Made by a program: the position numbers and the translations under genes
NCBI RefSeq assembly: GCF_011045215.1
Contig: NZ_CP049201.1
Length of the DNA stretch: 64,000 nucleotides
Strand: one strand, 5' to 3'
From: Escherichia coli
GTDB taxonomy: Bacteria; Pseudomonadota; Gammaproteobacteria; Enterobacterales; Enterobacteriaceae
Shown: positions 1 through 64,000 of the stretch, piece by piece
Layout: the number at the start of each line of letters is the position of its first letter
Position numbering within the stretch: position 1 is the first letter of the stretch
The notes under the pieces: generated by a model
What the model was told of the DNA's origin: nothing
Databases searched by the model: none
What the model saw: the letters and a program-made list of their open reading frames with translations, nothing else

Positions 1-2
1 GA

Positions 3-719
3 GTGCTATTTGATAGCGCCAGAATGACATTAAGTCGACAAGAGAAAATAGTCAGGCTCTCCGAGTCAGAGTGCCATTTACTGCTGGCTTTTTGGCTTGG
101 ATTGTATAAAAAAGAAGAGATAATCAATTATGTCTGGAAAAATCGCAGCGGATGCGTTTCTGAATCGAGCTATTACAAACTTATCAATCAACTGCGAAAT
201 AACTTCAATCGGGTGGGGCTTCACGCATCAGATATTGTTACACATCCCCGGGTGGGAATATCGTTATCGATAACGCTGACTTCCGCTGATGAAATGTGCG
301 ACCTTCAGCAACAAAACGATGATGGGGCGCAGAAAATAAAATTCCGTGCCCTTTTGTCGCACCGGTTTATGGTTAAATGTAAAAACATGCGAGTACTTTG
401 TTGCACCAGCGGTGTGGTATTGCTGATAGGTATTATCCTCATTTTTAGTTTTCCCAGCGATACAACATGGAATAAATCTGATAAGGAGTTCACCTCGCTT
501 GGCGAGTTTGATGGTTATATTTTCTTTAAAATGAAGACGGATAAATTGACATTCAAGCAAGTCATCGCCGCATATACATCGATGACATTAAAACCTGACC
601 CGCAAAATGGTCATTATCTTTATTACATCAGGGAGCCTGATATCAATCTTTTATTTCAGTGTTTAAATCCGATTGAAAACGTGGTGCCAAAATGTTTAAC
701 CATAAAAGAACAGTACTGA
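3..719 (+). CDS. ToxR/CadC-like membrane-anchored transcriptional regulator (MarT/YqeI-like); 5' end probably cut by window edge
   Basis: N-terminal OmpR/PhoB-type winged-helix pattern (LLLAF...VW...SYYKLINQLR), single TM helix (VVLLIGIILIFSF), C-terminal periplasmic part with Cys pair; paralog of 1397-2137. Confidence 0.6.
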   Translation: MLFDSARMTLSRQEKIVRLSESECHLLLAFWLGLYKKEEIINYVWKNRSGCVSESSYYKLINQLRNNFNRVGLHASDIVTHPRVGISLSITLTSADEMCDLQQQNDDGAQKIKFRALLSHRFMVKCKNMRVLCCTSGVVLLIGIILIFSFPSDTTWNKSDKEFTSLGEFDGYIFFKMKTDKLTFKQVIAAYTSMTLKPDPQNGHYLYYIREPDINLLFQCLNPIENVVPKCLTIKEQY

Positions 720-1198
720 TTACGATGACGGTCATTGCGCTGGTGCTGATCGTGATATTTGGCAGAAACGGGTGGAGTGTTCAGCGAAATGTTATGAATG
801 TGGATAATTTTATTTGTACATCTAAATCAATAGTTTATATTGAACCTATGAAGATGAAACTGCGTGGTACGTTTGTGCTGGATCTTGAGTCAGACCGAAT
901 CGCCATTCATTATGAAGTTGAACAGGCGGATCATAAGGAAAAACTTTTTTTCCAGGATGTTCATATCAGTAAATTACTCCGAACAGGTATCAGAACGTTC
1001 ACATTTAAAGTCAGCTCAGTAAATAAATTTTCTGCTGATTCAACCGGAGATATGTTTTCCTGGTTACGTCTCCTTCAACCCGGTACGGTGAATGAGTTGA
1101 ATATTGTCCAGATCGGTCAAAATGCATATCTGTATTCGTTGAACAGGCATTTATATAATATTTGTACGACAAGCACCAACGCGGTGAATACGCACTAA
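692..1198 (+). CDS. small membrane protein, ToxS/FidL-like partner of the upstream regulator
   Basis: Overlaps upstream gene by 28 nt; N-terminal TM helix; paralog of 2110-2598 (shared C-terminal YLYSLNRHLYNICT motif). Confidence 0.5.
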   Translation: MFNHKRTVLITMTVIALVLIVIFGRNGWSVQRNVMNVDNFICTSKSIVYIEPMKMKLRGTFVLDLESDRIAIHYEVEQADHKEKLFFQDVHISKLLRTGIRTFTFKVSSVNKFSADSTGDMFSWLRLLQPGTVNELNIVQIGQNAYLYSLNRHLYNICTTSTNAVNTH

Positions 1199-1396
1199 TA
1201 GCTGTGTAATGGCCGGTCTATATGGGCATTGTGGCGGGTGTTGATAACGGAAGGGACTATTACATGTCCAATTTCGTCTGGAGCTGGCCTGTGTTAATAT
1301 GAACGCTGAAGGTTCCGTAAGGCTCTTAACTCAGTGCCTGGCAAGGCTGTACAACGGCAGAATCGGATACTCAATGAATAAATTGCAGAAGAAACC

Positions 1397-2137
1397 ATGA
1401 GCGAGCAAAAGTATCTTATCGACAATCGCGTGATATTTGATTCTGAGCGTATGTCATTGACTCACTCAGACAAAACGGTGAGCATTTCAGAATCCGAAAC
1501 GAATTTGCTGCTTGCTTTCTATAAGGGGTTATTCAAAAAGGATGATTTAATCGGCTGGGTCTGGGGGCGTAAGGGAGTCGTAGTTTCTGATGCCAGCTAT
1601 TATAAGCTCATCAATCAGTTACGTAATACTTTCGACAAAATAGGTCTACCGCCCTCATCTGTGGTGACGCGGCCCAAAGTCGGCGTTGAGCTGGTTTTAT
1701 CCATCACGCTCATTAAGCCTGCGACTCCCCGACAACCTGCTGCTGAACCGGTAGAACACTCAGCCGAATCCTTCAGCGAAACCCCGACAATACATGAACA
1801 CAATAAAACCGCTGTAGCAGGCCAGAGAGACTGGCTTTTTCTGGTATTGGCCGCGCTGTTGATGATCGCAGGATTTGGCGCCAGTCTGTGGGAGAGCCAT
1901 CCCTACTTTTCAGTGCCCGTTACCCATGACGGTTACTATTTTTATAAAGTAAGTAACGATAAAACGTCCTTCGAGGATGTGGCTGCGGCCTATGCAGAAT
2001 TGACAATTCCGGTGATTAAGCAGAATGGACGTCATATTTACTATATCAGAGTGCCGGATACCCATATTTTCGTCCAGTGCCTCAACCCACTCACCGTAGC
2101 GGAGCCAAAATGTATTACCCTAAAAGAACGTTATTAA
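1397..2137 (+). CDS. ToxR/CadC-like membrane-anchored transcriptional regulator (MarT/YqeI-like)
   Basis: Same architecture as 3-719: winged-helix N-terminus, TM helix (LFLVLAALLMIAGFGA), periplasmic C-terminus ending KCITLKERY. Confidence 0.65.
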   Translation: MSEQKYLIDNRVIFDSERMSLTHSDKTVSISESETNLLLAFYKGLFKKDDLIGWVWGRKGVVVSDASYYKLINQLRNTFDKIGLPPSSVVTRPKVGVELVLSITLIKPATPRQPAAEPVEHSAESFSETPTIHEHNKTAVAGQRDWLFLVLAALLMIAGFGASLWESHPYFSVPVTHDGYYFYKVSNDKTSFEDVAAAYAELTIPVIKQNGRHIYYIRVPDTHIFVQCLNPLTVAEPKCITLKERY

Positions 2138-2598
2138 GAATATTCACCGTGTTCTTTATTCTCGTCTCCGTGATGTTATGGGTACAGGTAATAAAGAAGC
2201 ACGCGGTCAGTCACCCCTCCGCGGGCAATTTTTTCTGTGCCACCAAAACGATAAGCAACATACAGGCGAAGGGGATAACCGTTGCGGGGGATATTGTCAT
2301 CGACTTCAAAACGCAACGTATTACGTTACAGCATGATGTGAAACAGCATAATAATGCGCATAGCCTGTTATATCGGGATGTTTACATGAAAAATCTGCGG
2401 CGCGTCACTGACGATCTTTTTACGTTTGAGATTGATTCTGTAAAGATATTTCCTGATGACAATGTCGGGAATTTTTTCTCCTATTTTCGCCTGCTCCATC
2501 CGGGGGGCCGCAACGAATTGCGAATTCAACGCATTGGCGAGAAAACCTATCTTTTTTCGCTTAATCGTCAGATTTATAACGTCTGTACAGCAAGTTGA
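2110..2598 (+). CDS. small membrane protein, ToxS/FidL-like partner
   Basis: Start chosen at MYYPKRTLL to match paralog; 28-nt overlap with upstream gene, N-terminal TM helix. Confidence 0.5.
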   Translation: MYYPKRTLLRIFTVFFILVSVMLWVQVIKKHAVSHPSAGNFFCATKTISNIQAKGITVAGDIVIDFKTQRITLQHDVKQHNNAHSLLYRDVYMKNLRRVTDDLFTFEIDSVKIFPDDNVGNFFSYFRLLHPGGRNELRIQRIGEKTYLFSLNRQIYNVCTAS

Positions 2599-2878
2599 AC
2601 TGCACAGGAATGCCCCGAGAGATTCTCTGAGGCCGTATGATAAGAGAGCGGTAAGCGGTAAGGTAACTGAAAGCTCATTACTTATTTAAATACATGGGTT
2701 TATATCAATCGTTCTGATTCTGTTCAACAGTGACAGAGTGAGATTATGATTTTTGTAAGATCTTCTTCCAGACTTTATCTGCCCTGATTAGCTATATTTT
2801 CGCCGCTGTAAACGGACATCAGAATACGTTTAAGTAGTCGTAATTAATGCTTTTTTCAATAAGATAAAGAGGGAGTAT

Positions 2879-3424
2879 TTGTCCATGTCTACGCGACTTC
2901 GTGGCGCTGCAATAATTTGTTTTTGTCTGCTAGCCTCATCTCAGAGTATGGCTAGTGGCACACATACGGTATCAATGGGGTATGCTCAAACACATCTGAG
3001 CGCATTAAAAAGCTCGAACAGCAAAGATCTTCATGGCTTTAATATAAAATATCGCTACGAGTTTGACGAACGCTGGGGCTTTATTGGTGCGTTAACGGCG
3101 ACTCGCCACGAAGTTGAGCATTATAGCTGGCAATCAGCAAAATTAAAAAAAGAGGGTACCGATACCATTGATTATAGTTCGGTAATGTTTGGCCCAACTT
3201 ATCGCTTTAATGATTACATCAGCCTGTATGGCAATGCAGGTATGGCGAGAATGAAAATGAAAAATACTCACTCAAACGAATCAACGGATGATTCGTTTGC
3301 ATACGGGGCCGGGGTAATATTTAACCCGTTAACCAACCTATCGCTTGATCTTTCCTGGGAAGCGTCAAAATTCTATTCTGTCGATGCCAATACGTTTGGC
3401 GTAAGCGTTGGCTATCGCTTTTAA
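2879..3424 (+). CDS. Ail/Lom/PagC/OmpX-family outer membrane beta-barrel protein
   Basis: Signal peptide, alternating beta-strand pattern, C-terminal GVSVGYRF ending in aromatic residue; RBS-like GGAG upstream. Confidence 0.75.
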   Translation: MSMSTRLRGAAIICFCLLASSQSMASGTHTVSMGYAQTHLSALKSSNSKDLHGFNIKYRYEFDERWGFIGALTATRHEVEHYSWQSAKLKKEGTDTIDYSSVMFGPTYRFNDYISLYGNAGMARMKMKNTHSNESTDDSFAYGAGVIFNPLTNLSLDLSWEASKFYSVDANTFGVSVGYRF

Positions 3425-3485
3425 AAATTGTACTCCCAGGGAGTGGGGATAAGTAAAATCATATTAAAGAAATTAAGGTTTATCC

Positions 3486-3842
3486 ATGAAATATATATTA
3501 CCAGCTCTTTTTACGGTGTTTTTAACCGCCTGTAGCGCTAACTCATTACATTCGGGGGCGGAACGGGTTCGTGTGACTCATAACGAGCCTGGAAAAGAGT
3601 GTTCGTGGTTAGGCGACATCACTGGCAGCCAGGGCAACTTTTTTACCGGAGGTTGGACCTCGAACAGTAACCTCGAAACAGGCGCGCGGAATGATATGAA
3701 AAATCAGGCCTGGAAAATGGGTGGAAATGTTGTTGTGCTGCTAACGCAACGCGCAGGGCAAACAGGCAGTTCGTACAATGGCAGTGGTTCAAGTCAGCAA
3801 ACTAACGTGACGCTAAGCGGATCGGTCTACCGTTGCCCATAG
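3486..3842 (+). CDS. small lipoprotein
   Basis: Lipobox LTAC after signal peptide; 118 aa; Gly/Ser-rich periplasmic body. Confidence 0.55.
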   Translation: MKYILPALFTVFLTACSANSLHSGAERVRVTHNEPGKECSWLGDITGSQGNFFTGGWTSNSNLETGARNDMKNQAWKMGGNVVVLLTQRAGQTGSSYNGSGSSQQTNVTLSGSVYRCP

Positions 3843-4018
3843 TCTACTATATTTCATTGATGAACAGAGAGCAGATATCAACATTGACGATTGCGGTCTG
3901 CTCTGATTCATAAATGTCATAAAGGAATGATATTTCATTTTTTTGAAGGTTATTATGATAATTTCTTTTATGCCGGAAAATATATCTTATATTACTTGTG
4001 GGTATGTTGTTGTAAGGT

Positions 4019-4594
4019 ATGGATATACATTTTAAAGCACAATCTCCTGAGGCAGTAACGCTCGCCGTGTGGCCAGATAATAATCCTCTGTTCACTGACT
4101 CTCTTGCCCATTTGATCACCGAAATAAACGTAATAAATCGCGTAGAAGATTTTCTTTTCGTCAATTTTTGCATCGATAACTTTATATACTTTATTCATGA
4201 TGAGTGGCTTGAAAAGTTGAACAAGTCAGGCCTGAGGGGGGTGCTGGTTATTGACCGTTTTATGCATTCGCTGGCGAATTATTGGCGTGAAAAACAACAG
4301 GATATTATCTTGTTATCGGTTGGCGATCGGGACCTGACGTCATTTGTATCGGCCCTGAATAGCCTGTCTTATGGACAAAGCAGGGTGCTAGAAGATGTCA
4401 TGCCGATAACAGAAAAAGAAATTTTTGTGTTACGTAAACGCCTCTCCGGTATGTCCGTAAGAAATATCGCACTCACCCTTAATTGCTCGGTTAAAAGTAT
4501 TTATTATTGCCAGTATTCTTTATTAAAAAAATTGAGGCGTTCGTCACGAATAGGCGAGATTTATATCCATCACTCTCACGTGCATGAGACTTAG
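4019..4594 (+). CDS. LuxR/GerE-type HTH transcriptional regulator
   Basis: C-terminal LuxR-type HTH (ITEKEIFVLRKRLSGMSVRNIALTLNCSVKSIYYCQYSLLKKL); AT-rich gene. Confidence 0.55.
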   Translation: MDIHFKAQSPEAVTLAVWPDNNPLFTDSLAHLITEINVINRVEDFLFVNFCIDNFIYFIHDEWLEKLNKSGLRGVLVIDRFMHSLANYWREKQQDIILLSVGDRDLTSFVSALNSLSYGQSRVLEDVMPITEKEIFVLRKRLSGMSVRNIALTLNCSVKSIYYCQYSLLKKLRRSSRIGEIYIHHSHVHET

Positions 4595-4798
4595 TCGTTA
4601 GCCTGTTTTTTCTGGCGGAATGACGGCATAACCCGGAAGGGATATGCCGCCTGCTTCAGCCTATCACGCCATCAACGCAAAAACTCCCCAGCCAAAATAC
4701 TCCCGGCTGTAGGTAACATTACGCATCGGCGCCGCGCTTAACTCTGCCCGAACCTCAAGCGCGAAACCTGATCCTACCCACGTAATATGGACACAGGC

Positions 4799-5665
4799 CT
4801 AAGCGAGGTTCTGGTTTTCAAATTGTTCCGGACTGAGGCCGCCACACCAACTGTGCCGCCGCCACCGATTGTAATCACATTCGATATAATTAAACACCGT
4901 TGCCCGCATTATTTCCCGGCTGATAAAGTGTTCTCCATGGATACATTCCACTTTCAGCGAATGAAAGAAGCTTTCCACGCAGGCATTATCGTAGCAGCAA
5001 CCTTTTGCGCTCATACTTCCACGCAGATTATGCCGCTTCAGTTGCGCCTGATAATCTGCTGAACAGTACTGGCCTCCACGGTCCGTGTGAACGATAACGT
5101 TCCGGGGCCTCTTACGCCGCCACAGCGCCATCTGCAGGGCATCGCAGGCCAGTTGCGCCGTCATGCGTGGCGACATTGACCAGCCAATAACGGCACGTGA
5201 CCACAGGTCAATGACCACTGCCAGATACAGCCAGCCTTCATCTGTACGTAAGTACGTGATGTCTCCTGCCCACTTCTGGTTCGGGCCACTGGCGTAAAAA
5301 TCCTGCTCCAACAGATTTTCTGACACAGGCAGGCCGTGTGCGCGGTAGCTGACCGGGCTGAACTTCCGGGAGGCCTTTGCCCTCAGTCCCTGACGGCGCA
5401 GGCTTGCCGCCACGGTTTTTACGTTAAAGGGGTAACCCTGAGCACGCAGTTCATCCGTCAGGCGTGGGGCACCGTAACGCTGTTTTGACCGGGTAAAAGC
5501 CGCGAGGACAACGCTGTCGCAGTGTTGGCGGAACTGCTGACGCGTGCTTATCCTTGTCCGCCGCTGACACCACGTATACCAGCCGCTGCGGGCCACCCGG
5601 AGCACGCGGCACATTGCTTTGATGCTGAACTCAGCCTGATGTTTTTCAATAAAGACATACTTCAT
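4799..5665 (-). CDS. insF: IS3 transposase OrfB (DDE integrase domain)
   Basis: 288-aa translation matches IS3 InsF as remembered ([24 protein letters not shown]...). Confidence 0.9.
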
Positions 5666-5970
5666 TTCAGGCGCTTCGCGAAGTATGTCGCGGCCTTTTG
5701 GAGGATAGCCAGCTCTTCATCCCGTTCTGCCAGCTGGCGTTTGAGACGTGCAATCTCGGTAGACATCTCCAGTTCACGTTCAGAAGACGTCTGCTGATTT
5801 TGCTGTTTACTGCGCCAGTTGTAGAGCTGTGATTCATACAGGCTGAGTTCACGGGCTGCGGCAGTAACACCGATGCGTTCAGCAAGCTTCAGGGCTTCAC
5901 TGCGAAATTCAGGCGAATGCTGTTTACGGGGTTTTTTACTGGTTGATACTGTTTTTGTCATGTGAGTCAC
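5662..5970 (-). CDS. insE: IS3 transposase OrfA (HTH)
   Basis: Translation [31 protein letters not shown]... matches IS3 InsE as remembered; overlaps orfB as expected for programmed frameshift. Confidence 0.9.
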
Positions 5971-6016
5971 CTCTGACTGAGAGTTTACTCACTTAGCCGC
6001 GTGTCCACTATTGCTG

Positions 6017-6175
6017 GGTAAGATCACATCGCTATTAATATTTTGACGAATGATAAGGTATTCAAGGCAGGGTTAAGACGTAAGATGCGAAAAGCAGCCA
6101 TGGACAGAAACTATCTCGCGTCAGTACTTGCGGGGAACTGGCTTTCGTAATCTTGCCCTGATCCCGATAGCGGTC
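6017..6175 (+). pseudogene. ISAs1-family (H-repeat) transposase 3' fragment
   Basis: Nucleotide similarity to 18355-18490 (catcgctattaatatt...caaggcagg...gactacctcgcgtcag), encodes [20 protein letters not shown]. Confidence 0.6.
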
Positions 6176-6337
6176 TAATTATTTATAGCACAAGTGGTTT
6201 TTCAATGAATGGGGAAGATCAAGTGAAAAATAATATTCATTAAAAATTGAATAAAATTGAGAGAAGTATATCTCTTTTTAAAAAAGATCCTATTACTTGA
6301 TAGAAGTAATGGTAATTTATGATATGTTCTTATTACA

Positions 6338-6589
6338 TTGAAGAGTATAACTCTTTCCAAAACAGAATTAACATCATCCGTTCTTAAGCAATATCGATTG
6401 GAACTTCTGAAGTATCATGTTGAACTTGTTGAGTTATTTAATAAATATTATATTGTGAATTATAATCCTCAAAGACCCTATCGTATGCATATGTTTCCTC
6501 CTGTGGATGCGGTAGATGGACTTGTGTTTGGTGAAGTGGACCTGAGTAGAATTAGAGATAATATGAATCAGATCTCAAGGAGAATATAA
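6338..6589 (+). CDS. hypothetical protein, possibly 5' part of a frameshifted gene continuing to about 6800
   Basis: 83-aa ORF in AT-rich DNA; a second open frame follows immediately in a different frame. Confidence 0.3.
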   Translation: MKSITLSKTELTSSVLKQYRLELLKYHVELVELFNKYYIVNYNPQRPYRMHMFPPVDAVDGLVFGEVDLSRIRDNMNQISRRI

Positions 6590-6906
6590 GAATTGGAAAG
6601 GAGCTTTCCTTTCAGGCTGCTTTAACTTCGGTAAAATACGTTCTTGAAGCACCAGATAATAAAGTCGGTAATATTGCCACTATTGAGTTTTTCATCAAGG
6701 TTAATTACGAGAATAACCCTTCTGATAAAGCTGAAGTTGAGAAGGTGCTTAATGAATCAGAACTGAAGAATGCTCTTAAGTCCAGAATTCTTGATGATAC
6801 TGTCAGGCAACACAGATGATTAAATCATCTGGATGTATTTAATGCATAAACATTTCTGAATGATACATAAAAATTGTATTTAATGTTTCCCTCCTGGAGA
6901 ATCTCT

Positions 6907-7191
6907 ATGCCCACAGCAGCCAGACTCAGCGATAAAGGCACCCAGCATGACGGTTATTATGAGACCACCATTATTGCAGGCTCCTCCACCGTCTTTATTG
7001 ATGGTATGCCCGCCGCCCGTCAGGGCGATCCGCTGACACCGCATTCCAAACCTGACCATCCCCCTCACCCCCGTAAAATCGCAGGCGGCTCTGCCACTGT
7101 CTTTATTGACGGTAAACCTGCCGCCAGAACCGGCGATGCCATTGACTGTGGCGGCGTGGTTATCGGTGGCGGCACGGTAAATATAGGCTGA
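6907..7191 (+). CDS. PAAR-domain protein (T6SS spike tip)
   Basis: Two repeats of the PAAR motif (FIDGMPAARQGD, FIDGKPAARTGD), about 95 aa, directly upstream of vgrG. Confidence 0.8.
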   Translation: MPTAARLSDKGTQHDGYYETTIIAGSSTVFIDGMPAARQGDPLTPHSKPDHPPHPRKIAGGSATVFIDGKPAARTGDAIDCGGVVIGGGTVNIG

Positions 7192-7211
7192 TTAATTATC
7201 AGGGAGGCTGT

Positions 7212-9611
7212 ATGCCCTCAGAAGGATTACGTTTCACGCTGTCGGTGGACGGTATCGTGGAGATGGCGACGGCGGTGGTGAGCTTCCGTCTGTACCAGCA
7301 CCACTGCACGCCGTTCATCCTGGATGTGGATATCGCCAGCGGGCTGTCTGACCTGACGGCGGAGGATTTTCTGGAGAAGAGCGCGGTGCTGACGGTCTGG
7401 CAGGGTGATATCCCGCAGCGTTACGTCAGCGGTATCGTGACGGAGGTGCAACTGGGGGAGAACAACGACTGGCAGATGCGTTATTCCCTGAGCATCAGCC
7501 CGCCGCTGTGGCGGGCAGGGTTACGGCAGAACTTCCGTATCTTCCAGCAGCAGGACATCCAGACGATATCAGCACAGCTTCTGAGAGAGAACGGAGTGAC
7601 GGCATGGATGCCGCTGTTTTATGAAGACCATCCGGCGCGGGAGTTCTGTGTGCAGTACGGGGAAAGCGACCTGGCGTTTCTGGCGCGGCTGTGGGCGGAG
7701 GAGGGGATTTTCTTCTTTGAGCGGTTTGCGGCGGACAGTCCGGAGCAGAAGCTGACGCTGTGCGACGATGTGGCGGGGCTGTCACAGGCGGGAGAGCTTC
7801 CGTTTAACCCGGACACATCGGCAGGAGCGGAGACGGAGTGTCTCAGTACGTTCCGTTATGAGGCGCATGTCCGCCCGTCGTCGGTGCAGAGTCAGGATTA
7901 CACGTTTAAGGTGCCGGACTGGCCGGGGATGTATGAGCAGCAGGGTGAGAACCTGAACGGACAGCTGGCGCAGTACGAGATATTTGATTATCCGGGAAGG
8001 TTCAAGGATGAGCAGCACGGCAAGGATTTCACGCTGTACCAGATGGACAGCCTGCGCAGTGATGCGGAAAAGGCCACAGGGCAGAGTAATTCACCGAAGC
8101 TGTGGCCGGGAACGCGGTTTACGCTGACGGGGCATCCGCAGAAGATGCTGAACCGTGAATGGCAGGTGGTACAGAGCATACTGTCAGGAAGCCAGCCGCA
8201 GGCGCTGCACGGCAGCCAGGGGAGGGGAACCACGCTGGGAAATCAGTTAGAGGTGATACCGGCAGACCGGACGTGGCGTCCACGGCTGCAAAGCAAACCG
8301 AAGGTGGACGGGCCGCAGAGTGCCATTGTGACCGGGCCGAAGGGTGAGGAGATATTCTGCGACGAACATGGCCGGGTACGGGTGAAGTTCCACTGGGACC
8401 GTTATCACGGGATGACGGAGGCGAGTTCATGCTGGGTGCGGGTATCGCAGGCGTGGGCGGGGCCGGGGTTCGGTAACCTGGCGATACCGCGGGTGGGCCA
8501 GGAGGTGATTGTTGACTTCCTGAACGGCGACCCGGACCAGCCCATCGTCACGGGACGGACCTACCATGAAGATAACCGCTCCCCGGGCGACCTGCCGGGA
8601 ACGAAGACGCAGATGACGATACGGTCGAAGACCTATAAAGAAAGCGGATTTAACGAGTTGCGGTTTGAAGACGCCACCAGTAATGAGCAGGTGTATATCC
8701 ACGCGCAGAAGAACATGGATACGGAGGTGCTCAACGACCGGACAACGGATGTGAAGCATGACCATACGGAGACCATTGGTAACGACCAGAAGATAACGGT
8801 GGTGAAGGGGCAGACGGTTGAGGTCGGGACCAGAAAAGAAGGAGGCCACGACCAGAGTATCACGGTGGCGAACGACCGGAGCATAACGGTACGTAACGAC
8901 CAGACGCTGAAGGTGACAAATGACCGGACGGTGAGCGTGAGTCACGATGACGGTCTGTACGTCAGAAATGACCGTAGGGTGACGGTGAAAGGGAAGCAGG
9001 AGCATAAGACGACGGGTAACCACATCAGCCTGGTGGAGGGGAAGCACAGCCTGGAGGTGAAGGGGGACCTGGCGGAGAAGGTGAGTGGCGCGCTGGGGAT
9101 AGAAGTGGACGGGGATATCGTGCTGGAGAGCAGCAGCCGGATAAGCCTGAAGGTGGGTGGCTCGTTTATCGTCATTCAGCCGGGCGGAGTGGATATTGCC
9201 GGGCCGAAGATAAACCTGAACGGTGGGGGCAGTGCGGGGACACCGGTGGGGACGATGCAGCCGGCGGTGCTGGAGGCTCCGGAGGATGAGAGCAGTGATG
9301 ATGGCAGTGATGACTCCGGAGAGGATAGTGGCAATCCCGCAGGGAGTGACGGAGGAGGTGATGGCGGTGACGATGAAGATGATCCTGAAAAATATACCCT
9401 CCAGTTCCATTTTACGGACGATGACGGGATACCGTATTCAGAGACGCAGTATATTGCCTTTTTTGAGGATGGCACACAGACGCGTGGTGAAACAGACAGA
9501 GAGGGATATACAGAAATATTTTATACAGATACAGCACAGGAAATTAAAGTCCAATTGTTATTTTCGGATGCTTTTTATATTGAGCCGGAGGGGCATTATG
9601 GCAGGGAATAA
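7212..9611 (+). CDS. vgrG: T6SS spike protein VgrG with acidic linker and C-terminal extension
   Basis: 799 aa; gp27/gp5-like core, beta-helix repeats (NDRT.. repeats), acidic stretch EDESSDDGSDDSGEDSG, then about 70-aa C-terminal tail. Confidence 0.9.
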   Translation: MPSEGLRFTLSVDGIVEMATAVVSFRLYQHHCTPFILDVDIASGLSDLTAEDFLEKSAVLTVWQGDIPQRYVSGIVTEVQLGENNDWQMRYSLSISPPLWRAGLRQNFRIFQQQDIQTISAQLLRENGVTAWMPLFYEDHPAREFCVQYGESDLAFLARLWAEEGIFFFERFAADSPEQKLTLCDDVAGLSQAGELPFNPDTSAGAETECLSTFRYEAHVRPSSVQSQDYTFKVPDWPGMYEQQGENLNGQLAQYEIFDYPGRFKDEQHGKDFTLYQMDSLRSDAEKATGQSNSPKLWPGTRFTLTGHPQKMLNREWQVVQSILSGSQPQALHGSQGRGTTLGNQLEVIPADRTWRPRLQSKPKVDGPQSAIVTGPKGEEIFCDEHGRVRVKFHWDRYHGMTEASSCWVRVSQAWAGPGFGNLAIPRVGQEVIVDFLNGDPDQPIVTGRTYHEDNRSPGDLPGTKTQMTIRSKTYKESGFNELRFEDATSNEQVYIHAQKNMDTEVLNDRTTDVKHDHTETIGNDQKITVVKGQTVEVGTRKEGGHDQSITVANDRSITVRNDQTLKVTNDRTVSVSHDDGLYVRNDRRVTVKGKQEHKTTGNHISLVEGKHSLEVKGDLAEKVSGALGIEVDGDIVLESSSRISLKVGGSFIVIQPGGVDIAGPKINLNGGGSAGTPVGTMQPAVLEAPEDESSDDGSDDSGEDSGNPAGSDGGGDGGDDEDDPEKYTLQFHFTDDDGIPYSETQYIAFFEDGTQTRGETDREGYTEIFYTDTAQEIKVQLLFSDAFYIEPEGHYGRE

Positions 9612-10401
9612 TAATACTAGTGGGACTTCACAACCCGAGTCGCAAGTATGTGTAGTACCGCAAAAAATTACAAATAAATTTAAAATAATGATGAGTAAGG
9701 CTTGTAAAGCACAGAAAATGGTTTTATTGAAAAGAGCAGATGATATTATGTCATGGGAGGGGGAACAACAACGAGATTTTATTAAAGTTTTTGGCCTTAA
9801 AGGCGAGGACATTATAAAAATCAGAAAGGTTGGGGAAGATACTGGGAAACGAATGCAAGCGAGACTATTCATAATGGATGGCATCAGACAAATAATGACG
9901 ATTGCAAATGGTTTGACGATCGAAAGCTATAAAGATTATACGAACTGCAATGAATTTGCTGCTTTTATTAGTCCACATCTTGATCCTCCTTACATTGTAA
10001 ATATCGGAGCGCATTTTGAATACAGACATGGTATAAAACAGTCGGTTACAGGTAGAGACTCTCATGTAAGTACACTTTGCCATGAAATGTCCCATATATT
10101 TTGGTATTGGGGTGACAATCAAAAAGGTGGTATGTGGACTCAGGATTATACGGGTATTAATAAGTTCGCAACAAGTAATAAGGATGAAGTTAGCTATGAG
10201 AAACATGTTTCAGTGGCTAATGATCTGGTTACATTGCGTAAAGATCAGTTATTTGAGAATGCATATAATGTTGAAAGATATTTTTATATAAAATTAAATG
10301 ATGAAGATATTGAAGCTCAAGATGAGAATATGTTAGCAAAAAAAGTAGAGGATAAAATAAAAGAGATAGAAAAATGTTTTGATGAGTTGATGGGGAAATA
10401 A
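9598..10401 (+). CDS. putative T6SS effector, HExxH zinc-metallopeptidase-like
   Basis: Start overlaps vgrG stop by 14 nt; HEMSH motif (LCHEMSHIFWYW); AT-rich versus GC-rich vgrG; the longer listed ORF 9223-10401 is an in-frame read-through of vgrG sequence. Confidence 0.6.
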   Translation: MAGNNNTSGTSQPESQVCVVPQKITNKFKIMMSKACKAQKMVLLKRADDIMSWEGEQQRDFIKVFGLKGEDIIKIRKVGEDTGKRMQARLFIMDGIRQIMTIANGLTIESYKDYTNCNEFAAFISPHLDPPYIVNIGAHFEYRHGIKQSVTGRDSHVSTLCHEMSHIFWYWGDNQKGGMWTQDYTGINKFATSNKDEVSYEKHVSVANDLVTLRKDQLFENAYNVERYFYIKLNDEDIEAQDENMLAKKVEDKIKEIEKCFDELMGK

Positions 10402-10402
10402 G

Positions 10403-11242
10403 ATGAAGAGGTTGGCTTTCTATAATCTAAATTATGTTGTACTGATGGTTTTTTTTCTTTGTTTTTTGCCATTATCTATTGCAATTGCAATAGATAATGA
10501 GAATCTTTTTGTAAAAAAATACAGATTCGGTTTTGAACGAAGAAATGACAATGGGAAACCAATTATTTATCTTAGCCATAATTTAGCGCCAGAGGAAAAT
10601 ATAAGTAATGAATTAACAAATGATGTTGTTGTTAAATTGGTGGTTAAGCCACATGCTGAAAATATTTTAGCTACTATAACTTTTTATAACAGTAGTACTA
10701 AATCGTATTTTCTCCCCAGAATATATTATCCAAAGAACTTCCAAAAAGGAAATGGAGATGTATTTGATGCTTTGTGTGATGACGAATTCTTGATTACATC
10801 AGGAAATATTAGCTTAGACTATCTAGGAGGCTTTTGTCCCTTTGAGCTTGATTTGAATTTGAGCCGATGGGTGGAAATTACGGCAGGTAAAAAAATATCT
10901 TTTGATGTAAAATTGAATGATATGCATTCATTTCTCCCCAGTTTAAATAATTATCATATAAAAACATTAAACTACAAACTTGTTAGGAGAAAATGGTTTG
11001 TATTAAAATCAATTAATGAAACATTCCTCTCTATTTTGATGAAAAGATACTCATGTAATGAATATGATTTTAGAGCTATATCATTTAGTGGAGAGGGATG
11101 TGATAATTATGAATTTGATAAAAATACGTTTTTTTTTGTTAATCAAATATTAGATAAAGATGATGAGCAACATTCTGTTCATATTAGGTCTAATGAATTT
11201 TCCATCAATATCGATGGAAGCTTGGTAAAGCAACCTTATTGA
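10403..11242 (+). CDS. putative cognate immunity protein (exported or membrane-anchored)
   Basis: Starts 2 nt after effector stop; N-terminal hydrophobic signal/anchor (VVLMVFFLCFLPLSIAIA); AT-rich. Confidence 0.5.
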   Translation: MKRLAFYNLNYVVLMVFFLCFLPLSIAIAIDNENLFVKKYRFGFERRNDNGKPIIYLSHNLAPEENISNELTNDVVVKLVVKPHAENILATITFYNSSTKSYFLPRIYYPKNFQKGNGDVFDALCDDEFLITSGNISLDYLGGFCPFELDLNLSRWVEITAGKKISFDVKLNDMHSFLPSLNNYHIKTLNYKLVRRKWFVLKSINETFLSILMKRYSCNEYDFRAISFSGEGCDNYEFDKNTFFFVNQILDKDDEQHSVHIRSNEFSINIDGSLVKQPY

Positions 11243-11299
11243 TTAAAATGTATCGCAGGTTTTATTTTCTGTAATGCTGGTGCATGTGCGTAAATATTT

Positions 11300-11730
11300 C
11301 TTAAGAGCCGGAAACACCTCTTCCGCCTTTATCGACGATAAACCTACCGCCAGAACCGGTGATGCCATTGACTGCGGTGGCGTGGTTAAAGGTGGAGGGC
11401 GATGTGGTGCTGGAGAGCAGCAGCCGGATAAGCCTGAAGGTGGGCGGCTCGTTTGTGGTCATCCATTCAGGGGGCGTGGACATCGTCGGGCCGAAAATCA
11501 ATCTCAATAGCGGCGGTAGTCCGGGAACGCCGGTGCCGACGCTGCAACCGGCGGTTCTGAAAGCGCTGGCAGATGATAAAAGTTTAGCGGCTGAGCAAAA
11601 TGATAGTAATGCATCGTCCGATCAGAATGATAACAACGATGAGGGTGAGGAAGCGCCAGAAAAATCGGTGTGTAAGGAGTGCCTGAAAAGGGCGCAAGAA
11701 GCCGCCGCCGTTTTTGCGCCTCGTGGATAA
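11300..11730 (+). pseudogene. PAAR 3' fragment fused to vgrG 3' fragment (deletion scar of a second PAAR-vgrG copy)
   Basis: 11310-11398 is near-identical to PAAR 3' end (7090-7180); 11398-11560 near-identical to vgrG 9120-9280; a distinct C-terminal tail follows. Confidence 0.7.
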
Positions 11731-11736
11731 GGGAGA

Positions 11737-12506
11737 ATGACAATGATAACAGTATCGCCACACGCTACCGATCAAGACAAATATATTATCTGGCTGAAGC
11801 AAGCTGAATCATTCTGTTCTGCCGCTGGTTTGGATTACATAGATGTGCTTGTTGACCAGGCTGGAACCGACCAACCTTTGCAAAATGATATGCTTCATCT
11901 GTCGCCAGCCATTCACTGGTATGCCCTGTTTGAAGGAACGCCTGAAGCTGAGACGATGGAGTATTCCCCTGTAGTGTTACGCCTGTACTTTGCGCTCAGT
12001 AGCCATCGCAAATTTCTGGCACAACTGATGGCGTCATTTGCTGATACGCCGCGTCTTACTTTGTTGATATCCCCTCTTACATTCGACCTGCTGGGCGGCA
12101 TCTTCAGGTATTGTCACAGGTTCAGTGGGAAGAACAGACCGGATTGCTGCGTTACTATGATAATCGGGTGTTCCCTTTACTGTTCACACATGTTTTGACT
12201 AACGAGCAGCAGGCGACATTTACTGATATTGCGTTGTTCTGGAGCTGGTTAGACCGTGATGGTGAGATTAACTGGAAATCAGGAAGTTTTTCACCAGAAC
12301 GCAGGCTTACTGACAACCCGGAGATGAATCGGGTGGATGATGTACAGGTGGGATTGATGGGCTGTATCTGCGACGCTGAAGTCCTGATGAAGGAGAAAGC
12401 AGTCAGTGAACTCAGTCAGGAAAGCTATTTTGCCCACTGTCTTGATATTGCTTTCAGGGCCAATGACGCGAAATATTTCGGAGCTTTGCGGGACTTCGAA
12501 GGATAA
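11737..12506 (+). pseudogene. hypothetical T6SS accessory protein (adaptor-like position), apparently frameshifted
   Basis: Two overlapping ORFs (11737-12198, 12111-12506) in different frames, directly after the vgrG tail fragment. Confidence 0.35.
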
Positions 12507-12819
12507 TATTGTGGTGATGTACGGGGAGATTTATCTGTTTAAAAGTCCGTAGCTGTTAATATCAAGAGATAATCGTGAAATAAACGGAAAATCAAGCTCG
12601 ACATGTAATGGTAGTATCCATCATGTTGCATTTGTGTTCGATCGTAATGTCAGTTCACTTGGCTGCAATATATTTTGCGTAATATCATCAATGCTCTGTC
12701 GATATTCCAATGTGTGACAATCGAAAGATATGCATTTTATTTGCTTCTATGTCAAAACTTTATTGTCGTAGAAACAATACCCATCAATTAAAATCTCTCA
12801 AAGTAAAAGAACCAGCAAC

Positions 12820-13362
12820 ATGTCCAGCAAAATAAGAAATGGAATGAATATAACAAAAGTAGTTAAAGGCTGTCTGGTATTAATTTTGATGGTGATTTCT
12901 GGTTGCTCAGCAGATAATTACGACGATTATACTGCAGGTGATCTCCGGGCAATAAATCATATTAAAGGTATCAGTATTAATTGGTTCACCGTAAATGGTT
13001 ATCGGGTCCATGGTTTGGGCGGTGGATATTGCTGCATAATGTTACCAAAGAAGTGGCATTCTGGATTAAAAGCCCGGATCGAGTGGGAAGTAGACCCGAC
13101 CCCCCTTGAACCTATTGCAATGAAAAAAGAAGGTTTTGGCTATGAAGAAGATGCTTATGCTAAACATGCTGCAAATTATCAAAAATATAAAGTAATTGTT
13201 GACATCCCGGAATACGGCGCTGAACGTTGTGGCCTGACCGTTCATTTTCTGCCGTGTAATCAGATTAAAGTGACAACCGTCTGCGAGGGCTATGGCACAC
13301 CGAATTATCCTATCAAAGAACCCCGCGAGATGAAGGAACCTGCAACATGTCCAGCAAAATAA
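12820..13362 (+). CDS. lipoprotein, candidate Tle1 immunity (Tli-like)
   Basis: Lipobox ISGC after signal peptide; Cys-rich periplasmic domain; 3' end overlaps tle1 start. Confidence 0.5.
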   Translation: MSSKIRNGMNITKVVKGCLVLILMVISGCSADNYDDYTAGDLRAINHIKGISINWFTVNGYRVHGLGGGYCCIMLPKKWHSGLKARIEWEVDPTPLEPIAMKKEGFGYEEDAYAKHAANYQKYKVIVDIPEYGAERCGLTVHFLPCNQIKVTTVCEGYGTPNYPIKEPREMKEPATCPAK

Positions 13363-15440
13363 GTGGTCTGGCTTTTCCGTGTTATGCCCCCCCGGTGTTC
13401 CCTGAAGATGGGCGATTAATATTATCTGAAGCGCAGGTAAACGCGAACTACCTAAAACAAATCAATAAAACAGAAGAGCACAAAACCAACTGTAGTAAAC
13501 AGGCTGGATTTAGAATTGGCTTTACGTGTAATCAAAGTATGCATATTAGTCTGTTTTTTGATGGTACAAATAATAATGAATATAATGACACTCCTGGACA
13601 CCCAACCAATATTGCCAAACTGTTTCATACGACCTATCAGAACGCAGAAGAACAGGGATATTTTAACTACTATATACCGGGTGTAGGCACACCATTTCCC
13701 AAGATAGGTGAAATGGATTACAGCAACAGCGGGCTGGAGTTCGCTACTGGTGGTGAAGATCGAATTAATTGGGCATTATTACGCCTCGTGGATGCCCTGA
13801 GCTATTCCATTGACCCTTCCCATAAGCGACTGGATGATAATGTGGCAAAAGAGCACATTCCTCTTATGCGCGCTCCCTGGCCTATGACTGGTGAAGTGAA
13901 TCGTCGCAATGTGATTAACCCCTACCTGGAAAAATTACAGGGACTGTTAGAGCAAGCCAGTCCGCGCCTGCTAAACGTAAAGCTGTTTATCTACGGATTT
14001 TCCCGTGGCGCAGCGGAAGCACGAACTTTTGTTAACTGGTTGACTCAGTTAGCTTGCCCGCAGGAGCAACAGGTGATGCTGGCCGGGTTAGCTGTCAGTA
14101 TTGAGTTTTTGGGGCTGCTGGATACCGTAGCTTCTGTGGGGGCGGCGCATGTTTTACCGGGCGCTGCCGGTCATATGGGATGGGCCGATAGTACTCAGCA
14201 ACTCCCTGATGAGAGGCAGTTTCCCGGCCTGATTAAATGCTGCCGCCACTTCGTTGCCGCGCATGAGCAGCGGCTGTGCTTTCCGCTGGATTCAATCCGT
14301 CGTCCAGACGGAAATTATCCTTTAAATGCAGAGGAAATTATCTATCCGGGGATGCACTCTGATGTCGGTGGTGGCTATCCCGTTCGCGATCAGGGGAAGT
14401 CCTGTGGTGACTCAGGCGAAATTCTTTCTCAGATAGCACTGCATGATATGTATCTTGCTGCATTTGATTCAGGAGCACCACTTGCTGTTTATTCTAAATT
14501 TGTTACTCCATTAATAAAAGGTGTGTCGCCTCTGCGAATTATGAGTCCTTCTAGCGTAAAGGAATTTACGATTGCTAATTCATTAACAAAACGCTTCAAC
14601 ATCTGGCGACAAACGCTGCTGAACACCACCTTGCAGGGTACAGAAGAAATGATTGATACGAGGGAAGGTTATCACTCCTATCAACTTGCCCAGGTTCTTG
14701 AAAGCGCAATTAGCGATCAGATCGGCTGGATCACCGCCTGGCGTATCGGTCGCTATGCGAATAACAGCCTTCTTGTGCAACCTTTTTATATTAAGGCGCC
14801 ACAGCTGGATAAAGATGGACTTGATAAAGAGGCTAAAGCGCGTAAAGAACAAATGGAAAATATTGAAAAAGAGCGGGCGAACAAGCAGAAAGGGAATGGC
14901 ACACTTGATGAAAGTAATCAGGGCATTCCTATCCTTGACCCAACCAATGCTCAGTATCAGTTGCGAGAGGCAGCCCGAGAATTTCAGAGCGATTATAAAG
15001 GATGGACGCGCGATATTAACGGCAGCGTCATGGAGAAAGCCATTCAGATTCTTGTGGATGTCATTCCTAAATATCCGGTGTATCTGATTAATGGCGATGA
15101 TGAAGCAAAAGAATATCAGCAAATTAAGGCTATGGGAGACGGACTCTATCCACAATTTTTTATTGATTCACTGGGAACGGGAACGCGTACTCAGCCATGC
15201 GCTGAATTACTGGCCCTCTATGATGACCAGGTTCACGACTCCCGCGCCTGGTTTATGCAAAGTTCGCTGGGTGGACGTGAACCCTGGGGCGGTTATTTTC
15301 GCTACCGCATGATTTACTTCGGTGATGAGGCTAATAAAGAGCTGAAGCTAATCTCTGCAGATGGCAAAGTTGTTGGCGATCAGCCCACATCCAACCGGGT
15401 CATTTATTGGATGGAATCGAAAACGGTGAGCCGAGGTTAA
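13347..15440 (+). CDS. tle1: T6SS phospholipase effector, Tle1 family (DUF2235 alpha/beta hydrolase)
   Basis: 697 aa; GxSxG lipase motif in YGFSRGA; located in the vgrG island. Confidence 0.75.
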   Translation: MSSKISGLAFPCYAPPVFPEDGRLILSEAQVNANYLKQINKTEEHKTNCSKQAGFRIGFTCNQSMHISLFFDGTNNNEYNDTPGHPTNIAKLFHTTYQNAEEQGYFNYYIPGVGTPFPKIGEMDYSNSGLEFATGGEDRINWALLRLVDALSYSIDPSHKRLDDNVAKEHIPLMRAPWPMTGEVNRRNVINPYLEKLQGLLEQASPRLLNVKLFIYGFSRGAAEARTFVNWLTQLACPQEQQVMLAGLAVSIEFLGLLDTVASVGAAHVLPGAAGHMGWADSTQQLPDERQFPGLIKCCRHFVAAHEQRLCFPLDSIRRPDGNYPLNAEEIIYPGMHSDVGGGYPVRDQGKSCGDSGEILSQIALHDMYLAAFDSGAPLAVYSKFVTPLIKGVSPLRIMSPSSVKEFTIANSLTKRFNIWRQTLLNTTLQGTEEMIDTREGYHSYQLAQVLESAISDQIGWITAWRIGRYANNSLLVQPFYIKAPQLDKDGLDKEAKARKEQMENIEKERANKQKGNGTLDESNQGIPILDPTNAQYQLREAAREFQSDYKGWTRDINGSVMEKAIQILVDVIPKYPVYLINGDDEAKEYQQIKAMGDGLYPQFFIDSLGTGTRTQPCAELLALYDDQVHDSRAWFMQSSLGGREPWGGYFRYRMIYFGDEANKELKLISADGKVVGDQPTSNRVIYWMESKTVSRG

Positions 15441-16275
15441 GTTCATAAGATTGAGGGGTTGGTGACCGGGAAAATGTAGACATGTAGTGCCTATTCACCC
15501 CAGTTCAAACCCATCCGCATCCCGCCATGCCGGAAACTTCACACTGTACTCCCAGGGAAAAATCACGTAATGCTGTTTTTTTTGTACTAAATAATTCGCA
15601 TTTTATGTTCAATAATTGAGGTGTTCCTTATTACCTAAAGCTGTTTTTCATTGCTTATACATGATCAAATACTCATTGCATAATTAAGGGGGACAAAATG
15701 GAACTTAAAAAATTGATGGAACATATTTCTATTATCCCCGATTACAGGCAAGCCTGGAAAGTGGAACATAAATTGCCAGATATTCTATCTGTTAACTATT
15801 TGCGCCGTTATTTTTGGTGCATAAGGCTGGGAAGATATAGATGATTTGGGGAAACACATCCCGATTTTTTGAAGTGATATGGTGATTTTGAAAATGGTAT
15901 TCCTGTTCACGATATCATTGCCAGAGTTGTATCCTGTATCAGTCCTGCAAAATTTCATGAGTGCTTTATTAACTGGATGCGTGACTGCCATTCCTCAGAT
16001 GATAAAGATGTCATTGCAATTGATGGAAAAACGCTTCGGCACTCTTATGACAAGAGTCGCCGCAAGGGAGCGATTTATGTCATTAAAATCCGTCTTCATA
16101 TTATTTGCGATGTCCCTGATGAACTTATTGATTTCACGTTTGAATGAAAAGGGCTGAAGAAATTATGCATGGCAGTCTCCTTTCGTTCAATAATAACAGA
16201 ACAAAAGAAAGAGCCAGAAATGACGGACAGATATTATAGCATTTCTGCTGATTTAACCGCAGAGAAGTTCGCCAC

Positions 16276-18337
<2,062 letters not shown>

Positions 18338-18648
18338 TTATTTTCAGGGATACGGAACATCGCTATTAATATTTCAAAGAAAGATAAGATACTCAAGGCA
18401 GGGGCAAGATGTAAGATGTGAAAGCAGCTGCGGACAGAGACTACCTCGCGTCAGTCCTTGCGGGGGCGGGCTTTCGTAATCTTACTCTGCAAGGGATGAT
18501 GAAAAGTGCAACTTTATTCCACGCAGCTATTTAGACAGCGTACAGTAAACAAACGAAAGTTGTTATTTCAATGGTCAGGGCAAGAGCATAAAGTGTTTAC
18601 TACACACTATGCTCTTGTCCTGGAGTCAGGTCTTGTTTGGAGGGATAA

Positions 18649-19152
18649 ATGGTAGATATTGTCGAGGCCGATAAAACGGATATTTATTTCATTCAGGAGA
18701 GTGTTTATGGCAAAATCGGGTTGCCAGCTTTTGGTAATACAATAGGACCATCCGCACAGCAGGTTGTTAAAAAGGTATTCGCTGTCGTTAAAGAACGAGA
18801 TAAAACACATGCAAAACAGAGATTATTGTTGGAATATAATGGTAACAAACTCTGGATGAATGCTATTGATGGCAGTGAAGCTATCCTACCAATAGAATTT
18901 TCTAAGCGATACGAACTTTCATTATTCAATACTACTAATTTTGGAGAAGATCCTTTTCCTGATGTTAATTTATATAATAATATGAAATCAAGTTTTTTTG
19001 TAAGGTTTGGTGGAACATCCCATCCCGAGGCTTGGGCTATTTATAATGCAAGTACGAAAGAGGTTAAATATATAGAAACTGCAAGAGAAATTGATAAAAT
19101 ATTCAGTGATTTTAACTTGAGTGGTGCATTGCCAATTCACATTGGTCAATGA
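18649..19152 (+). CDS. hypothetical protein
   Basis: 167-aa ORF in AT-rich DNA between ISAs1 fragments; no recognisable motif. Confidence 0.4.
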   Translation: MVDIVEADKTDIYFIQESVYGKIGLPAFGNTIGPSAQQVVKKVFAVVKERDKTHAKQRLLLEYNGNKLWMNAIDGSEAILPIEFSKRYELSLFNTTNFGEDPFPDVNLYNNMKSSFFVRFGGTSHPEAWAIYNASTKEVKYIETAREIDKIFSDFNLSGALPIHIGQ

Positions 19153-19218
19153 TTTTTTAAATTGTGTGATTAAATAATTGAACATTAATGATGATTTATA
19201 GCATCATTATTCTATAAC

Positions 19219-19731
19219 ATGAATAAACGGATTGAATGTGTTATGTTAAAAATGAGTTTATACGTAATAATATTGTTATTTTCCTTTCAGATTAGTGCAG
19301 CCATTACTAGCAAGGAAAGTGAGGTTGTTTCACCATTATTAATGGATGTTAATTCTTCACTAACAATGGAAAATATTTCTGAATTATCCACATCATCGGA
19401 ACCATCGCAACAGGGGGTATTTCCTGTAATATGTACTCGACTTCATCCTGGTTCCGTAATGAAACGCCAGTTATTAACCGGCTGGGGGCCTGTTTTTATA
19501 ATTGGTGATGATCCTTTTTCTCTGCGCTGGATGAGTGAACATCTGGAGATCCTTAAATCGCTAAATGCCCTTGGTTTGGTTGTTAATGTTGAATCAGTAG
19601 AACGAATGGAGGTATTACAGCAGCGGGCTGATGGGTTATTGTTATTGCCAGTTATCTGCGATAATTTCGTGCAAACTCTGCAATTAAATGCTTATCCGGT
19701 ATTAATCACAGAGATGGAAATATCACAATGA
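19219..19731 (+). CDS. hypothetical exported or membrane protein
   Basis: 170 aa with N-terminal hydrophobic segment (LYVIILLFSFQISAA); AT-rich. Confidence 0.4.
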   Translation: MNKRIECVMLKMSLYVIILLFSFQISAAITSKESEVVSPLLMDVNSSLTMENISELSTSSEPSQQGVFPVICTRLHPGSVMKRQLLTGWGPVFIIGDDPFSLRWMSEHLEILKSLNALGLVVNVESVERMEVLQQRADGLLLLPVICDNFVQTLQLNAYPVLITEMEISQ

Positions 19732-19759
19732 TTAATAACATAATTACTGCAAATAATAT

Positions 19760-19990
19760 TGTAATTTTGAAAATGGTAATCCTGTTCACGACACCATAAT
19801 TAGAGTTATGTCTTGTATCCGTTCAGTATAATTTCACGAGTGCTTTATTAACTGGATGCGTGACTGCCATTCATCAAATGACAAAGACGTCATCGCGATT
19901 GATGGAAAAGCACTTCCACACTCCTATGATAAAAGTGGTCGCAGGAGAGCGGGCTTTCGTAGTCTTCCCCGACTCTCCCCAGCCCTAAAC
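19760..19990 (+). pseudogene. ISAs1-family (H-repeat) transposase internal fragment (yafF-like)
   Basis: Encodes [53 protein letters not shown]; paralogous to 15890-16060. Confidence 0.6.
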
Positions 19991-20004
19991 ACAACCCCCA
20001 CTCA

Positions 20005-20781
20005 CTACAACCTAAACTCATCCGCATCCCGCCATGCCGGAAACTTATCGCGATATTCCCTTAACACCGCCATCGACAGCTCCGCATCAATGCGCGTTGC
20101 CTGATGCGCGTCGGCAGTAGCGATAATCTCGCCTTGCGGATTAATCACCCGGCTGTCACCGCGATAATGGCAGCCGTTGCCATCGCTGCCGACGCGATTG
20201 CATCCCGCCACATACGCCTGATTCTCAATCGCGCGGGCCGTCAGCAATGCCTGCCAGTGCAGAGAGCGCGGAGCAGGCCAGTTGGCGACGTACAGGGCGA
20301 GGTCATAATCGTTGAGATTGCGCGACCACACAGGAAAACGTAAGTCGTAGCACACCAGCGGCAAAATACGCCAGCCGCGCCATTCCACAATCACTCGCGC
20401 ATTGCCCGATTTATAATGTAGATGCTCATCTGCCATGCGGAACAGATGACGCTTATCATAAAAATGTACCGTGCCGCCCGGCTCAACCAGCAAAAAGCGG
20501 TTAACCGAACCAGACTCCGTTTGTAATGCAACACTGCCTGCAATCAGCGCATTGCACTGCTGCGCTTTAGCTGTCATCCAGTTCACTACGTCATTTTGTG
20601 CTAGCGACGAAGCTGCCGCTTCCATGGCAAAGCCGCTGGTAAACATCTCCGGTAGAACGATCACATCGCGCCCGGTAATACCTTCCAGTTGACGATCAAA
20701 ATGACGCAGGTTGGCAGGACCATCCATCCACACCAGTGGTTGCTGCAAAAGCGTAATCTTCAAACCAGGCACGGTGTACAA
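20005..20781 (-). CDS. yafV: omega-amidase / nitrilase-family hydrolase YafV
   Basis: CN-hydrolase family sequence with conserved catalytic region; expected neighbour of ivy and fadE. Confidence 0.9.
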
Positions 20782-20925
20782 CTCCTTTATGCGAAGGGTT
20801 TTATAACTTTAACACCTTATCAGGCAGTTGCCTTAGCGCAGAATAAATTGATAACAAATGCTGATATTGGAAATATCTGATTTGCAAATTATCGTGTTAT
20901 CGCCAGGCTTTAGGAGGTTAATAAC

Positions 20926-21399
20926 ATGGGCAGGATAAGCTCGGGAGGAATGATGTTTAAGGCAATAACGACAGTCGCCGCACTGGTCATCGCCACCAGT
21001 GCAATGGCGCAGGATGATTTAACCATTAGCAGCCTTGCAAAGGGCGAAACCACCAAAGCTGCATTTAATCAGATGGTGCAAGGGCATAAGCTGCCTGCCT
21101 GGGTGATGAAAGGCGGTACTTATACCCCTGCACAAACCGTAACGTTGGGAGATGAGACGTATCAGGTGATGAGCGCGTGCAAACCGCATGACTGTGGCTC
21201 GCAACGTATCGCTGTGATGTGGTCCGAGAAATCTAATCAGATGACGGGGCTGTTCTCGACTATTGATGAGAAAACGTCGCAAGAGAAACTCACCTGGTTG
21301 AATGTGAACGATGCGCTTTCGATTGATGGTAAAACGGTGCTGTTCGCGGCGTTGACCGGCAGCCTGGAAAACCATCCGGATGGCTTTAATTTTAAATAA
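20926..21399 (+). CDS. ivy: inhibitor of vertebrate lysozyme Ivy
   Basis: 157 aa, signal peptide, CKPHDCG motif. Confidence 0.9.
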   Translation: MGRISSGGMMFKAITTVAALVIATSAMAQDDLTISSLAKGETTKAAFNQMVQGHKLPAWVMKGGTYTPAQTVTLGDETYQVMSACKPHDCGSQRIAVMWSEKSNQMTGLFSTIDEKTSQEKLTWLNVNDALSIDGKTVLFAALTGSLENHPDGFNFK

Positions 21400-21441
21400 T
21401 TAGCGGATAAAGAAACGGAGCCTTTCGGCTCCGTTATTCAA

Positions 21442-23886
21442 TTACGCGGCTTCAACTTTCCGCACTTTCTCCGGCAACTTTACCGGCTTCGTCGCCAGCT
21501 CTTCCGGATCAAAGTCATCAACGTTAATACTGCGCAGACGGCTTTCTTCCGCTTTCACCAGAATAGCGGCTTCATCTTTATCAATCAGCCCCTTCGCCAG
21601 CGCGTTGTGCGCCAGTTCATCCAGACGGGTAAATGGCAGATTTTTACCCAGCTCTTTACAGATCCGCTGATGAATCGGGTCGGCGGCAATCACATCCACC
21701 AGCGCCTCTTCCAGTAAACCAACCGGGTTATGCTCGCTCGGCGTCAGGTACTGACCGCGACCAATACGTGAACGAGTGGCGTTCGGCACTTGTAAAATCT
21801 TCGCCACTTTATGATCCAGCTTGTCAGACGGTGCCAGATAATGACGTCCGGTCGGGAAGATCACCACATTCAGCAGCCCGGCAACCACGCGGTTCGGGAA
21901 GTTTTGCAGTAAATCGTCCATCGCCTGTTCTGCCTGATACAGCGCATCCTGTACGCCCCAGTGCACCAGCGGCAGATCGGCTTCATTACGGCCTTCGTCG
22001 TCATAACGCTTCAGAACGGCAGAGGCGAGGTAAAGCTGGCTTAAAATATCCCCCAGACGTGCCGAGATACGCTCACGACGTTTCAGGCTGCCGCCCAGCA
22101 CCGCCATCGAGACATCAGAAAGCAGGGCGAGGTTGGCGCTCAGGCGGTTCAGGTGTTGATAGTAGCGTTTAGTGGCATCGCCGGTTGGCGTGCTGCTGGT
22201 TAAACCGCGCGTCAGGCCCAGCCAGAAGCTGCGAACTTTGTTGCTACCGACGTGACCGATATGTTTGAACAACAGTTTATCGAACGCGTTAACGTCATTG
22301 TTCTTCGCTGCTTCCATCTCTTCCAGCACGTACGGATGGCAACGAATCGCCCCCTGGCCGAAGATCATCATGCTGCGGGTCAGAATGTTAGCCCCTTCAA
22401 CGGTGATGGCAATCGGTGCGCCCTGGTAAGCACGCGCCAGGAAGTTGCTTTGCCCGAGCATAATGCCTTTGCCACCAGTGATATCCATCGCATCAATAAT
22501 CGACTGCTGCCCGCGGTGGGTACAGTGATACTTAACGATAGCCGACAGCACGGCAGGTTTTTCGCCGAGCATAATGCCGTAGGTAATCAGCGATGCCGCA
22601 GCATCCATTACATAAGCGTTCCCGGCAATACGCGCCAGCGGCTCTTCAATCCCTTCCATCTTACCAATAGAAATTTTGAACTGACGACGAATGTGCGCAT
22701 ACGCACCCGTTGCCAGCGCTACTGATTTCACGCCGCCGGTTGAGTTGGAAGGCAGGGTGATGCCGCGGCCTACCGAGAGGCACTCCACCAGCATCCGCCA
22801 GCCTTGCCCGGCCATTTTCGGCCCACCGATGATGTAATCGATCGGTACGAAGACATCTTTACCGCGCGTCGGTCCGTTCTGGAACGGTACGTTCAGCGGG
22901 AAGTGGCGACGACCAATTTCCACGCCCGGCGTGGTGGTCGGGATCAGCGCACAGGTAATACCTAAATCTTCTGTGCCACCCAGCAGCTTTTCCGGGTCGG
23001 AGAGTTTAAACGCCAGCCCAAGCACGGTCGCAATCGGTGCCAGCGTAATGTAGCGTTTGTTCCAGGTCAGTCGCATGCCCAGCACCTGCTGGCCCTGCCA
23101 TTCACCCATGCAGACAATCCCGGTATCCGGAATCGCGCCCGCATCGGAACCCGCTTCCGGGCTGGTTAGTGCAAAGCAAGGGATTTCCTGACCACGCGCC
23201 AGACGCGGCAGATAGTGATCTTTCTGCTCGTCAGTGCCGTAATGTTGCAGCAGCTCGCCCGGGCCTAATGAGTTCGGCACGCCGACGGTAATCGCCAGGA
23301 TCCCGCTCACGCCGGAGAGTTTTTGCAGCACGCGAGACTGGGCATAAGCCGAGAACTCCAGCCCGCCGTACTCTTTTTTGATAATCATCGCGAAGAAACG
23401 ATGCTCTTTAAGGTACGCCCACAACTCCGGCGGCAAATCAGCCAGCTCATGGGTGATCTGGAAATCATTCGCCATCCGGCAGGCTTCTTCTACCGGACCG
23501 TCGAGAAACGCTTGCTCTTCTGCGGTCAGGCGCGGCTGCGGATAGTTATGCAGCTTTTTCCAGTCCGGCTTGCCCTGGAACAAGTCGCCCTCCCACCAGG
23601 TGGTGCCCGCATCAATCGCTTCTTTCTCAGTGCGCGACATCGGCGGCATCACCTTACGGAAACCGCGAAATACCGGCGCGGAAATCATCGACTTACGCAT
23701 AGGCGCAAAGTTAAATGGCACGAGGATAATGGCCAGAGGCACCAGTACCCACGCCGACCACAGACCAGCAACGCCGAGGGCGGCTGTCCAGGCGAGCAAA
23801 ATCAGACTGCTGATAAATAAGCTCACGCGGTGATAGAACAACGCGCCGAGCAGGAGAACCGTAGCGAGAATACTCAAAATCATCAT
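21442..23886 (-). CDS. fadE: acyl-CoA dehydrogenase FadE
   Basis: 814 aa from MMILSIL start; N-terminal TM segments, acyl-CoA dehydrogenase body. Confidence 0.95.
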
Positions 23887-24125
23887 AACGAAAAGCCCCT
23901 TACTTGTAGGAGGTCTGACCACTTGTGATGATATGGTTGTAGTGGATGTAAAAACATTTAGCAATGTGTTTACAATATAATTACAACAAAGCTCACATTG
24001 TTGCTGTTTTTATCCGCACTTCAGGTCAAAAAGTCCTGGTCATAGCACCTGCCCGTACTTCTCGCTTTTGGCGGTATCCGGTACACTGCATTTTGTCTAT
24101 TACATTTATGCTGAAGGATATCCTC

Positions 24126-24704
24126 ATGTACCAGGATCTTATTCGTAACGAACTGAACGAAGCGGCGGAAACGCTGGCTAACTTTTTAAAAGATGACGCC
24201 AATATTCACGCCATTCAGCGCGCGGCGGTCCTGTTAGCAGACAGCTTTAAAGCCGGTGGCAAAGTGCTTTCCTGCGGCAACGGCGGTTCCCATTGCGACG
24301 CCATGCACTTTGCCGAAGAGTTGACCGGTCGCTACCGTGAAAACCGTCCGGGCTACCCGGCGATTGCCATTTCTGACGTTAGTCATATTTCCTGCGTCGG
24401 TAATGATTTCGGTTTCAATGATATTTTCTCCCGCTACGTTGAAGCGGTAGGCCGCGAAGGCGATGTACTGCTGGGGATCTCCACATCTGGTAACTCTGCA
24501 AACGTGATCAAAGCGATCGCAGCGGCGCGTGAGAAGGGGATGAAAGTGATCACCCTGACCGGTAAAGACGGCGGCAAAATGGCTGGCACGGCGGATATCG
24601 AAATTCGCGTTCCGCACTTTGGTTATGCCGACCGCATTCAGGAGATTCACATTAAAGTGATCCATATCCTGATCCAGTTGATTGAAAAAGAGATGGTTAA
24701 GTAA
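24126..24704 (+). CDS. gmhA: D-sedoheptulose-7-phosphate isomerase GmhA
   Basis: 192 aa, SIS domain ([16 protein letters not shown]). Confidence 0.95.
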
Positions 24705-24707
24705 GTC

Positions 24708-24865
24708 TGGCGTAGGCCGGATAAGACGTTTACGCCGCATCCGGCATTTGTGCGCTGATGCCTGATGCGACGCTGACGCGTCTTATCATGCCTACAAATC
24801 TGTACGCGAACCGTAGGCCGAATAATGCGTTCACGCCGCATCCGACCTGAAAATTCTTAAATCAA
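24708..24865. repeat. REP/BIME palindromic elements
   Basis: GCCGGATAAG...GCCGCATCCGGC and TGCCTGATGCGACGCTGACGCGTCTTATCATGCCTACA units. Confidence 0.6.
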
Positions 24866-24909
24866 TCTTCGCCGGGGGCCATGCGCTCCCGCTGTTGTGG
24901 AGGTTACCC

Positions 24910-25677
24910 ATGTGCGAATTGCTCGGGATGAGCGCCAACGTCCCTACCGATATCTGCTTTAGTTTCACCGGTCTGGTGCAGCGTGGTGGTGGAACCGGGC
25001 CACATAAAGATGGCTGGGGCATTACCTTTTACGAAGGTAAAGGCTGTCGCACATTTAAAGATCCGCAACCCAGCTTTAACTCACCTATCGCCAAACTGGT
25101 CCAGGACTACCCGATAAAATCCTGTTCGGTGGTGGCTCATATTCGCCAGGCTAATCGGGGCGAGGTGGCGCTGGAAAATACTCACCCGTTTACCCGCGAG
25201 TTATGGGGGCGTAACTGGACTTATGCCCATAACGGGCAACTGACGGGCTACAAATCACTGGAAACCGGCAACTTCCGCCCGGTAGGCGAAACCGACAGCG
25301 AAAAAGCCTTCTGCTGGCTCCTGCATAAATTAACGCAGCGTTACCCGCGCACACCGGGCAACATGGCGGCGGTATTTAAATATATCGCCTCACTGGCGGA
25401 TGAACTGCGGCTGAAGGGCGTTTTCAACATGCTGCTTTCTGACGGGCGCTATGTGATGGCATATTGCTCGACTAATTTACACTGGATCACCCGCCGCGCG
25501 CCGTTTGGCGTGGCAACGTTGCTGGATCAGGATGTGGAAATCGACTTCAGCTCGCAGACCACACCGAATGATGTGGTCACGGTGATTGCAACACAGCCGC
25601 TGACGGGCAATGAAACCTGGCAAAAGATTATGCCAGGCGAATGGCGCTTATTTTGCCTCGGGGAGCGTGTAGTTTGA
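24910..25677 (+). CDS. yafJ: class II glutamine amidotransferase YafJ
   Basis: Starts MCELLG (N-terminal catalytic Cys after Met), 255 aa. Confidence 0.9.
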
Positions 25678-26388
25678 TGCCAGCTGTGGTTGCACAACTT
25701 CGTGGCTTAACGGCTTGCTGACCACGTAACGACCATTGACCACAGAAACGGTCGGTGGCTTACGGGTTTGCTCAAAGTAGTCGTAACCCGGCTTCAGTTG
25801 CTCCCAGAAGTCCTTAAAGTCGGAATATTTATGGCGCTTCATATTAGCGTCGGTCATGCGGAACGGGTAAATACTCACTTGCACGCTCGGCTGACCAAAC
25901 ACCAGCGCACCAGTAACGAACTGGAAGATCTCATCAATACCCTGATTGGTCATCGCGTAGCAGCCGATGGAAACACAATCGCCGTGGATCATCAGGTATT
26001 TCCCTTCATAACCATGCGCACGGTCATAGGCATTGGGGAAACCAATATTAATCGCTTTGTAGTAACGGCTGTCTGGTTTTAACTGATTACGCTGGACGCT
26101 ATAAAACCCTTCCGGGCTTTTGAAATCGCCCTGACGCTGTTTTGGCCCTAAGCCGCCGGAATATTTACAGATTTTATAACTGTCGAGCAGCTGATATTGC
26201 TCGCCCATTTTGACGTAGAGATCGAGCGTACGTTCTTCCTTGAAGATCTGGATGTAGACAGGGGATCCCATCAACTGCTGCTTATACTCTTTGCTCACTG
26301 GCGTGGTCGAGCTACTGCTGCCCAGCAAACCGGCAAACGAAACGCACGGGATCAACAACATCGCAAGAATTAATGCGATTTTACGCAT
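25648..26388 (-). CDS. yafK: L,D-transpeptidase family protein YafK
   Basis: 246 aa, signal peptide, YkuD-like domain with catalytic region HGDCVSIGC. Confidence 0.9.
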
Positions 26389-26543
26389 ACTGCTTATTCC
26401 TTGATAAAACGGTTACACACGCCAGGACGGCAAAATGGATCCCAAATCGGAATAGTCTGGATTTGGAAGGCTCACATTATCACCAAAAGAGTTTTACGCA
26501 AGCCTGTCGGCGCAGGGTTTACAAATTTCATCGGAAGCGGGCT

Positions 26544-26822
26544 TTACCCAAAGAGCGCCGCGTGAGTTCCAGTTCTCTCAAATCGTAAAAGTTTATCGGT
26601 AAGTTTGTAAATCAGGATCCAGTCCGGTTCGACATGAGCATCGCGATAACCTTTCCATGAACCTTGCAGCGGGTGGTCTTTATAAACAGCTGGAAGCGGT
26701 AAAGTATTATTGATAAGAAGCGTCATAAGATATTTCAATTTATTCATATCCATATGACGCTTTTGTGCAAGTTTTACATCCTTTGAAAATTGTCCCGAGT
26801 ATTCAATATCCCTTTGAAACAT
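26544..26822 (-). CDS. yafQ: type II toxin YafQ (RelE/ParE fold mRNA interferase)
   Basis: 92 aa; directly downstream of dinJ with 2-nt spacing. Confidence 0.9.
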   Translation of the reverse strand: MFQRDIEYSGQFSKDVKLAQKRHMDMNKLKYLMTLLINNTLPLPAVYKDHPLQGSWKGYRDAHVEPDWILIYKLTDKLLRFERTGTHAALFG

Positions 26823-26824
26823 AT

Positions 26825-27085
26825 TTAAATTCCTAATTTATCAAATAAATCATCGGCGTCTTTGGCCTTATGAACATCAACGCCAGCTTCGCTGTTTTTG
26901 ATTGATTGAATAGTTAATTGATTAGGCTCGCGTAAATCAAACGGCAATGCCTTTTCACGCGCGACCTTTGTGAGGGTTATGCGAACCAGGTCAGAGATGG
27001 TCAGCCCCATCCCGGCCAGTACGTCCGCCGCCTGATTCTTCAGATCTTCATCGATTCGTGCGCGAACAAACGCGTTAGCAGCCAT
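26825..27085 (-). CDS. dinJ: antitoxin DinJ
   Basis: 86 aa RHH-type antitoxin upstream of yafQ. Confidence 0.9.
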   Translation of the reverse strand: MAANAFVRARIDEDLKNQAADVLAGMGLTISDLVRITLTKVAREKALPFDLREPNQLTIQSIKNSEAGVDVHKAKDADDLFDKLGI

Positions 27086-27294
27086 TGGGGTATCTCCTGT
27101 GCTGTATATTTATTCAGCTTGAATTGTAGCTCAAATGAGCAACAGCGGCAATTCATGAGCAATTCAATAAACTGATGTATTTACATAATTCACTGAAATA
27201 TATATGTTAATTTTATAATAATGGTTTATTAAGTTTGTTCAGAAACGATCCGGGATACACTGCAACATTAAAGCATGACCAGCCATTATTGAGT

Positions 27295-28044
27295 ATGTCC
27301 TTGCCGTCGATTCCATCCTTTGTATTGTCGGGATTACTGTTGATTTGTTTGCCGTTTTCTTCATTTGCCAGCGCCACCACATCACATATCTCTTTCAGCT
27401 ACGCCGCCCGCCAGCGGATGCAAAACCGTGCGCGTTTATTAAAACAGTACCAAACCCATCTGAAAAAACAGGCCAGCTATATTGTGGAAGGCAATGCCGA
27501 AAGCAGAAGGGCGCTACGCCAGCACAACCGGGAGCAGATAAAACAGCATCCAGAATGGTTTCCTGCACCGCTCAAGGCGAGTGACAGACGCTGGCAGGCG
27601 CTGGCGGAAAACAACCACTTTCTAAGCAGTGACCATCTGCATAACATCACCGAAGTGGCGATTCACCGCCTGGAACAGCAACTTGGCAAGCCTTACGTCT
27701 GGGGCGGCACGCGGCCCGATAAAGGCTTCGACTGTAGCGGGTTGGTTTTTTATGCCTACAACAAGATCCTTGAGGCTAAGCTCCCGCGCACAGCCAATGA
27801 GATGTATCACTACCATCGGGCAACGATTGTGGCGAACAACGACCTGCGCCGGGGAGATTTGCTGTTTTTCCATATTCACAGTCGTGAGATTGCCGACCAT
27901 ATGGGGGTGTATCTGGGCGACGGTCAGTTTATTGAGTCAACGCGCACCGGGGAAACCATTCGGGTATGTCGGTTAGCTGAACCTTTCTGGCAGGATCATT
28001 TTTTAGGCGCGCGGCGGATTTTGACGGAGGAGACGATTTTGTAG
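27295..28044 (+). CDS. yafL: NlpC/P60-family peptidase lipoprotein YafL
   Basis: Signal peptide; NlpC/P60 catalytic Cys in GFDCSGLV and His downstream; 249 aa. Confidence 0.85.
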   Translation: MSLPSIPSFVLSGLLLICLPFSSFASATTSHISFSYAARQRMQNRARLLKQYQTHLKKQASYIVEGNAESRRALRQHNREQIKQHPEWFPAPLKASDRRWQALAENNHFLSSDHLHNITEVAIHRLEQQLGKPYVWGGTRPDKGFDCSGLVFYAYNKILEAKLPRTANEMYHYHRATIVANNDLRRGDLLFFHIHSREIADHMGVYLGDGQFIESTRTGETIRVCRLAEPFWQDHFLGARRILTEETIL

Positions 28045-28120
28045 GACGGATAAGGCGTTTACGCCGCATCCGGCAATTGTGCGCGGATGCCTGATGCGAC
28101 GCTGACGCGTCTTATCAGTA
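28045..28120. repeat. REP element
   Basis: GGCGTTTACGCCGCATCCGGCA...TGCCTGATGCGACGCTGACGCGTCTTATCA. Confidence 0.6.
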
Positions 28121-28220
28121 TCTACAAATTTGTGCGTTTTTGCGAGCTGCTTTCCCGTTATTCCATCACCTCATTGTCGACCTTTCCTTTTCCTCTTACC
28201 GTTGAGAAAAAGGAGTCGCT

Positions 28221-28718
28221 ATGTCGGAATATCGTCGTTATTACATCAAGGGGGGAACATGGTTTTTCACGGTAAATTTACGGAATCGTCGAAGCCATCT
28301 TCTGACCACCCAGTTCCAGACGCTCCGTAACGCCATTATTAACGTTAGGCGAGACAGACCTTTTGAAATTAACGCCTGGGTCGTTTTGCCGGAGCATATG
28401 CATTGCATATGGACATTACCCGAAAGCGATGATGATTTTTCCTCTCGCTGGCGGGAGATTAAAAAGCAATTCACCCATGCTTGTGGATTGAAAAATATCT
28501 GGCAACCGCGTTTTTGGGAGCATGCCATTCGTAATACAAAAGACTATCGCCATCATGTTGATTATATTTATATAAATCCAGTGAAACATGGTTGGGTAAA
28601 GCAGGTGAGTGATTGGCCATTCTCAACGTTCCATCGCGATGTAGCGCGAGGGTTATATCCCATCAATTGGGCGGGAGACGTTACGGATTTGAGTGCCGGG
28701 GAGCGTATTATTTTATAA
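28221..28718 (+). CDS. rayT: REP-associated tyrosine transposase RayT (IS200/IS605-like HuH)
   Basis: 165 aa, HuH motif region (PEHMHCIW), flanked by REP clusters. Confidence 0.85.
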   Translation: MSEYRRYYIKGGTWFFTVNLRNRRSHLLTTQFQTLRNAIINVRRDRPFEINAWVVLPEHMHCIWTLPESDDDFSSRWREIKKQFTHACGLKNIWQPRFWEHAIRNTKDYRHHVDYIYINPVKHGWVKQVSDWPFSTFHRDVARGLYPINWAGDVTDLSAGERIIL

Positions 28719-28719
28719 T

Positions 28720-29135
<416 letters not shown>

Positions 29136-29137
29136 TC

Positions 29138-30850
29138 TTACATCAACGCCCCCATAATCTTCAACTCCAGCTCGTCCGGCACTTCATTATACGACAGCAC
29201 ATGCAGTCCCGGCGCAAACAATCTCGCATAGCGCGCCAGCAAAGGGCGAAGCTGCGGCGGCACCAGCAGCACCGGGTCTTTCCCCGCCGCTTTCATCTGC
29301 TCTTTTACCTGCGGCATCGTGTTCTGGAACTGGTTGAGCATATTCGGGTCGACCGGCACGCTGTCGAGCATCACTTTCCCGCCCTGTTGCGCCTGATTCA
29401 CCACGTTGGTCAGCAGATTTTCCAGCTCATTATTCAGCGTATACACCGTCAGCTCCTGCTTGCGAACAAACGGATGGGTAATGCTGCGCCGCAGCGCCAG
29501 GCGCACATCGGCTGCCAGCAGAATATGATCTTTGGTCACCGCGCTACTGGCGACCAGCACGGTGGCGATGGTGACGATATCGCGCAGGGAAACGCCTTCA
29601 GTCAGCAGCGCCCGGTACACTTTCAGCAACTGGCTGTAATTGAGCGCCGCGCTTAAATCCTCCGCCAGGCGCGGTGCCATCGACGACAAACGATTATGCA
29701 ACTGCGTAATATCATCATAGTTAAACAAATCAGGAATATAGCTACGCACAATCTTATTCACATGGGTGGCAATCACGCTGGCGCTGTCGATCACCTGATA
29801 CCCCATATTCAGCGCCTTCGCTTTCTGCGCGGGCTGGATCCAGGTCACCGGCATCCCATACGCCGGGTCGTTCCCCAGCACGCCGTCTATCTCGCCGTAG
29901 GTTTCGCTGGAGGGCAGGGCCATCAGTTTATCCGCCGGAATATCCGCTTCATCAGCCTTTATGCCGTTGATGAAAATGGCGTACTGGCTGGGCTTAAGGC
30001 GGAAGTTTTCCCGAATGCGGATCTCCGGCAGCAGCACGCCGTTGCCGTCGGATATCACCTGCCGCACGCCGCGAATCCGCTGGGTGAGCGGGTTGCCCTG
30101 TGCTTTATCGACCAGCGCCACCAGCTTGTAACCGAGGCTTAAACTGATAGGCTCAATCAGCGGTATCGTTTCCCAACTGACCTGCTGCTCGCTGGTTTCG
30201 GTGATGGTGCGGGTCAGCGTTTCGAGGCTTTTCTCTTCCGCCTCCGCCGCCTGCGGGCGTTTGCTCATCCGCCAGCCGGTAAAGCCAAGCAGGGCGCTGA
30301 ACAGCAAAAATGGCAGGTGCGGCATTCCCGGCACCACCGCCAGCACGAACATAATTCCGGTGGCGGTGTAGAGCACCGACGGGCTCGCCAGCAACTGGTG
30401 GCGCACGTCATGGGCGATATCGCCGTTGTCGCTGACGCGGGTAACGATAATCGCCGCCGCGGTGGAAAGCAGCAGGGAAGGGATCTGCGCCACCAGCCCG
30501 TCGCCGATGGTCATCAGCACATACTGCTGGAAGGCGGCATCGGCGCTCAGGTTGTATTTAAATATCCCGATACAGACGCCGCCGATCAGGTTGATGGCCA
30601 GAATCATCATCCCGGCGATGGCATCCCCGCGCACAAACTTCGATGCCCCGTCCATCGCGCCGTAGAAATCGGCCTCGCTGGCGACATCTTTACGCCGGGT
30701 TTGCGCCTGCGCCTGGTTGATCAACCCGGCGTTAAGATCGGCGTCAATCGCCATCTGCTTGCCGGGCATCGCGTCCAGGGTGAAGCGGGCAGAAACCTCG
30801 GAAATACGCTCGGCCCCTTTGGTGACGACGATAAAGTTGATTGTAAACAG
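29138..30850 (-). pseudogene. lfhA: FlhA-like flagellar export protein fragment (Flag-2 locus remnant lfhA)
   Basis: FlhA cytoplasmic and C-terminal TM region (FTLDAMPGKQMAIDADLNAGLI...), N-terminal about 110 aa missing; the 5' part of the long ORF is antisense of lafU. Confidence 0.75.
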
Positions 30851-31607
30851 CGTCAGTAAATCCGAGCGTGAAAGCATTATCGCCGCGCTGCACGGGCAGT
30901 CGATTTTCAACGGTGGCGGGCTGTCGCCGTTAAATAAAATCAGTCCGACGCATCCGCCGAAACCTGCCACCGTGGCGGTGCCGGAAGAGACGGAGAAAAA
31001 AGTGCGCGACGTCAACGAGAAAACGGCGCTGCTGAAGAAGAAATCCGCCACCGAGCTTGGCGAGCTGGCAACCAGTATCAACACCATCGCCCGTGATGCG
31101 CATATGGAAGCGAATCTGGAGATGGAGATTGTCCCGCAGGGATTACGCGTGCTGATTAAAGACGACCAGAACCGCAATATGTTTGAACGCGGCAGCGCGA
31201 AGATTATGCCGTTCTTTAAAACGCTGCTGGTGGAGTTAGCGCCAGTGTTCGACTCGCTCGATAACAAAATTATTATTACCGGGCATACCGATGCGATGGC
31301 CTACAAAAACAATATCTACAACAACTGGAACCTTTCGGGTGACCGCGCGCTTTCGGCTCGTCGGGTGCTGGAAGAGGCCGGAATGCCGGAAGATAAAGTG
31401 ATGCAGGTAAGCGCAATGGCGGATCAGATGCTGCTGGACGCCAAAAATCCGCAAAGCGCGGGCAACCGGCGCATTGAGATTATGGTGCTGACTAAAAGCG
31501 CGTCCGATACGCTGTATCAATACTTTGGTCAGCATGGAGATAAAGTGGTGCAGCCGCTGGTGCAAAAGCTGGATAAGCAGCAGGTGCTTTCACAACGAAC
31601 GCGCTAA
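30850..31607 (+). pseudogene. lafU: MotB-like protein fragment with OmpA-like C-terminal domain (Flag-2 remnant lafU/mbhA)
   Basis: OmpA/MotB peptidoglycan-binding motif (ITGHTDAMAY...NWNLSGDRALSARRVL), lacks N-terminal TM region. Confidence 0.7.
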
Positions 31608-31677
31608 ATGCTGAATCTTTACGCATTTCTCAAACCCTGAAATCACTGTATACTTTACCAGTGTTGAGAGGTGAGCA

Positions 31678-32733
31678 ATGCGTAAAATCATTCATGTGGA
31701 TATGGACTGCTTTTTCGCAGCGGTGGAGATGCGCGACAATCCCGCCCTGCGCGATATCCCTATTGCTATTGGCGGCAGCCGCGAACGTCGGGGGGTGATC
31801 AGCACCGCCAATTATCCCGCGCGTAAATTTGGCGTACGTAGCGCTATGCCGACAGGGATGGCGCTCAAATTATGCCCGCATCTCACCTTGCTTCCGGGGC
31901 GCTTTGACGCCTACAAAGAAGCCTCAAATCATATCCGTGAAATCTTCTCGCGCTACACCTCGCGCATTGAACCGTTGTCACTGGATGAAGCTTATCTCGA
32001 TGTCACCGACAGCGTCCATTGCCACGGTTCTGCGACCCTCATCGCCCAGGAAATCCGCCAGACGATTTTCAACGAGCTGCAACTGACGGCGTCTGCGGGC
32101 GTGGCACCAGTAAAGTTTCTCGCCAAAATCGCCTCCGACATGAATAAACCCAACGGCCAGTTTGTGATTACGCCGGCAGAAGTTCCGGCATTTTTACAAA
32201 CCTTACCACTGGCAAAAATCCCCGGCGTCGGCAAAGTCTCGGCGGCAAAACTGGAAGCGATGGGGCTGCGGACCTGCGGTGATGTACAAAAGTGTGATCT
32301 GGTGATGCTGCTTAAACGCTTTGGCAAATTTGGCCGCATTTTGTGGGAGCGTAGTCAGGGGATTGACGAACGCGATGTTAACAGCGAACGGTTGCGAAAA
32401 TCCGTCGGCGTGGAACGCACGATGGCGGAAGATATTCATCACTGGTCTGAATGTGAAGCGATTATCGAGCGGCTGTATCCGGAACTTGAACGCCGTCTGG
32501 CAAAGGTAAAACCTGATTTACTGATTGCTCGACAGGGGGTGAAATTAAAATTCGACGATTTTCAGCAAACCACCCAGGAGCACGTCTGGCCGCGGCTGAA
32601 TAAAGCTGATCTAATCGCCACCGCGCGTAAAACCTGGGATGAACGCCGCGGCGGGCGCGGTGTGCGTCTGGTGGGGCTGCATGTGACGTTGCTGGATCCG
32701 CAAATGGAAAGACAACTGGTGCTGGGATTATGA
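31678..32733 (+). CDS. dinB: DNA polymerase IV (Y-family)
   Basis: 351 aa, [18 protein letters not shown]-terminus. Confidence 0.95.
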
Positions 32734-33182
32734 ATAACATACAAATAAGAAACTATCAGCCTGGCGATTTTCAGCAACTATGCGCTATTTTCCTTAGAGC
32801 GGTTACGATGACCGCCAGTCAGCATTATTCACCACAACAAATTGCTGCCTGGGCGCAGATTGACGAATCTCGCTGGAAGGAGATACTCGCGAAATCACAA
32901 GTGCGGGTTGCAGTCATTAATGCACAACCGGTTGGTTTTATTTCCCGCATTGAACATTATATCGATATGTTATTTGTTGACCCTGAATACACCCGCCGTG
33001 GGGTTGCCAGCGCTTTGTTAAAACCTTTGATTAAGTCTGAATCCGAACTTACGGTGGACGCCAGCATAACCGCAAAACCCTTTTTTGAACGTTATGGTTT
33101 TCAGACAGTTAAGCAGCAGCGCGTTGAATGCCGTGGAGCTTGGTTTACTAATTTTTATATGCGATATAAACCGCAACATTAA
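32730..33182 (+). CDS. yafP: GNAT-family acetyltransferase YafP
   Basis: 150 aa; 4-nt overlap with dinB stop. Confidence 0.85.
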
Positions 33183-33415
33183 ATCCAGCTTGCAATGAAA
33201 ATAACGCCCGCCTGGTATGTGCGCGTTTTCTTATTCCACAAACTGCAAGGAGGTAAATCATGACAAATCCTTTATCAATGACTCTTTGCAGACCTTTCCA
33301 GGATTAATTCTTTTTTTCTTGCCCTGGATTCGTCTGCCATTTCCTGATTTTTATATTTATATACTCTAAATAATTCGAGTCGCAGTACATGCAACTTGAA
33401 GTATGACGAGTATAA

Positions 33416-33682
33416 ATGGAATGGTACATGGGCAAATATATTCGTCCCTTATCCGATGCGGTATTTACCATCGCATCTGATGACCTGTGGATCGAGAGTT
33501 TAGCGATCCAACAATTACACACCACGGCAAATTTACCCAACATGCAGCGCGTAGTGGGGATGCCAGATTTACACCCCGGACGCGGCTACCCGATTGGCGC
33601 AGCGTTCTTCTCTGTTGGTCGTTTTTACCCGACAAGACGTCGCTGTAACGGTGCTGGAAACAGAAACGGGCCGCTACTCTGA
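33416..33682 (+). pseudogene. ykfJ: RtcB-like ligase N-terminal fragment (ykfJ-like)
   Basis: 88-aa ORF ending in frame-shifted tail; sits upstream of prfH as in K-12. Confidence 0.5.
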
Positions 33683-34151
33683 CACGCTGCGTTCGGCGCT
33701 GGTTTCTCTGGATGGCGATAACGCATGGGCATTAAGCGAAAGCTGGTGTGGCACTATTCAGTGGATTTGTCCGAGTCCGTATCGGCCTCATCATGGGCGC
33801 AAAAACTGGTTTCTGGGCATTGGGCGTTTTACCGCTGATGAGCAGGAGCAATCCGATGCGATCCGGTATGAGACGCTGCGTTCGTCGGGGCCGGGTGGTC
33901 AACATGTCAATAAAACCGACTCGGCGGTACGCGCCACGCATTTGGCATCCGGTATTAGCGTGAAGGTTCAGTCAGAGCGTAGTCAGCATGCTAACAAGCG
34001 GCTGGCACGATTGCTGATTGCCTGGAAGCTGGAGCAACAGCAACAGGAAAATAGCGCAGTGCTGAAATCGCAGCGGCGAATGTTCCATCACCAGATTGAA
34101 CGTGGCAACCCGCGACGAACGTTCACAGGGATGGCTTTTATCGAAGGATAA
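33594..34151 (+). pseudogene. prfH: peptide chain release factor homolog PrfH, N-terminally truncated
   Basis: GGQ motif ([17 protein letters not shown]); N-terminal region out of frame. Confidence 0.7.
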
Positions 34152-34207
34152 TGAAGGATGAAACTGCCGGAAGGCGATTAAACGCCATCCGGCAGCAAAT
34201 CAAATAA

Positions 34208-35665
34208 TTACTTCGCCGGAATTTCTTTCAGCAGTTCAGTCAGCAGTGTCCAGTAATGACCTACGCTTTCGATGTGAACTTGCTCATCCGGAGAGTGTGG
34301 ACCGGTGATTGTTGGCCCGATAGAAACCATGTCCATTTCCGGATACGGTTTTTTGAACAGACCACATTCCAGGCCCGCGTGGATAATCTGGATGTTCGGC
34401 GTCTTGTTGAACAGGCGCTGATAGGTTTCACGTACCAGATGCATCACCGGAGAATTAGCGTCCGGCTGCCAGCCAGGATATGCGCCTTTTGCTTCGGTTT
34501 TCGCGCCAGCCAGTTTACCCAGCGAATCCAGCATGCTCACCACGTAGTCTTTACCGCTGTCGATCAGAGAACGGATCAGGCAGTGAATTTCTACGTTATT
34601 GTCAGTCATGGTCACCACACCGACGTTCAGGGAGGTTTCGACCACACCTTTTGCCACGTCGGAATTGCGGATCACACCGTTCGGGGTGGCGTTCAGCAGA
34701 CGAATAAAGGTATCGCGAGATTTCGCAATCAGGGCAGCTTTATCGTTCGCTACAGAGTCCAGCAACAAGGCCAGATTTTTCTCTTTCTCTGCCAGCTCGT
34801 TTTTCAGGATCTCCTGATAGGTATTCACCAGAGATTTCAGGGTGTCGACTTTATCAGCTGCGACAGCAATGGTCGCAAAGGCTTCACGCGGGATGGCGTT
34901 ACGCAGTGTGCCGCCGTTGAAATCAATAAGACGCAGATCCAGTTCTTCTGCATGACCCGCCAGGAAGCGCACCAGCAGTTTGTTGGCATTACCGAGGCCA
35001 ACGTGGATTTCACCGCCGGAGTGACCGCCTTTCAGACCTTTTAAGGTTAACTTGAAGGTTTCAAAACCAGCTGGAACCGCTTCACGATCTAAATGCAGGT
35101 TGGAGGTGAAGTCGATACCCCCCGCGCAACCCATGTAGATTTCACCTTCTTCTTCGGAGTCGGTGTTAATCAGAATATCAGCCTGCAACCAGTTGCTCTG
35201 TAAGCCGAACGCACCGTCCATACCGGCTTCTTCGGTCATGGTCAGCAGCACTTCCAGCGGGCCGTGAACCACGTTTTCGTCAGCCAGAACCGCCAGCGCA
35301 GAGGCCATACCAATGCCGTTATCCGCACCCAGCGTGGTGCCGCGCGCTTTAACCCATTCGCCATCAATATAAGGCTGGATAGGATCTTTCGTGAAGTCAT
35401 GCACAGTGTCGTTATTTTTCTGCGGCACCATATCGAGGTGGGCCTGCAAGACGACCGGTTTACGATTTTCCATACCTGCGGTAGCAGGTTTACGAATCAG
35501 GATATTACCTACCTGATCGCGTTCGACATGGAAACCTTTCTCTTTTGCCCAACCAACAATGTATTCAGCGAGTTGCTCTTCATGATAGGACGGGTGAGGA
35601 ATAGAACAGATTTTGGCAAAAATATCCCACAGCGGCTGTGGAGATAATTGAGACAGTTCAGACAC
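34208..35665 (-). CDS. pepD: cytosol non-specific dipeptidase PepD (M20 family)
   Basis: 485 aa, M20 metal-binding motifs (HLDMVPQ, ADNGIG). Confidence 0.95.
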   Translation of the reverse strand: MSELSQLSPQPLWDIFAKICSIPHPSYHEEQLAEYIVGWAKEKGFHVERDQVGNILIRKPATAGMENRKPVVLQAHLDMVPQKNNDTVHDFTKDPIQPYIDGEWVKARGTTLGADNGIGMASALAVLADENVVHGPLEVLLTMTEEAGMDGAFGLQSNWLQADILINTDSEEEGEIYMGCAGGIDFTSNLHLDREAVPAGFETFKLTLKGLKGGHSGGEIHVGLGNANKLLVRFLAGHAEELDLRLIDFNGGTLRNAIPREAFATIAVAADKVDTLKSLVNTYQEILKNELAEKEKNLALLLDSVANDKAALIAKSRDTFIRLLNATPNGVIRNSDVAKGVVETSLNVGVVTMTDNNVEIHCLIRSLIDSGKDYVVSMLDSLGKLAGAKTEAKGAYPGWQPDANSPVMHLVRETYQRLFNKTPNIQIIHAGLECGLFKKPYPEMDMVSIGPTITGPHSPDEQVHIESVGHYWTLLTELLKEIPAK

Positions 35666-35925
35666 GTTAAGTCTCCTTGTCGATCACCCGCAAAACAGTA
35701 TTGCAGGTCACAGGGTTAGCAGAAAATGTTGTCAACACAAGACATGCTTGCGAGATATGTTTGAGAATACCACTTTATCCCGCGTCAGGGAGAGGCAGTG
35801 CGTAAAAAGACGCGGACTCATGTGAAATACTGGTTTTTAGTGCGCCAGATCTCTATAATCTCGCGCAACCTATTTTCCCCTCGAACACTTTTTAAGCCGT
35901 AGATAAACAGGCTGGGACACTTCAC

Positions 35926-36384
35926 ATGAGCGAAAAATACATCGTCACCTGGGACATGTTGCAGATCCATGCACGTAAACTCGCAAGCCGACTGATGCCT
36001 TCTGAACAATGGAAAGGCATTATTGCCGTAAGCCGTGGCGGTCTGGTACCGGGTGCGTTACTGGCGCGTGAACTGGGTATTCGTCATGTCGATACCGTTT
36101 GTATTTCCAGCTACGATCACGACAACCAGCGCGAGCTTAAAGTGCTGAAACGCGCAGAAGGCGATGGCGAAGGCTTCATCGTTATTGATGACCTGGTGGA
36201 TACCGGTGGTACTGCGGTTGCGATTCGTGAAATGTATCCAAAAGCGCACTTTGTCACCATCTTTGCAAAACCGGCTGGTCGTCCGCTGGTTGATGATTAT
36301 GTTGTTGATATCCCGCAAGATACCTGGATCGAACAGCCGTGGGATATGGGCGTCGTATTCGTCCCGCCAATCTCCGGTCGCTAA
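35926..36384 (+). CDS. gpt: xanthine-guanine phosphoribosyltransferase
   Basis: 152 aa, PRPP-binding motif [11 protein letters not shown]. Confidence 0.95.
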
Positions 36385-36475
36385 TCTTTTCAACGCCTGG
36401 CACTGCCGGGCGTTGTTCTTTTTAACTTCAGGCAGGTTACAATAGTTTCCAGTAAGTATTCTGGAGGCTGCATCC

Positions 36476-37720
36476 ATGACACAGGCAAACCTGAGCGAAA
36501 CCCTGTTCAAACCCCGCTTTAAACATCCTGAAACCTCGACGCTAGTCCGCCGCTTTAATCACGGCGCACAACCGCCTGTGCAGTCGGCCCTTGATGGTAA
36601 AACCATCCCTCACTGGTATCGCATGATTAACCGTCTGATGTGGATCTGGCGCGGCATTGACCCACGCGAAATCCTCGACGTCCAGGCACGTATTGTGATG
36701 AGCGATGCCGAACGTACCGACGATGATTTATACGATACGGTGATTGGCTACCGTGGCGGCAACTGGATTTATGAGTGGGCCACCCAGGCGATGGAGTGGC
36801 AACAAAAAGCCTGTGCGGAAGAAGATCCGCAACTCAGTGGTCGTCACTGGCTGCATGCGGCTACGTTGTACAACATTGCCGCCTATCCTCATCTGAAAGG
36901 AGATGACCTGGCCGAGCAAGCGCAGGCTTTGTCAAACCGCGCCTATGAAGAGGCCGCTCAGCGTCTACCGGGCACGATGCGGCAGATGGAGTTTACCGTA
37001 CCTGGCGGTGCGCCCATCACCGGCTTTTTGCATATGCCGAAAGGCGATGGCCCGTTCCCGACGGTATTAATGTGTGGTGGTCTGGATGCGATGCAGACGG
37101 ACTATTACAGCCTGTATGAACGTTATTTTGCGCCGCGCGGCATTGCGATGCTGACTATTGATATGCCGTCGGTGGGCTTTTCTTCAAAATGGAAGCTCAC
37201 CCAGGACTCCAGCCTGTTGCATCAGCACGTCTTAAAGGCACTGCCTAACGTACCGTGGGTGGATCACACTCGCGTCGCGGCCTTTGGTTTCCGTTTCGGC
37301 GCTAACGTTGCCGTGCGTCTGGCATACCTTGAATCGCCGCGTCTGAAAGCGGTTGCCTGTCTTGGTCCGGTAGTTCATACCCTGTTGAGTGATTTTAAGT
37401 GCCAGCAACAGGTGCCGGAAATGTATCTTGACGTTCTGGCGAGTCGTTTGGGGATGCATGATGCTTCCGATGAAGCGTTGCGCGTGGAGCTGAATCGCTA
37501 TTCATTAAAAGTGCAAGGATTGCTGGGACGTCGCTGCCCAACGCCAATGTTATCAGGCTACTGGAAGAACGATCCGTTCAGCCCGGAAGAGGACTCACGC
37601 TTAATCACCTCATCATCTCATGACGGTAAATTATTAGAGATCCCATTTAACCCGGTGTATCGGAATTTTGACAAAGGTCTTCAGGAAATCACCGACTGGA
37701 TCGAAAAACGCTTGTGTTAA
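36476..37720 (+). CDS. frsA: esterase FrsA (fermentation/respiration switch protein)
   Basis: 414 aa alpha/beta hydrolase; conserved neighbour of gpt and crl. Confidence 0.9.
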
Positions 37721-38179
<459 letters not shown>

Positions 38180-38217
38180 GTGAAATGTGCCGGATGCATC
38201 ACATCCGGCAATAATCA

Positions 38218-39273
38218 TTAAAACTGATAGGTCATGCCAACCGCGACAATATCATCATTATTAATATTCAATTTGTTATCGCTATCCAGTTGGTTGATTT
38301 TATAATCAACAAACGCTGACATATTTTTGTTGAAATAATACGTAGCACCGACGTCGATATAATTGACCAGATCTTCATCACCGATACCTTCAATATCTTT
38401 CCCTTTCGATAAGACATAACCCAGCGATGGACGCAGACCAAAGTCAAACTGGTATTGAGCGACCGCTTCAAAGTTCTGTGTCTTATTGGCAAAGCCGCCA
38501 GTTATTGGCGTCATTTTGCGAGTTTCAGAATAGAAAGTTGCCAGATAAATATTATTGGCATCGTATTTCAGACCTGTTGCCCATGCTTCTGCTCGCTTGC
38601 CTGTGCCACGGCTTTGCAGGTTCTGCTCGTTGGTGCGATCTGAGTTGGTATAGGCCCCACTAATGGCGAAATCGCTGCCGCCAAAGTCATATGTCAATGA
38701 CGTGCCGAAGCCATCGCCGTTTTGCTTTTTAACGTCGCGGTTTTCGTTTTTCCCTTGATATTGCAGGGTTAAGTTCAGACCATCGATAACGCCGAAGAAG
38801 TCGGTGTTCCTATACGTCGCCAGACCGCTGGCGCGTTTGGTCATAAAGTTGTCGGTCTGCGCCGAGGAGTCGCCACCAAATTCCGGGAACATATCGGTCC
38901 AGGCTTCCACGTCATACAACGCGCCCAGGTTACGGCCATAGTCGAAAGAACCCAAATCTTTATACTTCAATCCGGCAAAAGCGAGACGCGTTTTTTGCTG
39001 TGCAGTATCACTCTCCGCTTTATTTCCGGCAAACTCCGCTTCCCAACGACCATAACCAGTCAGTTGATCGTTAATTTGTGTTTCGCCTTTAAAACCAAAA
39101 CGGATATAACTCTGGTCGCCATCTTTACTGTCGTTATCACTCATATAATGCATGGCTTTAACTTTGCCATAGACATCCAGTTTATTACCGTCTTTGTTAT
39201 ATATTTCTGCGGCCTGTACGGATGCAGATGCCACAATGCCCATCACCACTAATGCCAGAGTGCTCTTTTTCAT
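38218..39273 (-). CDS. phoE: phosphate-starvation porin PhoE
   Basis: 351 aa from MKKSTLAL; porin C-terminal ...GMTYQF. Confidence 0.95.
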
Positions 39274-39560
39274 TTTCATTCCTGATTTTAATTAACGCGC
39301 GAATATTCTGCGGGAGAGCCCCGTTGAAAACAGGAAAGTTTTTAACCTGAGATTGTTAAAGATATATTACAGATTAATGATATTCTTAAAATGTGGTAAT
39401 TTAGTAAATCTGTAATAAAAGCGTAAACAACTGCCGCTACGCTTGCTGATCCCGCGCAACAAAACACCATGCTTTGCTCGCAGATGGTTGGCAACCGACG
39501 ACAGTCCTGCTAAAACGTTCGTTTGATATCATTTTTCCTAAAATTGAATGGCAGAGAATC

Positions 39561-40664
39561 ATGAGTGACAGCCAGACGCTGGTGGTAAAACTCGGCACCA
39601 GTGTGCTAACAGGCGGATCGCGCCGCCTGAACCGTGCCCATATCGTTGAACTTGTTCGCCAGTGCGCGCAGTTACATGCCGCCGGGCATCGGATTGTTAT
39701 TGTGACGTCGGGCGCGATCGCCGCCGGACGTGAGCACCTGGGTTACCCGGAACTGCCAGCGACTATCGCCTCGAAACAACTGCTGGCGGCGGTAGGGCAG
39801 AGTCGACTGATTCAACTGTGGGAACAGCTGTTTTCGATTTATGGCATTCACGTCGGGCAAATGCTGCTGACTCGTGCTGATATGGAAGACCGTGAACGCT
39901 TCCTGAACGCCCGCGACACCCTGCGTGCGTTGCTCGATAACAATATCGTTCCGGTAATCAATGAGAACGATGCTGTCGCTACGGCAGAGATTAAAGTCGG
40001 CGATAACGACAACCTTTCTGCACTGGCGGCGATTCTGGCGGGTGCCGATAAACTGTTGTTACTGACCGATCAAAAAGGTTTGTATACCGCTGACCCGCGC
40101 AGCAATCCGCAGGCAGAACTGATTAAAGATGTTTACGGCATTGATGACGCACTGCGCGCGATTGCCGGTGACAGCGTTTCAGGCCTCGGAACTGGCGGCA
40201 TGAGTACCAAATTGCAGGCCGCGGACGTGGCTTGCCGTGCGGGTATCGACACCATTATTGCCGCGGGCAGCAAGCCGGGCGTCATTGGTGATGTGATGGA
40301 AGGCATTTCCGTCGGTACGCTGTTCCATGCCCAGGCGACTCCGCTTGAAAACCGTAAACGCTGGATTTTCGGTGCGCCGCCTGCGGGTGAAATCACGGTA
40401 GATGAAGGGGCAACTGCCGCCATTCTGGAACGCGGCAGCTCCCTGTTGCCGAAAGGCATTAAAAGCGTGACTGGCAATTTCTCGCGTGGTGAAGTCATCC
40501 GCATTTGCAACCTCGAAGGCCGCGATATCGCCCACGGTGTCAGCCGTTACAACAGCGATGCATTACGCCGTATTGCCGGACACCACTCGCAAGAAATTGA
40601 TGCAATACTGGGATATGAATACGGCCCGGTTGCCGTTCACCGTGATGACATGATTACCCGTTAA
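39561..40664 (+). CDS. proB: glutamate 5-kinase
   Basis: 367 aa from [16 protein letters not shown]; amino-acid kinase and PUA domains. Confidence 0.95.
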
Positions 40665-40675
40665 GGAGCTGGCCG

Positions 40676-41929
40676 ATGCTGGAACAAATGGGCATTGCCG
40701 CGAAGCAAGCCTCGTATAAATTAGCGCAACTCTCCAGCCGCGAAAAAAATCGCGTGCTGGAAAAAATCGCCGATGAACTGGAAGCACAAAGCGAAATCAT
40801 CCTCAACGCTAACGCCCAGGATGTTGCTGACGCGCGAGCCAATGGCCTTAGCGAAGCGATGCTTGACCGTCTGGCACTGACGCCCGCACGGCTGAAAGGC
40901 ATTGCCGACGATGTACGTCAGGTGTGCAACCTCGCCGATCCGGTGGGGCAGGTAATCGATGGCGGCGTACTGGACAGCGGCCTGCGTCTTGAGCGTCGTC
41001 GCGTACCGCTGGGGGTTATTGGCGTGATTTATGAAGCGCGCCCGAACGTGACGGTTGATGTCGCTTCGCTGTGCCTGAAAACCGGTAATGCGGTGATCCT
41101 GCGTGGTGGCAAAGAAACCTGTCGCACTAACGCGGCAACGGTAGCGGTGATTCAGGACGCCCTGAAATCCTGTGGCTTACCGGCGGGTGCCGTGCAGGCG
41201 ATTGATAATCCTGACCGTGCGCTGGTCAGTGAAATGCTGCGTATGGATAAATACATCGACATGCTGATCCCGCGCGGCGGGGCTGGTTTGCATAAACTGT
41301 GCCGCGAACAGTCGACGATCCCGGTGATCACAGGTGGTATAGGCGTATGCCATATTTACGTTGATGAAAGTGCAGAGATCGCTGAAGCCCTGAAAGTAAT
41401 CGTCAATGCGAAAACTCAGCGTCCGAGCACATGTAATACGGTAGAAACGTTGCTGGTGAATAAAAACATCGCCGATAGCTTCCTGCCCGTATTAAGCAAA
41501 CAAATGGCGGAAAGCGGCGTGACATTACACGCAGATGCAGCTGCGCTGACACAGTTGCAGGCAGGCCCCGCGAAGGTGGTGGCGGTTAAAGCCGAAGAGT
41601 ATGACGATGAGTTTCTGTCATTAGATTTGAACGTCAAAATCGTCAGCGATCTTGACGATGCCATCGCCCATATTCGTGAACACGGCACGCAACACTCCGA
41701 TGCGATCCTGACCCGCGATATGCGCAACGCCCAGCGTTTTGTTAACGAAGTGGATTCGTCCGCTGTTTACGTTAACGCCTCTACGCGTTTTACCGACGGC
41801 GGCCAGTTTGGACTGGGTGCGGAAGTGGCGGTAAGCACACAAAAACTCCACGCGCGTGGCCCAATGGGGCTGGAAGCACTGACCACTTACAAGTGGATCG
41901 GCATTGGTGATTACACCATTCGTGCGTAA
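40676..41929 (+). CDS. proA: gamma-glutamyl phosphate reductase
   Basis: 417 aa aldehyde dehydrogenase-family protein directly after proB. Confidence 0.95.
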
Positions 41930-42043
41930 ATAAAACCGGGTGATGCAAAAGTAGCCGTTTGATTCACAAGGCCATTGACGCATCGCCCGGTTAGTTTTAA
42001 CCTTGTCCACCGTGATTCACGTTCGTGAACATGTCCTTTCAGG

Positions 42044-42119
42044 GCCGATATAGCTCAGTTGGTAGAGCAGCGCATTCGTAATGCGAAGGTCGTAGGTTCG
42101 ACTCCTATTATCGGCACCA
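42044..42119 (+). tRNA. thrW: tRNA-Thr (anticodon CGU)
   Basis: GCCGATATAGCTCAGTTGGTAGAGCAGCGCATTCGTAATGCGAAGGTCGTAGGTTCGACTCCTATTATCGGCACCA, cloverleaf with CGT anticodon and 3' CCA. Confidence 0.9.
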
Positions 42120-42133
42120 TTTAAATCAATAAG

Positions 42134-43297
42134 TTACACATCATTAGTACCTTCCTTATTTTTTGACTGGGACAAATTTGGGACCGATGGGTTCAGGATC
42201 GAGTCTATTTGCCGTGCGTGTTCGGTAAGGTGATTAGGTGCAAGGTGAGCATATCGACGAACCATTTCGATAGACTCCCAGCCTCCCATTTCCTGTAACA
42301 CTGACAACGGGACTCCGGCTTGAACCAGCCAACTTGCCCAGGTGTGTCTCAAGTCGTGAAATCTGAAATCATCAATACCAGCCCGTCTCAGCGCCGCTTT
42401 CCAGGCTGTGTTTGCGTCATACCGCATCTTCCTTACTGTTGGCGCTTTCGTTCCGTCTGGTTTGGTACAGCTTTCCTTGTACACAAATACCCAACGGTGA
42501 TGATTCCCGATTTGTTTTTTCAAAACGCGACATGCAGTATCATTCAGCGCAACGCCAATTGCGCGGTTTGATTTACTCTCTTCCGGGTTTATCCATGCCA
42601 CCCGGCGCTGCATGTCTATTTGTTGCCATTCAAGGTTGATGATGTTCGAGCGTCTTAAGCCTGTTGCCAGTGCAAATTCAACAACAGACTTTAATGGCTC
42701 CGGACATTCATCAATCAGCCTTTGTGCTTCATGGGGCTCCAGCCAGCGGATCCGTTTATTCTTTGGTTGAGGCACTTTAATAATTGGTGCCTTATCCAGC
42801 ATTTTCCATTCACGCTCTGCGGCTCTTAGTAGGGCCTTTATAAATGAAAGATGCGTAGCCTTCGTTGCAACGGACGCTGGTTTTGGCGTGTATTCTGGAA
42901 CAGGTTTCCCTTTTTTTCTGCATGCTTCTGCCCTGAGTCTCCAGTTTTCCTCATGACGCCGGTTCGTCATTTTCTGCATTGCTGAATAAATTTTTGATTC
43001 AGTAATGTCTCTTAGTTGCATTCCTGCGAAATGTTGAAGCCAGAATCCGATCCGGCTTTTGTCATCGTCCAGTGATTTTTTATGTGCTTTCTCTTCAAGC
43101 CACCTGACACACGCTTCCTCGAACGTTATATCAGGTATTTCACCAAGTTTGCTGACCCGCCATGCTTCAGCCTTTAGCTTGTCATGGAGTTCTGTCGCCT
43201 GCCTTTTGTCCTTTGTTCCAAGAGACTGTTTAAATCTTTTACCGTTCGGCAATGTGAAACTGGCGTACCATATTTCACCTCTGCGGAAGAGTGACAT
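42134..43297 (-). CDS. int: phage integrase (tyrosine recombinase, P22-like)
   Basis: 387 aa, C-terminal catalytic R..HxxR..Y region ([11 protein letters not shown]...RYAHL); adjacent to tRNA. Confidence 0.9.
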
Positions 43298-43524
43298 TTT
43301 CTTTCCTCTGTTATGCCATCACCCGCGCTCACCTGGACAGTATGCAGCGGAGACTGAAGAGCCGCAATGCAGGCTTGTCGTGTTGTGAGGTAAGGAGATT
43401 TATTCTTAGTGGGATCTTTGCGTGTTGCCTGAAGACGCCCTGTGCGTATCCAGTTGGTGGCAGTCGGTCTGGATATCTTGAGAAAATGACAGGCCTCATC
43501 GAGTGTGAGGCTGTATGGCTCCAT
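43174..43524 (-). CDS. xis: excisionase
   Basis: 116-aa ORF from [31 protein letters not shown] (HTH), overlapping int 5' end. Confidence 0.6.
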
Positions 43525-43829
43525 TATTTCACCTCTTGCTGTGACATTGTTGAAAAATGGATACCAGCTCGTTGCTGCCAGACGATCCAACCGAGAGTCA
43601 TATCCCATGCCATGTATTCGTTATTGCCGTTTTTTGCTCTCCGACGATCTACTAAGTCACCGAAACGCTTTTCCATGAATAATTCATAAGCTTCGCGTTC
43701 ATCTGGTTCTACTTCCAGAGATAGGAGTGCGATTTCATAAGCACGGCGCTCAATATCGTCTCGCACGTCAAGGCTGCTGATACGCTCTTTAATTTCTTTA
43801 ATCAGTTCTTTGTCGGTAAAAGTGGTCAT
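43524..43829 (-). CDS. hypothetical phage early protein
   Basis: 101-aa ORF tightly packed in early-left operon. Confidence 0.4.
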   Translation of the reverse strand: MTTFTDKELIKEIKERISSLDVRDDIERRAYEIALLSLEVEPDEREAYELFMEKRFGDLVDRRRAKNGNNEYMAWDMTLGWIVWQQRAGIHFSTMSQQEVK

Positions 43830-44191
43830 TATGCTCCAGCCTCCGGTGCTTTTGGCATTACTGCCCAGTGAGTGATATTGACGTTTTCAAGGTCCCCGAC
43901 CTGAAATGTCCACTGCCATTCTCCGGTTTCTTTTTGTCCCCAGGTGTACCAGAGAGAACGCCAGCCAATTAGCCAGCCTTCTCCGTTAGCATCGAATAAC
44001 AAAACACTTTCATTTGCTGGTGGCAGTTCAGTTGACACTGGTATTACTTTGTTTTCCTGTGCTGCACATTTAGCTTCAAGCGCATCGAATTTACGCACCA
44101 GGTATTCAGCATCTGTTTCATTTACTTTCAGATCTCGCGGTACACATCTCCCACGAAGAAACCCTTCCATTTCGAAAACATTCATGCGCAT
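43829..44191 (-). CDS. phage protein, DUF551-like
   Basis: C-terminal ...ITHWAVMPKAPE resembles the DUF551 signature; start/stop overlap with neighbours. Confidence 0.45.
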   Translation of the reverse strand: MRMNVFEMEGFLRGRCVPRDLKVNETDAEYLVRKFDALEAKCAAQENKVIPVSTELPPANESVLLFDANGEGWLIGWRSLWYTWGQKETGEWQWTFQVGDLENVNITHWAVMPKAPEAGA

Positions 44192-44730
44192 TTGCGTAAC
44201 TCCGATAACTCGTTAAAGCGTTCCATAAACATCCCGTAGGCATGGCCCGGTGCCAGTGGAATCACGTTGAACATCTCTGTTGCCGGGATACCTTCCAGTA
44301 CAGGCCAGAAAGAGCCATCATCAAGCCCGAGATCGCGGCGTTCGGTTGCCAGCATGATGAGATCGGCATATTTCACGGGTGTACTCATAACTGGGGGTAA
44401 CCCGTATTTCTCACGGATTACGGCGTCTATTTTTTCTTCCATCCGTTTATAGTCAGGAAGAAGGCGTTTCAGTGGTGCGGGAATGTCCTGGCAATACGCT
44501 TCTGTTGCATCATGCATTAACGCTTCAAAAGCAAATTCCTGCGGCACCAGCTGGCTGCAAAGAACCGCATGTTGGGCGACGCTGTAGAAGTGCGAAAGAT
44601 GACCGGCAAAGCGACAGATATTTGAAAGGGAAACCGCGATATCGTTAATATCGATGTCGTCTTTATTTATCTTGTCATAATAAAAATGCTTCCCGGAAAA
44701 AGTTTTAATAAATGACATTTTGTTCTCCAC
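44182..44730 (-). CDS. HD-domain phosphohydrolase (YfdR-like 5'-deoxynucleotidase)
   Basis: HD motif (LMHDATEAY) and upstream His (HFYSVAQH). Confidence 0.65.
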   Translation of the reverse strand: MENKMSFIKTFSGKHFYYDKINKDDIDINDIAVSLSNICRFAGHLSHFYSVAQHAVLCSQLVPQEFAFEALMHDATEAYCQDIPAPLKRLLPDYKRMEEKIDAVIREKYGLPPVMSTPVKYADLIMLATERRDLGLDDGSFWPVLEGIPATEMFNVIPLAPGHAYGMFMERFNELSELRKCA

Positions 44731-44845
44731 GTATATGCACTACACCGCGCTGAATTCTGGTAAAAGGAAGCCCTCACCATCCGGTGATTATTGAGTTAAT
44801 TACGTTTCCATAAATGCCCCCGCAGGGGCATTTGCAGTAATGAAA

Positions 44846-45670
44846 TCAGGCGGTGAAAGTACCAATAAAGGTTTCTACTTTGCTGTCCTTGAATTTCTCA
44901 ACAAGCAGATCACGAAATTCGTTAGCCATTTCTTCCTGCACCGCCTCCAGCTGAATAATGCGCAGAACCAGTACCGGACGATCGCCAGTGATAATGCTGA
45001 GGCGTAATTTAAACGGACGTTCTTTCAGACCTTCAAACGGAATGCATTTAAATTCAAATGCCACTGGCATAATGTCTTTGGTCTTCGCTTCGACAGACTC
45101 CATCAGGGAGCGTTTGCCGCTGAAGTCATTATCTTCAAAATCAGCGGTCTGGTTTGCTTCAATCGTGATTTTACGGACCGCCGCAGCCGCTTTTGTTGCC
45201 TGAATGGTGTCACCATTAGCATCAAAGCCCACAAGGTAGTCGGCCCAGTCTTCAATCCATTCTGCCAGTGATTTCTGGGAGTTACGCTCGCCATTAACAG
45301 ACAACAGAGCAGAGAACGGTGCTGTCTTTTTCAGTTTGAGAGTGGCGGTGTTATCTGCGTGACCTGGTTCATCAATAGTACCCAGGTTAAGCACACTGAC
45401 GGCACGCATATTATCAGCATCGATAAAGCAGCGGGTGCCTTCATCTGCAAGATCTTTAGAATAACGGGTAAAGTCATCGATGCTGGCAGTGGAAAGCGCA
45501 CCACGGAAACGGAAGCGATTTAAATTAAATTTTTCCAGATCATGAATGCGGAAATTCTCAGGCAATGCCACAGCATCGGCACCAATCTTACTGATAATTT
45601 CATTAACACCCTGAGCAGAAATAAGGGCATGGATTTGATTAATTGCGGTTGCGTCTAAGTTCTGAGACAT
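44846..45670 (-). CDS. phage protein, DUF2303 (YfdQ-like)
   Basis: 274 aa, resembles CPS-53 YfdQ as remembered. Confidence 0.55.
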
Positions 45671-45735
45671 AATAAGTCCTCACTATATAAAGATATTCAG
45701 TGATGAGATAAATAATCAGTTTATTACGAACGATA

Positions 45736-46098
45736 TTAACGACCTGCTGCGCGGAGTTTTCCGTCAGGTTCACCGGCAAGAGTCAGTAATTGTCCCTGGT
45801 CTTCCTGCAGAATAGTCAGGCGACCACCGCGATTGACATACATCGGCGTTTCGGTGGTGTCTTCTTCGGAAATTTTCCCGCGGTTAGTTGGGCGAACATA
45901 TGAGAGTTTGTGTTTGATTTTCACACGGTTCTCATCAAACGGTTCGATTTCCAGATTGAGTGAGACCTTCCCTTTGGTTTTCGTGTTCATCACACCGGAA
46001 GCGACCTCACTGAGAACTGCGCCGATTTTGGTTTCAAATACGCCGCCGTCCAGCTCCCCGATAAATGCCTGCACATCAGTACTGCGTTCGCTAGCCAT
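45736..46098 (-). CDS. hypothetical phage protein
   Basis: 120-aa ORF from MASERSTDVQ; the longer listed ORF extends upstream without support. Confidence 0.4.
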   Translation of the reverse strand: MASERSTDVQAFIGELDGGVFETKIGAVLSEVASGVMNTKTKGKVSLNLEIEPFDENRVKIKHKLSYVRPTNRGKISEEDTTETPMYVNRGGRLTILQEDQGQLLTLAGEPDGKLRAAGR

Positions 46099-46536
46099 TT
46101 TGCTGCTCCTCATCATATCGACCCTGCAAGGTCGGTTGGTTTCTCCACAAAACAGAGAAGAACACCTGCGGTGGCAGCCGCCCGGATGGATTGGGTTATG
46201 AGCCCGTCGTCCGGTGATGCTCTTCTCTGTTTTGCAAAAAAGGACGGTACCAGCCGGAAGCAAGGGTACAAACTGGTACCGCCAGGACTACACACAGCAT
46301 AAAGTTGTGGTGCCGGGTGCCTCCCGGTGCCTGGCGAAGGTTGCACACCAGGCGGGTGGGTATCCACAGAAGGTCGACTGTCAGCCTCAACCTTAACCCG
46401 CGTGCGCTGAGCCGCATTCACCACAACGCTAAGGATTCTCTTTGGTTGAAAATACTTAGCTGTTATGTGCCTGTCTTTTCACCACTTCAGGCTCGGTGGT
46501 ATCCTTTTAAGCCCGTATACATAAAAGGAAAATCAA

Positions 46537-46782
46537 ATGACTTTTGATGAAAAAGAACTTGATAATGCAATTAATAAAATCATCGTAACGTCGCTCTTTT
46601 CCTGTCTCAGCGACACTCAGCAGAAACAGTTCTACGAATCGGCTTTCAACATGATCGAGCGTTGTTGTTTCTGCGATGCCGACGAGTTACCTGAAAAAAT
46701 CAGGAAACAGTTGGCTGATGCTCTTCGAGTGCGACTTTCTGACCAATTTTCTGAAATGTGCTCTCCGAATTTGGACAAATAG
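46537..46782 (+). CDS. hypothetical small protein
   Basis: 81-aa ORF with GGA-type RBS upstream; overlaps a minus-strand ORF, so only one is likely real. Confidence 0.3.
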   Translation: MTFDEKELDNAINKIIVTSLFSCLSDTQQKQFYESAFNMIERCCFCDADELPEKIRKQLADALRVRLSDQFSEMCSPNLDK

Positions 46783-47168
46783 AAAAAGGCCATTTCCATT
46801 CAGGGTCTGATGGAAATACTTCAGCCTGTTCCAAAGCACGGCGTAAAGAGAACACAACTCCAGCCATAATCTGATGTTTCCCATTGGTCCAGCTATCGCC
46901 GCTCTGATCTACAGGGGCGGCTATGTCGTATGACCAAACGACTTCACAGTTATTGTTTAAAATCTGGACTTTCATTTCATACACCTGCTTTAACATGAGT
47001 GCCTAGTGGCACAACATGACTCAACGAATCATCCTGGATTTCATATGCCCCAGGCGGCTACTTCGTGGGCGTCCTGCCTGTTCGTTGTTTCTTTTGGGTA
47101 CATTATGTATCTCAAAGGTACATTGTCAAGTATAAAAAAACCTGCCGAAGCAGGTTCATAAACATTGA

Positions 47169-47843
47169 TTAGGCTTTGATTTTGTATCTTCTTGGTTTTC
47201 CTGAGAAAATCACTGTACCAATTATAGAGCAATTACCGTTGATCTTAATGTAAGGCTCAGGCCAGTTTGGGTTTAACGCTTTGAGATAACGCTGTGTCCC
47301 ATCTTCTATCAACCTTTTGAAGGTGGTTTCGCCTGTATCGTGCATCAATGCAATAACGTCGTCACCGTGGCAGGCAGGTACTTCAGGATCGACAAAAATC
47401 ATGTCTCCCGGGCGGTACTCATCAATCATTGAATCACCTATCACCCGCAAGATATAAGTCATTTCCCCACAGGGTACAGGGCAGGGATACGTTTCTGCTG
47501 TGCTCAAATCAACCTCAGAATATCCAACTTCTTTCCATGCTCCGGCCTGTACCCATGATATGACAGGGACTAATGTGATTTGTTTATTAGTGATTGAAAC
47601 ATCAGGTTTTTTTGTGATGTTCGTTGTCTGGTGTTCTTGATCGAGCCATCCGACAGGCAGGTCGAAACATTTTTCGATGTGTCGTGCCATGCTGTCACCG
47701 ATATTTTTAGTAGCACCATCTCCCATAAACCTGCTGGTCTGGGTTGGCTCGCGATCAATCATAGTGGCAAAGGAAGAATTCCCGCCAACACCATCTCTCA
47801 GTTTTCTGGCGTTAGACCGCCGGATGTCATGGATTGTTTTCAT
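47169..47843 (-). CDS. cI: phage repressor CI (HTH plus S24 LexA-like peptidase domain)
   Basis: 224 aa; C-terminal S24 domain with Ser (GDSM) and Lys; divergent from cro. Confidence 0.85.
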   Translation of the reverse strand: MKTIHDIRRSNARKLRDGVGGNSSFATMIDREPTQTSRFMGDGATKNIGDSMARHIEKCFDLPVGWLDQEHQTTNITKKPDVSITNKQITLVPVISWVQAGAWKEVGYSEVDLSTAETYPCPVPCGEMTYILRVIGDSMIDEYRPGDMIFVDPEVPACHGDDVIALMHDTGETTFKRLIEDGTQRYLKALNPNWPEPYIKINGNCSIIGTVIFSGKPRRYKIKA

Positions 47844-47933
47844 AACGAAATTAAAACCCTTGTACCGTTAAGGTACAAGTATCTTGAAGGTTCATTTCAA
47901 TCATGTAATATGTACACCGGAGGTACATATTGT
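47844..47933. promoter_or_regulatory. cI/cro divergent promoter-operator region
   Basis: Inverted repeats with GTAC cores: cttgtaccgttaaggtacaag (47857-47877) and atgtacaccggaggtacat (47911-47929). Confidence 0.5.
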
Positions 47934-48134
47934 ATGAAAGCGTATTGGGACTCTTTAACCAAAGAACAGCAGGGCGAGTTGGCCGGAAAAGTTGGCTCAA
48001 CACCTGGCTACTTACGGCTGGTTTTCAATGGCTATAAAAAAGCCAGTTTTGTGCTGGCTAAAAAACTTGAGCAATGCACGTCAGGTGCAATTACGAAATC
48101 TGACTTAAGACCGGATATCTATCCGAAAGATTAG
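47934..48134 (+). CDS. cro: Cro-like repressor
   Basis: 67-aa ORF from MKAYWDSL, divergent from cI; the longer listed ORF overlaps cI antisense. Confidence 0.65.
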   Translation: MKAYWDSLTKEQQGELAGKVGSTPGYLRLVFNGYKKASFVLAKKLEQCTSGAITKSDLRPDIYPKD

Positions 48135-48165
48135 CAGAACACTTTCAATTTTTAACCACAGAACG

Positions 48166-48729
48166 ATGAGGCTAACCGTGGGTAAGCATCACTGGAAAAT
48201 AGAAAAACAGCCTGAGTGGTACGTGAAAGCTGTCAGAAAAACTATCGCGGCGTTGCCGGGTGGTTACGCTGAAGCGGCTGACTGGCTCGATGTAACAGAA
48301 AACGCTTTATTCAACCGCCTTCGTGCAGATGGCGATCAGATTTTCCCGCTGGGATGGGCAATGGTTTTACAGCGTGCTGGTGGCACTCACTTCATTGCTG
48401 ATGCTGTGGCGCAGTCTGCAAATGGCGTCTTTGTGTCTCTTCCTGACGTCGAGGATGTGGACAACGCCGATATCAACCAACGCCTGCTGGAAGTCATTGA
48501 ACAGATCGGCAGTTATTCAAAACAGATTCGTTCAGCAATTGAAGACGGTGTAGTGGAACCGCATGAGAAGACAGCAATTAACGACGAGCTGTACCTCTCA
48601 ATTTCGAAGCTGCAGGAGCATGCAGCACTGGTCTACAAAATTTTTTGCATTTCAGAAAGTAATGACGCCCGCGAGTGTGCAGCTCCGGGCGCCGTGGCGT
48701 GTCGTGACTGTGGAGAAACTAACGCATGA
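48166..48729 (+). CDS. phage regulatory protein (CII-like / YdaT-family position)
   Basis: 187 aa immediately after cro; product assignment by position only. Confidence 0.4.
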
Positions 48730-49073
48730 ACAGTTTAACAACACACTACCGTCGCTCGCAACTGATTGCGCTTCCTGTACCGGGTGGAAAAGCGAAGGTG
48801 GAGTATTGCTATGCAGTAAATGTACCAGGTGACAGGGAAATTGTAACCCACAGCTTTGCAGAGTGGGCTGTGGGTGATTTCAACCGGCAGAAGGAGACAG
48901 TCCTTTGCGACAAGTTAACCGCTGGTTCAAAGATCACTACGGAGTGCCCGTCAGAGTCATTCGTTGGGAGCCGGAAACACAACGTGTTATCTACCTCCGC
49001 GAAGGCTATGAGCATGAGTGCTTCAGCCCGCTCGAACAGTTTCGTCGTAAATTCAGGGAAATAGAGGTCGGTC

Positions 49074-50015
49074 ATGAGCACTAAATTAACCGGCTATGTA
49101 TGGGATGGTTGCGCTGCATCAGGCATGAAATTATCCAGCGTGGCAATTATGGCCCGCCTGGCTGATTTCAGTAATGACGAAGGTGTGTGCTGGCCATCAA
49201 TTGAAACCATTGCCCGCCAGATTGGCGCGGGAATGAGTACCGTCAGAACGGCTATCGCACGGCTGGAAGCAGAAGGCTGGTTAACGCGTAAGGCGCGTCG
49301 CCAGGGTAACCGCAATGCGTCGAATGTTTATCAGCTTAACGTTGCGAAGCTTCAGGCAGCGGCATTTTCTCAACTGTCAGATTCTGACCCGTCAAAATCT
49401 GACGCATCAAAATCTGACCCGTCAAAATTTGATGCGTCGAAATCTGGCAAAAAAGCGGGTTTTCACCCGTCAGAATCTGGCGGGGATCCGTCAGTAAAAT
49501 CAAAACATGATCCGTCAGATAAAAAAACTTCTCGTCCGGACGCTTCGCAACCGGACACGCAGACGGCTGAACAGGAGTTTTTAACTCGCCATCCTGATGC
49601 GGTTGTATTCAGCCCTAAAAAGCGCCAGTGGGGAACGCAGGATGATTTGACCTGCGCACAGTGGCTCTGGAAAAAAATCATCGCCCTGTACGAGCAGGCC
49701 GCCGAATGTGACGGCGAGGTGGTTCGTCCCAAAGAACCGAACTGGACAGCCTGGGCAAACGAAATTCGCCTGATGTGTGTGCAGGATGGTCGTACTCATA
49801 AACAAATCTGCGAGATGTACAGCCGCGTCAGTCGCGATCCGTTCTGGTGCCGTAACGTGCTCAGCCCGTCGAAGCTGCGGGAAAAATGGGATGAGCTTTC
49901 CCTGCGCTTATCGCCGTCCGTCAGCACGTACACCGAAAAACGCGAAGACCCGTACTTCAAAGCCAGTTACGACAACGTGGACTACAGCCAGATCCCGGCA
50001 GGATTCAGGGGGTGA
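49074..50015 (+). CDS. replication initiation protein (lambda O-like) with internal iteron-encoded repeats
   Basis: HTH N-terminus (GMSTVRTAIARLEAEGWLT), repeated SDPSKSDASKSDPSKFDASKS segment. Confidence 0.7.
   Translation: MSTKLTGYVWDGCAASGMKLSSVAIMARLADFSNDEGVCWPSIETIARQIGAGMSTVRTAIARLEAEGWLTRKARRQGNRNASNVYQLNVAKLQAAAFSQLSDSDPSKSDASKSDPSKFDASKSGKKAGFHPSESGGDPSVKSKHDPSDKKTSRPDASQPDTQTAEQEFLTRHPDAVVFSPKKRQWGTQDDLTCAQWLWKKIIALYEQAAECDGEVVRPKEPNWTAWANEIRLMCVQDGRTHKQICEMYSRVSRDPFWCRNVLSPSKLREKWDELSLRLSPSVSTYTEKREDPYFKASYDNVDYSQIPAGFRG
49375..49445. repeat. tandem about 18-bp iterons, candidate phage replication origin
   Basis: tcaaaatctgac(c/g)c(g/a) repeated 4 times inside the O-like gene. 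Confidence 0.5.
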
Positions 50016-50506
50016 GCATGAGTCTTTTGAATGACGTTCAGAAATTCATTGAAGCCCATCCGGGCTGTACTTCCGGAGATATTGCGGATGCTTTTGCCGG
50101 TTACTCACGGCAGCGCGTTCTGCAGTCAGCAAGCAAGTTACGTCAGAGTGGGCGTGTGGCTCACCGTTGTGAAGGAGATACACGCAGACATTTCCCGCGC
50201 CTGACTGAGAGAGCGCAGGAACCGGAACCACAACCAGTTCGTGAAACCAGACCTGTGCGCAATTTCTATGTCGGCACTAACGATCCCCGTGTGATTTTGT
50301 GCCTGACCCGCCAGGCGGAAGAACTGGAGTCCAGGGGCTTATACCGTCGTGCTGCAACCGTGTGGATGGCGGCATTCCGTGAAAGCCACTCCCAGCCAGA
50401 ACGAAACAATTTTCTGGCGCGTCGTGAGCGGTGCTTACGGAAAAGCAGCAAGCGCGCTGCATCGGGTGAAGAGTGGTATCTGTCAGGGAATTACGTGGGG
50501 GCTTAA
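50012..50506 (+). CDS. phage protein with PerC-like C-terminal domain
   Basis: AEELESRGLYRRAATVWMAAFRES resembles the PerC/Pch signature. Confidence 0.45.
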   Translation: MSMSLLNDVQKFIEAHPGCTSGDIADAFAGYSRQRVLQSASKLRQSGRVAHRCEGDTRRHFPRLTERAQEPEPQPVRETRPVRNFYVGTNDPRVILCLTRQAEELESRGLYRRAATVWMAAFRESHSQPERNNFLARRERCLRKSSKRAASGEEWYLSGNYVGA

Positions 50507-51159
50507 TGAGTAATAAATATTGCCAGGCGCTGGTGGAACTGCGGAACAAACCAGCCCATGAACTGAAGGAAGTGGGCGATCAGTGGCGCACGCCGGACAA
50601 CATTTTCTGGGGAATTAACACCCTGTTTGGCCCGTTTGTTCTGGATCTGTTCACTGACGGTGATAACGCCAAATGTGCCGCGTATTACACGGCGGAAGAC
50701 AACGCGCTGGCGCATGACTGGTCAGAACGTCTTGCGGAGCTTAAAGGTGCTGCCTTTGGTAATCCCCCATACAGCCGCGCCAGTCAGCATGAGGGGCAAT
50801 ACATCACCGGCATGCGTTACATCATGAAACATGCCAGTGCCATGCGTGATAAGGGCGGGCGCTATGTTTTCCTGATCAAAGCTGCCACCAGCGAAGTGTG
50901 GTGGCCGGAAGATGCAGATCATATTGCTTTTATTCGCGGGCGTATTGGTTTTGAACTGCCTGTCTGGTTTATCCCGAAAGACGAGAAGCAGGTACCGACA
51001 GGAGCTTTTTTCGCTGGTGCTATTGCTGTTTTTGACAAGACCTGGAAGGGACCGGCAATCAGCTACATCGGGCGCGATGAACTTGAGGCATGTGGTGAGG
51101 CGTTTCTGGCGCAGGTTCGCCAGCAGGCGGAAAAACTGGTCAGGGAGATGGCGGCATGA
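50506..51159 (+). CDS. phage DNA N6-adenine methyltransferase (Dam-like)
   Basis: NPPY motif (FGNPPYSRA); start at MSNKYCQ. Confidence 0.75.
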   Translation: MSNKYCQALVELRNKPAHELKEVGDQWRTPDNIFWGINTLFGPFVLDLFTDGDNAKCAAYYTAEDNALAHDWSERLAELKGAAFGNPPYSRASQHEGQYITGMRYIMKHASAMRDKGGRYVFLIKAATSEVWWPEDADHIAFIRGRIGFELPVWFIPKDEKQVPTGAFFAGAIAVFDKTWKGPAISYIGRDELEACGEAFLAQVRQQAEKLVREMAA

Positions 51160-51482
51160 CGACGTTAACTCAATGCCAGCAGCAGGTGCTGGATATGCTG
51201 ATTTCTTATCAGAAAGAACGTGGCTTCCCGCCAACCAATCAGGAGGTGGCAACCATGCTGGGATACCGTTCGGTGAATGCAGCGGTGGAGCATCTTCGCG
51301 CACTGGAGAAAAAAGGCGTCATCACGATAAAGCGTGGCGTGGCCCGGGGGATAACGCTTCATACCGCGGTGAAGGACGACGACAGCGAGGCGGTCGGGAT
51401 TATCCGCGCACTGCTTGCCGGTGAGGAAAACGCAAGGCTGCGTGCAACCCACTGGTTACATGAGAGGGACCTGAAAGTATGA
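51156..51482 (+). CDS. LexA-like DNA-binding domain protein
   Basis: N-terminus resembles LexA winged helix (QQQVLDMLISYQKERGFPPTNQEVATMLGYRSVNAAVEHLRALEKKGVI). Confidence 0.6.
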   Translation: MTTLTQCQQQVLDMLISYQKERGFPPTNQEVATMLGYRSVNAAVEHLRALEKKGVITIKRGVARGITLHTAVKDDDSEAVGIIRALLAGEENARLRATHWLHERDLKV

Positions 51483-51868
51483 AGCTGATCCTGCCTTTTC
51501 CGCCCAGCGTGAACACGTACTGGCGACACCCCAACAAAGGGGCGTTTGCTGGTAAGAGCCTGATAAGCGCGGCGGGGCGAAAATTCCAGAGCGCGGCGTG
51601 CGCAGCAATAGTTGAGCAGTTACGTCGTCTGCCGAAACCAACGTCGGCACCTGCTTCAGTGGAGATCGTGTTGTTTCCTCCGGATAACCGGATCCGCGAT
51701 CTGGACAACTATAACAAGGCGCTGTTTGACGCCCTGACCCACGCGGGTGTGTGGGAAGACGACAGTCAGGTGAAAAGAATGCTGGTGGAGTGGGGGCCGG
51801 TTATCCCGGAAGGGAAGGTCGAGATCACTATCAGTAAGTACGAGAAAACGGCGGGTGCAGCCGCCTGA
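51479..51868 (+). CDS. rusA: Holliday junction resolvase RusA
   Basis: 129 aa, conserved DLDNYNKALFDAL region. Confidence 0.85.
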   Translation: MKLILPFPPSVNTYWRHPNKGAFAGKSLISAAGRKFQSAACAAIVEQLRRLPKPTSAPASVEIVLFPPDNRIRDLDNYNKALFDALTHAGVWEDDSQVKRMLVEWGPVIPEGKVEITISKYEKTAGAAA

Positions 51869-51887
51869 TTAAGAGGAGAAACGAAGT

Positions 51888-52685
51888 ATGAATAATCTGA
51901 TGGTCATTGATGGTATTGAAGTTCGTCGTGATGCTTATGGGCGTTACAGCCTGAACGATCTGCACAGGGCTGCCGGTTCTCAGGATAAGCATAAGCCTGC
52001 ATTCTGGCTCCGCAATGAGCAAACCGAACGTTTAATAAGCGAGTTGCAGATTTGCAACTCGGTCAATATAGAGCCAGTTAACGTTAGTCGTGGCGGAAAT
52101 AACCAGGGGACGTATGTCTGCAAAGAACTGGTGTATGCCTATGCAATGTGGATCAGCCCGTCATTCCATCTGAAGGTGATCCGTACTTTCGATATGGTAA
52201 CCAGCGCACCGGAAAAATTATCCGGGCAGGCTGCTGACAAGATGCAGGCTGGCGTGATTCTGCTGGACTTTATGCGCCGGGAGTTAAACCTGTCTAACTC
52301 ATCTGTGCTTGGGGCCTGTCAGAAACTCCAGGAGGCTGTTGGCTTACCGAATCTGGCACCACGCTATGCCATTGATGCTCCTGCTGACGCGCCTGATGGC
52401 TCAAGTCGCCCTACGCTGTCGCTGAGTGCACTGCTGAAACAGTATGGTATCCGCCTGACAGCTAATCAGGCATATCACCAGATGGCGAAGCTGGGGATCG
52501 TTGAACAACGCGAACGATACAGCCGTACCGCGATTAACAACATCAAAAAATTCTGGTCGCTGACGGCGAAAGGCTGCATGTTCGGCAAGAACATTACCAG
52601 TCCTGCAAATCCGCGCGAGACGCAGCCGCATTTCTTCGAATCCCGATTCCCTGAGCTGTTAAAGCTGCTCGATACCGTTCATTGA
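51888..52685 (+). CDS. KilA-N domain protein (antirepressor-like)
   Basis: N-terminal KilA-N-like region (VIDGIEVRRDAYGRYSLNDLHRAAG). Confidence 0.5.
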   Translation: MNNLMVIDGIEVRRDAYGRYSLNDLHRAAGSQDKHKPAFWLRNEQTERLISELQICNSVNIEPVNVSRGGNNQGTYVCKELVYAYAMWISPSFHLKVIRTFDMVTSAPEKLSGQAADKMQAGVILLDFMRRELNLSNSSVLGACQKLQEAVGLPNLAPRYAIDAPADAPDGSSRPTLSLSALLKQYGIRLTANQAYHQMAKLGIVEQRERYSRTAINNIKKFWSLTAKGCMFGKNITSPANPRETQPHFFESRFPELLKLLDTVH

Positions 52686-52686
52686 G

Positions 52687-53682
52687 GTGACCGTGAGAGC
52701 ACTACTGACCCCTGAAATTGCCCCGCGTATGGGGATCGTATTGTTCAGACCAGGTTCAGAGCTGATGCCCCTGTTTATGCAGGGGCGTGTACTGCTGGAG
52801 CCTGAGCCGGAACGTTATTCATCTTTCGCCAGTGGTGCCGTTCCCGCGGCATCACAACCGCTGGCGGATGATCCTGCTGTTCGGGCCGTGTTCCGCAATG
52901 AGGCAGTGATCCGTCGTGCTGGTGGCGTGGAATGTCTTGAAAGCTGGTTACTTCGTGAAAAAGGCTGCCAGTGGCCTCATTCCGACTGGCACAGCGAGAA
53001 CATGACCACAATGCGACACGCTCCGGGCGCAATCCGTCTGTGCTGGCACTGTGATAACCAGCTGCGCGATCAGTTCACGGAACGGCTGGAATCAATGGCA
53101 ACGGATAACTGTGCCCGCTGGGTGTTGTCTGTTGTGCGTCGGGATCTCGGTTTTGATGATAGTCACGTTGTGACAATGCCGGAACTGTGCTGGTGGCTGA
53201 TTCGTAATGACCTGGCGGATGCCTTACCGGAAAGTGCAGCCCGTAAGGCACTGAGATTACCAAAGCCTGTTGTGCCGTCTGTCACCCGGGAAAGTGACCT
53301 TGTGCCTTCGGTTCCTGCCACCAGCATCATCCAGGATAAGGCAAAAAAGGTGCTGGCGCTGAAAGTGGATCCGGAGTCGCCGGAGTCTTTTATGTTACGC
53401 CCAAAACGTCGCCGCTGGGTTAATGAGAAGTACACGCGCTGGGTTAAGACACAGCCGTGTGCATGTTGTGGAAAGCCCGCTGATGATCCCCACCACCTGA
53501 TAGGCCACGGTCAGGGGGGAATGGGTACAAAAGCGCATGACCTCTTTGTGTTGCCTTTGTGCAGAAAGCATCACGACGAGCTGCATGCGGATACCGTGGC
53601 ATTTGAAGAGAAGTATGGCTCCCAGCTGGAGCTGATATTTCGTTTTATCGATCGTGCGCTGGCAATTGGCGTGCTGGCCTGA
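52687..53682 (+). CDS. phage protein, DUF968-like (Cys/His-rich)
   Basis: C-terminal CxxC...HH...PLCRKHHDELH pattern. Confidence 0.5.
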   Translation: MTVRALLTPEIAPRMGIVLFRPGSELMPLFMQGRVLLEPEPERYSSFASGAVPAASQPLADDPAVRAVFRNEAVIRRAGGVECLESWLLREKGCQWPHSDWHSENMTTMRHAPGAIRLCWHCDNQLRDQFTERLESMATDNCARWVLSVVRRDLGFDDSHVVTMPELCWWLIRNDLADALPESAARKALRLPKPVVPSVTRESDLVPSVPATSIIQDKAKKVLALKVDPESPESFMLRPKRRRWVNEKYTRWVKTQPCACCGKPADDPHHLIGHGQGGMGTKAHDLFVLPLCRKHHDELHADTVAFEEKYGSQLELIFRFIDRALAIGVLA

Positions 53683-53696
53683 TTTGGTGGAGAAAG

Positions 53697-54065
53697 TTGA
53701 TGCGTGATATTCAGATGGTTCTTGAGCGTTGGGGAGCATGGGCGGCGAGTGATAGTTCAGGCGTTGACTATTCACCTATAGCTGCTGGGTTTAAGGGACT
53801 TCTTCCCTATACCAGCAAGAAACGCTTGGCTTGTTCGGATAGTGATGCATTAATTATTGAAGGTTGTCTTGCTCGTCTAAAGCAAAAAAGACCTTATGAG
53901 CATTCGCTTCTTGTGGCACATTATTTATACAGAATATCCAAGCGTAAGATTGCAAAGGCGCGTGGAAAGGATGAGAAATTGATACGTATAGAAATACAGC
54001 TAGCCGAAGGATTTATTGATGGCTGCCTTTCCATGCTAGATCTAACATTAGATTTGGACGTTTAA
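53697..54065 (+). CDS. Q: late-gene antitermination protein Q
   Basis: 122 aa with LERWGAWA motif; positioned before the lysis genes. Confidence 0.65.
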   Translation: MMRDIQMVLERWGAWAASDSSGVDYSPIAAGFKGLLPYTSKKRLACSDSDALIIEGCLARLKQKRPYEHSLLVAHYLYRISKRKIAKARGKDEKLIRIEIQLAEGFIDGCLSMLDLTLDLDV

Positions 54066-54066
54066 T

Positions 54067-54091
54067 AATACGCCCCATGCAGGGGCGTATT
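54067..54091. terminator. bidirectional hairpin terminator between Q and the KAP NTPase gene
   Basis: Perfect inverted repeat aatacgcccc-atgca-ggggcgtatt flanked by A/T runs. Confidence 0.5.
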
Positions 54092-54093
54092 AT

Positions 54094-55425
54094 TTACTGG
54101 ATGAATGACATTTGATTAATATATTTTATCAATAACTCTCTGGGTGTAGTACTCCAAAAATTTAGGTGTTCATAATCAGTATAAACATTGGTGAATTTTT
54201 TAAGTTCTTCATCACTTTTAGGGGCAAATCGCTCATTAAGAGTAATACTGTCTTTAATTATTCCGAAGAATACAATAGATATTTCAGGAATTTGCGATCT
54301 TCTCTCATAAGAATAAGGTATTTCTTTTATGTTAAGCAGATCTGCTAAATGAGATATAGATTCTGCGGTAATTTCTTGTTTTAGTTTTTCCTTGTCACCA
54401 AAGCAATGTATGAAGACAGCTACGACAAAGATCTTATTTATTAAAGGATCACTGCTTTTGTACTCATCGTCGTTTAATAGTTGAAAAATGTTAAGATTGC
54501 GTGAAAAAGTTTGTGTTTCACGTAAGGATAAGTTGGTTCGTTGAATTAAATCACGGATAAATCTACCAGATAAACTATTAATTTCATTTAATGATTTTGT
54601 CTTGTCTACAAGGTAATTCCAATATATAACAGATGTTTTACATACGACGTGACCATTTATTAAACATGTGTCTGGAAGCGTGATGGTATATTTTATAAAC
54701 TTGTCAAGATACTTTTGTGAGTTAATACTATAACCATAAATATGATTTATCGATGCTTTTAATTGTTCTGTGTTTGTAACTAAAATAAAAAAGACATTAT
54801 TGATGTCAAAAATGTGTTTTATTGTTTCAATGACATTTGTTGAAAAACTCGGCTTACATCGGTCTAATTCATCAATTATAATTACTATCTTTTGACTTTC
54901 TGAAATGCTTTCGATGCAAGATTTAAGTGAATTTATGTTTTTCTCTGATTCCATATGGTCTTCAAGCAAATTTTCAATAGTCCCATCTATTGCTGCATTG
55001 CTTGCTTTCTTCATCGCATCTTGGAATTCTTCGGAAACTTCACTAGCCTCCTGTCGTAAAAACCAACCTGCACCAGCTTTTAGTACCGTTTTTAAACCAA
55101 AGCGAATTGCAGGAAGAGATCTCTTAATGAAGTGTTGTTTTTCTTCCTCAGGTAAAATGCTGGCAATTGCAGAGGTTATGAGAAGTAATGGAGATTCTGC
55201 ATGATCCCCTTTAAAGGCATCAATATAAACAACTTTAGATTCAGTTTCTTGCTCAATAATGAGATTTTTCAGTTTGATACTAAATTCTGTTTTCCCTGTT
55301 CCCCATGCGCCGTCTATTACCAGTGGTGAAATGTCTGCCTCTGGTTTTAGCAACTTGATGATATTTTCAGCGATGTTTCTGCGTTGGAACTCGTCACGTT
55401 CAGTGAAAGATAGTGTATCTAACAT
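54094..55425 (-). CDS. KAP-family P-loop NTPase (prophage cargo; candidate defense protein)
   Basis: 443 aa; Walker A DGAWGTGKT, Walker B IIIDELDR; AT-rich; antisense to the late operon. Confidence 0.75.
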   Translation of the reverse strand: MLDTLSFTERDEFQRRNIAENIIKLLKPEADISPLVIDGAWGTGKTEFSIKLKNLIIEQETESKVVYIDAFKGDHAESPLLLITSAIASILPEEEKQHFIKRSLPAIRFGLKTVLKAGAGWFLRQEASEVSEEFQDAMKKASNAAIDGTIENLLEDHMESEKNINSLKSCIESISESQKIVIIIDELDRCKPSFSTNVIETIKHIFDINNVFFILVTNTEQLKASINHIYGYSINSQKYLDKFIKYTITLPDTCLINGHVVCKTSVIYWNYLVDKTKSLNEINSLSGRFIRDLIQRTNLSLRETQTFSRNLNIFQLLNDDEYKSSDPLINKIFVVAVFIHCFGDKEKLKQEITAESISHLADLLNIKEIPYSYERRSQIPEISIVFFGIIKDSITLNERFAPKSDEELKKFTNVYTDYEHLNFWSTTPRELLIKYINQMSFIQ

Positions 55426-55487
55426 AATATAAACCTATTAACTCCTACAGTAAAAAACGAATAATACGACTTTGGGATTAAAAATCA

Positions 55488-55516
55488 TTAACGCGGTCCG
55501 CAAAAATTCTTGTAAT
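55488..55516 (+). promoter_or_regulatory. candidate late promoter (PR'-like)
   Basis: TTAACG -35 and TGTAAT -10 with 17-bp spacer, upstream of terminator and holin. Confidence 0.35.
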
Positions 55517-55548
55517 CTGTTAAGAGTGGTTACTTCGCCACACAGCTT

Positions 55549-55582
55549 AAACCCGCCGTCGAGCGGGTTTTGTCGTTTTTGT
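55549..55582 (+). terminator. intrinsic terminator (tR'-like, Q target)
   Basis: aacccgc-cgtcga-gcgggtt hairpin followed by ttttgtcgttttt. Confidence 0.45.
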
Positions 55583-55721
55583 TGCTGGGGATTCGTTGGG
55601 CCTGGCCTATCCAGCAGTTATCCATTGGTTCGGCTCTTTGACGTTTCCGCTTCTGATTTGCGGTACATGATGTTCCCTCAATTTGCACCTGCTGTATCAG
55701 CGAGGTGAGAGATAACTACAA

Positions 55722-56048
55722 ATGCCTCATAACCCAAATACTTGGCTGGACTTGGTCCAGAGCTGGTGGCGTGGAGACACACCGCTGGGCGCAGTGATTA
55801 TGTCGATTGTTATGGCTGGTTTGCGTATCGCCTACTTTGGTGGTGGTGGCGGCTGGAAGCGAAAAACGCTCGAGATTTTGCTCTGTGGCGCTCTGACTCT
55901 GACTTTTGCATCCGCGCTTGAGTATGTCGGATGGCCTAAATCACTTTCTGTTGCCATTGGTGGTGGCGTTGGGTTGATCGGTGTCGATGCTATTCGTGGG
56001 GCTGCAATGAGAGTAATCGGTAATAAGTTTGGTGGCTCTAAGGAGTAA
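55722..56048 (+). CDS. S: holin
   Basis: 108 aa, hydrophobic helices, charged C-terminus; directly upstream of endolysin. Confidence 0.6.
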   Translation: MPHNPNTWLDLVQSWWRGDTPLGAVIMSIVMAGLRIAYFGGGGGWKRKTLEILLCGALTLTFASALEYVGWPKSLSVAIGGGVGLIGVDAIRGAAMRVIGNKFGGSKE

Positions 56049-56051
56049 TTT

Positions 56052-56528
56052 ATGCAGGTACTAAATTCCCAGCGTAAAGCTTTCCTCGATATGGTGGCAT
56101 GGTCAGAAGGAACGGATAACGGGCGACAACCGACACGTAACCACGGTTATGATGTTATTGTTGGCGGCGAACTGTTCACTGATTACTCCGATCACCCTCG
56201 CAAACTTGTCACGCTAAACCCCAAACTCAAATCAACAGCCGCCGGGCGTTATCAGCTTCTTTCACGCTGGTGGGATGCTTACCGTAAACAGCTTGGTTTG
56301 AAAGACTTCTCCCCCAAAAGCCAGGACGCAGTGGCATTGCAGCAGATTAAAGAGCGTGGCGCTTTACCGATGATTGATCGCGGTGATATCCGTCAGGCTA
56401 TCGATCGTTGCAGCAATATCTGGGCGTCATTACCCGGCGCTGGTTACGGTCAGTATGAACATAAAATCGGTGACCTGATTGCCCGATTCAAAGAGGCTGG
56501 CGGGGTGGTAAATGAAGTTGAGCTATAA
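56052..56528 (+). CDS. R: endolysin (lambda R-like lytic transglycosylase)
   Basis: Matches lambda R as remembered (NSQRKAFLDMVAWSEGTDNGRQPTRNHGYDVIVGG...). Confidence 0.9.
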   Translation: MQVLNSQRKAFLDMVAWSEGTDNGRQPTRNHGYDVIVGGELFTDYSDHPRKLVTLNPKLKSTAAGRYQLLSRWWDAYRKQLGLKDFSPKSQDAVALQQIKERGALPMIDRGDIRQAIDRCSNIWASLPGAGYGQYEHKIGDLIARFKEAGGVVNEVEL

Positions 56529-56973
56529 GCTGGTTATCGTTGCTTTCTTCGTTACTGTCATTGGTTCTTTCATCTGTTCAGTGAATCGTTACCACAATAA
56601 AGCCATTGAATACAAAATGCAGCGTGATGAGAATGCTATGGCATTAGATTCGGCTATGGCGACCATCTTTGATATGCAGAAGCGTCAACGTGACGTAGCA
56701 GAACTTGACGCCAGATACACAAAGGAGCTTGCTGATGCTAATGCGACTATCGAAAGTCTCCGTGCTGATGTTTCTTCTGGGCGTAAGCGCCTGCAAGTCG
56801 CCGCCACCTGTGCAAAATCAACGACCAGAGCCAGCGGCATGGGCGATGGAGAAAGCCCAGGACTTACAGCAGATGCTGAATTCAATTATTACCGTCTCCG
56901 AAGTGGAATCGACAGGATAACCGCACAGGTTAATTACCTACAGGAATACATCAGAACTCAATGCATGAATTAA
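56512..56973 (+). CDS. Rz: i-spanin Rz
   Basis: 153 aa, N-terminal TM, coiled-coil body; overlaps R stop. Confidence 0.8.
   Translation: MKLSYKLVIVAFFVTVIGSFICSVNRYHNKAIEYKMQRDENAMALDSAMATIFDMQKRQRDVAELDARYTKELADANATIESLRADVSSGRKRLQVAATCAKSTTRASGMGDGESPGLTADAEFNYYRLRSGIDRITAQVNYLQEYIRTQCMN
56735..56920 (+). CDS. Rz1: o-spanin Rz1 (lipoprotein embedded in Rz, +1 frame)
   Basis: Lipobox GVSAC followed by Pro-rich segment; start codon choice uncertain. Confidence 0.6.
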   Translation: MLMRLSKVSVLMFLLGVSACKSPPPVQNQRPEPAAWAMEKAQDLQQMLNSIITVSEVESTG

Positions 56974-57582
56974 AAGAGGCAGATTGATCGTGTTTTCGAA
57001 GTGTTATACCACGCCCGTTCTGTTAATTTGGCAAAATCTGTTCTGATGCAATGAGTATCGAAAGATTTATTGGACTGGTTGCTTTGGTTATCACTGTTAT
57101 CGCTGGAGTTGTTGGCCTAGGGCGTATCCGTGGCACTAGTAAAAGAAGAGGTTAAAACTGCTCTGTTATACACTGAAGTTAACGCAGCGGCTAAGCACTC
57201 AGCAGCAGGACACCGTGTAGAGGCAACGGAAGAGGCCAGAAATATACAGCAGACTATTAACCATATTCCTGGTGACTCTGTTGAGCGCGGTATGCATAAG
57301 AAATACAAACGTACAATTTGAAGTGGTATATTTTTCTTGTTAGTAGATGAATATAATATACCACACAGAATACGATATAATTATTGCTCATGCTTACCTA
57401 AATATGAAAAACAATAAAGTTATAAGTAGACAAGTGTTTTGTTACTTTTAATAATTGATGTGATGTATATATTAAGATTGAAAAATTTAATCATTCTTTC
57501 CACATATAAATTAAGTGGTTCCCTTAGCTTGTCATTTTTGATGATAAGTGAGAGAATATGAACATTATATGATGGAGATAAT

Positions 57583-57894
57583 ATGTCAAACATAAAAATC
57601 AAACAAGCTATTGAAAAGATTGCGGAGTTCAGAGCAGCATCTGCTGCGATGGCTGATGCTCACATGGTTCTTATTACAGAGCTATTGAACTCAATTGAGG
57701 ATATCCGCAAAAACTCTGGTGATAATCTCTCTGAGTTTGAAAAAGGACAGGTTGCTCTCTACATAAAAATTAGCCCAGTTGTGAAAAATGGAATTTCGAG
57801 TATTGAAAAATATAATGAGTCTTTAAGTTCAGACTATGTTGAGGCTATGAACTCCTTATCTAAAATTGCGGGAGGGAATTCAAATGTCGATTGA
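57583..57894 (+). CDS. hypothetical protein (first gene of AT-rich three-gene cargo operon)
   Basis: 103-aa ORF with RBS, predicted helical; AT-rich. Confidence 0.4.
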   Translation: MSNIKIKQAIEKIAEFRAASAAMADAHMVLITELLNSIEDIRKNSGDNLSEFEKGQVALYIKISPVVKNGISSIEKYNESLSSDYVEAMNSLSKIAGGNSNVD

Positions 57895-58270
57895 AGATGT
57901 TGGAAGCATCCTTGATAGATTAAAAGTAGCCAGGATCGAAAATAAAAAAATTGAAGAGTCAGCTGGAAAAGCAGAGGAAAATGCTGTTAACTCTAAGCAT
58001 ACTGATGGTAAAACACGAAGCGCCTTAACTATTACGTTTCTCTGGTTCTTTTTTTGCCTTCTTATTTTTAGCTGTCTTTTTGTTCTTTGGTATAATAATT
58101 CTGTTGTGAATTGGGCTTTAGAGTTAAAGAGCAAAGGTGTTGATGATTACGTTCAATATTTAAAGCCACTCGAGCTGGAAAAGGTATTGTCAATAATGAT
58201 TACTGCCCTTGGTACTTCATTAGGATTTATAATTGGGTATTATTTTAAGGATAAAGAAAATCATTCTTAA
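57884..58270 (+). CDS. hypothetical two-TM membrane protein
   Basis: Start MSIEDVG overlapping upstream stop; two hydrophobic helices (LTITFLWFFFCLLIFSCLFVLWY, VLSIMITALGTSLGFIIGYYF). Confidence 0.4.
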   Translation: MSIEDVGSILDRLKVARIENKKIEESAGKAEENAVNSKHTDGKTRSALTITFLWFFFCLLIFSCLFVLWYNNSVVNWALELKSKGVDDYVQYLKPLELEKVLSIMITALGTSLGFIIGYYFKDKENHS

Positions 58271-58315
58271 TATAGAGTTATCTCTAAAGATAACGAATTT
58301 TAATAGGAGGGTAGA

Positions 58316-58618
58316 ATGTCTGAACTGAATTATGAAGCAATAGGTCGCTGCAAAATCCTTAATGAAAAGATCAAAGATCTTCATGCTGAACGAATGAAAG
58401 CTATTGGTGATTTACGTACTGCTGTCTATGCCCTTCATCAGAAAGGGAATGTAAACCTCATCCCACCAGAAATTGTTGAATTCAACCCCCAATCGCTTAC
58501 ATCCCTTGTAGAGAAGGTTGGTCACTATGATGGTGAGCTGATGCGAGCTGTACATGAGTACAACAACTGGTGTGTAGAAGCAGGCGAGAAACCCGTAAAA
58601 CTTATAAAGCTAGACTGA
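58316..58618 (+). CDS. hypothetical protein
   Basis: 100-aa ORF with GGAGG RBS; followed by hairpin plus T-run at about 58630-58665. Confidence 0.4.
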   Translation: MSELNYEAIGRCKILNEKIKDLHAERMKAIGDLRTAVYALHQKGNVNLIPPEIVEFNPQSLTSLVEKVGHYDGELMRAVHEYNNWCVEAGEKPVKLIKLD

Positions 58619-58703
58619 AACAACAAATTTATGCAAATCATTAGCCTCGCACATGCGGGGCTTTTTTATGCGCACCACACATGCACATCAAAGAGAGTCT
58701 TCA

Positions 58704-59054
58704 ATGCCGCCACGAATCCCAAAAGCCTGCCGTGTTCGCGGTTGCCGCCATACCACGACTGACCCGTCAGGCTACTGCGAAAGCCACAAAAGCGAAGGCT
58801 GGAAGCAATACAAACCTAGACAATCCCGTCATCAGCGCGGCTACGGTTCGAAGTGGGACAGTATCCGCGCGCGTGTCCTGAAGCGTGACAAAGGCCTGTG
58901 TCAGTTATGTCTGCGTGCCGGTGTGGTGCGTGAGGCGAAAGCCGTTGACCACATCATCCCTAAAGCGCATGGCGGCACTGATGCCGACTGTAATCTGCAG
59001 AGTCTGTGCTGGCCGTGTCATAAGGCGAAGACGGCCCGTGAACGGCTGAAGTGA
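58704..59054 (+). CDS. HNH endonuclease (terminase-associated)
   Basis: Cys-rich HNH motif (CQLCLRAG...VDHIIPKAHGGTD...NLQSLCWPCHKAK). Confidence 0.8.
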   Translation: MPPRIPKACRVRGCRHTTTDPSGYCESHKSEGWKQYKPRQSRHQRGYGSKWDSIRARVLKRDKGLCQLCLRAGVVREAKAVDHIIPKAHGGTDADCNLQSLCWPCHKAKTARERLK

Positions 59055-59179
59055 TAATAATTCTCAACTGTCTGAGGGGAGGGGCGGGTCAAATCCCTGT
59101 GACCTGACGTCTTCCGGACTGCCCGCCCCATCGTTTTTTTATACCCGCGAAAAATGAAATTTAACCAGGAGTGCCGCAT

Positions 59180-59674
59180 ATGGCTGGAACGGCGGGGCGT
59201 TCCGGGCGTCGCCCCAAGCCAACGGCGCGCAAGGCGCTGGCCGGAAACCCCGGCAAGCGAGCCCTGAACAAAGATGAACCTGTTTTTACGCCCATCAAAG
59301 GTGTTGAGCCACCGGAGTGGTTCGCAGAAGAAGATCTCCCTCTCGCCACGATCATGTGGCAACTGACAACCAAAGAACTCTGCGGTCAGGGCCTGCTGTG
59401 CGTGACTGACCTGGCGGTACTTGAGCGGTGGTGCGTGGCCTATGAGTTCTGGCGACGTGCCGTGAAAAATATTGCCAGCCAGGGCAACACCATCACCGGT
59501 GCAATGGGCGGCAGGGTCAAAAACCCGGAGCTGACCGCCAAGAAAGAACAGGAGTCCGAGATGAGCAGCACGGGGGCAATGCTCGGACTCGACCCCAGCA
59601 GCCGCCAGCGTCTGATAGGCCTGGCGGGGCAGAAGAAAGCCACTAACCCGTTTCTGAAAATCATCGAATCATGA
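59180..59674 (+). CDS. terS: terminase small subunit (P27/HK97 type)
   Basis: Start [14 protein letters not shown] typical of P27-family TerS; immediately upstream of terL. Confidence 0.75.
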
Positions 59675-61404
59675 GCCGGAAATCTTACCCCAACGTAAAT
59701 GCTGCCAATCAGTATGCCCGTGATGTCGTGCGGGGAAAGATTGTGGCCTGCCATTTTGTGATTCAGGCCTGCCAGCGCCATCTTGATGACCTGATGGCGG
59801 AAAAAAGTAAGTCGTTTCGTTACCGCTTCGACAAGGACCTGGCTGAACGGGCCGCCAAATTTATTCAGCTGTTGCCGCACACCAAGGGTGAGTGGGCATT
59901 TAAGAGGATGCCCATCACGCTGGAGCCGTGGCAGCTCTTTGTGATCTGCTGCGCGTTTGGCTGGGTCAATAAAGGCTCCCGGCTGCGCCGCTTCCGTGAG
60001 GTGTATACCGAAATCCCCCGTAAGAACGGCAAATCGGCAATCTCTGCCGGTGTCGCCCTGTATTGTTTTGCCTGTGATAACGAGTTTGGCGCGGAAGTGT
60101 ATTCCGGTGCCACGACAGAGAAACAGGCGTGGGAAGTCTTTCGCCCGGCGCGACTGATGTGTAAACGCACACCCATGCTGACGGAAGCGTTCGGGATTGA
60201 GGTTAACGCCTCAAACATGAACCGTCCGGAGGATGGCGCGCGGTTTGAACCGCTGATCGGTAACCCCGGTGATGGATCATCACCCCACTGTGCGGTGGTG
60301 GATGAATATCACGAGCACGCCACCGATGCGCTTTACACCACGATGCTTACCGGGATGGGGGCGCGACGTCAGCCACTGATGTGGGCCATTACTACTGCCG
60401 GGTACAACATTGAGGGGCCGTGCTACGACAAACGGCGGGAAGTTATCGAGATGCTCAACGGTTCGGTACCCAACGATGAACTGTTCGGGATCATCTATAC
60501 CGTTGACGAAGGTGACGACTGGACCAACCCACAGGTGCTGGAAAAAGCCAACCCGAATATCGGGGTGTCGGTTTACCGTGAGTTTTTGTTAAGTCAGCAA
60601 CAGCGTGCGAAAAATAACGCCCGTCTGGCAAACGTCTTTAAAACAAAACACCTCAATATCTGGGTGTCGGCGCGTTCGGCGTATTTCAACCTGGTGAGCT
60701 GGCAGAGCTGCGAGGATAAATCACTGACTCTTGAGCAATTCGAGGGGCAGCCGTGCATTCTGGCCTTTGACCTGGCGCGTAAACTGGATATGAACAGCAT
60801 GGCGCGACTTTATACCCGCGAGATTGACGGTAAAACGCATTACTACAGTGTGGCCCCGCGTTTCTGGGTACCGTATGACACGGTGTACAGCGTCGAGAAA
60901 AATGAAGATCGCCGGACAGCCGAACGCTTTCAGAAATGGGTGGAAATGGGCGTCCTGACCGTTACCGATGGTGCAGAGGTGGATTATCGCTACATCCTCG
61001 AAGAGGCCAAAGCGGCGAACAAAATCAGCCCGGTCAGCGAGTCACCCATCGACCCCTTCGGGGCGACCGGGCTGTCACATGACCTTGCTGATGAAGACCT
61101 GAATCCCGTCACTATCTTCCAGAACTTCACCAATATGTCCGATCCGATGAAAGAGCTGGAAGCAGCGATTGAATCGGGACGTTTTCATCATGACGGCAAT
61201 CCCATCATGACCTGGTGTATCGGCAACGTGGTCGGCAAAAACATGCCGGGTAACGATGATGTGGTGAAACCCGTCAAAGAGCAGGCGGAAAACAAAATTG
61301 ACGGTGCAGTTGCGCTGATTATGGCGGTTGGCAGAGCCATGCTGTACGAGAAAGAAGACACGCTGTCTGATCACATTGAGTCCTACGGGATCCGCTCGCT
61401 TTAA
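59671..61404 (+). CDS. terL: terminase large subunit
   Basis: 577 aa, ATPase Walker A-like (IPRKNGKS) and C-terminal nuclease region. Confidence 0.85.
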
Positions 61405-61415
61405 CTGAGGTAATT

Positions 61416-61598
61416 ATGATCATGCTGATTCTCGCGCCTCTGGTGGGCGTGCTGGGGGTGCTTTTGCTGGCGTATGGTGCCTGGCTGATTTATCCCCCTG
61501 CGGGGTTTGTTGTTGCCGGGGCGTTGTGCCTGTTCTGGTCGTGGCTGGTGGCGCGATATCTCGACCGTACACAGCTGTCTGTTGGTGGAGGTAAATAG
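61416..61598 (+). CDS. small membrane protein
   Basis: 60-aa ORF with two hydrophobic helices between terL and portal. Confidence 0.3.
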
Positions 61599-62839
61599 TG
61601 TTCTTTTCGGGATTATTTCAACGAAAAAGTGACACACCGGTGACCACGCCAGCAGAGCTGGCGGATGCTATCGGGCTGTCATACGACACCTATACCGGAA
61701 AGCAGATCAGCAGCCAGCGGGCCATGCGACTGACGGCGGTTTTTTCCTGCGTCAGGGTGCTGGCAGAGTCGGTCGGGATGTTGCCCTGCAATCTGTATCA
61801 CCTGAACGGCAGCCTGAAGCAGAGAGCCACTGGCGAACGTCTGCATAAGCTGATCTCCACGCATCCCAATGGCTATATGACGCCGCAGGAGTTCTGGGAG
61901 TTGGTGGTCACCTGTCTGTGCCTGCGGGGAAACTTTTACGCCTACAAAGTGAAAGCATTTGGCGAAGTGGCTGAATTGCTGCCCGTCGATCCCGGCTGTG
62001 TGGTACCGAAGCTTAACAGTAGCTGGGAGCCGATCTATCAGGTCACATTCCCGGATGGCTCCACGGATGTACTGAGCCAGGAGGATATCTGGCATGTGCG
62101 TACGCTGACGCTGGACGGACTGGTGGGGCTGAATCCCATCGCCTATGCCCGCGAGGCAATATCGCTGGCAGCTGCGACCGAAGAGCACGGGGCCAGACTG
62201 TTCAGCAATGGCGCGGTGACGTCGGGTGTGTTGCGTACAGAGCAGACGCTGTCAGATCAGGCTTATGAGCGCCTGAAGAAAGATTTTGAGGAGCGTCACA
62301 CCGGGCTTGGCAATGCTCACCGCCCGATGATCCTTGAGATGGGGCTGGACTGGAAGTCGATGGCGCTGAACGCCGAGGACAGCCAGTTCCTGGAAACCCG
62401 CAAGTTTCAGCTTGAAGAAATCTGTCGTCTGTTCCGTGTGCCATTGCACATGGTGCAGAACACCGATCGTGCCACCTTCAACAATATCGAAGAACTGGGG
62501 CTGGGATTTATCAACTATTCACTGGTGCCGTATCTGACCCGCATTGAGCAGCGGATCAACACCGGACTGGTACGAAAAAGTAAGCAGGGCGTTTATTACG
62601 CCAAATTTAACGCCGGGGCGTTACTGCGCGGGGATATGAAGTCCCGTTTTGAAGCCTACGCCACCGGGATTAACTGGGGAATTTACTCTCCCAATGACTG
62701 CCGCGACCTGGAAGATATGAATCCGCGTCCCGGTGGTGATGTCTATCTCACACCGATGAACATGACCACGAAACCCTCCGATGGCAGTAAAGCCGGTAAG
62801 CAGAAGGATAACGCCAATGCAGACGAAACAACGTCTTGA
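61598..62839 (+). CDS. portal protein (HK97 family)
   Basis: 413 aa, position after terL and before prohead protease. Confidence 0.8.
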   Translation: MFFSGLFQRKSDTPVTTPAELADAIGLSYDTYTGKQISSQRAMRLTAVFSCVRVLAESVGMLPCNLYHLNGSLKQRATGERLHKLISTHPNGYMTPQEFWELVVTCLCLRGNFYAYKVKAFGEVAELLPVDPGCVVPKLNSSWEPIYQVTFPDGSTDVLSQEDIWHVRTLTLDGLVGLNPIAYAREAISLAAATEEHGARLFSNGAVTSGVLRTEQTLSDQAYERLKKDFEERHTGLGNAHRPMILEMGLDWKSMALNAEDSQFLETRKFQLEEICRLFRVPLHMVQNTDRATFNNIEELGLGFINYSLVPYLTRIEQRINTGLVRKSKQGVYYAKFNAGALLRGDMKSRFEAYATGINWGIYSPNDCRDLEDMNPRPGGDVYLTPMNMTTKPSDGSKAGKQKDNANADETTS

Positions 62840-63467
62840 TGTACCGCTGAGTCTGAAATCTGTCAGTGACTCCGGTGAGTTTGAAGGGTATGGCTCCGTC
62901 TTTGGTGTAAAGGACAGCCACGATGATGTGGTGATGTCCGGGGCATTTGCTGCTTCCCTGCGGGCGTGGAGTGACAGAAAAGCGTTACCTGCGCTGCTCT
63001 GGCAGCACCGCATGGATGAACCCATCGGTGTTTACACCGAAATGAAGGAAGACGATGTCGGGCTTTACGTCAGGGGACGGTTGCTTATTGATGATGATCC
63101 CCTCGCAAAACGCGCACATGCACACATGAAGGCCGGTTCGTTAACCGGCCTTTCTATTGGGTACGTCCTGAAAGACTGGGAATACGACCGGAGCAAAGAA
63201 GCCTTTCTGCTGAAAGAAATCGACCTCTGGGAAGTCAGCCTGGTGACGTTCCCGTCTAACGACGAGGCGCGGATCAGCGACGTCAAGAACGCACTGGCCC
63301 GCGGGGAAATCCCCGAACAGAAAAAAATCGAAAGAGTCCTGCGTGATGTCGGACTCTCCCGTACCCAGGCCAAAGCATTCATGGCCGGGGGCTATGGCGC
63401 ACTGTCCCTGCGCGACGCTGAGGATGTGGGCTCTGCACTGAATGCACTGAAAAATCTGAACTTCTAA
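62817..63467 (+). CDS. prohead maturation protease (HK97 family)
   Basis: Start MQTKQRLD; overlaps portal 3' end; about 216 aa. Confidence 0.75.
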   Translation: MQTKQRLDVPLSLKSVSDSGEFEGYGSVFGVKDSHDDVVMSGAFAASLRAWSDRKALPALLWQHRMDEPIGVYTEMKEDDVGLYVRGRLLIDDDPLAKRAHAHMKAGSLTGLSIGYVLKDWEYDRSKEAFLLKEIDLWEVSLVTFPSNDEARISDVKNALARGEIPEQKKIERVLRDVGLSRTQAKAFMAGGYGALSLRDAEDVGSALNALKNLNF

Positions 63468-63481
63468 TCAGGAGAAATACG

Positions 63482-64000
63482 ATGGCGGTTGATATTAAAG
63501 ATGTCGAACAGGTCGCGCAGGAGCTGCAGCAGAAGTTTGACGACTTCAAAGCAAAGAACGACAAGCGCGTGGATGCGATTGAGCAGGAAAAAGGCAAGCT
63601 TGCCGGGCAGGTGGAAACCCTGAACGGGAAACTCAGCGAGCTGGAAAATCTCAAAAGCGACCTTGAAAAAGAGCTGCTTGAGCTGAAACGTCCGGCTGGT
63701 GGAGCGCAAAATAAACTGGCCACCGAGCATAAAGAGGCGTTTGTGGGCTTCCTGCGTAAAGGCCGTGAAGACGGTCTGCGCGATCTGGAGCGTAAGGCAT
63801 TGCAGGTGGGTACCGATGAAGACGGTGGCTACGCCGTGCCGGAAGAACTGGATCGCAACATTCTTAACCTGCTGAAAGATGAAGTGGTGATGCGTCAGGA
63901 AGCCACGGTGATCACCGTTGGCGGTTCCGACTACAAAAAACTGGTGAATCTGGGCGGTACGGCTTCCGGATGGGTGGGGGAAACGGATACGCGATCCCAG
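63482..64000 (+). CDS. major capsid protein (HK97 fold), 3' end beyond window
   Basis: ATG at 63482 with AGGAG RBS; coiled-coil delta-domain-like N-terminus; open to window edge, so absent from the complete-ORF track. Confidence 0.65.
   Translation, partial: MAVDIKDVEQVAQELQQKFDDFKAKNDKRVDAIEQEKGKLAGQVETLNGKLSELENLKSDLEKELLELKRPAGGAQNKLATEHKEAFVGFLRKGREDGLRDLERKALQVGTDEDGGYAVPEELDRNILNLLKDEVVMRQEATVITVGGSDYKKLVNLGGTASGWVGETDTRSQ

Follow-up and report, generated by a model that had tools for sequence, protein, structure and literature searches.

Two tandem gene pairs open the window, a stretch of 64,000 nt of Escherichia coli DNA (contig NZ_CP049201.1 of assembly GCF_011045215.1), and very probably constitute two paralogous co-component transmembrane cassettes of the ToxR/ToxS and VtrA/VtrC superfamily, of which the surface genes on their flanks would be the targets. 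Co-component (ToxR/ToxS-like) systems are the route by which several enteric pathogens pass from host signals, such as bile, to virulence-gene expression; within them, ToxS and TcpH are protective toward ToxR and TcpP. What is known of the co-component family is not changed by our finding. This kind of switch is already known. The locus is an intact and compact version of the Salmonella STM0341-0345 double cassette; candidates for its targets are obvious, and a candidate operator can be proposed. A preliminary description, made from the letters of the DNA, had noticed the pairs: its observation was confirmed and its interpretation was supported with two corrections, one on orthology and one on a proposed link to T6SS functions.

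Organization and coding status of the gene pairs

Two consecutive pairs had been described, each made of a regulator (about 240 aa) and of a small protein (about 165 aa) with a 28-nt overlap between their genes, and the ORFs present at 1-2598, all on the plus strand and with regulators of ~247 aa, agree with this layout:

1..719 (in-frame ORF 3..719), + strand: regulator 1 (STM0341 group), 5' end lost at the window edge, full length 249 aa
692..1198, + strand: small partner 1 (STM0342 group), 168 aa, N-terminal TM anchor and predicted periplasmic eight-stranded barrel
1397..2137, + strand: regulator 2 (STM0344 group), 246 aa, same architecture as regulator 1
2110..2598, + strand: small partner 2 (STM0345 group), 162 aa from the ATG, TM anchor and predicted VtrC/ToxS-like lipocalin-type barrel

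In the near-identical record of E. coli PapRG-06-5, the start of regulator 1 lies 31 nt upstream of the window edge. The overlap is of exactly 28 nt in both pairs (692-719 and 2110-2137); in both also, the ATG of the partner overlaps the codon for the regulator's final conserved Cys (ccaaaATGTt), an arrangement reported for co-component systems (Fig. 5E of PMC9214523). The partner gene is probably translationally coupled to that of the regulator. A GGAG Shine-Dalgarno sequence is found 5 nt 5' of the small partner 2 ATG. The GTG at 2077, given as the start of this gene by the ORF finder, was rejected: PGAP uses another start, and the N-terminus conserved among the orthologues is at odds with the GTG.

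Each of the four ORFs is intact. The dN/dS values of the small ORFs ranged from 0.07 to 0.26 against orthologues with dS from 0.4 to >1.5, and were well below 1 against the closest relatives as well. Given these values, the conservation of the small proteins in at least six lineages and a confident fold prediction, the small ORFs are real genes under purifying selection, contrary to the possibility, raised at the outset, that they might be non-coding.

Two orthologue groups

Regulators 1 and 2 are 38% identical (E 4e-60) and small proteins 1 and 2 are 36% identical (E 7e-37), so that the pairs are paralogous but diverged, as had been proposed. The regulator and partner trees are congruent, with two orthologue groups in each. 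Judged by closest relatives, tree position and synteny, the cassettes are orthologous to the Salmonella pairs STM0341/0342 and STM0344/0345, both listed as candidate neighbouring co-component pairs by Kinch et al. (PNAS 2022; PMC9214523). The initial designation as MarT/FidL-like, ToxR/ToxS-like modules is therefore correct at the level of the superfamily but not as to orthology, which is to the two Salmonella pairs and not to MarT/FidL itself.

The duplication is old and common to Citrobacter, Klebsiella and Proteus. A word-indexed homologue search started from small protein 2 yielded only 3 proteins, an exhaustive profile search over 1.84 billion representatives only 26 (fragments in many cases), and a scan of genome contigs only 5 loci. 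The subfamily is narrow and fast-evolving.

Domain structure of the regulators

Regulator 1 begins with a ToxR-like winged helix (residues ~1-105), followed by a disordered linker, by a single TM helix (~138-160) and by a periplasmic beta2-alpha-beta3 domain. The HMM search suggested as a check of the winged helix gave a mixed outcome. Scans of the window proteins against Pfam and NCBIfam returned nothing significant (Trans_reg_C at E 0.09, no NCBIfam match), and none of 18 sequences scanned singly matched Pfam Trans_reg_C at E<=0.001 (best value 0.009). Taken alone, these blanks would wrongly have led to the conclusion that a winged helix is missing. The regulator-family profile, on the other hand, matched ToxR among PDB sequences (7nmb, E 3.4e-7 over residues 4-111), with values from 3.4e-7 to 6e-6 for the ToxR DNA-binding-domain structures and 0.14 for CadC. 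The AF2 model of pair 1, in which regulator and partner were fused, displays OmpR/PhoB topology (pLDDT ~90), and its best Foldseek matches are ToxR-DNA complexes (8b4b-e, TM 0.75-0.80). Profile and model together support the view that the N-terminus is a ToxR/OmpR-type winged helix, too diverged to be detected by single-sequence Pfam Trans_reg_C scans.

The rest of the described architecture also held. Each of the four proteins possesses one strongly hydrophobic 19-residue segment, at about 142-164 in the regulators and ~6-25 in the small proteins. Beyond it, AF2 predicts in the regulator a short periplasmic beta2-alpha-beta3 domain (strands 174-180, 183-188, 216-222, 225-231 and 242-248; helix 195-204), in which the invariant Cys231 and Cys242, at the ends of the last hairpin, are predicted to form a disulfide.

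The small partner proteins and the nature of the signal

The adjoining, overlapping downstream gene codes for a TM-anchored periplasmic protein whose predicted fold, a lipocalin-like barrel of eight strands, is matched best by the structures of VtrC and ToxS. In partner 1, the first and the last strand of the barrel each hold an invariant Cys; in the numbering of small protein 2, the pair is C43 and C159 (strands 42-51 and 155-161), invariant in 23 sequences. The Cys pair of the FidL/YqeJ/STM0345 disulfide group is thus present, and YqeJ-like proteins have it at the same positions. Significant matches to Pfam FidL_like PF15941/YqeJ_C were absent (no Pfam match for small protein 1, FidL_like at E 0.11 for small protein 2), and BLASTP detected no similarity between the small proteins and K-12 YqeJ. 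Profile-profile comparison with FidL/YqeJ (hhalign) gave E 1.3e-9 and 96.4%; a bridge to FidL_like is provided by sequence P0054, found by profile A1 at E 1.3e-4, and one member of A3 matches FidL_like at 8e-6. As these profile-profile and bridging-sequence links are the only ones, the tie of the partners to FidL/YqeJ is one of superfamily, not of family membership.

The mechanism that we propose starts from these parts: a regulator with a cytoplasmic ToxR-like winged helix, one membrane helix and a ~80-residue periplasmic beta2-alpha-beta3 domain, and a partner with a membrane-anchored periplasmic barrel, both with predicted disulfide closure. On the model of VtrA/VtrC and ToxR/ToxS, the periplasmic domain of the regulator would enter an obligate heterodimer with the barrel and be stabilised by it; the indirect evidence for such a heterodimer is the co-duplication of regulators and partners, with congruent trees. 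The barrel would accommodate a hydrophobic host-derived ligand, e.g. a bile salt or a fatty acid, and oligomerisation and DNA binding at the membrane would thereby be promoted.

It is conceivable, but we think it rather unlikely, that the small proteins take no ligand and are only stabilisers or anti-proteolysis chaperones in the manner of TcpH with TcpP, the signal being the redox state of the periplasmic Cys residues or envelope stress. The invariant Cys pair of all four proteins would suit such a role, as would the protection of ToxR by ToxS and of TcpP by TcpH (PMC11323476); but the same closed/open barrel fold binds bile salts in VtrC and ToxS (PMC10624426, PMC10140157), which favours a ligand-binding barrel. 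The two readings differ only in the nature of the input.

Neighbourhood of the cassettes

The conserved neighbours of the cassettes are an adhesin gene and the genes for a CSS-EAL protein, an Ail/Lom porin, a DUF4156 lipoprotein and an EcpR/YqeH-like regulator. As divergent adhesin, an AIDA/MisL-type autotransporter is found here and a Stb-like fimbrial operon in other genera. On the 3' side of pair 2, the following genes are found:

2885..3424, + strand: Ail/Lom/OmpX-family outer-membrane beta-barrel (STM0346 homologue), conserved neighbour
3486..3842, + strand: DUF4156 lipoprotein (STM0349 homologue), conserved neighbour (PMC9368917)
4019..4594, + strand: LuxR-type regulator of the EcpR/YqeH/STM0347 kind, conserved neighbour in the Citrobacter, E. 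coli and Salmonella versions of the locus (PMC9368917)
4799..5970, - strand: IS3 transposase genes, end of the module, beyond which lies the vgrG/Tle1 island

The preliminary description had pointed to both an Ail/Lom protein and T6SS cargo as neighbours. The first, together with the DUF4156 and LuxR-type genes, is conserved across loci; the second lies beyond the IS3 and is unrelated. After the IS3 comes a common vgrG/Tle1 island in the window and a fimbrial operon in PapRG-06-5, the closest complete genome. Because the same IS3 leads into this fimbrial operon, the link to T6SS cargo was rejected as an accident of the IS3 junction.

Positions 1-4682 are collinear with Citrobacter sedlakii at 92% identity, the upstream non-coding element being kept as well. 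The cassette moves between genera, as this E. coli block illustrates, and can couple to different adhesins.

Candidate operators and targets

Direct repeats of GTAAGA/TCTTAC at 11-bp spacing are conserved upstream of regulator 1 and of ail. They are candidate operators and provide a new lead. Two non-coding elements were noted:

1273..1300, + strand: conserved promoter-like element between the pairs (TTCGTC, 16 nt, TGT-TAATAT extended -10), read by eye
2744..2798, + strand: conserved ail promoter region, candidate operator for the winged-helix regulators (putative function)

Within the ail promoter region, 8 of 8 loci have TGTAAGA (2754-2760) without change; a degenerate half-site lies 11 bp upstream of it and a -10-like TATATT (2793-2798) on its 3' side, and only one half-site is well preserved in the E. 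coli version. An element of ~50 bp with the repeats accompanies regulator 1 from Proteus to E. coli, next to autotransporter genes and fimbrial operons alike. Every ail promoter contains a related element. Support for the repeats comes only from this positional conservation; across whole loci, the exact CTTACT-N5-CTTACT sequence was not enriched over chance. The repeats could bind another factor, e.g. the neighbouring LuxR-type regulator, SprB or H-NS.

A consensus promoter and terminator scan was uninformative, promoter-like sites being fewer than in shuffled sequence, and it missed the element at 1273..1300, for which a promoter role is putative. In C. rodentium and in locus L008, where a CSS-EAL gene lies between the pairs, the same block stands 5' of that gene.

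Synteny and conserved non-coding DNA suggest that the targets of the cassettes would be the flanking genes, i.e. the divergent adhesin, the Ail/Lom porin and the DUF4156 lipoprotein, and that DNA binding would take place on the GTAAGA/TCTTAC repeats. The core of the recognition helix, SYYKL(I/L)NQxR, is the same in both paralogues; therefore, both sensors probably read the same operators, with two different periplasmic signals converging on one output. Tentatively, and with more doubt than conviction, the locus can be viewed as a portable two-input logic module where both sensors act on one type of operator (the regulator 1 element and every ail promoter) while the adhesin is swapped. If so, any plugged-in adhesin would come, with Ail and DUF4156, under the control of two different gut-derived ligands.

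In Salmonella, deletion of STM0341 decreases biofilm formation and renders the bacteria 9-fold less adherent and 4-fold less invasive (PMC2805695), and STM0341 is a target of SprB (PMC5013294); direct targets of the STM0341-0345 orthologues are not assigned in the literature cited here. Such broad phenotypes, along with the effect of a deletion of the neighbouring STM0347 on flagellin phase and HilA, are what one would expect if the cassettes acted mainly on distant or global targets (flagellar phase, biofilm, SPI-1-like functions), synteny then reflecting co-transfer and not co-regulation. We hold this to be unlikely: the repeat element travels with regulator 1 in spite of the adhesin swap, its relative recurs in front of ail, and those relatives that have been characterised, MarT, PsaE and VtrA, are all activators of the genes next to them (PMC9214523), as expected under local control of the flanking surface genes.

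A last reading, which is very improbable, is that the island, being horizontally acquired and IS-ridden, carries the cassettes in this E. coli as silent or decaying cargo without current function. In its favour, the island occurs in only 1 of 5426 complete E. coli genomes and has IS elements all around it, frameshifted or truncated partners are common in public data (P0035, P0036, P0049) and a 'half barrel' is described for LT2 STM0342 (PMC9214523), but the four intact ORFs, the low dN/dS and the collinearity with C. sedlakii, non-coding element included, argue against decay.

Comparison with known systems

With Vibrio VtrA/VtrC and ToxR/ToxS, the cassettes share a ToxR-like winged helix, a single TM helix, a small periplasmic domain and a downstream TM-anchored partner with a predicted eight-stranded lipocalin-like barrel, although only 4-10% of the residues are identical in the partner and ~24% in the DNA-binding domain. 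The periplasmic domain of the regulators lacks the C-terminal helix of VtrA and ToxR (PMC9214523), and the partners differ from those of Vibrio by the N-to-C strand Cys pair (predicted disulfide) typical of the FidL/YqeJ group.

MarT/FidL (SPI-3), YqeI/YqeJ (ETT2) and GrvA/FidL belong to the same superfamily, their partners being related by profile. As with MarT-misL, the cassette adjoins an AIDA/MisL-type autotransporter and, as with YqeI/YqeJ, a YqeH-like LuxR gene is nearby (27% identity). MarT/FidL and YqeI/YqeJ are nevertheless not orthologues; the sequence comparison was made with YqeI/YqeJ, and the regulators match YqeI at E 1e-4 to 6e-5 within the winged helix only.

The closest parallel is Salmonella STM0341-0345. 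Regulator 2 and the Salmonella protein of 247 aa have 54% identity. Both loci have the pairs in tandem, with the ATG-over-Cys overlap and the Cys pairs, and in both Ail (STM0346), DUF4156 (STM0349) and LuxR-type (STM0347) genes are found downstream. The E. coli version differs in that its two pairs adjoin each other directly and the CSS-EAL gene, a STM0343 homologue with 60% identity to the C. rodentium copy, has moved beyond the adhesin gene, and in that the divergent adhesin is an autotransporter and not a Stb-like fimbrial operon. Lastly, whereas STM0342 of LT2 is reported as a half barrel (PMC9214523), partner 1 is here predicted to be a full-length barrel.

Two overlapping gene pairs

The first 2598 nt of the window contain four ORFs, all on the + strand:

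3..719, +, regulator 1, in frame, its 5' end cut by the window edge
692..1198, +, small protein 1 (168 aa)
1397..2137, +, regulator 2 (246 aa)
2110..2598, +, small protein 2 (162 aa counted from the ATG)

In the record of E. coli PapRG-06-5, regulator 1 starts 31 nt ahead of the window and is 249 aa long; there, PGAP annotates both long genes as 'winged helix-turn-helix domain-containing protein' and both short genes as 'hypothetical protein'. In both pairs the overlap between regulator and small gene is exactly 28 nt, and the small gene's ATG overlaps the codon for the final cysteine of its regulator (ccaaaATGTt). The regulators share 38% identity (E 4e-60), the small proteins 36% (E 7e-37); each protein has one strongly hydrophobic segment, around residues 142-164 of the regulators and 6-25 of the small proteins. 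The preliminary description of two paralogous pairs was correct in every detail (ORFs, 28-nt overlaps, paralogy and single hydrophobic segments).

The small ORFs, on whose coding status that description depended, are real genes. Orthologues are found in Citrobacter rodentium, C. sedlakii, Salmonella enterica, S. diarizonae, Klebsiella oxytoca, Proteus mirabilis and several metagenome contigs. By the Nei-Gojobori method, dN/dS ranges from 0.07 to 0.26 in the small genes and from 0.12 to 0.26 in the regulators (dS from 0.3 to >1.5), and 21 columns, two cysteines included, are invariant among 16 small proteins. Frameshifted or truncated partners of the Proteus, Salmonella and Klebsiella types (P0035, P0036, P0037, P0049) are frequent in public data, which suggests recurrent inactivation, as for the 'half-barrel' STM0342 of LT2; other Salmonella (loci L003 and L012) have a full-length partner 1. 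The subfamily has few members: among 1.84 billion representative proteins, an exhaustive profile search gave 26 matches, many of them fragmentary or frameshifted.

Domains and folds

Single sequences were too weak to reveal the domains. The NCBIfam scan gave no match to these proteins; with Pfam, Trans_reg_C reached only E 0.09 for regulator 1 and none of 18 family members at 0.001, small protein 1 had no match and small protein 2 matched FidL_like alone (E 0.11). The predicted winged-helix DNA-binding domain was nevertheless found, both by a family profile and in a structural model. Against all PDB sequences, the profile of 18 regulators had as its top match the DNA-binding domain of Vibrio cholerae ToxR (residues 4-111; 7nmb, E 3.4e-7; 8b4b and 8b4c, about 5e-6), followed by CadC (E 0.14).

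Pair 1 was modelled as regulator 1 and small protein 1 fused through a Gly-Ser linker, with 16 paired rows. The regulator begins with an OmpR/PhoB-type winged helix (four N-terminal strands, three helices and a wing; pLDDT about 90), followed by a disordered linker, a TM helix (138-160) and a periplasmic beta2-alpha-beta3 domain (pLDDT 80-89), while the partner consists of a TM helix and eight strands. Foldseek placed ToxR-DNA complexes on top (8b4b-e, TM 0.75-0.80, 23-26% identity), then the YycF and CadC DNA-binding domains; VtrC matched the barrel part. The invariant cysteines of the regulators (C231 and C242) are at the ends of the last hairpin and those of the partners (C43 and C159) on the first and last barrel strands, i.e. 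at the disulfide positions of the family of Kinch et al. (PMC9214523).

Beyond the architecture, folds, gene overlap, purifying selection and conserved synteny that the present analysis establishes, homology with VtrA/VtrC and ToxR/ToxS suggests a mode of action. The barrel and the regulator's periplasmic domain would form a heterodimer (PMC9214523, PMC10624426, PMC10140157), which would stabilise the regulator, bind a hydrophobic ligand and promote DNA binding from the membrane. In all lineages the paralogues share an identical recognition-helix core, SYYKL(I/L)NQxR, whereas their linker and TM segment are only 11% identical and their periplasmic domains 45%; both sensors may thus recognise identical sites.

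Conserved non-coding elements

Two regions carry related repeats:

L001:11715-11767 (PapRG-06-5 record, outside the window), upstream element about 200-250 nt upstream of regulator 1, TCTGAAAAGTGCTTACTG-CAAA-CTGAATAAATCTTACTTTTTTCTTACTT
2744-2798, ail promoter region, with TGTAAGA at 2754-2760, the same hexamer in reverse orientation

The upstream element contains three CTTAC(T) direct repeats at spacings of 21 and 11 bp. This block of about 50 bp is kept in all eight aligned loci, from Proteus to E. coli, within unconserved flanks and next to divergent autotransporter genes and fimbrial operons alike; between E. coli and contig L009 the core is identical at 50 of 50 bp, despite a pS of about 0.3 in the adjacent genes. 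TGTAAGA is likewise invariant in 8/8 ail promoters, 32 nt upstream of a conserved TATATT, and a second copy of this type lies 11 bp upstream in Salmonella, Klebsiella and Proteus. Since OmpR/ToxR-type winged helices bind direct repeats at helical spacing, we propose the CTTAC(T)/TGTAAGA repeats as candidate operators, on the strength of their non-coding conservation. The stretch between the pairs contains a conserved extended -10-like element (1273-1300), a sign that pair 2 may have a promoter of its own.

The island and its neighbours

Among 5426 complete E. coli genomes, window 1-4700 was matched in one, PapRG-06-5, from baboon stool in the Gambia, and a lower-stringency search of these genomes added none. 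The two sequences differ at 5 of 5990 positions, so the window comes from a sister strain. Positions 1-4682 are collinear with C. sedlakii NBRC 105722 at 92.2% identity, which points to horizontal transfer.

In other genera the order is a divergent adhesin operon, pair 1, a CSS-motif EAL protein, pair 2, Ail/Lom and a DUF4156 lipoprotein, followed in Citrobacter and Salmonella by an EcpR/YqeH-like LuxR regulator. The EAL gene lies between the cassettes in C. rodentium, Salmonella and Klebsiella but is relocated in the E. coli island (L001:5243-6790, minus strand, beyond the autotransporter; 60% identity to the C. rodentium copy); in Proteus, as in the window, the pairs directly adjoin. The divergent adhesin is an AIDA-I-type autotransporter of 1403-1407 aa in the E. 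coli island, C. sedlakii and L009, and a Stb-like chaperone-usher operon in the remaining genera. In PapRG-06-5, the one copy scanned, the autotransporter barrel is MisL-like, an arrangement that recalls MarT/FidL-misL.

An IS3 element (4799-5970) closes the module. On its far side the window has a vgrG/Tle1 phospholipase/DUF4123/M35 peptidase island (about 7212-15440) of a type common in E. coli, while in PapRG-06-5 a fimbrial operon comes after the same IS3; the suggested link with T6SS cargo is thus incidental, and an IS3-associated rearrangement occurred in the window's strain.

Further cassettes were seen elsewhere. A third one in PapRG-06-5, outside the window (L001:25713-26896; 236 aa + 158 aa, 4-nt overlap), is more YqeI/YqeJ-like; flanked by IS elements, it sits some 2 kb downstream from a further chaperone-usher fimbrial operon, with IS3/IS630 remnants between. 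On metagenome contig ERR10124956_14 a YqeI/YqeJ-like cassette (L008:10269-11610) lies about 1 kb downstream of pair 2, past an MrpH_C-domain gene and next to one more fimbrial operon. Co-component cassettes seem to cluster with chaperone-usher adhesin operons. Enterobacteriaceae MGYG-HGUT-00110 (L011) has pair 2 alone, with Ail, DUF4156 and LuxR-type genes; an apparent 3' end of a tRNA gene upstream of regulator 2 suggests integration of the island there.

Relation to described systems

The class of 'co-component signal transduction systems' was defined by Kinch, Cong, Jaishankar and Orth (PNAS 2022), with VtrA/VtrC, ToxR/ToxS, TcpP/TcpH, PsaE/PsaF, MarT/FidL, YqeI/YqeJ, GrvA/FidL and SF3508/7 as members. 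The authors explicitly included STM0341/STM0342 and STM0344/STM0345, two cassettes that are neighbours in Salmonella, and their paper also describes the disulfides and the overlap of the partner's ATG with the Cys codon (PMC9214523). The Salmonella locus has the same neighbours as the window module; in the literature these genes are numbered STM0346 (Ail/OmpX homologue), STM0347 (LuxR-type regulator) and STM0349 (lipoprotein). By neighbour joining, regulators and partners give congruent trees, each with two groups in which every lineage is present, which places pair 1 with STM0341/0342 and pair 2 with STM0344/0345; the duplication is older than the divergence of these Enterobacterales.

Orthology with MarT/FidL or YqeI/YqeJ was rejected: by BLASTP the regulators matched YqeI at best at 1e-4, in the winged helix, and the small proteins had no match to YqeJ. 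In a profile-profile comparison, the small proteins as a family aligned with YqeJ-like proteins over 112 columns (probability 96.4%, E 1.3e-9). The main interpretation of the preliminary description, ToxR/ToxS-like modules, is right: these are co-component cassettes of the ToxR/ToxS kind, with the published Salmonella pair of cassettes as their orthologues, in a rare Citrobacter-like E. coli island.

In Salmonella, deletion of STM0341 reduced biofilm and calcofluor binding and lowered adherence 9-fold and invasion 4-fold (PMC2805695), SprB directly targets STM0341 (PMC5013294), and the strongest rise upon STM0347 deletion was that of STM0349 (PMC9368917). These findings are consistent with a part in the control of surface and adhesion functions. 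What is new here is limited to the host, an intact and compact layout in which the adhesin has been swapped, and the proposed operator; the co-component kind itself, these Salmonella cassettes included, was already described (PMC9214523).

What the first reader, a model, noticed from the sequence alone, without database searches (positions are those of the whole stretch)
2879..4594. Ail/Lom-type OMP, small lipoprotein and orphan LuxR-type regulator in the island
A virulence-associated 8-strand OMP family gene, a lipoprotein and a LuxR-family regulator, each with its own AT-rich upstream region, lie between the ToxR-like modules and IS3. They may be the targets of the adjacent membrane-bound regulators.
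Basis: inference. Interest (0 to 1): 0.35.

Follow-up and report, generated by a model that had tools for sequence, protein, structure and literature searches.

The report
Rare surface-protein gene cluster in E. coli
Three intact genes (an Ail/OmpX-type outer-membrane barrel, a small lipoprotein and a LuxR-type regulator) are the tail of a horizontally acquired envelope locus already present, and partly studied, in Salmonella; it is very rare in E. coli but of a known kind.

Summary
Window 2885-3424 encodes an Ail/Lom-family 8-strand OMP. 3486-3842 encodes a DUF4156 lipoprotein. 4019-4594 encodes a GerE/LuxR-type regulator. They lie between two ToxR-like gene pairs and IS3.

The block is the E. 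coli counterpart of the Salmonella STM0341-STM0349 region. The OMP is 70% identical to STM0346, the lipoprotein 80.5% to STM0349, and the ToxR-like pairs 48-59% to STM0341/0342 and STM0344/0345. Those pairs are published "co-component" VtrA/VtrC-type systems.

The order pair2 -> OMP -> lipoprotein is kept in Escherichia, Citrobacter, Kluyvera, Salmonella, Klebsiella and Proteus. All the OMP promoters share a GTAAGA-type direct repeat 39-40 nt upstream of a -10-like TATAT.

The LuxR gene is the variable part. It belongs to the EcpR/YqeH family, with a receiver-like N-domain. Salmonella has a non-orthologous regulator in its place, and Klebsiella and Proteus have none.

The block occurs in 1 of 5,426 complete E. 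coli genomes. Verdict: new member of a known kind, modest interest.

The parts
3..719 (+). ToxR-like wHTH-TM regulator 1. The window edge cuts its 5' end. It is an STM0341-type VtrA-like co-component.
   Evidence: 48% identical to Salmonella STM0341 and 54% to the K. oxytoca counterpart. RefSeq calls it a winged helix-turn-helix protein of 249 aa. The full-length PapRG copy gives a weak Trans_reg_C hit.
692..1198 (+). Overlapping partner gene 1, an STM0342-type VtrC/FidL-like periplasmic component.
   Evidence: 59% identical to STM0342. Its start ATG overlaps a Cys codon of the upstream gene, as described for co-component cassettes (repeat D2).
1397..2137 (+). ToxR-like wHTH-TM regulator 2, STM0344-type.
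   Evidence: 54% identical to STM0344 and 57% to K. oxytoca. The wHTH region shows weak similarity to YqeI. STM0344/STM0345 are listed as a candidate co-component system in PMC9214523.
2110..2598 (+). Overlapping partner gene 2, an STM0345-type lipocalin-like component.
   Evidence: 48% identical to STM0345. Weak Pfam FidL_like hit at E 0.047. N- and C-terminal Cys residues are conserved, by inspection.
2744..2798 (+). Conserved OMP promoter core. It holds the degenerate direct repeat TTATGA-N5-GTAAGA (2744-2760), the heptamer TGTAAGA (2754-2760), and a -10-like TATATT (2793-2798) with no recognisable -35.
   Evidence: TGTAAGA occurs once per stretch scanned in 8 of 9 stretches, always upstream of the OMP gene. 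It lies 39-40 nt upstream of TATAT in all 10 loci, including Proteus. A 7-mer shared by four lineages was reached in 20 of 1000 shuffles. Two further GTAAG-type repeat matches lie at 2640-2674.
2885..3424 (+). Ail/Lom/OmpX-family 8-stranded outer-membrane beta-barrel, the orthologue of Salmonella STM0346.
   Evidence: Pfam and NCBIfam hits. Full-length match to Ail 3qra and OmpX 1orm. 39% identical to Y. pestis Ail and 36% to K-12 OmpX. 70% identical to STM0346.
3432..3444 (.). Small hairpin (ACTCCCAGGGAGT) between the OMP and lipoprotein genes, with no T-run on the + strand.
   Evidence: It is present in E. coli and C. sedlakii and deleted in Kluyvera.
3486..3842 (+). DUF4156 outer-membrane lipoprotein, the orthologue of STM0349 and a paralogue of K-12 YjeI. 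The model has an RcsF/YbjQ-like fold.
3843..4018 (+). AT-rich (30% GC) upstream region of the regulator gene, with a sigma-70-like match at 3927-3956.
   Evidence: It is 85-87% conserved with C. sedlakii and Kluyvera.
4019..4594 (+). EcpR/YqeH-family regulator with a receiver-like N-domain (EcpR_N) and a C-terminal GerE/LuxR HTH.
   Evidence: GerE hit. Precomputed PF27348 plus PF00196. 27% identical over the full length to YqeH, E 3e-19. AF2 model with pLDDT 87 aligns over its full length with RcsB, EvgA and VpsT. The profile hits EvgA at 1.9e-10.
4664..4765 (-). Remnant of a SAM-dependent methyltransferase gene. It marks the right-hand end of the acquired block.
   Evidence: RefSeq pseudogene annotation in PapRG-06-5. 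79% identical to a class I methyltransferase gene on an Enterobacter plasmid. The sequence is shared with Kluyvera.
4769..6026 (-). IS3 element that truncates the block. It has no 3-bp target duplication.
   Evidence: The flanks are ACC and CAT. The same left junction occurs in PapRG-06-5, where the right flank is different DNA.

Best explanation
The three genes are the distal part of a horizontally acquired envelope or adhesion locus. This locus is the Escherichia version of the Salmonella STM0341-STM0349 region.

Shown:
- The OMP is an Ail/OmpX-type 8-strand barrel and the orthologue of STM0346.
- The lipoprotein is the STM0349-type DUF4156 protein.
- The two upstream ToxR-like pairs are orthologues of STM0341/0342 and STM0344/0345, which are VtrA/VtrC-type 'co-component' membrane signal transducers.
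- The regulator is an EcpR/YqeH-family protein with a receiver-like N-domain and a GerE HTH.

Inferred mechanism:
1. The periplasmic wHTH2/lipocalin-like heterodimer senses a small hydrophobic cue.
2. The cytoplasmic wHTH domain binds the GTAAGA-type direct repeat that replaces the -35 of the OMP promoter.
3. This activates an OMP-lipoprotein transcript and remodels the cell surface.
4. The regulator has its own promoter. By analogy with EcpR/MatA, YqeH and Salmonella STM0347, it probably couples expression of this surface module to motility or adhesion genes elsewhere, and perhaps to the lipoprotein gene.
For: Gene identities rest.

Orthology to the Salmonella locus rests. The gene order and sizes match the STM numbering, and the STM0344 length of 247 aa quoted in PMC9214523.

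Synteny: pair2 -> OMP -> DUF4156 is conserved in E. coli, C. sedlakii, Kluyvera, two unnamed lineages, S. enterica, S. diarizonae, K. oxytoca, C. werkmanii and P. mirabilis. It holds despite different flanks and the presence or absence of pair 1, an EAL gene, an autotransporter or fimbriae.

Promoter: the conserved architecture and direct repeat are specific to the OMP upstream region. They are retained in K. oxytoca and Proteus, which have no GerE regulator in the locus. The wHTH proteins are therefore the only locus-encoded DNA-binding proteins present in every locus.

Precedents in which co-component regulators activate an adjacent surface-protein gene include MarT/FidL-MisL.

Published Salmonella data:
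- STM0346 and STM0347 were induced together, 18.4-fold and 16.7-fold (PMC3361161).
- Deleting STM0347 made STM0349 the most up-regulated protein and lowered FliC, FlgN and HilA (PMC9368917).
- Mutants in yqeH and yqeI lose motility (PMC11068852).
- MatA/EcpR represses flhDC.

All the genes are under purifying selection.
Against: - There are no expression or binding data for this locus.
- The promoter element could equally be the site of a global OmpR/PhoB-family regulator such as PhoP or OmpR, whose boxes are also 11-bp-spaced direct repeats.
- In the E. coli/C. sedlakii/Kluyvera clade the distal half-site is degenerate (TTATGA).
- The STM0349-type lipoprotein stands alone in 13 of 19 species, so its link to the locus is not obligatory.
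- The regulator here is not orthologous to STM0347, so the Salmonella phenotypes transfer only by analogy.
- Synteny among related Enterobacterales can persist by descent without any functional coupling.
Confidence: 0.6

Rival explanations
1. The locus-encoded LuxR-type regulator, not the ToxR-like pair, is the local regulator of the OMP and lipoprotein genes. The ToxR-like pairs control other genes, for example the divergent autotransporter or fimbrial operon.
For: In Salmonella, deleting STM0347 made the STM0349 lipoprotein the most up-regulated protein. STM0346 and STM0347 are co-induced. EcpR regulates its neighbouring operon.
Against: K. oxytoca and P. mirabilis loci have no GerE regulator, yet they keep the OMP, the lipoprotein and the conserved promoter element. 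The regulator here and STM0347 are not orthologous. The STM0349 increase could be a polar or read-through effect of the deletion.
Confidence: 0.2
2. The genes are functionally independent passengers, kept together only because the block was inherited and transferred as a unit. The OMP promoter is driven by a global regulator such as PhoP or OmpR.
For: DUF4156 orthologues are stand-alone in 13 of 19 species, in unrelated housekeeping contexts. The LuxR component is variable. The repeat resembles generic OmpR/PhoB-family boxes. pagC-type Ail/Lom genes are PhoP-activated (established knowledge, not tested here).
Against: The pair2-OMP adjacency survives rearrangements that removed or replaced every other neighbour. 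TGTAAGA occurs only at this promoter within each locus.
Confidence: 0.17
3. In this E. coli the module is a silent, decaying remnant stranded by IS3-mediated rearrangement.
For: IS3 abuts the block without a target duplication, and the DNA to its right differs between the two E. coli genomes. A methyltransferase remnant lies at 4664-4765. The AT-rich upstream regions are typical H-NS targets (inference).
Against: All seven ORFs are intact. The region has only 3 substitutions in 5 kb between two E. coli genomes. dN/dS is 0.06-0.43 against other genera. The homology with Kluyvera runs up to the IS3 junction, so nothing internal to the five-gene module is missing.
Confidence: 0.1

Closest known systems
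Salmonella enterica STM0341-STM0349 region (next to the stb fimbrial operon)
   Same: It holds the same gene families in the same order: wHTH/partner pair 1, wHTH/partner pair 2, an Ail/OmpX homologue (70% identical) and a DUF4156 lipoprotein (80.5% identical). It also shares the OMP promoter element.
   Different: Salmonella has a CSS-EAL gene between the pairs, and fimbriae instead of an autotransporter on the divergent side. It has a non-orthologous GerE regulator (STM0347) plus a 74-aa ORF inserted between the OMP and the lipoprotein. Here the regulator is EcpR/YqeH-type and lies after the lipoprotein.
Yersinia Ail / E. coli OmpX (Ail/Lom family, PF06316)
   Same: It is an 8-strand barrel family member that aligns along the whole mature length. 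It is 39% identical to Ail and 36% to OmpX, and has a signal peptide and a C-terminal YRF.
   Different: It scores below the NCBIfam equivalog cut-offs for OmpX (116.6 vs 176) and Rck/PagC (74.7 vs 258). It is a separate paralogue. No serum-resistance or adhesion data exist for it.
RcsF (outer-membrane stress-sensor lipoprotein) and YjeI (K-12 DUF4156 lipoprotein)
   Different: It lacks the long disordered N-terminal linker of RcsF; RcsF carries a ~21-residue insertion here in the alignment. It has only two non-lipobox Cys residues, so at most one disulfide. No link to IgaA or Rcs is known.
EcpR/MatA and YqeH (EcpR_N + GerE regulators of E. coli)
   Same: It has the same two-domain architecture and full-length homology: 27% identical to YqeH (E 3e-19), and a weak EcpR model hit at 3e-14. 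Like yqeH, it sits beside a ToxR-like/FidL-like pair (yqeI-yqeJ).
   Different: It is far below the EcpR equivalog cut-off (53 vs 300). It is not adjacent to an ecp operon. Its targets are unknown.
Co-component systems that control adjacent surface genes: MarT/FidL-MisL (SPI-3), PsaE/PsaF-psaABC, VtrA/VtrC, ToxR/ToxS
   Same: All have a membrane wHTH regulator, an overlapping gene for a lipocalin-like periplasmic partner, and an adjacent surface-protein gene.
   Different: Sequence similarity to FidL and YqeI is marginal. The ligand and regulon are unknown. Here the adjacent gene is a small OMP rather than an autotransporter or fimbria.

Membership tests
Ail/Lom (PF06316) / OmpX-type 8-strand OMP | Pfam Ail_Lom or OMP_b-brl score above the gathering cut-off | tested here: met
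   Ail_Lom 77.8 bits against a cut-off of 23. OMP_b-brl 90.2 bits against 28.7.
Ail/Lom (PF06316) / OmpX-type 8-strand OMP | Mature chain aligns end to end with solved 8-strand barrels | tested here: met
   Residues 25-179 align with 3qra residues 3-157 (2.5e-26). Residues 26-179 align with OmpX 1orm residues 2-148 (3.8e-23). No structure prediction was run for this protein.
Ail/Lom (PF06316) / OmpX-type 8-strand OMP | Sec signal peptide and C-terminal aromatic beta-signal | tested here: met
   By inspection of the translation: MSTRLRGAAIICFCLLASSQSMA|SG... and ...VGYRF.
OmpX orthologue / Rck-PagC orthologue (NCBIfam equivalogs) | Score above the curated equivalog cut-off | tested here: not met
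   OmpX 116.6 against 176. PRK15240 74.7 against 258.
Ail/Lom virulence function | Serum resistance, adhesion or invasion conferred by the protein | not testable with these tools
   This needs wet-lab assays.
DUF4156 lipoprotein (PF13698) | Pfam score above the cut-off, plus a lipobox | tested here: met
   101.4 bits against 28.9. The lipobox is LTAC, with an invariant Cys across 21 homologues.
RcsF family | RcsF signalling-domain fold | tested here: met
RcsF family | Long disordered N-terminal linker between the lipid anchor and the folded domain | tested here: not met
   Only about 12 residues separate Cys16 from the first strand. RcsF has a ~21-residue insertion here in the hhalign alignment.
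RcsF family | Two conserved disulfides; signalling to IgaA | tested here: inconclusive
   Only two conserved non-lipobox Cys residues (C39, C117) are present, so at most one disulfide is possible. IgaA interaction is not testable here.
LuxR/GerE HTH regulators (PF00196) | C-terminal GerE HTH above the cut-off | tested here: met
   27.8 bits against 23.5, residues 129-177.
EcpR/YqeH family (EcpR_N PF27348 + GerE) | EcpR_N N-terminal domain and full-length homology to a named member | tested here: met
   PF27348 is precomputed for this exact protein. Alignment to YqeH covers residues 15-189, E 3e-19. The family is small: 271 representatives at E<=1e-3 among 1.84 billion proteins.
EcpR orthologue (NCBIfam NF047921) | Equivalog cut-off of 300 bits; position upstream of ecpA | tested here: not met
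   53.4 bits. There is no ecp operon downstream.
Quorum-sensing LuxR solo | N-terminal autoinducer-binding domain | tested here: not met
   No Pfam hit other than GerE and Sigma70_r4_2. The N-domain model is receiver-like instead.
Canonical NarL/FixJ response regulator | Receiver domain with an acidic pair, a phospho-acceptor Asp, a Thr/Ser and a Lys | tested here: inconclusive
   The fold aligns over its full length with RcsB, EvgA and VpsT. D79-x-x-M82 and S100 are conserved. There is no Pfam Response_reg hit, no acidic pair and no beta5-Lys. The residue mapping is inferred from secondary-structure order, not from a residue-level superposition.
Co-component (VtrA/VtrC-type) signal transduction cassette (Kinch et al. 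2022) | wHTH-TM-periplasmic regulator plus an overlapping gene for a TM-anchored lipocalin-like partner, with the start ATG overlapping a Cys codon, and homology to a listed cassette | tested here: met
   54% and 48% identical to STM0344 and STM0345; 48% and 59% to STM0341 and STM0342. The overlaps at 692-719 and 2110-2137 contain AAAATGT (repeat D2). The lipocalin fold itself was not modelled here.

The most novel reading that the evidence does not exclude
The Ail/OmpX-type barrel and the RcsF-fold lipoprotein form an outer-membrane sensing pair, analogous to RcsF with its OMP partners. This pair would signal across the periplasm to the VtrA/VtrC-type inner-membrane co-component system. The EcpR/MatA-like regulator, whose family member MatA interacts with RcsB, would tie the output to motility. 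Together this would make a mobile, Rcs-like trans-envelope signalling circuit.
Probability: 0.07. Interest if true: 0.65.

Novelty: new member of a known kind. Interest (0 to 1): 0.3.

Why it matters
It shows that a Salmonella-type envelope locus has been transferred into a few E. coli strains. That locus holds co-component regulators, an Ail/OmpX-type OMP and a DUF4156 lipoprotein. It has been partly studied but its function is unassigned.

It also gives a concrete, testable candidate regulon for the STM0344/STM0345-type co-component system, whose targets are unknown: the OMP promoter with its conserved GTAAGA repeat.

The RcsF-like fold of DUF4156 (the YjeI and STM0349 family) and the receiver-like fold of the EcpR_N domain are small annotation gains. 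They suggest experiments on two uncharacterised Enterobacterial protein families.

Tried and rejected
- **Small RNA or riboswitch in the long intergenic regions:** Rfam at E<=1 found nothing in 1-7000.
- **Long direct or inverted repeats in 1-4800:** only the paralogous overlap region of the two pairs, plus chance-level matches.
- **DUF4156 as a YqeK counterpart in a yqeHIJK-like layout:** no similarity.
- **The regulator as an orthologue of STM0347:** rejected. Only 26% identity over 62 aa of the HTH. STM0347 has a different N-terminal domain.
- **Quorum-sensing LuxR solo:** no autoinducer-binding domain.
- **VpsT-like c-di-GMP binding:** the W[FLM][TS]R motif is absent, by inspection of the sequence.
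- **Plasmid origin:** only weak Salmonella and Enterobacter fragments in PLSDB.
- **Sequence-only search of the PDB with the lipoprotein or its profile:** only chance antibody hits. Fold comparison was needed.
- **Neighbourhoods of stand-alone DUF4156 orthologues:** varied housekeeping contexts that suggest no function.
- **Genome-wide enrichment of GTAAGA-N5-GTAAGA in the window:** none, 36 found against 35 expected. Three of the 36 do fall in the 286-bp OMP upstream region. That local clustering was noticed post hoc.
- **Word-indexed homologue search for the regulator:** reached only close relatives. The exhaustive profile search was needed.
Full report
**What is there**

The ORF list and the RefSeq annotation of a near-identical E. 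coli genome agree on seven + strand genes before IS3:
- a wHTH-TM gene, 3-719, cut by the window edge
- an overlapping small gene, 692-1198
- a second wHTH-TM gene, 1397-2137
- its overlapping small gene, 2110-2598
- an OMP gene, 2885-3424
- a lipoprotein gene, 3486-3842
- a regulator gene, 4019-4594

IS3 occupies 4769-6026. A methyltransferase remnant lies at 4664-4765 on the minus strand.

Pfam places the three focal proteins in OMP_b-brl/Ail_Lom, DUF4156 and GerE.

- **OMP.** It aligns over its whole mature length with the solved barrels of Y. pestis Ail (2.5e-26) and OmpX. It is 39% identical to Ail and 36% to OmpX. It scores below the curated cut-offs for OmpX and Rck/PagC orthologues. 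I ran no further search on it.
- **Lipoprotein.** It has the lipobox LTAC.
- **Start codons.** The finding's start at 2879 is the mechanical TTG. ATG 2885 has proper Shine-Dalgarno spacing and is the conserved start.

**Rarity and origin**

Bases 1-4750 occur in one of 5,426 complete E. coli genomes. That genome is PapRG-06-5, from a Gambian baboon. The result is the same with sensitive blastn. The block is not on plasmids.

The rest of the window is ordinary E. coli chromosome beside T6SS remnants. Compared with the PapRG-06-5 copy, the first 5 kb of the window differs at only three positions.

The same block is 92% identical in DNA in Citrobacter sedlakii and 85% in Kluyvera, where it sits after proBA. 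Kluyvera holds only the five-gene core: pair 2, OMP, lipoprotein and regulator.

In both E. coli genomes IS3 lacks a target-site duplication, and the DNA to its right differs between them. The right edge was therefore shaped by IS3-mediated rearrangement.

**Wider family of loci**

More distant OMP relatives (61-70% identical) occur in Salmonella, K. oxytoca and C. werkmanii (a K. michiganensis homologue was listed but its locus was not examined). They sit in the same architecture: a chaperone-usher operon (divergent), then wHTH plus partner, CSS-EAL, wHTH plus partner, Ail/Lom, DUF4156, and sometimes an EcpR_N regulator.

The Salmonella gene sizes and order match the STM0341-STM0349 numbering. 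They also match the 247-aa length quoted for STM0344.

Pairwise identities:

| Window gene | Salmonella counterpart | Identity |
|---|---|---|
| wHTH1 | STM0341 | 48% |
| partner 1 | STM0342 | 59% |
| wHTH2 | STM0344 | 54% |
| partner 2 | STM0345 | 48% |
| OMP | STM0346 | 70% |
| lipoprotein | STM0349 | 80.5% |

Kinch et al. (PMC9214523) list STM0341/0342 and STM0344/0345 as candidate 'co-component' systems. They group them with VtrA/VtrC, ToxR/ToxS, PsaE/PsaF, MarT/FidL and YqeI/YqeJ, and give no known function.

I scanned one genome per species with the lipoprotein alignment and classified the neighbours with HMMs.
- The STM0349-type lipoprotein was found in 19 species.
- In five of them (C. 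sedlakii, a Kluyvera-like genome, P. mirabilis, K. oxytoca, S. diarizonae) it follows pair 2 and the OMP.
- In 13 of the other 14 it stands alone among unrelated housekeeping genes; in C. werkmanii the representative genome was not examined for neighbours.

Conversely, in every locus that has pair 2, the OMP follows directly and the lipoprotein follows within about 1.1 kb.

**Regulatory signals**

Among E. coli, C. sedlakii and Kluyvera the intergenic regions contain strongly conserved blocks. Adding the distant loci leaves one block upstream of the OMP gene. It reads [GTAARW]-N5-TGTAAGAY-N3-TTYCAKA. It is followed 39-40 nt after the T of TGTAAGA by TATAT, and there is no usable -35.

- In Salmonella the repeat is perfect: GTAAGA-N5-GTAAGA.
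- In this window the distal half is degenerate (TTATGA, 2744-2749). The proximal half is GTAAGA (2755-2760), with TATATT at 2793-2798.
- TGTAAGA occurs once in 8 of the 9 stretches scanned, always upstream of the OMP gene; the 25-kb PapRG stretch has three, one of them there.
- A 7-mer shared by four lineages arose in 20 of 1000 dinucleotide shuffles. The fixed spacing in ten loci comes on top of that.
- Two more GTAAG-type repeat matches lie at 2640-2674. I noticed these post hoc.

Direct repeats with an 11-bp period, placed where a -35 should be, are what OmpR/PhoB/ToxR-type wHTH activators use. That is established knowledge of the family. Which protein binds this site is inference.

K. oxytoca and P. 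mirabilis have no GerE-type gene in the locus, yet they keep the element. The wHTH proteins are therefore the only locus-encoded DNA-binding proteins present in all loci. A global regulator is not excluded.

The 61-bp gap between the OMP and lipoprotein genes has a short hairpin without a T-run. In this lineage the two genes are probably one transcript.

**The lipoprotein**

- It is the best conserved gene of the block, with dN/dS of 0.06-0.09.
- It is a paralogue of K-12 YjeI, at 32.5% identity.
- Sequence searches of the PDB found nothing.
- An AlphaFold model from 21 homologues has a mean pLDDT of 74, with core blocks at 85-92.
- A profile-sequence alignment to RcsF is marginally significant at E 1.4e-4. 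Part of that alignment is the signal peptide.
- It lacks RcsF's long linker and has only two non-lipobox cysteines.

So it resembles RcsF in fold, but I do not file it as RcsF.

**The regulator**

- It is 27% identical over its full length to YqeH and carries the EcpR_N domain.
- It is 68-92% identical to its counterparts in C. sedlakii, Kluyvera and the two unnamed lineages, and 44% to the C. werkmanii protein.
- It evolves fastest of the genes in the block, with dN/dS of 0.28-0.43.
- An exhaustive profile search finds only 271 cluster representatives at E<=1e-3, so the family is small.
- A model built from 70 of these has pLDDT 87. It aligns over its full length with RcsB, EvgA and VpsT. The profile reaches EvgA at 1.9e-10.

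The N-domain is therefore receiver-like. It keeps an Asp-x-x-Met motif (D79, M82) and a Ser (S100). It lacks the acidic pair and the fifth strand with its Lys. That residue mapping is my inference from the order of secondary-structure elements.

STM0347, which occupies a similar slot in Salmonella, is not its orthologue.

**Published phenotypes of relatives**

- MatA/EcpR activates ecp fimbriae and represses flhDC. It also interacts with RcsB.
- yqeH and yqeI mutants lose motility.
- Deleting STM0347 raised STM0349 more than any other protein and lowered FliC, FlgN and HilA.
- STM0346 and STM0347 rose together in an stbC mutant.
- STM0345 insertions reduced macrophage fitness in S. Enteritidis.

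**Verdict**

The OMP, with the lipoprotein behind it, is a credible target of the adjacent co-component system. The evidence is conserved synteny and a conserved activator-type promoter, and it remains untested. The regulator gene is an accessory, variable member of the locus, not a conserved target.

Everything belongs to known families, and the locus type is already present and partly studied in Salmonella. I rate it a new member of a known kind, with modest interest.

Noticed in passing
window 4769-6026 and flanks; L001 19769-21026: IS3 has no 3-bp target-site duplication (left flank ACC, right flank CAT). The left junction is identical in E. coli PapRG-06-5. There the right side is a chaperone-usher fimbrial operon, whereas this window has an AT-rich stretch followed by PAAR and VgrG genes. 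This implies an IS3-mediated rearrangement.
   Followed up: partly
window 4003-4021: In C. sedlakii and Kluyvera the regulator gene can be read from an upstream ATG, giving MLLQG-MD.... In this E. coli CAA has become TAA, leaving a 3-codon mini-ORF (ATG TTG TTG TAA). In locus L011 that upstream ATG is ATA. The conserved start is therefore ATG 4019.
   Followed up: yes
window 683-711 and 2101-2129: The two regulator/partner overlaps are paralogous 29-nt repeats, 86% identical. In both, the partner's ATG sits inside ...AAA-TGT (Lys-Cys) of the regulator frame. This is the arrangement described for co-component cassettes in PMC9214523.
   Followed up: yes
L001 (E. coli PapRG-06-5) 8243-14556 and 21556-32589: The baboon strain's island also carries a 1403-aa autotransporter divergent from wHTH1, two EAL-domain genes, a chaperone-usher operon and a third wHTH/partner pair (28713-29896). 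These are the same parts as in the Salmonella, Klebsiella and Citrobacter loci, but reshuffled by IS elements.
   Followed up: partly
window 6027-6870: A very AT-rich stretch (GC 0.28-0.37) lies between IS3 and the PAAR gene. It contains an 83-aa ORF (6338-6589) with no Pfam or NCBIfam hit.
   Followed up: no
window 6874-11242: A PAAR-like gene (6874-7191), a VgrG gene (7212-9611) and downstream ORFs match T6SS Vgr and Tle1-phospholipase effector regions of other E. coli next to fadE and yafV.
   Followed up: no
window 4664-4765 (- strand): This remnant of a class I SAM-dependent methyltransferase gene is also present downstream of the regulator gene in Kluyvera. It is 79% identical to a gene on an Enterobacter hormaechei plasmid. 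The donor lineage therefore resembled Kluyvera at this end and C. sedlakii at the other.
   Followed up: partly
L025 (Proteus mirabilis ATCC 29906) 6440-10360: A member of the Morganellaceae carries both co-component pairs, the OMP and an 80%-identical lipoprotein, with the same promoter element. This points to inter-family horizontal transfer of the block.
   Followed up: partly
window 2640-2674: A second cluster of GTAAG-type repeats (ATAAGAGAGCGGTAAGC, GTAAGGTAACTGAAAGC) lies about 100 nt upstream of the conserved promoter core. It is partly conserved in C. sedlakii, Kluyvera and Salmonella.
   Followed up: partly

Follow-up and report, generated by a model that had tools for sequence, protein, structure and literature searches.

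The interval between aspV and yafV in the Escherichia coli genome GCF_011045215.1 (contig NZ_CP049201.1; the window is the 64,000-nucleotide stretch of it that was analysed) contains approximately 21 kb of an integrative island, namely its integrase-distal end, followed by one IS3 and approximately 14 kb of T6SS-1 accessory modules, and it has neither the integrase half of the island nor the att repeat nor any T6SS core. The absence of the integrase half and of the T6SS genes is best explained by an ordinary IS-mediated deletion, and a deletion that arose by recombination between two direct copies of IS3 is assigned a probability of about 0.55. Judging from the genome comparisons described below, the integrase half of the island was removed in this IS3-marked deletion and the T6SS-1 core was probably removed with it, and by extrapolation from the strains PapRG-06-5 and LF82 the loss would amount to ∼9-19 kb of island and ∼27 kb of T6SS-1. 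The features on both sides of the junction are given in Table 1.

Table 1. Features flanking and within the IS3 element, in window coordinates.
Feature	Position	Strand	Basis or remark
Retained part of the aspV-integrated island	1..4768	plus	99.96% identical to PapRG-06-5
SAM-dependent methyltransferase 3' stub, 34 codons, cut by IS3	4664..4765	minus	RefSeq annotation of the identical PapRG-06-5 sequence
Left flanking triplet ACC	4766..4768	.	IRR-side junction common to PapRG-06-5
Complete IS3	4769..6026	minus	1258 bp; unique terminal 31-mers and gap-free K-12 IS3B alignment
IS3 insF (orfB), intact	4799..5665	minus	single substitution relative to K-12, K285Q
IS3 insE (orfA), intact	5662..5961	minus	identical to K-12 InsE
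Right flanking triplet CAT	6027..6029	.	single occurrence there in intact ISAs1 (GGTA/CATCGC, ET350)
ISAs1/ISEc1 (H-repeat) 3' terminus, ∼135 bp	6027..6161	plus	5' ∼1.1 kb missing
PAAR gene, first of the T6SS accessory module without upstream cluster	6907..7191	plus	
VgrG, 799 aa	7212..9611	plus	chimera: PAAR-module vgrG 5' part and T6SS-1 vgrG-M35 3' part

The termini of the IS3 were read in window 4200-7000. The right inverted repeat, IRR (TGATCCTACCC..., more fully TGATCCTACCCACGTAATATGGACACAGGCC), forms the left end of the element with its first base at 4769, and the left inverted repeat, IRL, is found at the right end as the reverse complement of TGATCTTACCC... (more fully TGATCTTACCCAGCAATAGTGGACACGCGGC), with its last base at 6026. 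Both terminal 31-mers are unique in the 64-kb window, where chance predicts none, and the alignment with the reference element, the annotated IS3B of K-12 MG1655 (mobile_genetic_element, NC_000913.3 391709-392966; 1258 bp), has no gaps and two mismatches (99.84% identity). The original prediction had estimated the element at about 1248 bp, below the canonical length, but its actual length is exactly the canonical one. In addition to a length of ∼1258 bp and imperfect TG...CA terminal inverted repeats, the element has the overlapping insE and insF genes (DDE/rve domain) with predicted programmed -1 frameshifting, all of which place it in IS3, and the annotation of the near-identical copy in PapRG-06-5 gives an IS3 transposase that has rve domains and a programmed frameshift.

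Like the window element, K-12 IS3B is 1258 bp in length with the same terminal inverted repeats, an identical insE and one substitution in insF. In contrast to the window element, which has the unrelated flanks ACC and CAT, it is a simple insertion, located in yaiT, with the arrangement GAT/IS3/GAT. That the window IS3 lacks a matching 3-bp target duplication, with acc to the left and cat to the right, had been predicted, and the absence is real, because identical end calls give a perfect GAT/GAT in K-12 IS3B; an error in end mapping as the cause of ACC/CAT is thereby ruled out. The present flanks therefore do not come from one insertion event, and the assignment of the element to IS3 is unaffected. 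An IS21-family element located 10 kb downstream within a second ISAs1 remnant (1954 bp, 16276-18229; istA of 340 aa, istB of 260 aa), which resembles IS100, is, unlike the IS3, a normal simple insertion since it has a perfect 5-bp duplication, GCCAC.

The sequence to the left of the IS3 is unrelated to that on the right, as had also been proposed, and is the island integrated at aspV. A methyltransferase pseudogene stub adjoins an EcpR/LuxR-type regulator at 4019-4594, and the other retained island genes encode two wHTH regulators, Ail/Lom and DUF4156. A set of 5426 complete E. coli genomes was used for comparison, and the 800 bp to the left of the IS3 are present in one of them, that of PapRG-06-5 (100% identity), an E. 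coli from a Guinea baboon in The Gambia, in which an IS3 of the same orientation forms an identical left junction. Past this IS3, in the orientation of the window, PapRG-06-5 has ∼19 kb more of the island, then a T6SS cluster, ISEc1 and yafV-ivy-fadE. The order of the island genes is a fimbrial operon, IS630, a second direct IS3, a truncated c-di-GMP phosphodiesterase gene, YfjI, AlpA and a tyrosine integrase, and beyond the integrase come a 14-bp repeat of the tRNA-Asp 3' terminus and then a complete T6SS cluster (impA to tssM, vgrG, Rhs), while the opposite end of the island is at aspV, adjoining dnaQ. A search of the window for the att repeat did not find it. The island, which measures ∼45 kb in PapRG-06-5, shows 99.95% identity between genomes that are only 97.9% identical in the adjoining core DNA.

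The IS3 at the methyltransferase site of PapRG-06-5 is also without a duplication (ACC/ACT), and the IRL side therefore had a history of rearrangement before, or independent of, the window event. Neither of the two IS3 copies in the PapRG-06-5 island (L004 17030-18287 and 27546-28803) has a duplication, their flanks being aag/agt and agt/ggt, respectively, in the orientation of the record, and the 9.3-kb fimbrial segment between them has AGT at both borders, as if a circle consisting of IS3 and the fimbrial segment had integrated into a resident IS3. When the right flank of the PapRG IS3-2 copy was compared with the methyltransferase ORF, two frames were stopped next to the junction and one was open for ∼60 codons. 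A 9-bp flank seemingly common to PapRG IS3-1 and the window in a BLAST extension was rejected as a chance match, with agreement at only six of the nine positions.

The sequence to the right of the IS3 was originally taken for the 3' end of an H-repeat transposase, and this is correct, as it consists of the last ∼135 bp of ISAs1/ISEc1, including the last 40 transposase codons with the stop at 6148-6150. The end of the fragment had been placed at 6175, about 14 bp too far, as the ISAs1 match stops at ∼6161. The fragment is 95-98% identical to annotated ISAs1/ISEc1 3' ends (99.7% in ET350), which places it in the ISAs1 family, and ISAs1 copies that match the right flank are present in 4993 of the 5426 complete genomes, in each case over query bases 1 to 134-137 only. 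The intact ISAs1 of ET350 reads ...GGATACGGTA/CATCGCTATT... at the position of the breakpoint; the IS3 terminus therefore abuts an internal position of ISAs1, of which ∼1.1 kb is missing.

Downstream of VgrG are an M35 peptidase effector, Tla1/Tli1/Tle1, more ISAs1 remnants, yafV, ivy, fadE, lpcA and yafJ, and this right-hand region corresponds to the distal portion of the aspV-yafV T6SS-1 locus of E. coli. The T6SS-1 loci of LF82, 23CRST027 and GCA_009901295.1 (L018) have the same accessory part, with PAAR, vgrG, the M35 effector, Tla1/Tli1/Tle1, ISAs1 remnants and yafV-ivy-fadE, but the window has the island fragment and the IS3 where the core genes (tssA-M, hcp) stand in those strains. In LF82 the order is aspV, the 27-kb core, hcp, vgrG, two genes, ISAs1, PAAR, vgrG, further genes and yafV. 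L018, with an overall identity of 98.3% that rises to 100% from ∼8627, carries tagH-tssG-F-E-C-B and hcp immediately ahead of the same vgrG, and its TssF is widespread (319 blocks, of which the longest contigs were read). None of the T6SS core genes (tssA-M, hcp) is found in the aspV-yafV interval of the window genome.

The vgrG gene itself is recombinant. The region 6027-∼7527 (the ISAs1 stub, PAAR and the 5' end of vgrG) matches the 'orphan' ISAs1-PAAR-vgrG modules of ET350 and OU349846 at ∼100% identity, the sequence from ∼8627 onward matches the vgrG-M35 module of the T6SS-1 of GCA_009901295.1 at 100%, and ∼7527-∼8627 is a mosaic. An exact-protein look-up of the window VgrG found no record. 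The tla1 gene (DUF4123, Tle1 chaperone; 11737-12506) seems to be broken into two ORFs (153 and 131 aa) that overlap. Identical split calls are made in one comparison record (L019), an intact gene of 254 aa is present in another (L020), and L018, which has the T6SS-1 core, has a truncated call of 151 aa. Further downstream, yafV-yafL (20000-28300) has no match of at least 99% in the 5426 complete E. coli genomes, the best being 98.6%, and the lineage of the window is therefore poorly represented among complete genomes.

Both flanks of the IS3 thus belong to the aspV-yafV interval, they are in their native relative orientation, and in relatives there is additional DNA between them. This, with one endpoint exactly at the IS3 terminus and the other IS3 junction conserved, is the signature of an IS-mediated deletion. 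An inversion between inverted IS3 copies is ruled out because the relative orientation of the flanks is preserved, the island and yafV-fadE having the same orientation in PapRG-06-5 and in the window. No close relative of the same lineage that carries an allele from before the deletion was found in the collections searched, where the best core identity is 98.6%, and a genome with both flanks or with the IS3/ISAs1 junction of the window was also sought, with no single-piece match in the 5426 genomes.

Independent information on the left side comes from the short-read assembly SRR11014969, which was found by exact-protein look-ups. One of its contigs, SRR11014969_219, is 100% identical to window 1-4798 and ends 30 bp inside the IS3, with its other end within the 3' end of tRNA-Asp, and a second contig is 100% identical to window 9128-11436. 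The carriers of the exact fimbrial protein, the integrase and the 614-aa protein, all of which belong to the integrase half of the island, do not include SRR11014969; all three are in SRR11014962 and the 614-aa protein is in SRR11014958. The window-like strain also differs from PapRG-06-5 in a 3.76-kb stretch of the distal island (GTPase, WYL-domain and YfjS-like genes), which is found only in the latter (PapRG-06-5, L025, 14744-18500; between 14743 and 14744 in SRR11014969_219, L026). The absence of the integrase-half proteins from SRR11014969, and the comparison with PapRG-06-5, L018 and LF82, lend support to the IS3-mediated deletion or recombination that was first proposed. As to what was lost, the rest of the ISAs1 and perhaps T6SS genes had been named, but the proposed scope was too narrow, as half of the aspV island was lost as well.

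In the history that is favoured here, an island carrying IS3 in its methyltransferase gene would first have been situated at tRNA-Asp (aspV), upstream of a T6SS-1 locus with the ancestral order of core genes, hcp, vgrG module(s), ISAs1 and then PAAR-vgrG and the genes that follow. A second IS3 of the same orientation would then have inserted at the CAT triplet in the ISAs1 that immediately precedes the PAAR-vgrG module, and homologous recombination between the two direct copies would have excised everything between them, that is, the integrase-proximal half of the island, the att repeat, presumably the T6SS-1 core with hcp and the first vgrG module, and ∼1.1 kb of ISAs1. This would leave a single intact IS3, its left flank (ACC) inherited from the first copy and its right flank (CAT) from the second. 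The second copy would have to have existed, and the T6SS core would have been present immediately before the event.

Recombination between two copies is favoured because it needs only ordinary insertion and RecA-type recombination, because IS3 does land inside or next to ISAs1 elsewhere (14 genomes cover the junction query in two pieces, with IS3 55-313 bp from the corresponding ISAs1 position), and because the PapRG-06-5 island already has two direct IS3 copies. It is also weakly favoured by the divergence of the IS3 itself, which differs from PapRG IS3-2 at three of 1258 positions (4895, 5516 and 5886) compared with eight of 14,743 in the adjacent island (Poisson p ∼0.03), a difference that gene conversion could mimic. 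On the other side, the postulated insertion of IS3 in ISAs1 at CAT was not found in any genome or contig searched (5426 genomes), the differences within the IS3 do not form a clean mosaic, the first one from PapRG IS3-2 being 126 bp from the IRR end, copies of an IS can be homogenised by gene conversion, and the IS3 at the methyltransferase site of PapRG-06-5 is already ACC/ACT.

A deletion of this type could also be made without a second IS3 ever having been present, if the IS3 in the methyltransferase gene attacked the ISAs1 with its IRL end in a one-ended, transposase-driven adjacent deletion. This would be an aberrant copy-out strand transfer, possibly resolved by a helper such as IEE, in which the DNA from IRL to the new target is lost. 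The end structure would be the same as that observed, with the IS3 kept, the IRR junction as in PapRG-06-5, a new junction at the IRL terminus and no duplication. Deletions that extend from IS629, a member of the IS3 family, are reported and are attributed to 'sloppy' strand transfer (bioRxiv 10.1101/2023.06.07.543989), and the failure to find an IS3-in-ISAs1 allele at this site is what would be expected. However, copy-out-paste-in transposition regenerates the donor, and an extra, unproven resolution step is needed (bioRxiv 10.1101/2023.06.07.543989), and the greater divergence from PapRG IS3-2 of the IS3 body than of its flank is unexpected without an exchange. A one-ended deletion is considered unlikely.

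Alternatively, there may have been no deletion in situ, and a segment from a PapRG-like donor (the dnaQ/aspV side, the island and the IS3) could have replaced the aspV-proximal DNA of a recipient by homologous recombination, with the right crossover within an IS3 already present in the ISAs1 of the recipient. Ancestry does change sharply at the IS3, with identity to PapRG-06-5 of 99.95-99.96% on the left and, on the right, 97.9% over yafV-yafJ, the closest stretch there that can be compared, and the island is present in several unrelated backgrounds of one baboon study (PMC7643976). On the other hand, the spread of the island is more simply explained by site-specific integration, because it has its own integrase and 14-bp tRNA-Asp repeat and because its neighbours at aspV differ, the island integrase being next to yafT in SRR11014962 and next to the T6SS in PapRG-06-5. 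Import by recombination, which likewise requires an IS3-in-ISAs1 allele that has not been observed, is a quite improbable origin for the junction. Finally, an assembly artefact, in which the assembler merged two genuine IS3 copies that each had a target duplication and left out the intervening DNA, is very improbable, even though IS3 is a 1.26-kb multi-copy repeat and the right-hand junction is documented by the window sequence only, because the fimbrial, integrase and 614-aa proteins lying between the PapRG-06-5 copies are independently absent from the window-identical short-read assembly, and both flanks are in the expected locus and orientation.

Both the IS3 element and IS-mediated deletion are well known, and there are precedents for a deletion such as that favoured here, by recombination between two direct copies. 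In the long-term evolution lines of E. coli, deletions involving IS150 and the rbs operon reportedly take place between a resident and a newly inserted copy. These are said to leave, as here, a single IS with hybrid flanks, no duplication and an endpoint exactly at the IS terminus, whereas the inferred loss in the window genome comprises half of an integrative island and a T6SS core, and the two-copy intermediate is unobserved. The genomic deletions associated with IS629 and IEE in E. coli O157 (Kusumoto et al. 2011, via bioRxiv 10.1101/2023.06.07.543989) are, as far as that secondary account goes, similar in that an IS3-family element is accompanied by a deletion into neighbouring DNA, and different in that the window IS3 is retained intact.

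A deletion between two IS3 copies would explain why the aspV-yafV locus has T6SS genes for effectors, immunity and VgrG/PAAR but no secretion machine, and why the neighbouring island lacks an integrase. It is a textbook case of accessory DNA being pruned through an IS that serves as a portable site of recombination, and it does not change the general understanding of such events. For annotation purposes, PAAR and VgrG at this locus are not to be counted as a working T6SS-1, and the island is best regarded as immobilised. The near-identity of the island in different backgrounds and its differing neighbours at the integrase end point to a recent spread by horizontal transfer among E. coli from baboons in The Gambia. 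A wider scenario can be put forward only tentatively, and is on balance doubtful, in which the aspV-targeting island spread horizontally among co-resident lineages of wild Guinea baboons, and in one recipient a single IS3-mediated deletion took the integrase and att site, thereby fixing the cargo, together with the whole T6SS-1 core, stranding an intact PAAR-VgrG-M35 and Tle1 effector/immunity set. If this were true, the stranded effector/immunity set could persist as immunity 'orphans'.

Follow-up and report, generated by a model that had tools for sequence, protein, structure and literature searches.

In Vibrio cholerae, the evolved VgrG effector VgrG3 has the gene of its cognate immunity protein, TsiV3, directly downstream. 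Evolved VgrGs with an immunity partner are also described in P. aeruginosa (VgrG2b; PMC6899460) and in V. fluvialis (TssI2-TsiI2; PMC9620997). In the auxiliary T6SS clusters of V. cholerae, effectors have been displaced and immunity genes kept in arrays (PMC5361080), and Enterobacter T6SS clusters (T6SS-i3) hold immunity genes without effectors (PMC10763514). What does such a locus look like once the toxin has gone and its partner has decayed in place? The window analysed here, a stretch of 64,000 nucleotides of Escherichia coli DNA, probably preserves such a case. At positions 6223-6819 of its plus strand lies a non-functional pseudogene of a ~200-aa gene, which we read as the former cognate immunity partner of a lost, toxin-bearing evolved VgrG.

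Like the evolved VgrG effectors, the intact relatives of this locus combine a toxin-like C-terminal fusion with a small gene that follows 27-68 nt further on the same strand. Unlike them, their C-terminal domain matches no described toxin family, and most of the ~200-aa partners lack a signal peptide, whereas known periplasmic immunity proteins have one. Like the orphan immunity genes of V. cholerae and Enterobacter, the window's gene is in an immunity position and stays beside a vgrG module after removal of the toxin, with a 3′ vestige of the old effector gene (6158-6190) still attached to it. It differs from them in that the loss is tied to an ISEc1/IS3 junction, with no replacement by a new effector-immunity module. 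Moreover, contrary to working orphan immunity genes, the window copy is broken by four lesions, and its family is one without known relatives, whose immunity role is predicted from gene order. A last comparison is with the DUF4123/Tap-1, DUF1795/Eag and DUF2169 adaptors, which are likewise small obscure genes adjoining PAAR or vgrG; here, however, there is no sequence match, and the partner comes after the effector domain rather than before a cargo effector.

The original prediction was of a possible frameshifted gene at 6338-6870, made of an 83-aa ORF and an adjoining open frame in AT-rich DNA. Both are present as described, apart from small coordinate differences. The ORF has 83 codons on the plus strand (6338-6589), from a TTG start to a TAA stop at 6587-6589. 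The second frame, expected to be open to about 6800, is indeed open, for 86 codons (6562-6819), but its true end is a TGA at 6817-6819. It overlaps the first by 28 nt and has no ATG, GTG or TTG near its beginning. The GC content is 0.28-0.37 in 300-nt windows of the region and 0.32 over 6223-6819, a composition at which stops are expected about every 12 codons; when the 597-nt region was shuffled, an open run of at least 84 codons appeared in just 2.3% of cases.

That both frames derive from a single gene, now decayed, as had been suspected, follows from homologs that span both. An exhaustive phmmer search of 1.84 billion representative proteins with the fused frames as query returned 10 proteins, 7 of which (199-270 aa) align across the junction, at E=1.6e-48 to 2.8e-17. 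The best match is P0002 (60% identity, E=1.6e-48), followed by P0004 (E=2.4e-37) and by P0005 to P0009 (E down to 2.8e-17). A word-indexed protein search with the same query gave only P0001, a 91-aa fragment from a read-archive (Logan) assembly. All relatives are single ORFs, none of them split, and they extend about 40 residues further at the N-terminus than the 83-aa ORF. When seven intact homologs were placed on the window by tblastn (linked E-values 1e-23 to 2e-54), residues 1-24 fell on 6223-6294 in frame 1, with a TAA inside; residues ~20-111 on 6281/6293-6559 in frame 2, with a TGA inside; and residues 118-199 on 6562-6807, again in frame 1. An intact locus in Escherichia sp. E4385 (L003, which carries P0002) shares 80.5% nucleotide identity with window 6158-7984 over 1870 columns, and the pseudogene is 62% identical to P0011 over 197 columns. 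By tblastn and by protein and nucleotide alignments, the whole pseudogene is colinear with P0002, P0004 and P0011. The limits first given were thus off at both ends, the true start at 6223 being 115 nt further upstream and the former end lying some 50 nt too far downstream. Instead of a product of about 155 aa, the ancestral gene had ~199-200 codons.

The pseudogene opens with a GTG (6223-6225) at the position of the ATG in P0004-type homologs (MKNN...). In L003 the ATG lies opposite AAA of the window (6226-6228), and the Shine-Dalgarno sequence of that locus, GAGGGGGAG, is degraded in the window. Four independent disabling lesions follow, two of them nonsense codons located by tblastn and nucleotide alignment. 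The first is a TAA at 6241-6243, where L003 has TTT (Phe). An A is then inserted at 6295 (CCTATT-A-CTTGAT, against CCTATTCTTGAT in L003), which shifts the reading from frame 1 to frame 2. The second nonsense codon, a TGA at 6320-6322, replaces a CGA (Arg) of L003. Finally, a deletion of 16 nt between 6559 and 6560, where L003 has AAAACGATCCGGGAAA, brings the reading back from frame 2 to frame 1. Every member of the family has six residues here, never more or fewer, flanked by an invariant IK and Y (IKD-xxxxxx-Y), so the deletion removes six codons and changes the frame. The gene thus suffered more than the single frameshift first supposed: both nonsense codons and the inserted A lie upstream of 6338. 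Nor is the frame changed by a homopolymer at 6585-6600, as had been proposed: none is there, and the deletion lies ~27 nt upstream of the stop of the ORF. The junction, GAGATAATATGAAT, contains neither a slippery heptamer nor a homopolymer. The 83-aa ORF and the open frame after it are by-products of these lesions. The former (6338-6589) corresponds to the middle of the gene, read in frame 2 from a chance TTG start to a stop made by the frameshift, while the C-terminal part, YESDLKENIRIGKELSF..., runs in frame 1 at 6562-6819 by tblastn and nucleotide alignment. At its end, the ancestral TAA stop has become CAA, and three codons are added before the TGA. One Logan contig pointed to the loss of a single nucleotide, at ATC(C)TC, as the cause of the frame change. 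This was rejected: the frame-1 YESD before that site already matches the family, whose Y118 never varies, and in the nucleotide alignment it is 16 nt that are missing.

In intact relatives, the gene is found at eight loci, downstream of a VgrG ORF that carries one particular C-terminal domain, at the spacing and on the strand given above. These loci are L003/L004, L005/L006, L007, L017/L018, L012 of Buttiauxella izardii, L013/L014 of Cronobacter turicensis (detected by tblastn), L015/L016 of Lelliottia amnigena, and L021 from a Hadza gut metagenome. A search for related loci with a four-sequence alignment returned Buttiauxella only. The C-terminal domain sits on two unrelated VgrG cores, one of the gp5-repeat type (L005, L012), which is also the type of the window's own VgrG, and one of the DUF2345 type, in a VgrG of 1030 aa (L017). 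Three of the eight loci, L017 included, are inside complete T6SS clusters. The genes after the partner vary (PAAR, TssE, AhpC, glycosidase): L003 and L021 have a PAAR gene about 100 nt further on, L017 has tssE, and L005 and L012 have unrelated genes. With such varied genes downstream and a constant domain upstream, the gene belongs with the toxin-like domain before it rather than with a PAAR-vgrG module. The pair moves as a unit, the same partner and the same domain recurring on different carriers and in different neighbourhoods. Such an arrangement is typical of effector-immunity pairs built on evolved VgrGs. Two distant family members occur without a VgrG, within runs of small unannotated ORFs. 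Apparent signal peptides are limited to P0006, P0008 and possibly P0005 and P0013. Some homologs (P0005 and P0013; L012 1604-1690) are called with a hydrophobic N-terminal extension (MKxQITLI..LSLCVVSS), encoded in another frame over the 3′ end of the preceding vgrG. Either a genuine signal peptide or an artefact of gene calling could account for it, and the overlapping vgrG codons may be all that keeps it conserved.

The ~200-aa family forms 11 clusters by profile search, with some 17 distinct members over all searches. It is confined to Enterobacteriaceae and to gut and environmental metagenomes, and all its named members are labelled "hypothetical protein." Its partner, the C-terminal extension of VgrG, consists of an Ig-like segment (ITTET...FTIVEPS) and then ~180 aa with the conserved motifs HxxGxPDCGW, WHG and WEWTIDK...EQKHE. 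With a profile of this domain, just nine clusters came up, under the labels hypothetical, BIG2-domain and VgrG. Its DCGW and WHG motifs may recall papain-like Cys-His hydrolases, and the domain is a putative toxin whose toxicity is assumed here. No family match came out of Pfam and NCBIfam scans that covered the two fragments and their fusion, 15 members of the family and 6 toxin domains, apart from a sub-threshold CCL2-lectin-like hit on the Ig-like linker and noise hits (SLX9, GspB). Neither did searches of PDB sequences with profiles of the ~200-aa family and of the C-terminal domain return anything, and no match to a described immunity family was found by sequence or by fold. An AF2 model of an intact homolog, built from a 15-sequence alignment, has a pLDDT of 92.7 and a pTM of 0.85. 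It shows eight helices, and the most conserved stretch of the protein is a non-regular segment of 35 residues (75-110), with the family motif NYKPxKPYxLxLMPPxGAVDGPVFGxVDPAxIKD. Foldseek with this model against the PDB gave nothing at E<1 and generic helical-repeat matches only. For the VgrG C-terminal domain, AF2 gave a model of pLDDT 42, confident in the Ig-like part alone and otherwise too poor for structural conclusions. Rather probably, the ~200-aa all-alpha protein and the ~180-aa VgrG domain form an undescribed T6SS toxin-immunity family confined to Enterobacteriaceae, maybe with a new toxin fold or activity.

How was the toxin gene lost? Homology with L003 begins at 6158 by blastn, and positions 6158-6190 (plus strand) hold a vestige of the lost evolved vgrG, its last ~10 codons (..PDPDSGL..), followed by the old intergenic spacer; in tblastn, "PDPDSGLI" falls at 6157-6180. 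Only ~30 nt of toxin-gene DNA survive in the window, and no copy of the toxin domain was found within its 64 kb or at the corresponding locus of E. coli ET350. Just before the vestige comes the 3′ remnant of an ISEc1 (ISAs1 family, H-repeat), at 6027-6160 on the plus strand. It retains the transposase C-terminus with its stop (6148-6150) and the right end, whose limit is set by alignment, and by megablast it matches thousands of E. coli ISEc1 copies. The remnant is itself cut by a 1258-bp IS3 at 4769-6026 on the minus strand. This IS3 is flanked by the triplets ACC and CAT, and since these differ, its junction was made by recombination between IS3 copies and not by a simple insertion. The left flank is 100% identical to E. 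coli PapRG-06-5, where the same junction is followed by a fimbrial operon; comparison of the two sequences suggests an IS3-mediated rearrangement through recombination between IS3 copies. Between the reconstructed window gene and the intact gene of L003, dN/dS is 0.30 (dS 0.86), against 0.08 for PAAR and 0.33 for the VgrG N-terminus. The divergence was thus mostly under constraint, and inactivation came late relative to the split from L003.

Downstream, the T6SS island goes on with an intact PAAR gene (6907-7191, plus strand; Pfam PF05488, E=1.7e-21), which starts 88 nt past the TGA of the pseudogene, and an intact 799-aa VgrG gene (7212-9611, plus strand; Pfam Phage_GPD, E=1.5e-76). An 8-bp inverted repeat, CAGATGATTAAATCATCTG, at 6813-6831 spans the stop codon of the pseudogene; its 3′ half is conserved in L003, and in a simple scan it looks terminator-like with a weak T tail. 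A simple promoter scan of the region found nothing above chance. The ORF at 9598-10401 overlaps the vgrG stop, starts with MAGNNN and has an HEMSH motif and a sub-threshold Aspzincin_M35 match (E=0.0015); the next one, at 10403-11242, is AT-rich, has 279 aa and gave no family match. Together they may code for a metallopeptidase effector and the matching immunity protein. After this first effector module, 11318-11398 is similar to the 3′ end of PAAR, and 11384-11547 to a 3′ segment of vgrG and also to 9111-9250, so that 11318-11547 looks like the recombination scar of another vgrG module. Overlapping ORFs at 11737-12198 and 12111-12506 match DUF4123 profile positions 4-87 and 85-117, respectively, and look like a second frameshifted gene in the island. 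A DUF3304 protein (12820-13362) and a Tle1-like phospholipase effector (13347-15440) come next; the catalytic-domain match of the latter begins only at profile position 172, its N-terminal part being perhaps divergent or missing.

Could the break in the frame be an error of sequencing or assembly, the gene being intact in the organism? This reading, which is close to impossible, draws on the Logan contig SRR12299016_3840 (L002). There, an extra C near window ~6573 (ATCCTC, against ATCTC in the window and in ET350) rejoins the frames after the deletion, and this is why the gene caller produced P0001 across the junction. The contig is noisy, however, with about eight homopolymer deletions in 1.1 kb, some of them inside the PAAR gene. 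Real or not, the extra C has no functional meaning, since the nonsense codons and the 1-nt insertion are kept in the same contig. The complete genome of E. coli ET350, from frog faeces, has the same 700 nt at 99.7% identity, and PGAP annotated nothing in its pseudogene region. Because all four lesions are common to ET350 and the Logan contig, as well as to the window, they are not sequencing errors; a 16-nt deletion and substitutions to stops would in any case be atypical of reads. Among 5426 complete E. coli genomes, one has the pseudogene sequence. As a side observation, the ET350 locus (L001 2549-13535) holds two tandem PAAR-vgrG modules at yncG-pptA (RhsE/ydcC), with both vgrG genes annotated as frameshifted, two damaged ISAs1 copies, and the pseudogene between the modules. 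A single recent or programmed frameshift in a functional gene of about 155 aa that serves the PAAR-VgrG module, whether as effector, immunity protein or chaperone, is very improbable and largely refuted. It has for it that two long open frames adjoin just before the PAAR gene, and that in L003 and L021 an intact homolog does precede a PAAR gene. Yet the four lesions disable the gene, with both nonsense codons upstream of 6338; the junction is a deletion in which six codons of conserved length have gone, lacking any slippery site; the relatives are single ORFs; and the second frame has no start codon. No PAAR gene comes directly after the partner in L005, L012, L015 or L017, whereas the specific VgrG domain is always upstream. 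Membership in the downstream PAAR-vgrG spike module, as originally proposed, thus gives way to a tie with the upstream VgrG domain, whatever follows. The adaptor Pfams DUF4123, DUF1795/Eag and DUF2169 gave no match at E<=10 in the window fragments and 15 family members.

The main alternative concerns the role of the family, the window copy being a pseudogene all the same. The ~200-aa protein would then be an accessory of the evolved VgrG, either a chaperone or stabiliser of its domain or a co-secreted second subunit of the effector. Gene order, from which the immunity role is predicted, would also fit an effector-specific chaperone; the modelled scaffold resembles helical repeats, which are common among binding proteins and chaperones; and the frequent lack of a signal peptide would suit a protein of this kind. 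Nonetheless, T6SS chaperone and adaptor genes usually stand before the effector gene and belong to recognised families, none of which matches here. The distant members that lack a VgrG are placed like orphan immunity genes, among series of small unannotated ORFs, and the DNA of this lineage kept the partner longer than the toxin gene, the pattern known from immunity genes (PMC5361080). The accessory role is accordingly unlikely, though of the competing readings it deserves the most attention. Of the roles first listed for the decayed gene (effector, immunity or chaperone), decay stands as an observation, and immunity is the favoured one: from gene order, a cognate immunity protein is the probable ancestral role.

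If the gene encoded an immunity protein, the following course of events may be proposed. In its intact form, the gene regularly follows that of an evolved VgrG, a spike protein of the T6SS that ends in an Ig-like linker and a putative toxin domain. Its product would bind this domain and neutralise it in the producing cell and in kin. Since most members have no signal peptide, the cytoplasm would be its probable place of action, and the conserved 35-residue extended loop on the all-alpha scaffold would be the likely contact surface. In this lineage, the toxin-bearing vgrG was removed up to its last ~10 codons at the ISEc1 junction. No longer needed against self-intoxication, the immunity gene would have been free to gather two nonsense codons, the +1 insertion and the 16-nt deletion. 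A dead orphan gene of immunity type beside IS elements in a T6SS island would be an ordinary fate.

For the annotation of this DNA, the outcome is one pseudogene at 6223-6819 in place of a gene of the PAAR-vgrG module, and the locus documents the erosion of a T6SS island by IS elements. If the immunity reading is true, the window copy is a dead immunity gene, the trace of a weapon once carried by the lineage. The pair of toxin domain and partner on evolved VgrGs is rare, with ~20 sequence clusters among billions of proteins, all labelled hypothetical, in Escherichia, Buttiauxella, Cronobacter, Lelliottia and gut metagenomes. With a confident partner structure and clear motifs, it offers a lead as a directly testable candidate effector-immunity pair.

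Follow-up and report, generated by a model that had tools for sequence, protein, structure and literature searches.

What stands between the M35 peptidase module and the Tle1 phospholipase genes of this Escherichia coli chromosome, and can Tle1 still be loaded on a spike of its own? The original prediction took the region for a second PAAR-vgrG unit that had been reduced by deletion to an in-frame stub, leaving the cargo downstream without a cognate VgrG. Within the window, meaning the whole 64,000-nt stretch that was analysed, positions 11308-11730 are very probably a non-functional recombination scar, in which about 30 PAAR codons are joined out of frame to 114 VgrG codons. Such a scar is of a known kind, and it is partly annotated already as a pseudogene in related genomes. 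The features concerned are the following.

6907-7191, plus strand: intact PAAR gene, 94 aa (NCBIfam NF033420 T6SS_PAAR_dom, 161 bits, cutoff 124)
7212-9611, plus strand: intact vgrG, 799 aa (TIGR03361, 597 bits)
9598-10401, plus strand: M35-family metallopeptidase effector with a HEMSH motif (ORF translation and RefSeq name of the orthologue)
10403-11242, plus strand: 279-aa protein with a hydrophobic N-terminus (ORF and position)
11243-11307, no strand: AT-rich spacer separating the immunity gene from PAAR', matching only stub-bearing genomes
11308-11388, plus strand: PAAR' remnant, roughly codons 60-88 of 94, codon starts at 0 mod 3
11387-11398, no strand: junction zone, each base compared with the PAAR and vgrG genes of A32, N96 and the window
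11386-11730, plus strand: vgrG' remnant, the last 114 codons and stop of a 743-aa VgrG, codon starts at 1 mod 3
11743-12507, plus strand: tla1, DUF4123 adaptor/chaperone for Tle1, frameshifted (NF053803 Tla1)
12806-12836, plus strand: 31-nt copy of the tli1a 3' end and next-gene start (…KEPATCPAK*/MSSKI; direct repeat D5)
12820-13362, plus strand: tli1a, intact DUF3304 lipoprotein, Tle1 immunity (NF053804 Tli1a_fam)
13347-15440, plus strand: tle1, intact 697-aa phospholipase effector (Pfam PF09994, PF22137)

The M35 effector, whose orthologue RefSeq calls "M35 family metalloendopeptidase", is the cargo of the upstream vgrG, and the 279-aa product is presumed to be its immunity protein. Homologues of the latter are rare (4 clusters found), and it is 32% identical to the product of the gene that follows an M35-like gene in N96. 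The upstream VgrG is 85% identical to the 743-aa VgrG of A32 up to about residue 690 and diverges beyond; its own, different tail consists of an acidic linker and a further C-terminal region that is taken to be transthyretin-like (TTR). The PAAR gene at 6907-7191 is also the source, within the window, of the similarity seen in the PAAR' piece. Upstream of the module an IS3 element joins an unrelated island at about 6026, and no T6SS core genes are found upstream of the module in the window. An Rfam scan of 6000-16500 gave no match, and a scan of 10900-13500 found zero terminators and no promoter-like sites above shuffled expectation.

The claim that 11310-11398 repeats the 3' end of the PAAR gene is borne out by BLAST, which aligns 11327-11398 in register with 7101-7172 over 72 nt at 87.5% identity (E=9e-20); at the protein level the homology begins near 11308 (AGNTSSAFIDDKPTARTGDAIDCGGVV vs AGGSATVFIDGKPAARTGDAIDCGGVV). 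PAAR' has lost its 5' part as well, leaving about 30 of 94 codons without a start codon context, and a complete PAAR domain of about 94 aa (NF033420) is absent. With the PAARs of A32 and N96 it shares 80-84% identity; PAARs from other islands reach 92-94%, over about 50 nt. Immediately upstream, 65-80 nt (11243-11307/11322) have no match outside stub-bearing genomes, and a 24-mer across the right edge of the spacer, the left junction of PAAR', has 0 matches in metagenome contigs.

The vgrG' piece encodes the last beta-helix strands, the acidic linker and a Tle1/Tla1-type tail ending in ...KECLKRAQEAAAVFAPRG. It aligns with the upstream vgrG over 193 nt at 78% identity (11384-11576 vs 9097-9289, E=6e-41), including a single perfect run of 38 nt (11407-11444 = 9120-9157). 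"Near-identical" to 9120-9280 was therefore an overstatement, identity there being 79.5%; a different C-terminal tail was correctly foreseen, with vgrG' departing from the upstream gene from about 11577. Against the 3' end of the intact A32 vgrG (743 aa), which sits in a complete PAAR-vgrG-DUF4123-DUF3304(x3)-Tle1 unit, the identity is 96.3% over 377 nt and continues colinearly into tla1. This 3'-end homology, colinear with the downstream gene, confirms descent from vgrG. The encoded protein differs from that of A32 by 6 aa and from that of 33F4 by none, and in 33F4 PGAP names the same span "VgrG, incomplete, missing N-terminus" (pseudogene). With 114 of 743 codons left, the VgrG/TssI core (gp27-like plus gp5-like, TIGR03361/TIGR01646) is absent, and the stub ORF at 11359-11730 has no NCBIfam match, compared with 597 bits for the upstream vgrG.

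The original prediction would have failed had the similarity been local repeat content, that is, GGTGG-type glycine-rich repeats shared by PAAR and VgrG. Repeats do exist, both within PAAR (family D3) and as 24-nt beta-helix units of vgrG (family D2). The alignments nonetheless leave practically no chance for this reading: 377 nt match the exact vgrG 3' end at 96.3%, colinear into tla1, the PAAR piece follows the 3' end of its gene in register for 72 nt at 87.5%, and RefSeq labels the span a partial VgrG. A truncated PAAR-vgrG copy is thus upheld.

At the junction itself, base 11386 is specific to PAAR and base 11389 to vgrG, and the "TA" between them is common to both parents; it is followed by an imperfect GGTGGNGG that is likewise found in both. 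The 2-nt overlap within short imperfect GGTGG microhomology points to illegitimate rather than homologous recombination as the source of the join, and since PAAR' is cut at its 5' end too, at least two breakpoints are needed. The pieces are not fused in frame, as had been proposed, but lie one base out of register: PAAR-derived codons start at 0 mod 3 (ORF 11274-11510) and vgrG-derived codons at 1 mod 3 (ORF 11359-11730). Because of this difference in phase the PAAR frame turns to nonsense beyond the junction (...VVKGGGRCGAGEQQPDK...).

The downstream cargo was read correctly as a frameshifted accessory gene, a lipoprotein gene and a 697-aa GxSxG protein. A strong Shine-Dalgarno sequence for tla1, AAGGGAGA, overlaps the vgrG' stop. 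The lesion in tla1 is the loss of one nucleotide from a run of G (GGGG to GGG at 12091-12093), which splits the gene into two ORFs, with NF053803 matches of 89.6 and 117.1 bits (profile positions 1-110 and 109-232) and no full-length match at the curated cutoff of 200 bits. All four reference genomes (33F4, GPT24-02, A32 and N96) have GGGG and an intact 254-aa ORF; being in a homopolymer, the frameshift could be a sequencing error. The tli1a product scores 199 bits with NF053804 (cutoff 110) and has the lipobox ISGC at residues 26-29. The D5 repeat (12806-12836 vs 13333-13363, 94% identity), at whose left copy tblastn recovers only the last 11 tli1a codons, is left over from a tandem array of tli1a. 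Tle1 carries the catalytic domain PF09994 (1.4e-13 and 1.8e-8), the C-terminal domain PF22137 (7e-57) and the nucleophile motif GFSRG at residues 217-221. Given its match to P. aeruginosa Tle1 4O5P (E=2e-117, residues 11-677) and its distance from EAEC Tle1 6SJL_D (only E=8.7e-7), it belongs to the P. aeruginosa adaptor-dependent type.

Of 5426 complete E. coli genomes, 12 carry the immunity-PAAR'-vgrG' junction with at least 99.6% identity, always after the same M35-peptidase module, and the M35-linked immunity gene is never found in E. coli without the stub. For these reasons the junction has a single origin, and the event did not take place in this genome. Around it lies a block of about 3.6 kb that is 99-100% conserved (TTR tail of the upstream vgrG, M35 gene, immunity gene, PAAR', vgrG' and tla1). 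Mosaic sequence borders it on both sides, to the left the vgrG core and to the right tli1a/tle1, an arrangement which suggests that homologous recombination carries the block into strains with a Tle1 module. Stub-linked tle1 alleles differ by dS of up to 0.22 and must therefore have been imported by recombination. The dN/dS between tle1 alleles (0.1-0.7) was set aside as evidence either way, as it is uninformative on selection after orphaning. In 33F4 the block directly follows hcp, with no PAAR upstream. Most stub-bearing genomes with a complete T6SS (33F4, GPT24-02 and JX21CE8 among them) have intact tla1, tli1a and tle1, which fits continued use or a recent event; other stub-bearing genomes have IS-ridden, dead T6SS loci.

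Genomes with the intact second vgrG are available for comparison, as the original prediction advised. Intact parent units occur in A32, N96, CFIAFB20120266 and FEX669; A32 and N96 hold the full unit, and N96 a full tandem, vgrG-M35-like-immunity-like followed by PAAR-vgrG-tla1-tli1a(x3)-tle1. The modules of A32, N96 and FEX669 are 95-98% identical to the window from 11384 onward and occupy the same chromosomal site, upstream of an ISAs1 remnant, yafV, ivy and fadE. Each encodes the complete 743-aa VgrG and has two to three tli1a genes, as a rule together with a full PAAR; in the window there are the stub and a single tli1a. Intact PAAR-vgrG-DUF4123-DUF3304-Tle1 units are on record for the "vgrG islands" of E. 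coli T6SS-1, as far as the citation of Ma et al. 2018 in PMC10711316 goes. CFIAFB20120266 also has two other vgrG stubs, of 192 and 285 codons; recurrent PAAR-vgrG fusion was rejected, both of them lacking PAAR' and having different breakpoints.

How, then, did the scar arise? The idea of a second PAAR-vgrG reduced by deletion holds as far as the remnant goes (96.3% to the A32 vgrG), but one simple deletion does not account for the 5' truncation of PAAR'. The precursor was most likely an N96-like tandem, [vgrG-M35-immunity][PAAR-vgrG-tla1-tli1a-tle1], from which most of PAAR and some 1.9 kb of vgrG would have been removed through a one-time illegitimate join at the 2-nt overlap, involving at least two breakpoints; the conserved block would then have spread by homologous recombination into strains already having the Tle1 module. 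An intermediate combining the immunity gene, the spacer and a full PAAR-vgrG was looked for in protein contexts, in metagenome contigs and in the 5426 complete E. coli genomes and was not found, so we infer the route; the contexts of immunity homologues in Salmonella Moero and two Logan contigs lack the spacer or a matching arrangement. Somewhat against this route, PAAR' is nearer to the window's own PAAR (87.5%) than to those before intact vgrG-tla1 (80-84%), a comparison over only 72 nt. Displacement by an incoming cassette, through homology-facilitated illegitimate recombination rather than deletion in situ, is possible, if on the doubtful side. A donor vgrG(TTR)-M35-immunity segment ending inside a PAAR gene would have crossed over homologously in the resident vgrG or the PAAR 5' region, while its other end was joined illegitimately at about codon 629 of the resident vgrG, the stub being what remains of the displaced spike. 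Such an event yields exactly one intact PAAR-vgrG and one stub, and is in keeping with the 2 nt and imperfect microhomology at the junction and with the position of the block right after hcp in 33F4, which implies crossovers in the vgrG core. For the T6SS modules of V. cholerae this mechanism has been put forward (PMC5361080), and in agrobacteria vgrG is described as containing recombination hot spots (PMC8546570). Displacement, however, leaves the missing 5' part of PAAR' as poorly explained as deletion does, a donor with immunity-spacer-PAAR was not found among metagenome contigs and immunity homologue contexts, and on present data the outcomes of the two are indistinguishable.

The claim that the Tle1 cargo is orphaned stands. 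A tail-specific stretch of 186 nt occurs in exactly one place per genome in 67 E. coli genomes, 53 of which have a contiguous full vgrG-tla1; in the 12 stub-bearing genomes the sole copy of the Tle1-specific tail is the stub. In P. aeruginosa, Tla1 and Tle1 are bound by roughly the last 20 residues of the cognate VgrG tail (Tle1-Tla1-VgrG4a; PMC13133936). By analogy, with no other tail copy present, Tle1 of the window would be without its loading site, and hence without a cognate spike. The window module has decayed further, with the frameshift in tla1 and no T6SS core upstream, and likely only the tli1a immunity is still useful there.

Could the stub instead be kept for use, as an orphan 3' cassette of the Rhs/CdiA kind or as a translated free tail peptide that binds Tla1-Tle1? 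Speaking against a dead scar, vgrG' retains an uninterrupted reading frame of 123 codons with GTG and ATG starts, so translation of 11359-11730 is conceivable, and several genomes have intact genes downstream of it; the isolated C-terminal domain of VgrG4a does bind Tla1 and Tle1 in P. aeruginosa (PMC13133936). As a cassette, the stub would recombine through the 38-nt perfect run (9120-9157 with 11407-11444), which is part of the 193 nt at 78% identity. The 2,287-bp M35 module would thereby be lost, an in-frame 743-codon vgrG with the Tle1-specific tail rebuilt and the cargo switched; from the coordinates, the predicted recombinant is 2,232 nt, in frame and of the length of the A32 vgrG. When an in-silico chimera of the vgrG (TTR) core, stub tail and tla1 was compared with the 53 contiguous vgrG-tla1 loci, however, none exceeded 96.3% and no genome reached 99%, so at the level of sequence there is no sign of recent recombination back. 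No Shine-Dalgarno sequence precedes GTG 11359 or ATG 11362, the PAAR' piece and frame shift look accidental, the other island stubs differ in length (192 and 285 codons) and lack PAAR', and stub-bearing loci are often IS-ridden. A useful stub is accordingly quite unlikely, and the non-functional scar is the reading we retain. The likeness to Rhs/CdiA orphan modules is a 5'-truncated piece with a conserved core before a variable 3' end, followed by its partner genes, after a full-length paralogue; in the present locus it is a docking tail that varies rather than a toxin domain.

Other known systems place the locus further. The EAEC Sci-1 VgrG-Tle1 complex (PDB 6SJL) reportedly has Tle1 bound directly to the VgrG TTR domain, and the window is similar in having a Tle1-family phospholipase of a VgrG-delivered kind, a lipoprotein immunity protein and a putatively TTR-like tail on the upstream VgrG. 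Its Tle1 is a distant relative of the EAEC one (E=8.7e-7) and is accompanied by a DUF4123 adaptor, and the EAEC precedent is therefore no proof that the upstream VgrG is the carrier; it was rejected, the window Tle1 being of the P. aeruginosa adaptor-dependent type. The P. aeruginosa tle1 locus (VgrG4a-Tla1-Tli1a/b-Tle1; PMC13133936) has the same protein families in the same gene order, with a Tla1/DUF4123 adaptor, a Tli1a/DUF3304 outer-membrane lipoprotein as immunity and a VgrG C-terminal extension that ends in a short helix. The likeness is by gene families, the window VgrG being 114 codons with an out-of-frame PAAR fusion and tla1 being frameshifted. Sequential displacement of T6SS effector modules in V. 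cholerae leaves orphan immunity genes (PMC5361080); as there and in agrobacteria, a new vgrG-linked module precedes an older one whose delivery function is gone, with mosaic flanks and crossovers in the vgrG core. The window, unlike V. cholerae, keeps the whole old module (adaptor, immunity and effector), and its scar includes a PAAR fragment.

The reading of the locus is thereby corrected: what was read as a "second spike" is a pseudogene fragment; the Tle1 module downstream of it probably serves immunity only. It is an improbable idea that the M35 cassette, with the vgrG 3' end and tla1 as right-hand homology arm, is a reversible cargo switch that disarms Tle1 and keeps its immunity. If true, the cassette could enter any Tle1-module strain by homologous recombination, disarming Tle1 each time, and recombination over the 38-nt shared core would rebuild the 743-aa VgrG and re-arm it. 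The 12 genomes with the identical scar, several with an intact T6SS and tla1-tli1a-tle1, form a natural experiment on whether an adaptor-dependent effector can be fired without its cognate VgrG tail, and they bear on how whole effector modules, beyond immunity genes, get left behind.

This part of the window corresponds to the variable end of a T6SS "vgrG island" of the E. coli type, with an ISAs1 remnant, yafV, fadE and gmhA/lpcA as neighbours. It has the following gene content:

6907-7191, PAAR gene (NCBIfam)
7212-9611, vgrG, 799 aa, with its own tail (NCBIfam)
9598-10401, M35 peptidase gene
10403-11242, presumed immunity gene
11308-11388 joined to 11386-11730, stub (PAAR' and vgrG'), between the immunity gene and tla1
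11743-12507, tla1, DUF4123 adaptor gene (NCBIfam)
12820-13362, tli1a, DUF3304 immunity lipoprotein gene (NCBIfam)
13347-15440, tle1, phospholipase effector gene (Pfam PF09994 and PF22137, solved structures)

The encoded Tle1 matches P. aeruginosa Tle1 (4O5P) over almost the whole protein (E=2e-117) and EAEC Tle1 (6SJL_D) more weakly (8.7e-7). A 31-nt repeat at 12806-12836 and 13333-13363 comprises the last tli1a codons (…KEPATCPAK) plus the first codons of the gene that follows, so that tli1a shares its opening residues, MSSKI, with tle1. The copy at 12806-12836 is the sole remainder of an additional tli1a, and relatives carry two to three tandem tli1a copies.

The stub repeats the 3′ end of the PAAR gene, as originally predicted: 11327-11398 corresponds to 7101-7172 over 72 nt (87.5% identity, E=9e-20; repeat search and BLAST). 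The predicted copy of the vgrG 3′ region is also present, with 11384-11576 matching 9097-9289 (193 nt, 78%, E=6e-41; BLAST). However, it is not near-identical to 9120-9280, as had been thought, since that segment is 79.5% identical to the stub and shares a single perfect run of 38 nt with it (11407-11444). Nor are the two pieces fused in frame: the PAAR codons lie in the frame of an ORF at 11274-11510 and the vgrG codons in that of an ORF at 11359-11730, one base apart. Chance repeat content as the source of the similarity is ruled out by the BLAST matches together with a base-by-base comparison of the junction. The PAAR piece is truncated at its 5′ end too, retaining ~30 of 94 codons, and the 65–80 nt preceding it are matched only in genomes bearing this stub. 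VgrG residues ~630-743 are encoded, comprising the final beta-helix strands, an acidic linker and the tail (...KECLKRAQEAAAVFAPRG). In related genomes the NCBI pipeline labels the equivalent of 11386-11730 "VgrG, incomplete, missing N-terminus" and leaves the PAAR piece without annotation.

Over 377 nt, the vgrG part of the stub shares 96.3% identity with the 3′ terminus of an E. coli A32 vgrG that encodes 743 aa, and the match continues into tla1. This allele is much closer to the stub than is the window's own vgrG. In A32 the unit is complete, consisting of PAAR, vgrG, DUF4123, three DUF3304 genes and Tle1. A complete unit of the same type is found in E. coli CFIAFB20120266, and E. coli FEX669 harbors one without PAAR, immediately after hcp. 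The tandem arrangement postulated in the original prediction exists in full in E. coli N96, where vgrG, an M35-like gene and an immunity-like gene precede PAAR, vgrG, tla1, three tli1a copies and tle1; the M35-like and immunity-like genes are only distantly related to their window counterparts (24% and 32% identity). The 5′ part of the window's vgrG (7200-7600) is 65–77% identical to other stub-bearing genomes versus 92–95% to the first N96 vgrG, a pattern pointing to a crossover within the vgrG core. The CFIAFB20120266 locus contains two more 5′-truncated vgrG stubs (835-1410 and 5000-5854, locus numbering), each heading a DUF4123 cargo module; one is preceded immediately by an IS21-family element, the other by the final gene of the previous module. 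Stub-headed modules thus recur in the island, with differing breakpoints.

At the junction, the last PAAR-specific base is 11386 and the first vgrG-specific base is 11389 (base-by-base comparison); the intervening "TA" is common to both, and both parents contain an imperfect GGTGGNGG. The junction thus bears the signature of illegitimate, microhomology-mediated joining. Relative to A32, ~1.9 kb is absent, running from the final ~20 nt of PAAR through the intergenic gap to vgrG codon ~629, and a further ~180 nt is gone from the 5′ part of PAAR. The proposal that deletion cut a second PAAR-vgrG unit down to a stub is largely right, given the A32 parent and the N96 tandem, but too simple, given the frame shift at the fusion and the 5′ cut of PAAR'. 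An incoming cassette acquired through one homologous and one illegitimate crossover, a route proposed for V. cholerae (PMC5361080), would account for the arrangement about as well as in-situ deletion. The 5′ cut of PAAR' needs an extra event under either route, and no intermediate between the intact arrangement and the scar was found among complete E. coli genomes, metagenome contigs or the contexts of immunity-protein homologues.

Among 5426 complete E. coli genomes, 12 contain, with 99.6–100% identity, a 721-nt stretch spanning the end of the immunity gene, the spacer, PAAR' and the start of vgrG', and in none of the 5426 does the immunity gene occur without it. Stub-bearing genomes come from a range of sources, namely baboon, calves, meat, chicken and humans. 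In all those examined by sliding comparison, a block from ~9000-9200 to ~12800, containing the upstream vgrG tail, M35, immunity gene, PAAR', vgrG' and tla1, is 99–100% identical. Its flanks, the vgrG core on the left and tli1a/tle1 on the right, are patchworks of 66–100% identity, and dS between stub-linked tle1 alleles reaches 0.22. The block follows hcp without a PAAR gene in the stub-bearing strain 33F4; in stub-bearing GPT24-02 and in the window it is preceded by PAAR and takes second position. We conclude that the scar arose once, and the mosaic pattern suggests that it has since moved in a ~3.6-kb cassette exchanged by homologous recombination at the vgrG core and within the Tle1 module.

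The 186 nt specific to the stub tail occur in 67 genomes, once in each: within a contiguous full-length vgrG-tla1 in 53, as the stub in 12, and in genes annotated merely as gp5 trimerisation domain protein in two. Consequently, a stub-bearing genome carries the tail nowhere else. The cargo is indeed left without a cognate spike, as first suggested, the sole tail copy being the stub in 12 of 12. In P. aeruginosa, the last ~20 residues of VgrG4a occupy a crevice that Tla1 and Tle1 leave between them, and point mutations there abolish binding (PMC13133936). Since the window's Tle1 belongs to the P. aeruginosa type, we infer by analogy that the upstream VgrG, which has an unrelated tail (C-terminal region, residues ~690-799), could not carry it.

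The stub could still serve as an orphan cassette, with recombination across the 38-nt core removing a predicted 2,287 bp and restoring a vgrG of 743 codons, or it could give rise to a free tail peptide. Its ORF is open, and an in-silico chimera of the upstream vgrG core, the stub tail and tla1 is in frame. However, this predicted recombinant has no genome match above 96.3%, the stub has no ribosome-binding site, in contrast to tla1 with its AAGGGAGA, and further vgrG stubs of the island break off at other points and lack a PAAR piece.

The module shows further damage in the window. One G is lost from a GGGG run in tla1 (12091-12093) that all four reference genomes retain; tla1 differs from that of 33F4 at only four other positions. 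The loss could reflect either a genuine and very recent mutation or misreading of the homopolymer during sequencing. The window contains neither Hcp nor T6SS core genes, which in other strains lie upstream of the module. An IS3 copy (~4765-6026) forms the boundary between the vgrG island and an unrelated one (1-4700), the latter common to just one other complete E. coli genome, PapRG-06-5, where it lies elsewhere on the chromosome. That island encodes two winged-helix regulators, an Ail/Lom outer-membrane protein, a lipoprotein and a LuxR-type regulator; 3-1198 and 1397-2598 are paralogous pairs of a winged-helix/CadC-like regulator gene (C-terminal membrane segment) and an overlapping ~170-aa membrane-protein gene. 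Downstream of tle1, a 1,954-bp IS21-family element (16276-18229; istA 340 aa, istB 260 aa; IS100-like size) is inserted within the ISAs1 remnant, and comparison with a genome lacking the insertion shows its flanks overlapping by 5 nt, consistent with a target-site duplication. In two other stub-bearing genomes the loci are clearly dead. In one, IS21 splits tssC, IS600 lies between the stub and tla1, and IS1 lies in tli1a; in the other, tssB and vgrG are truncated and tle1 is frameshifted. By contrast, the stub-bearing strains 33F4, JX21CE8 and GPT24-02 combine a complete T6SS with undamaged tla1, tli1a and tle1. Outside E. coli, the closest M35/immunity pair (64% and 52% identity) is found on a Salmonella enterica serovar Moero contig (7-9650, contig numbering). 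Behind the pair come three unknown genes, then PAAR and vgrG, both frameshifted and the vgrG with a related tail, and finally another M35-like gene. Here, too, an array of this module type is decaying.

Recombination of T6SS effector modules inside vgrG, with orphan genes left over, is a known process (PMC5361080, PMC8546570), and earlier work has described modules of the DUF4123/Tle1 type in E. coli vgrG islands (Ma et al. 2018, as cited in PMC10711316). Three features mark the present case: the scar contains a PAAR fragment, the entire old module is kept rather than the immunity gene alone, and a scar of single origin has become associated with diverse tle1 alleles. The scar is an ordinary kind of feature, in part annotated before, and a further well-resolved example, with modest value as a natural experiment.
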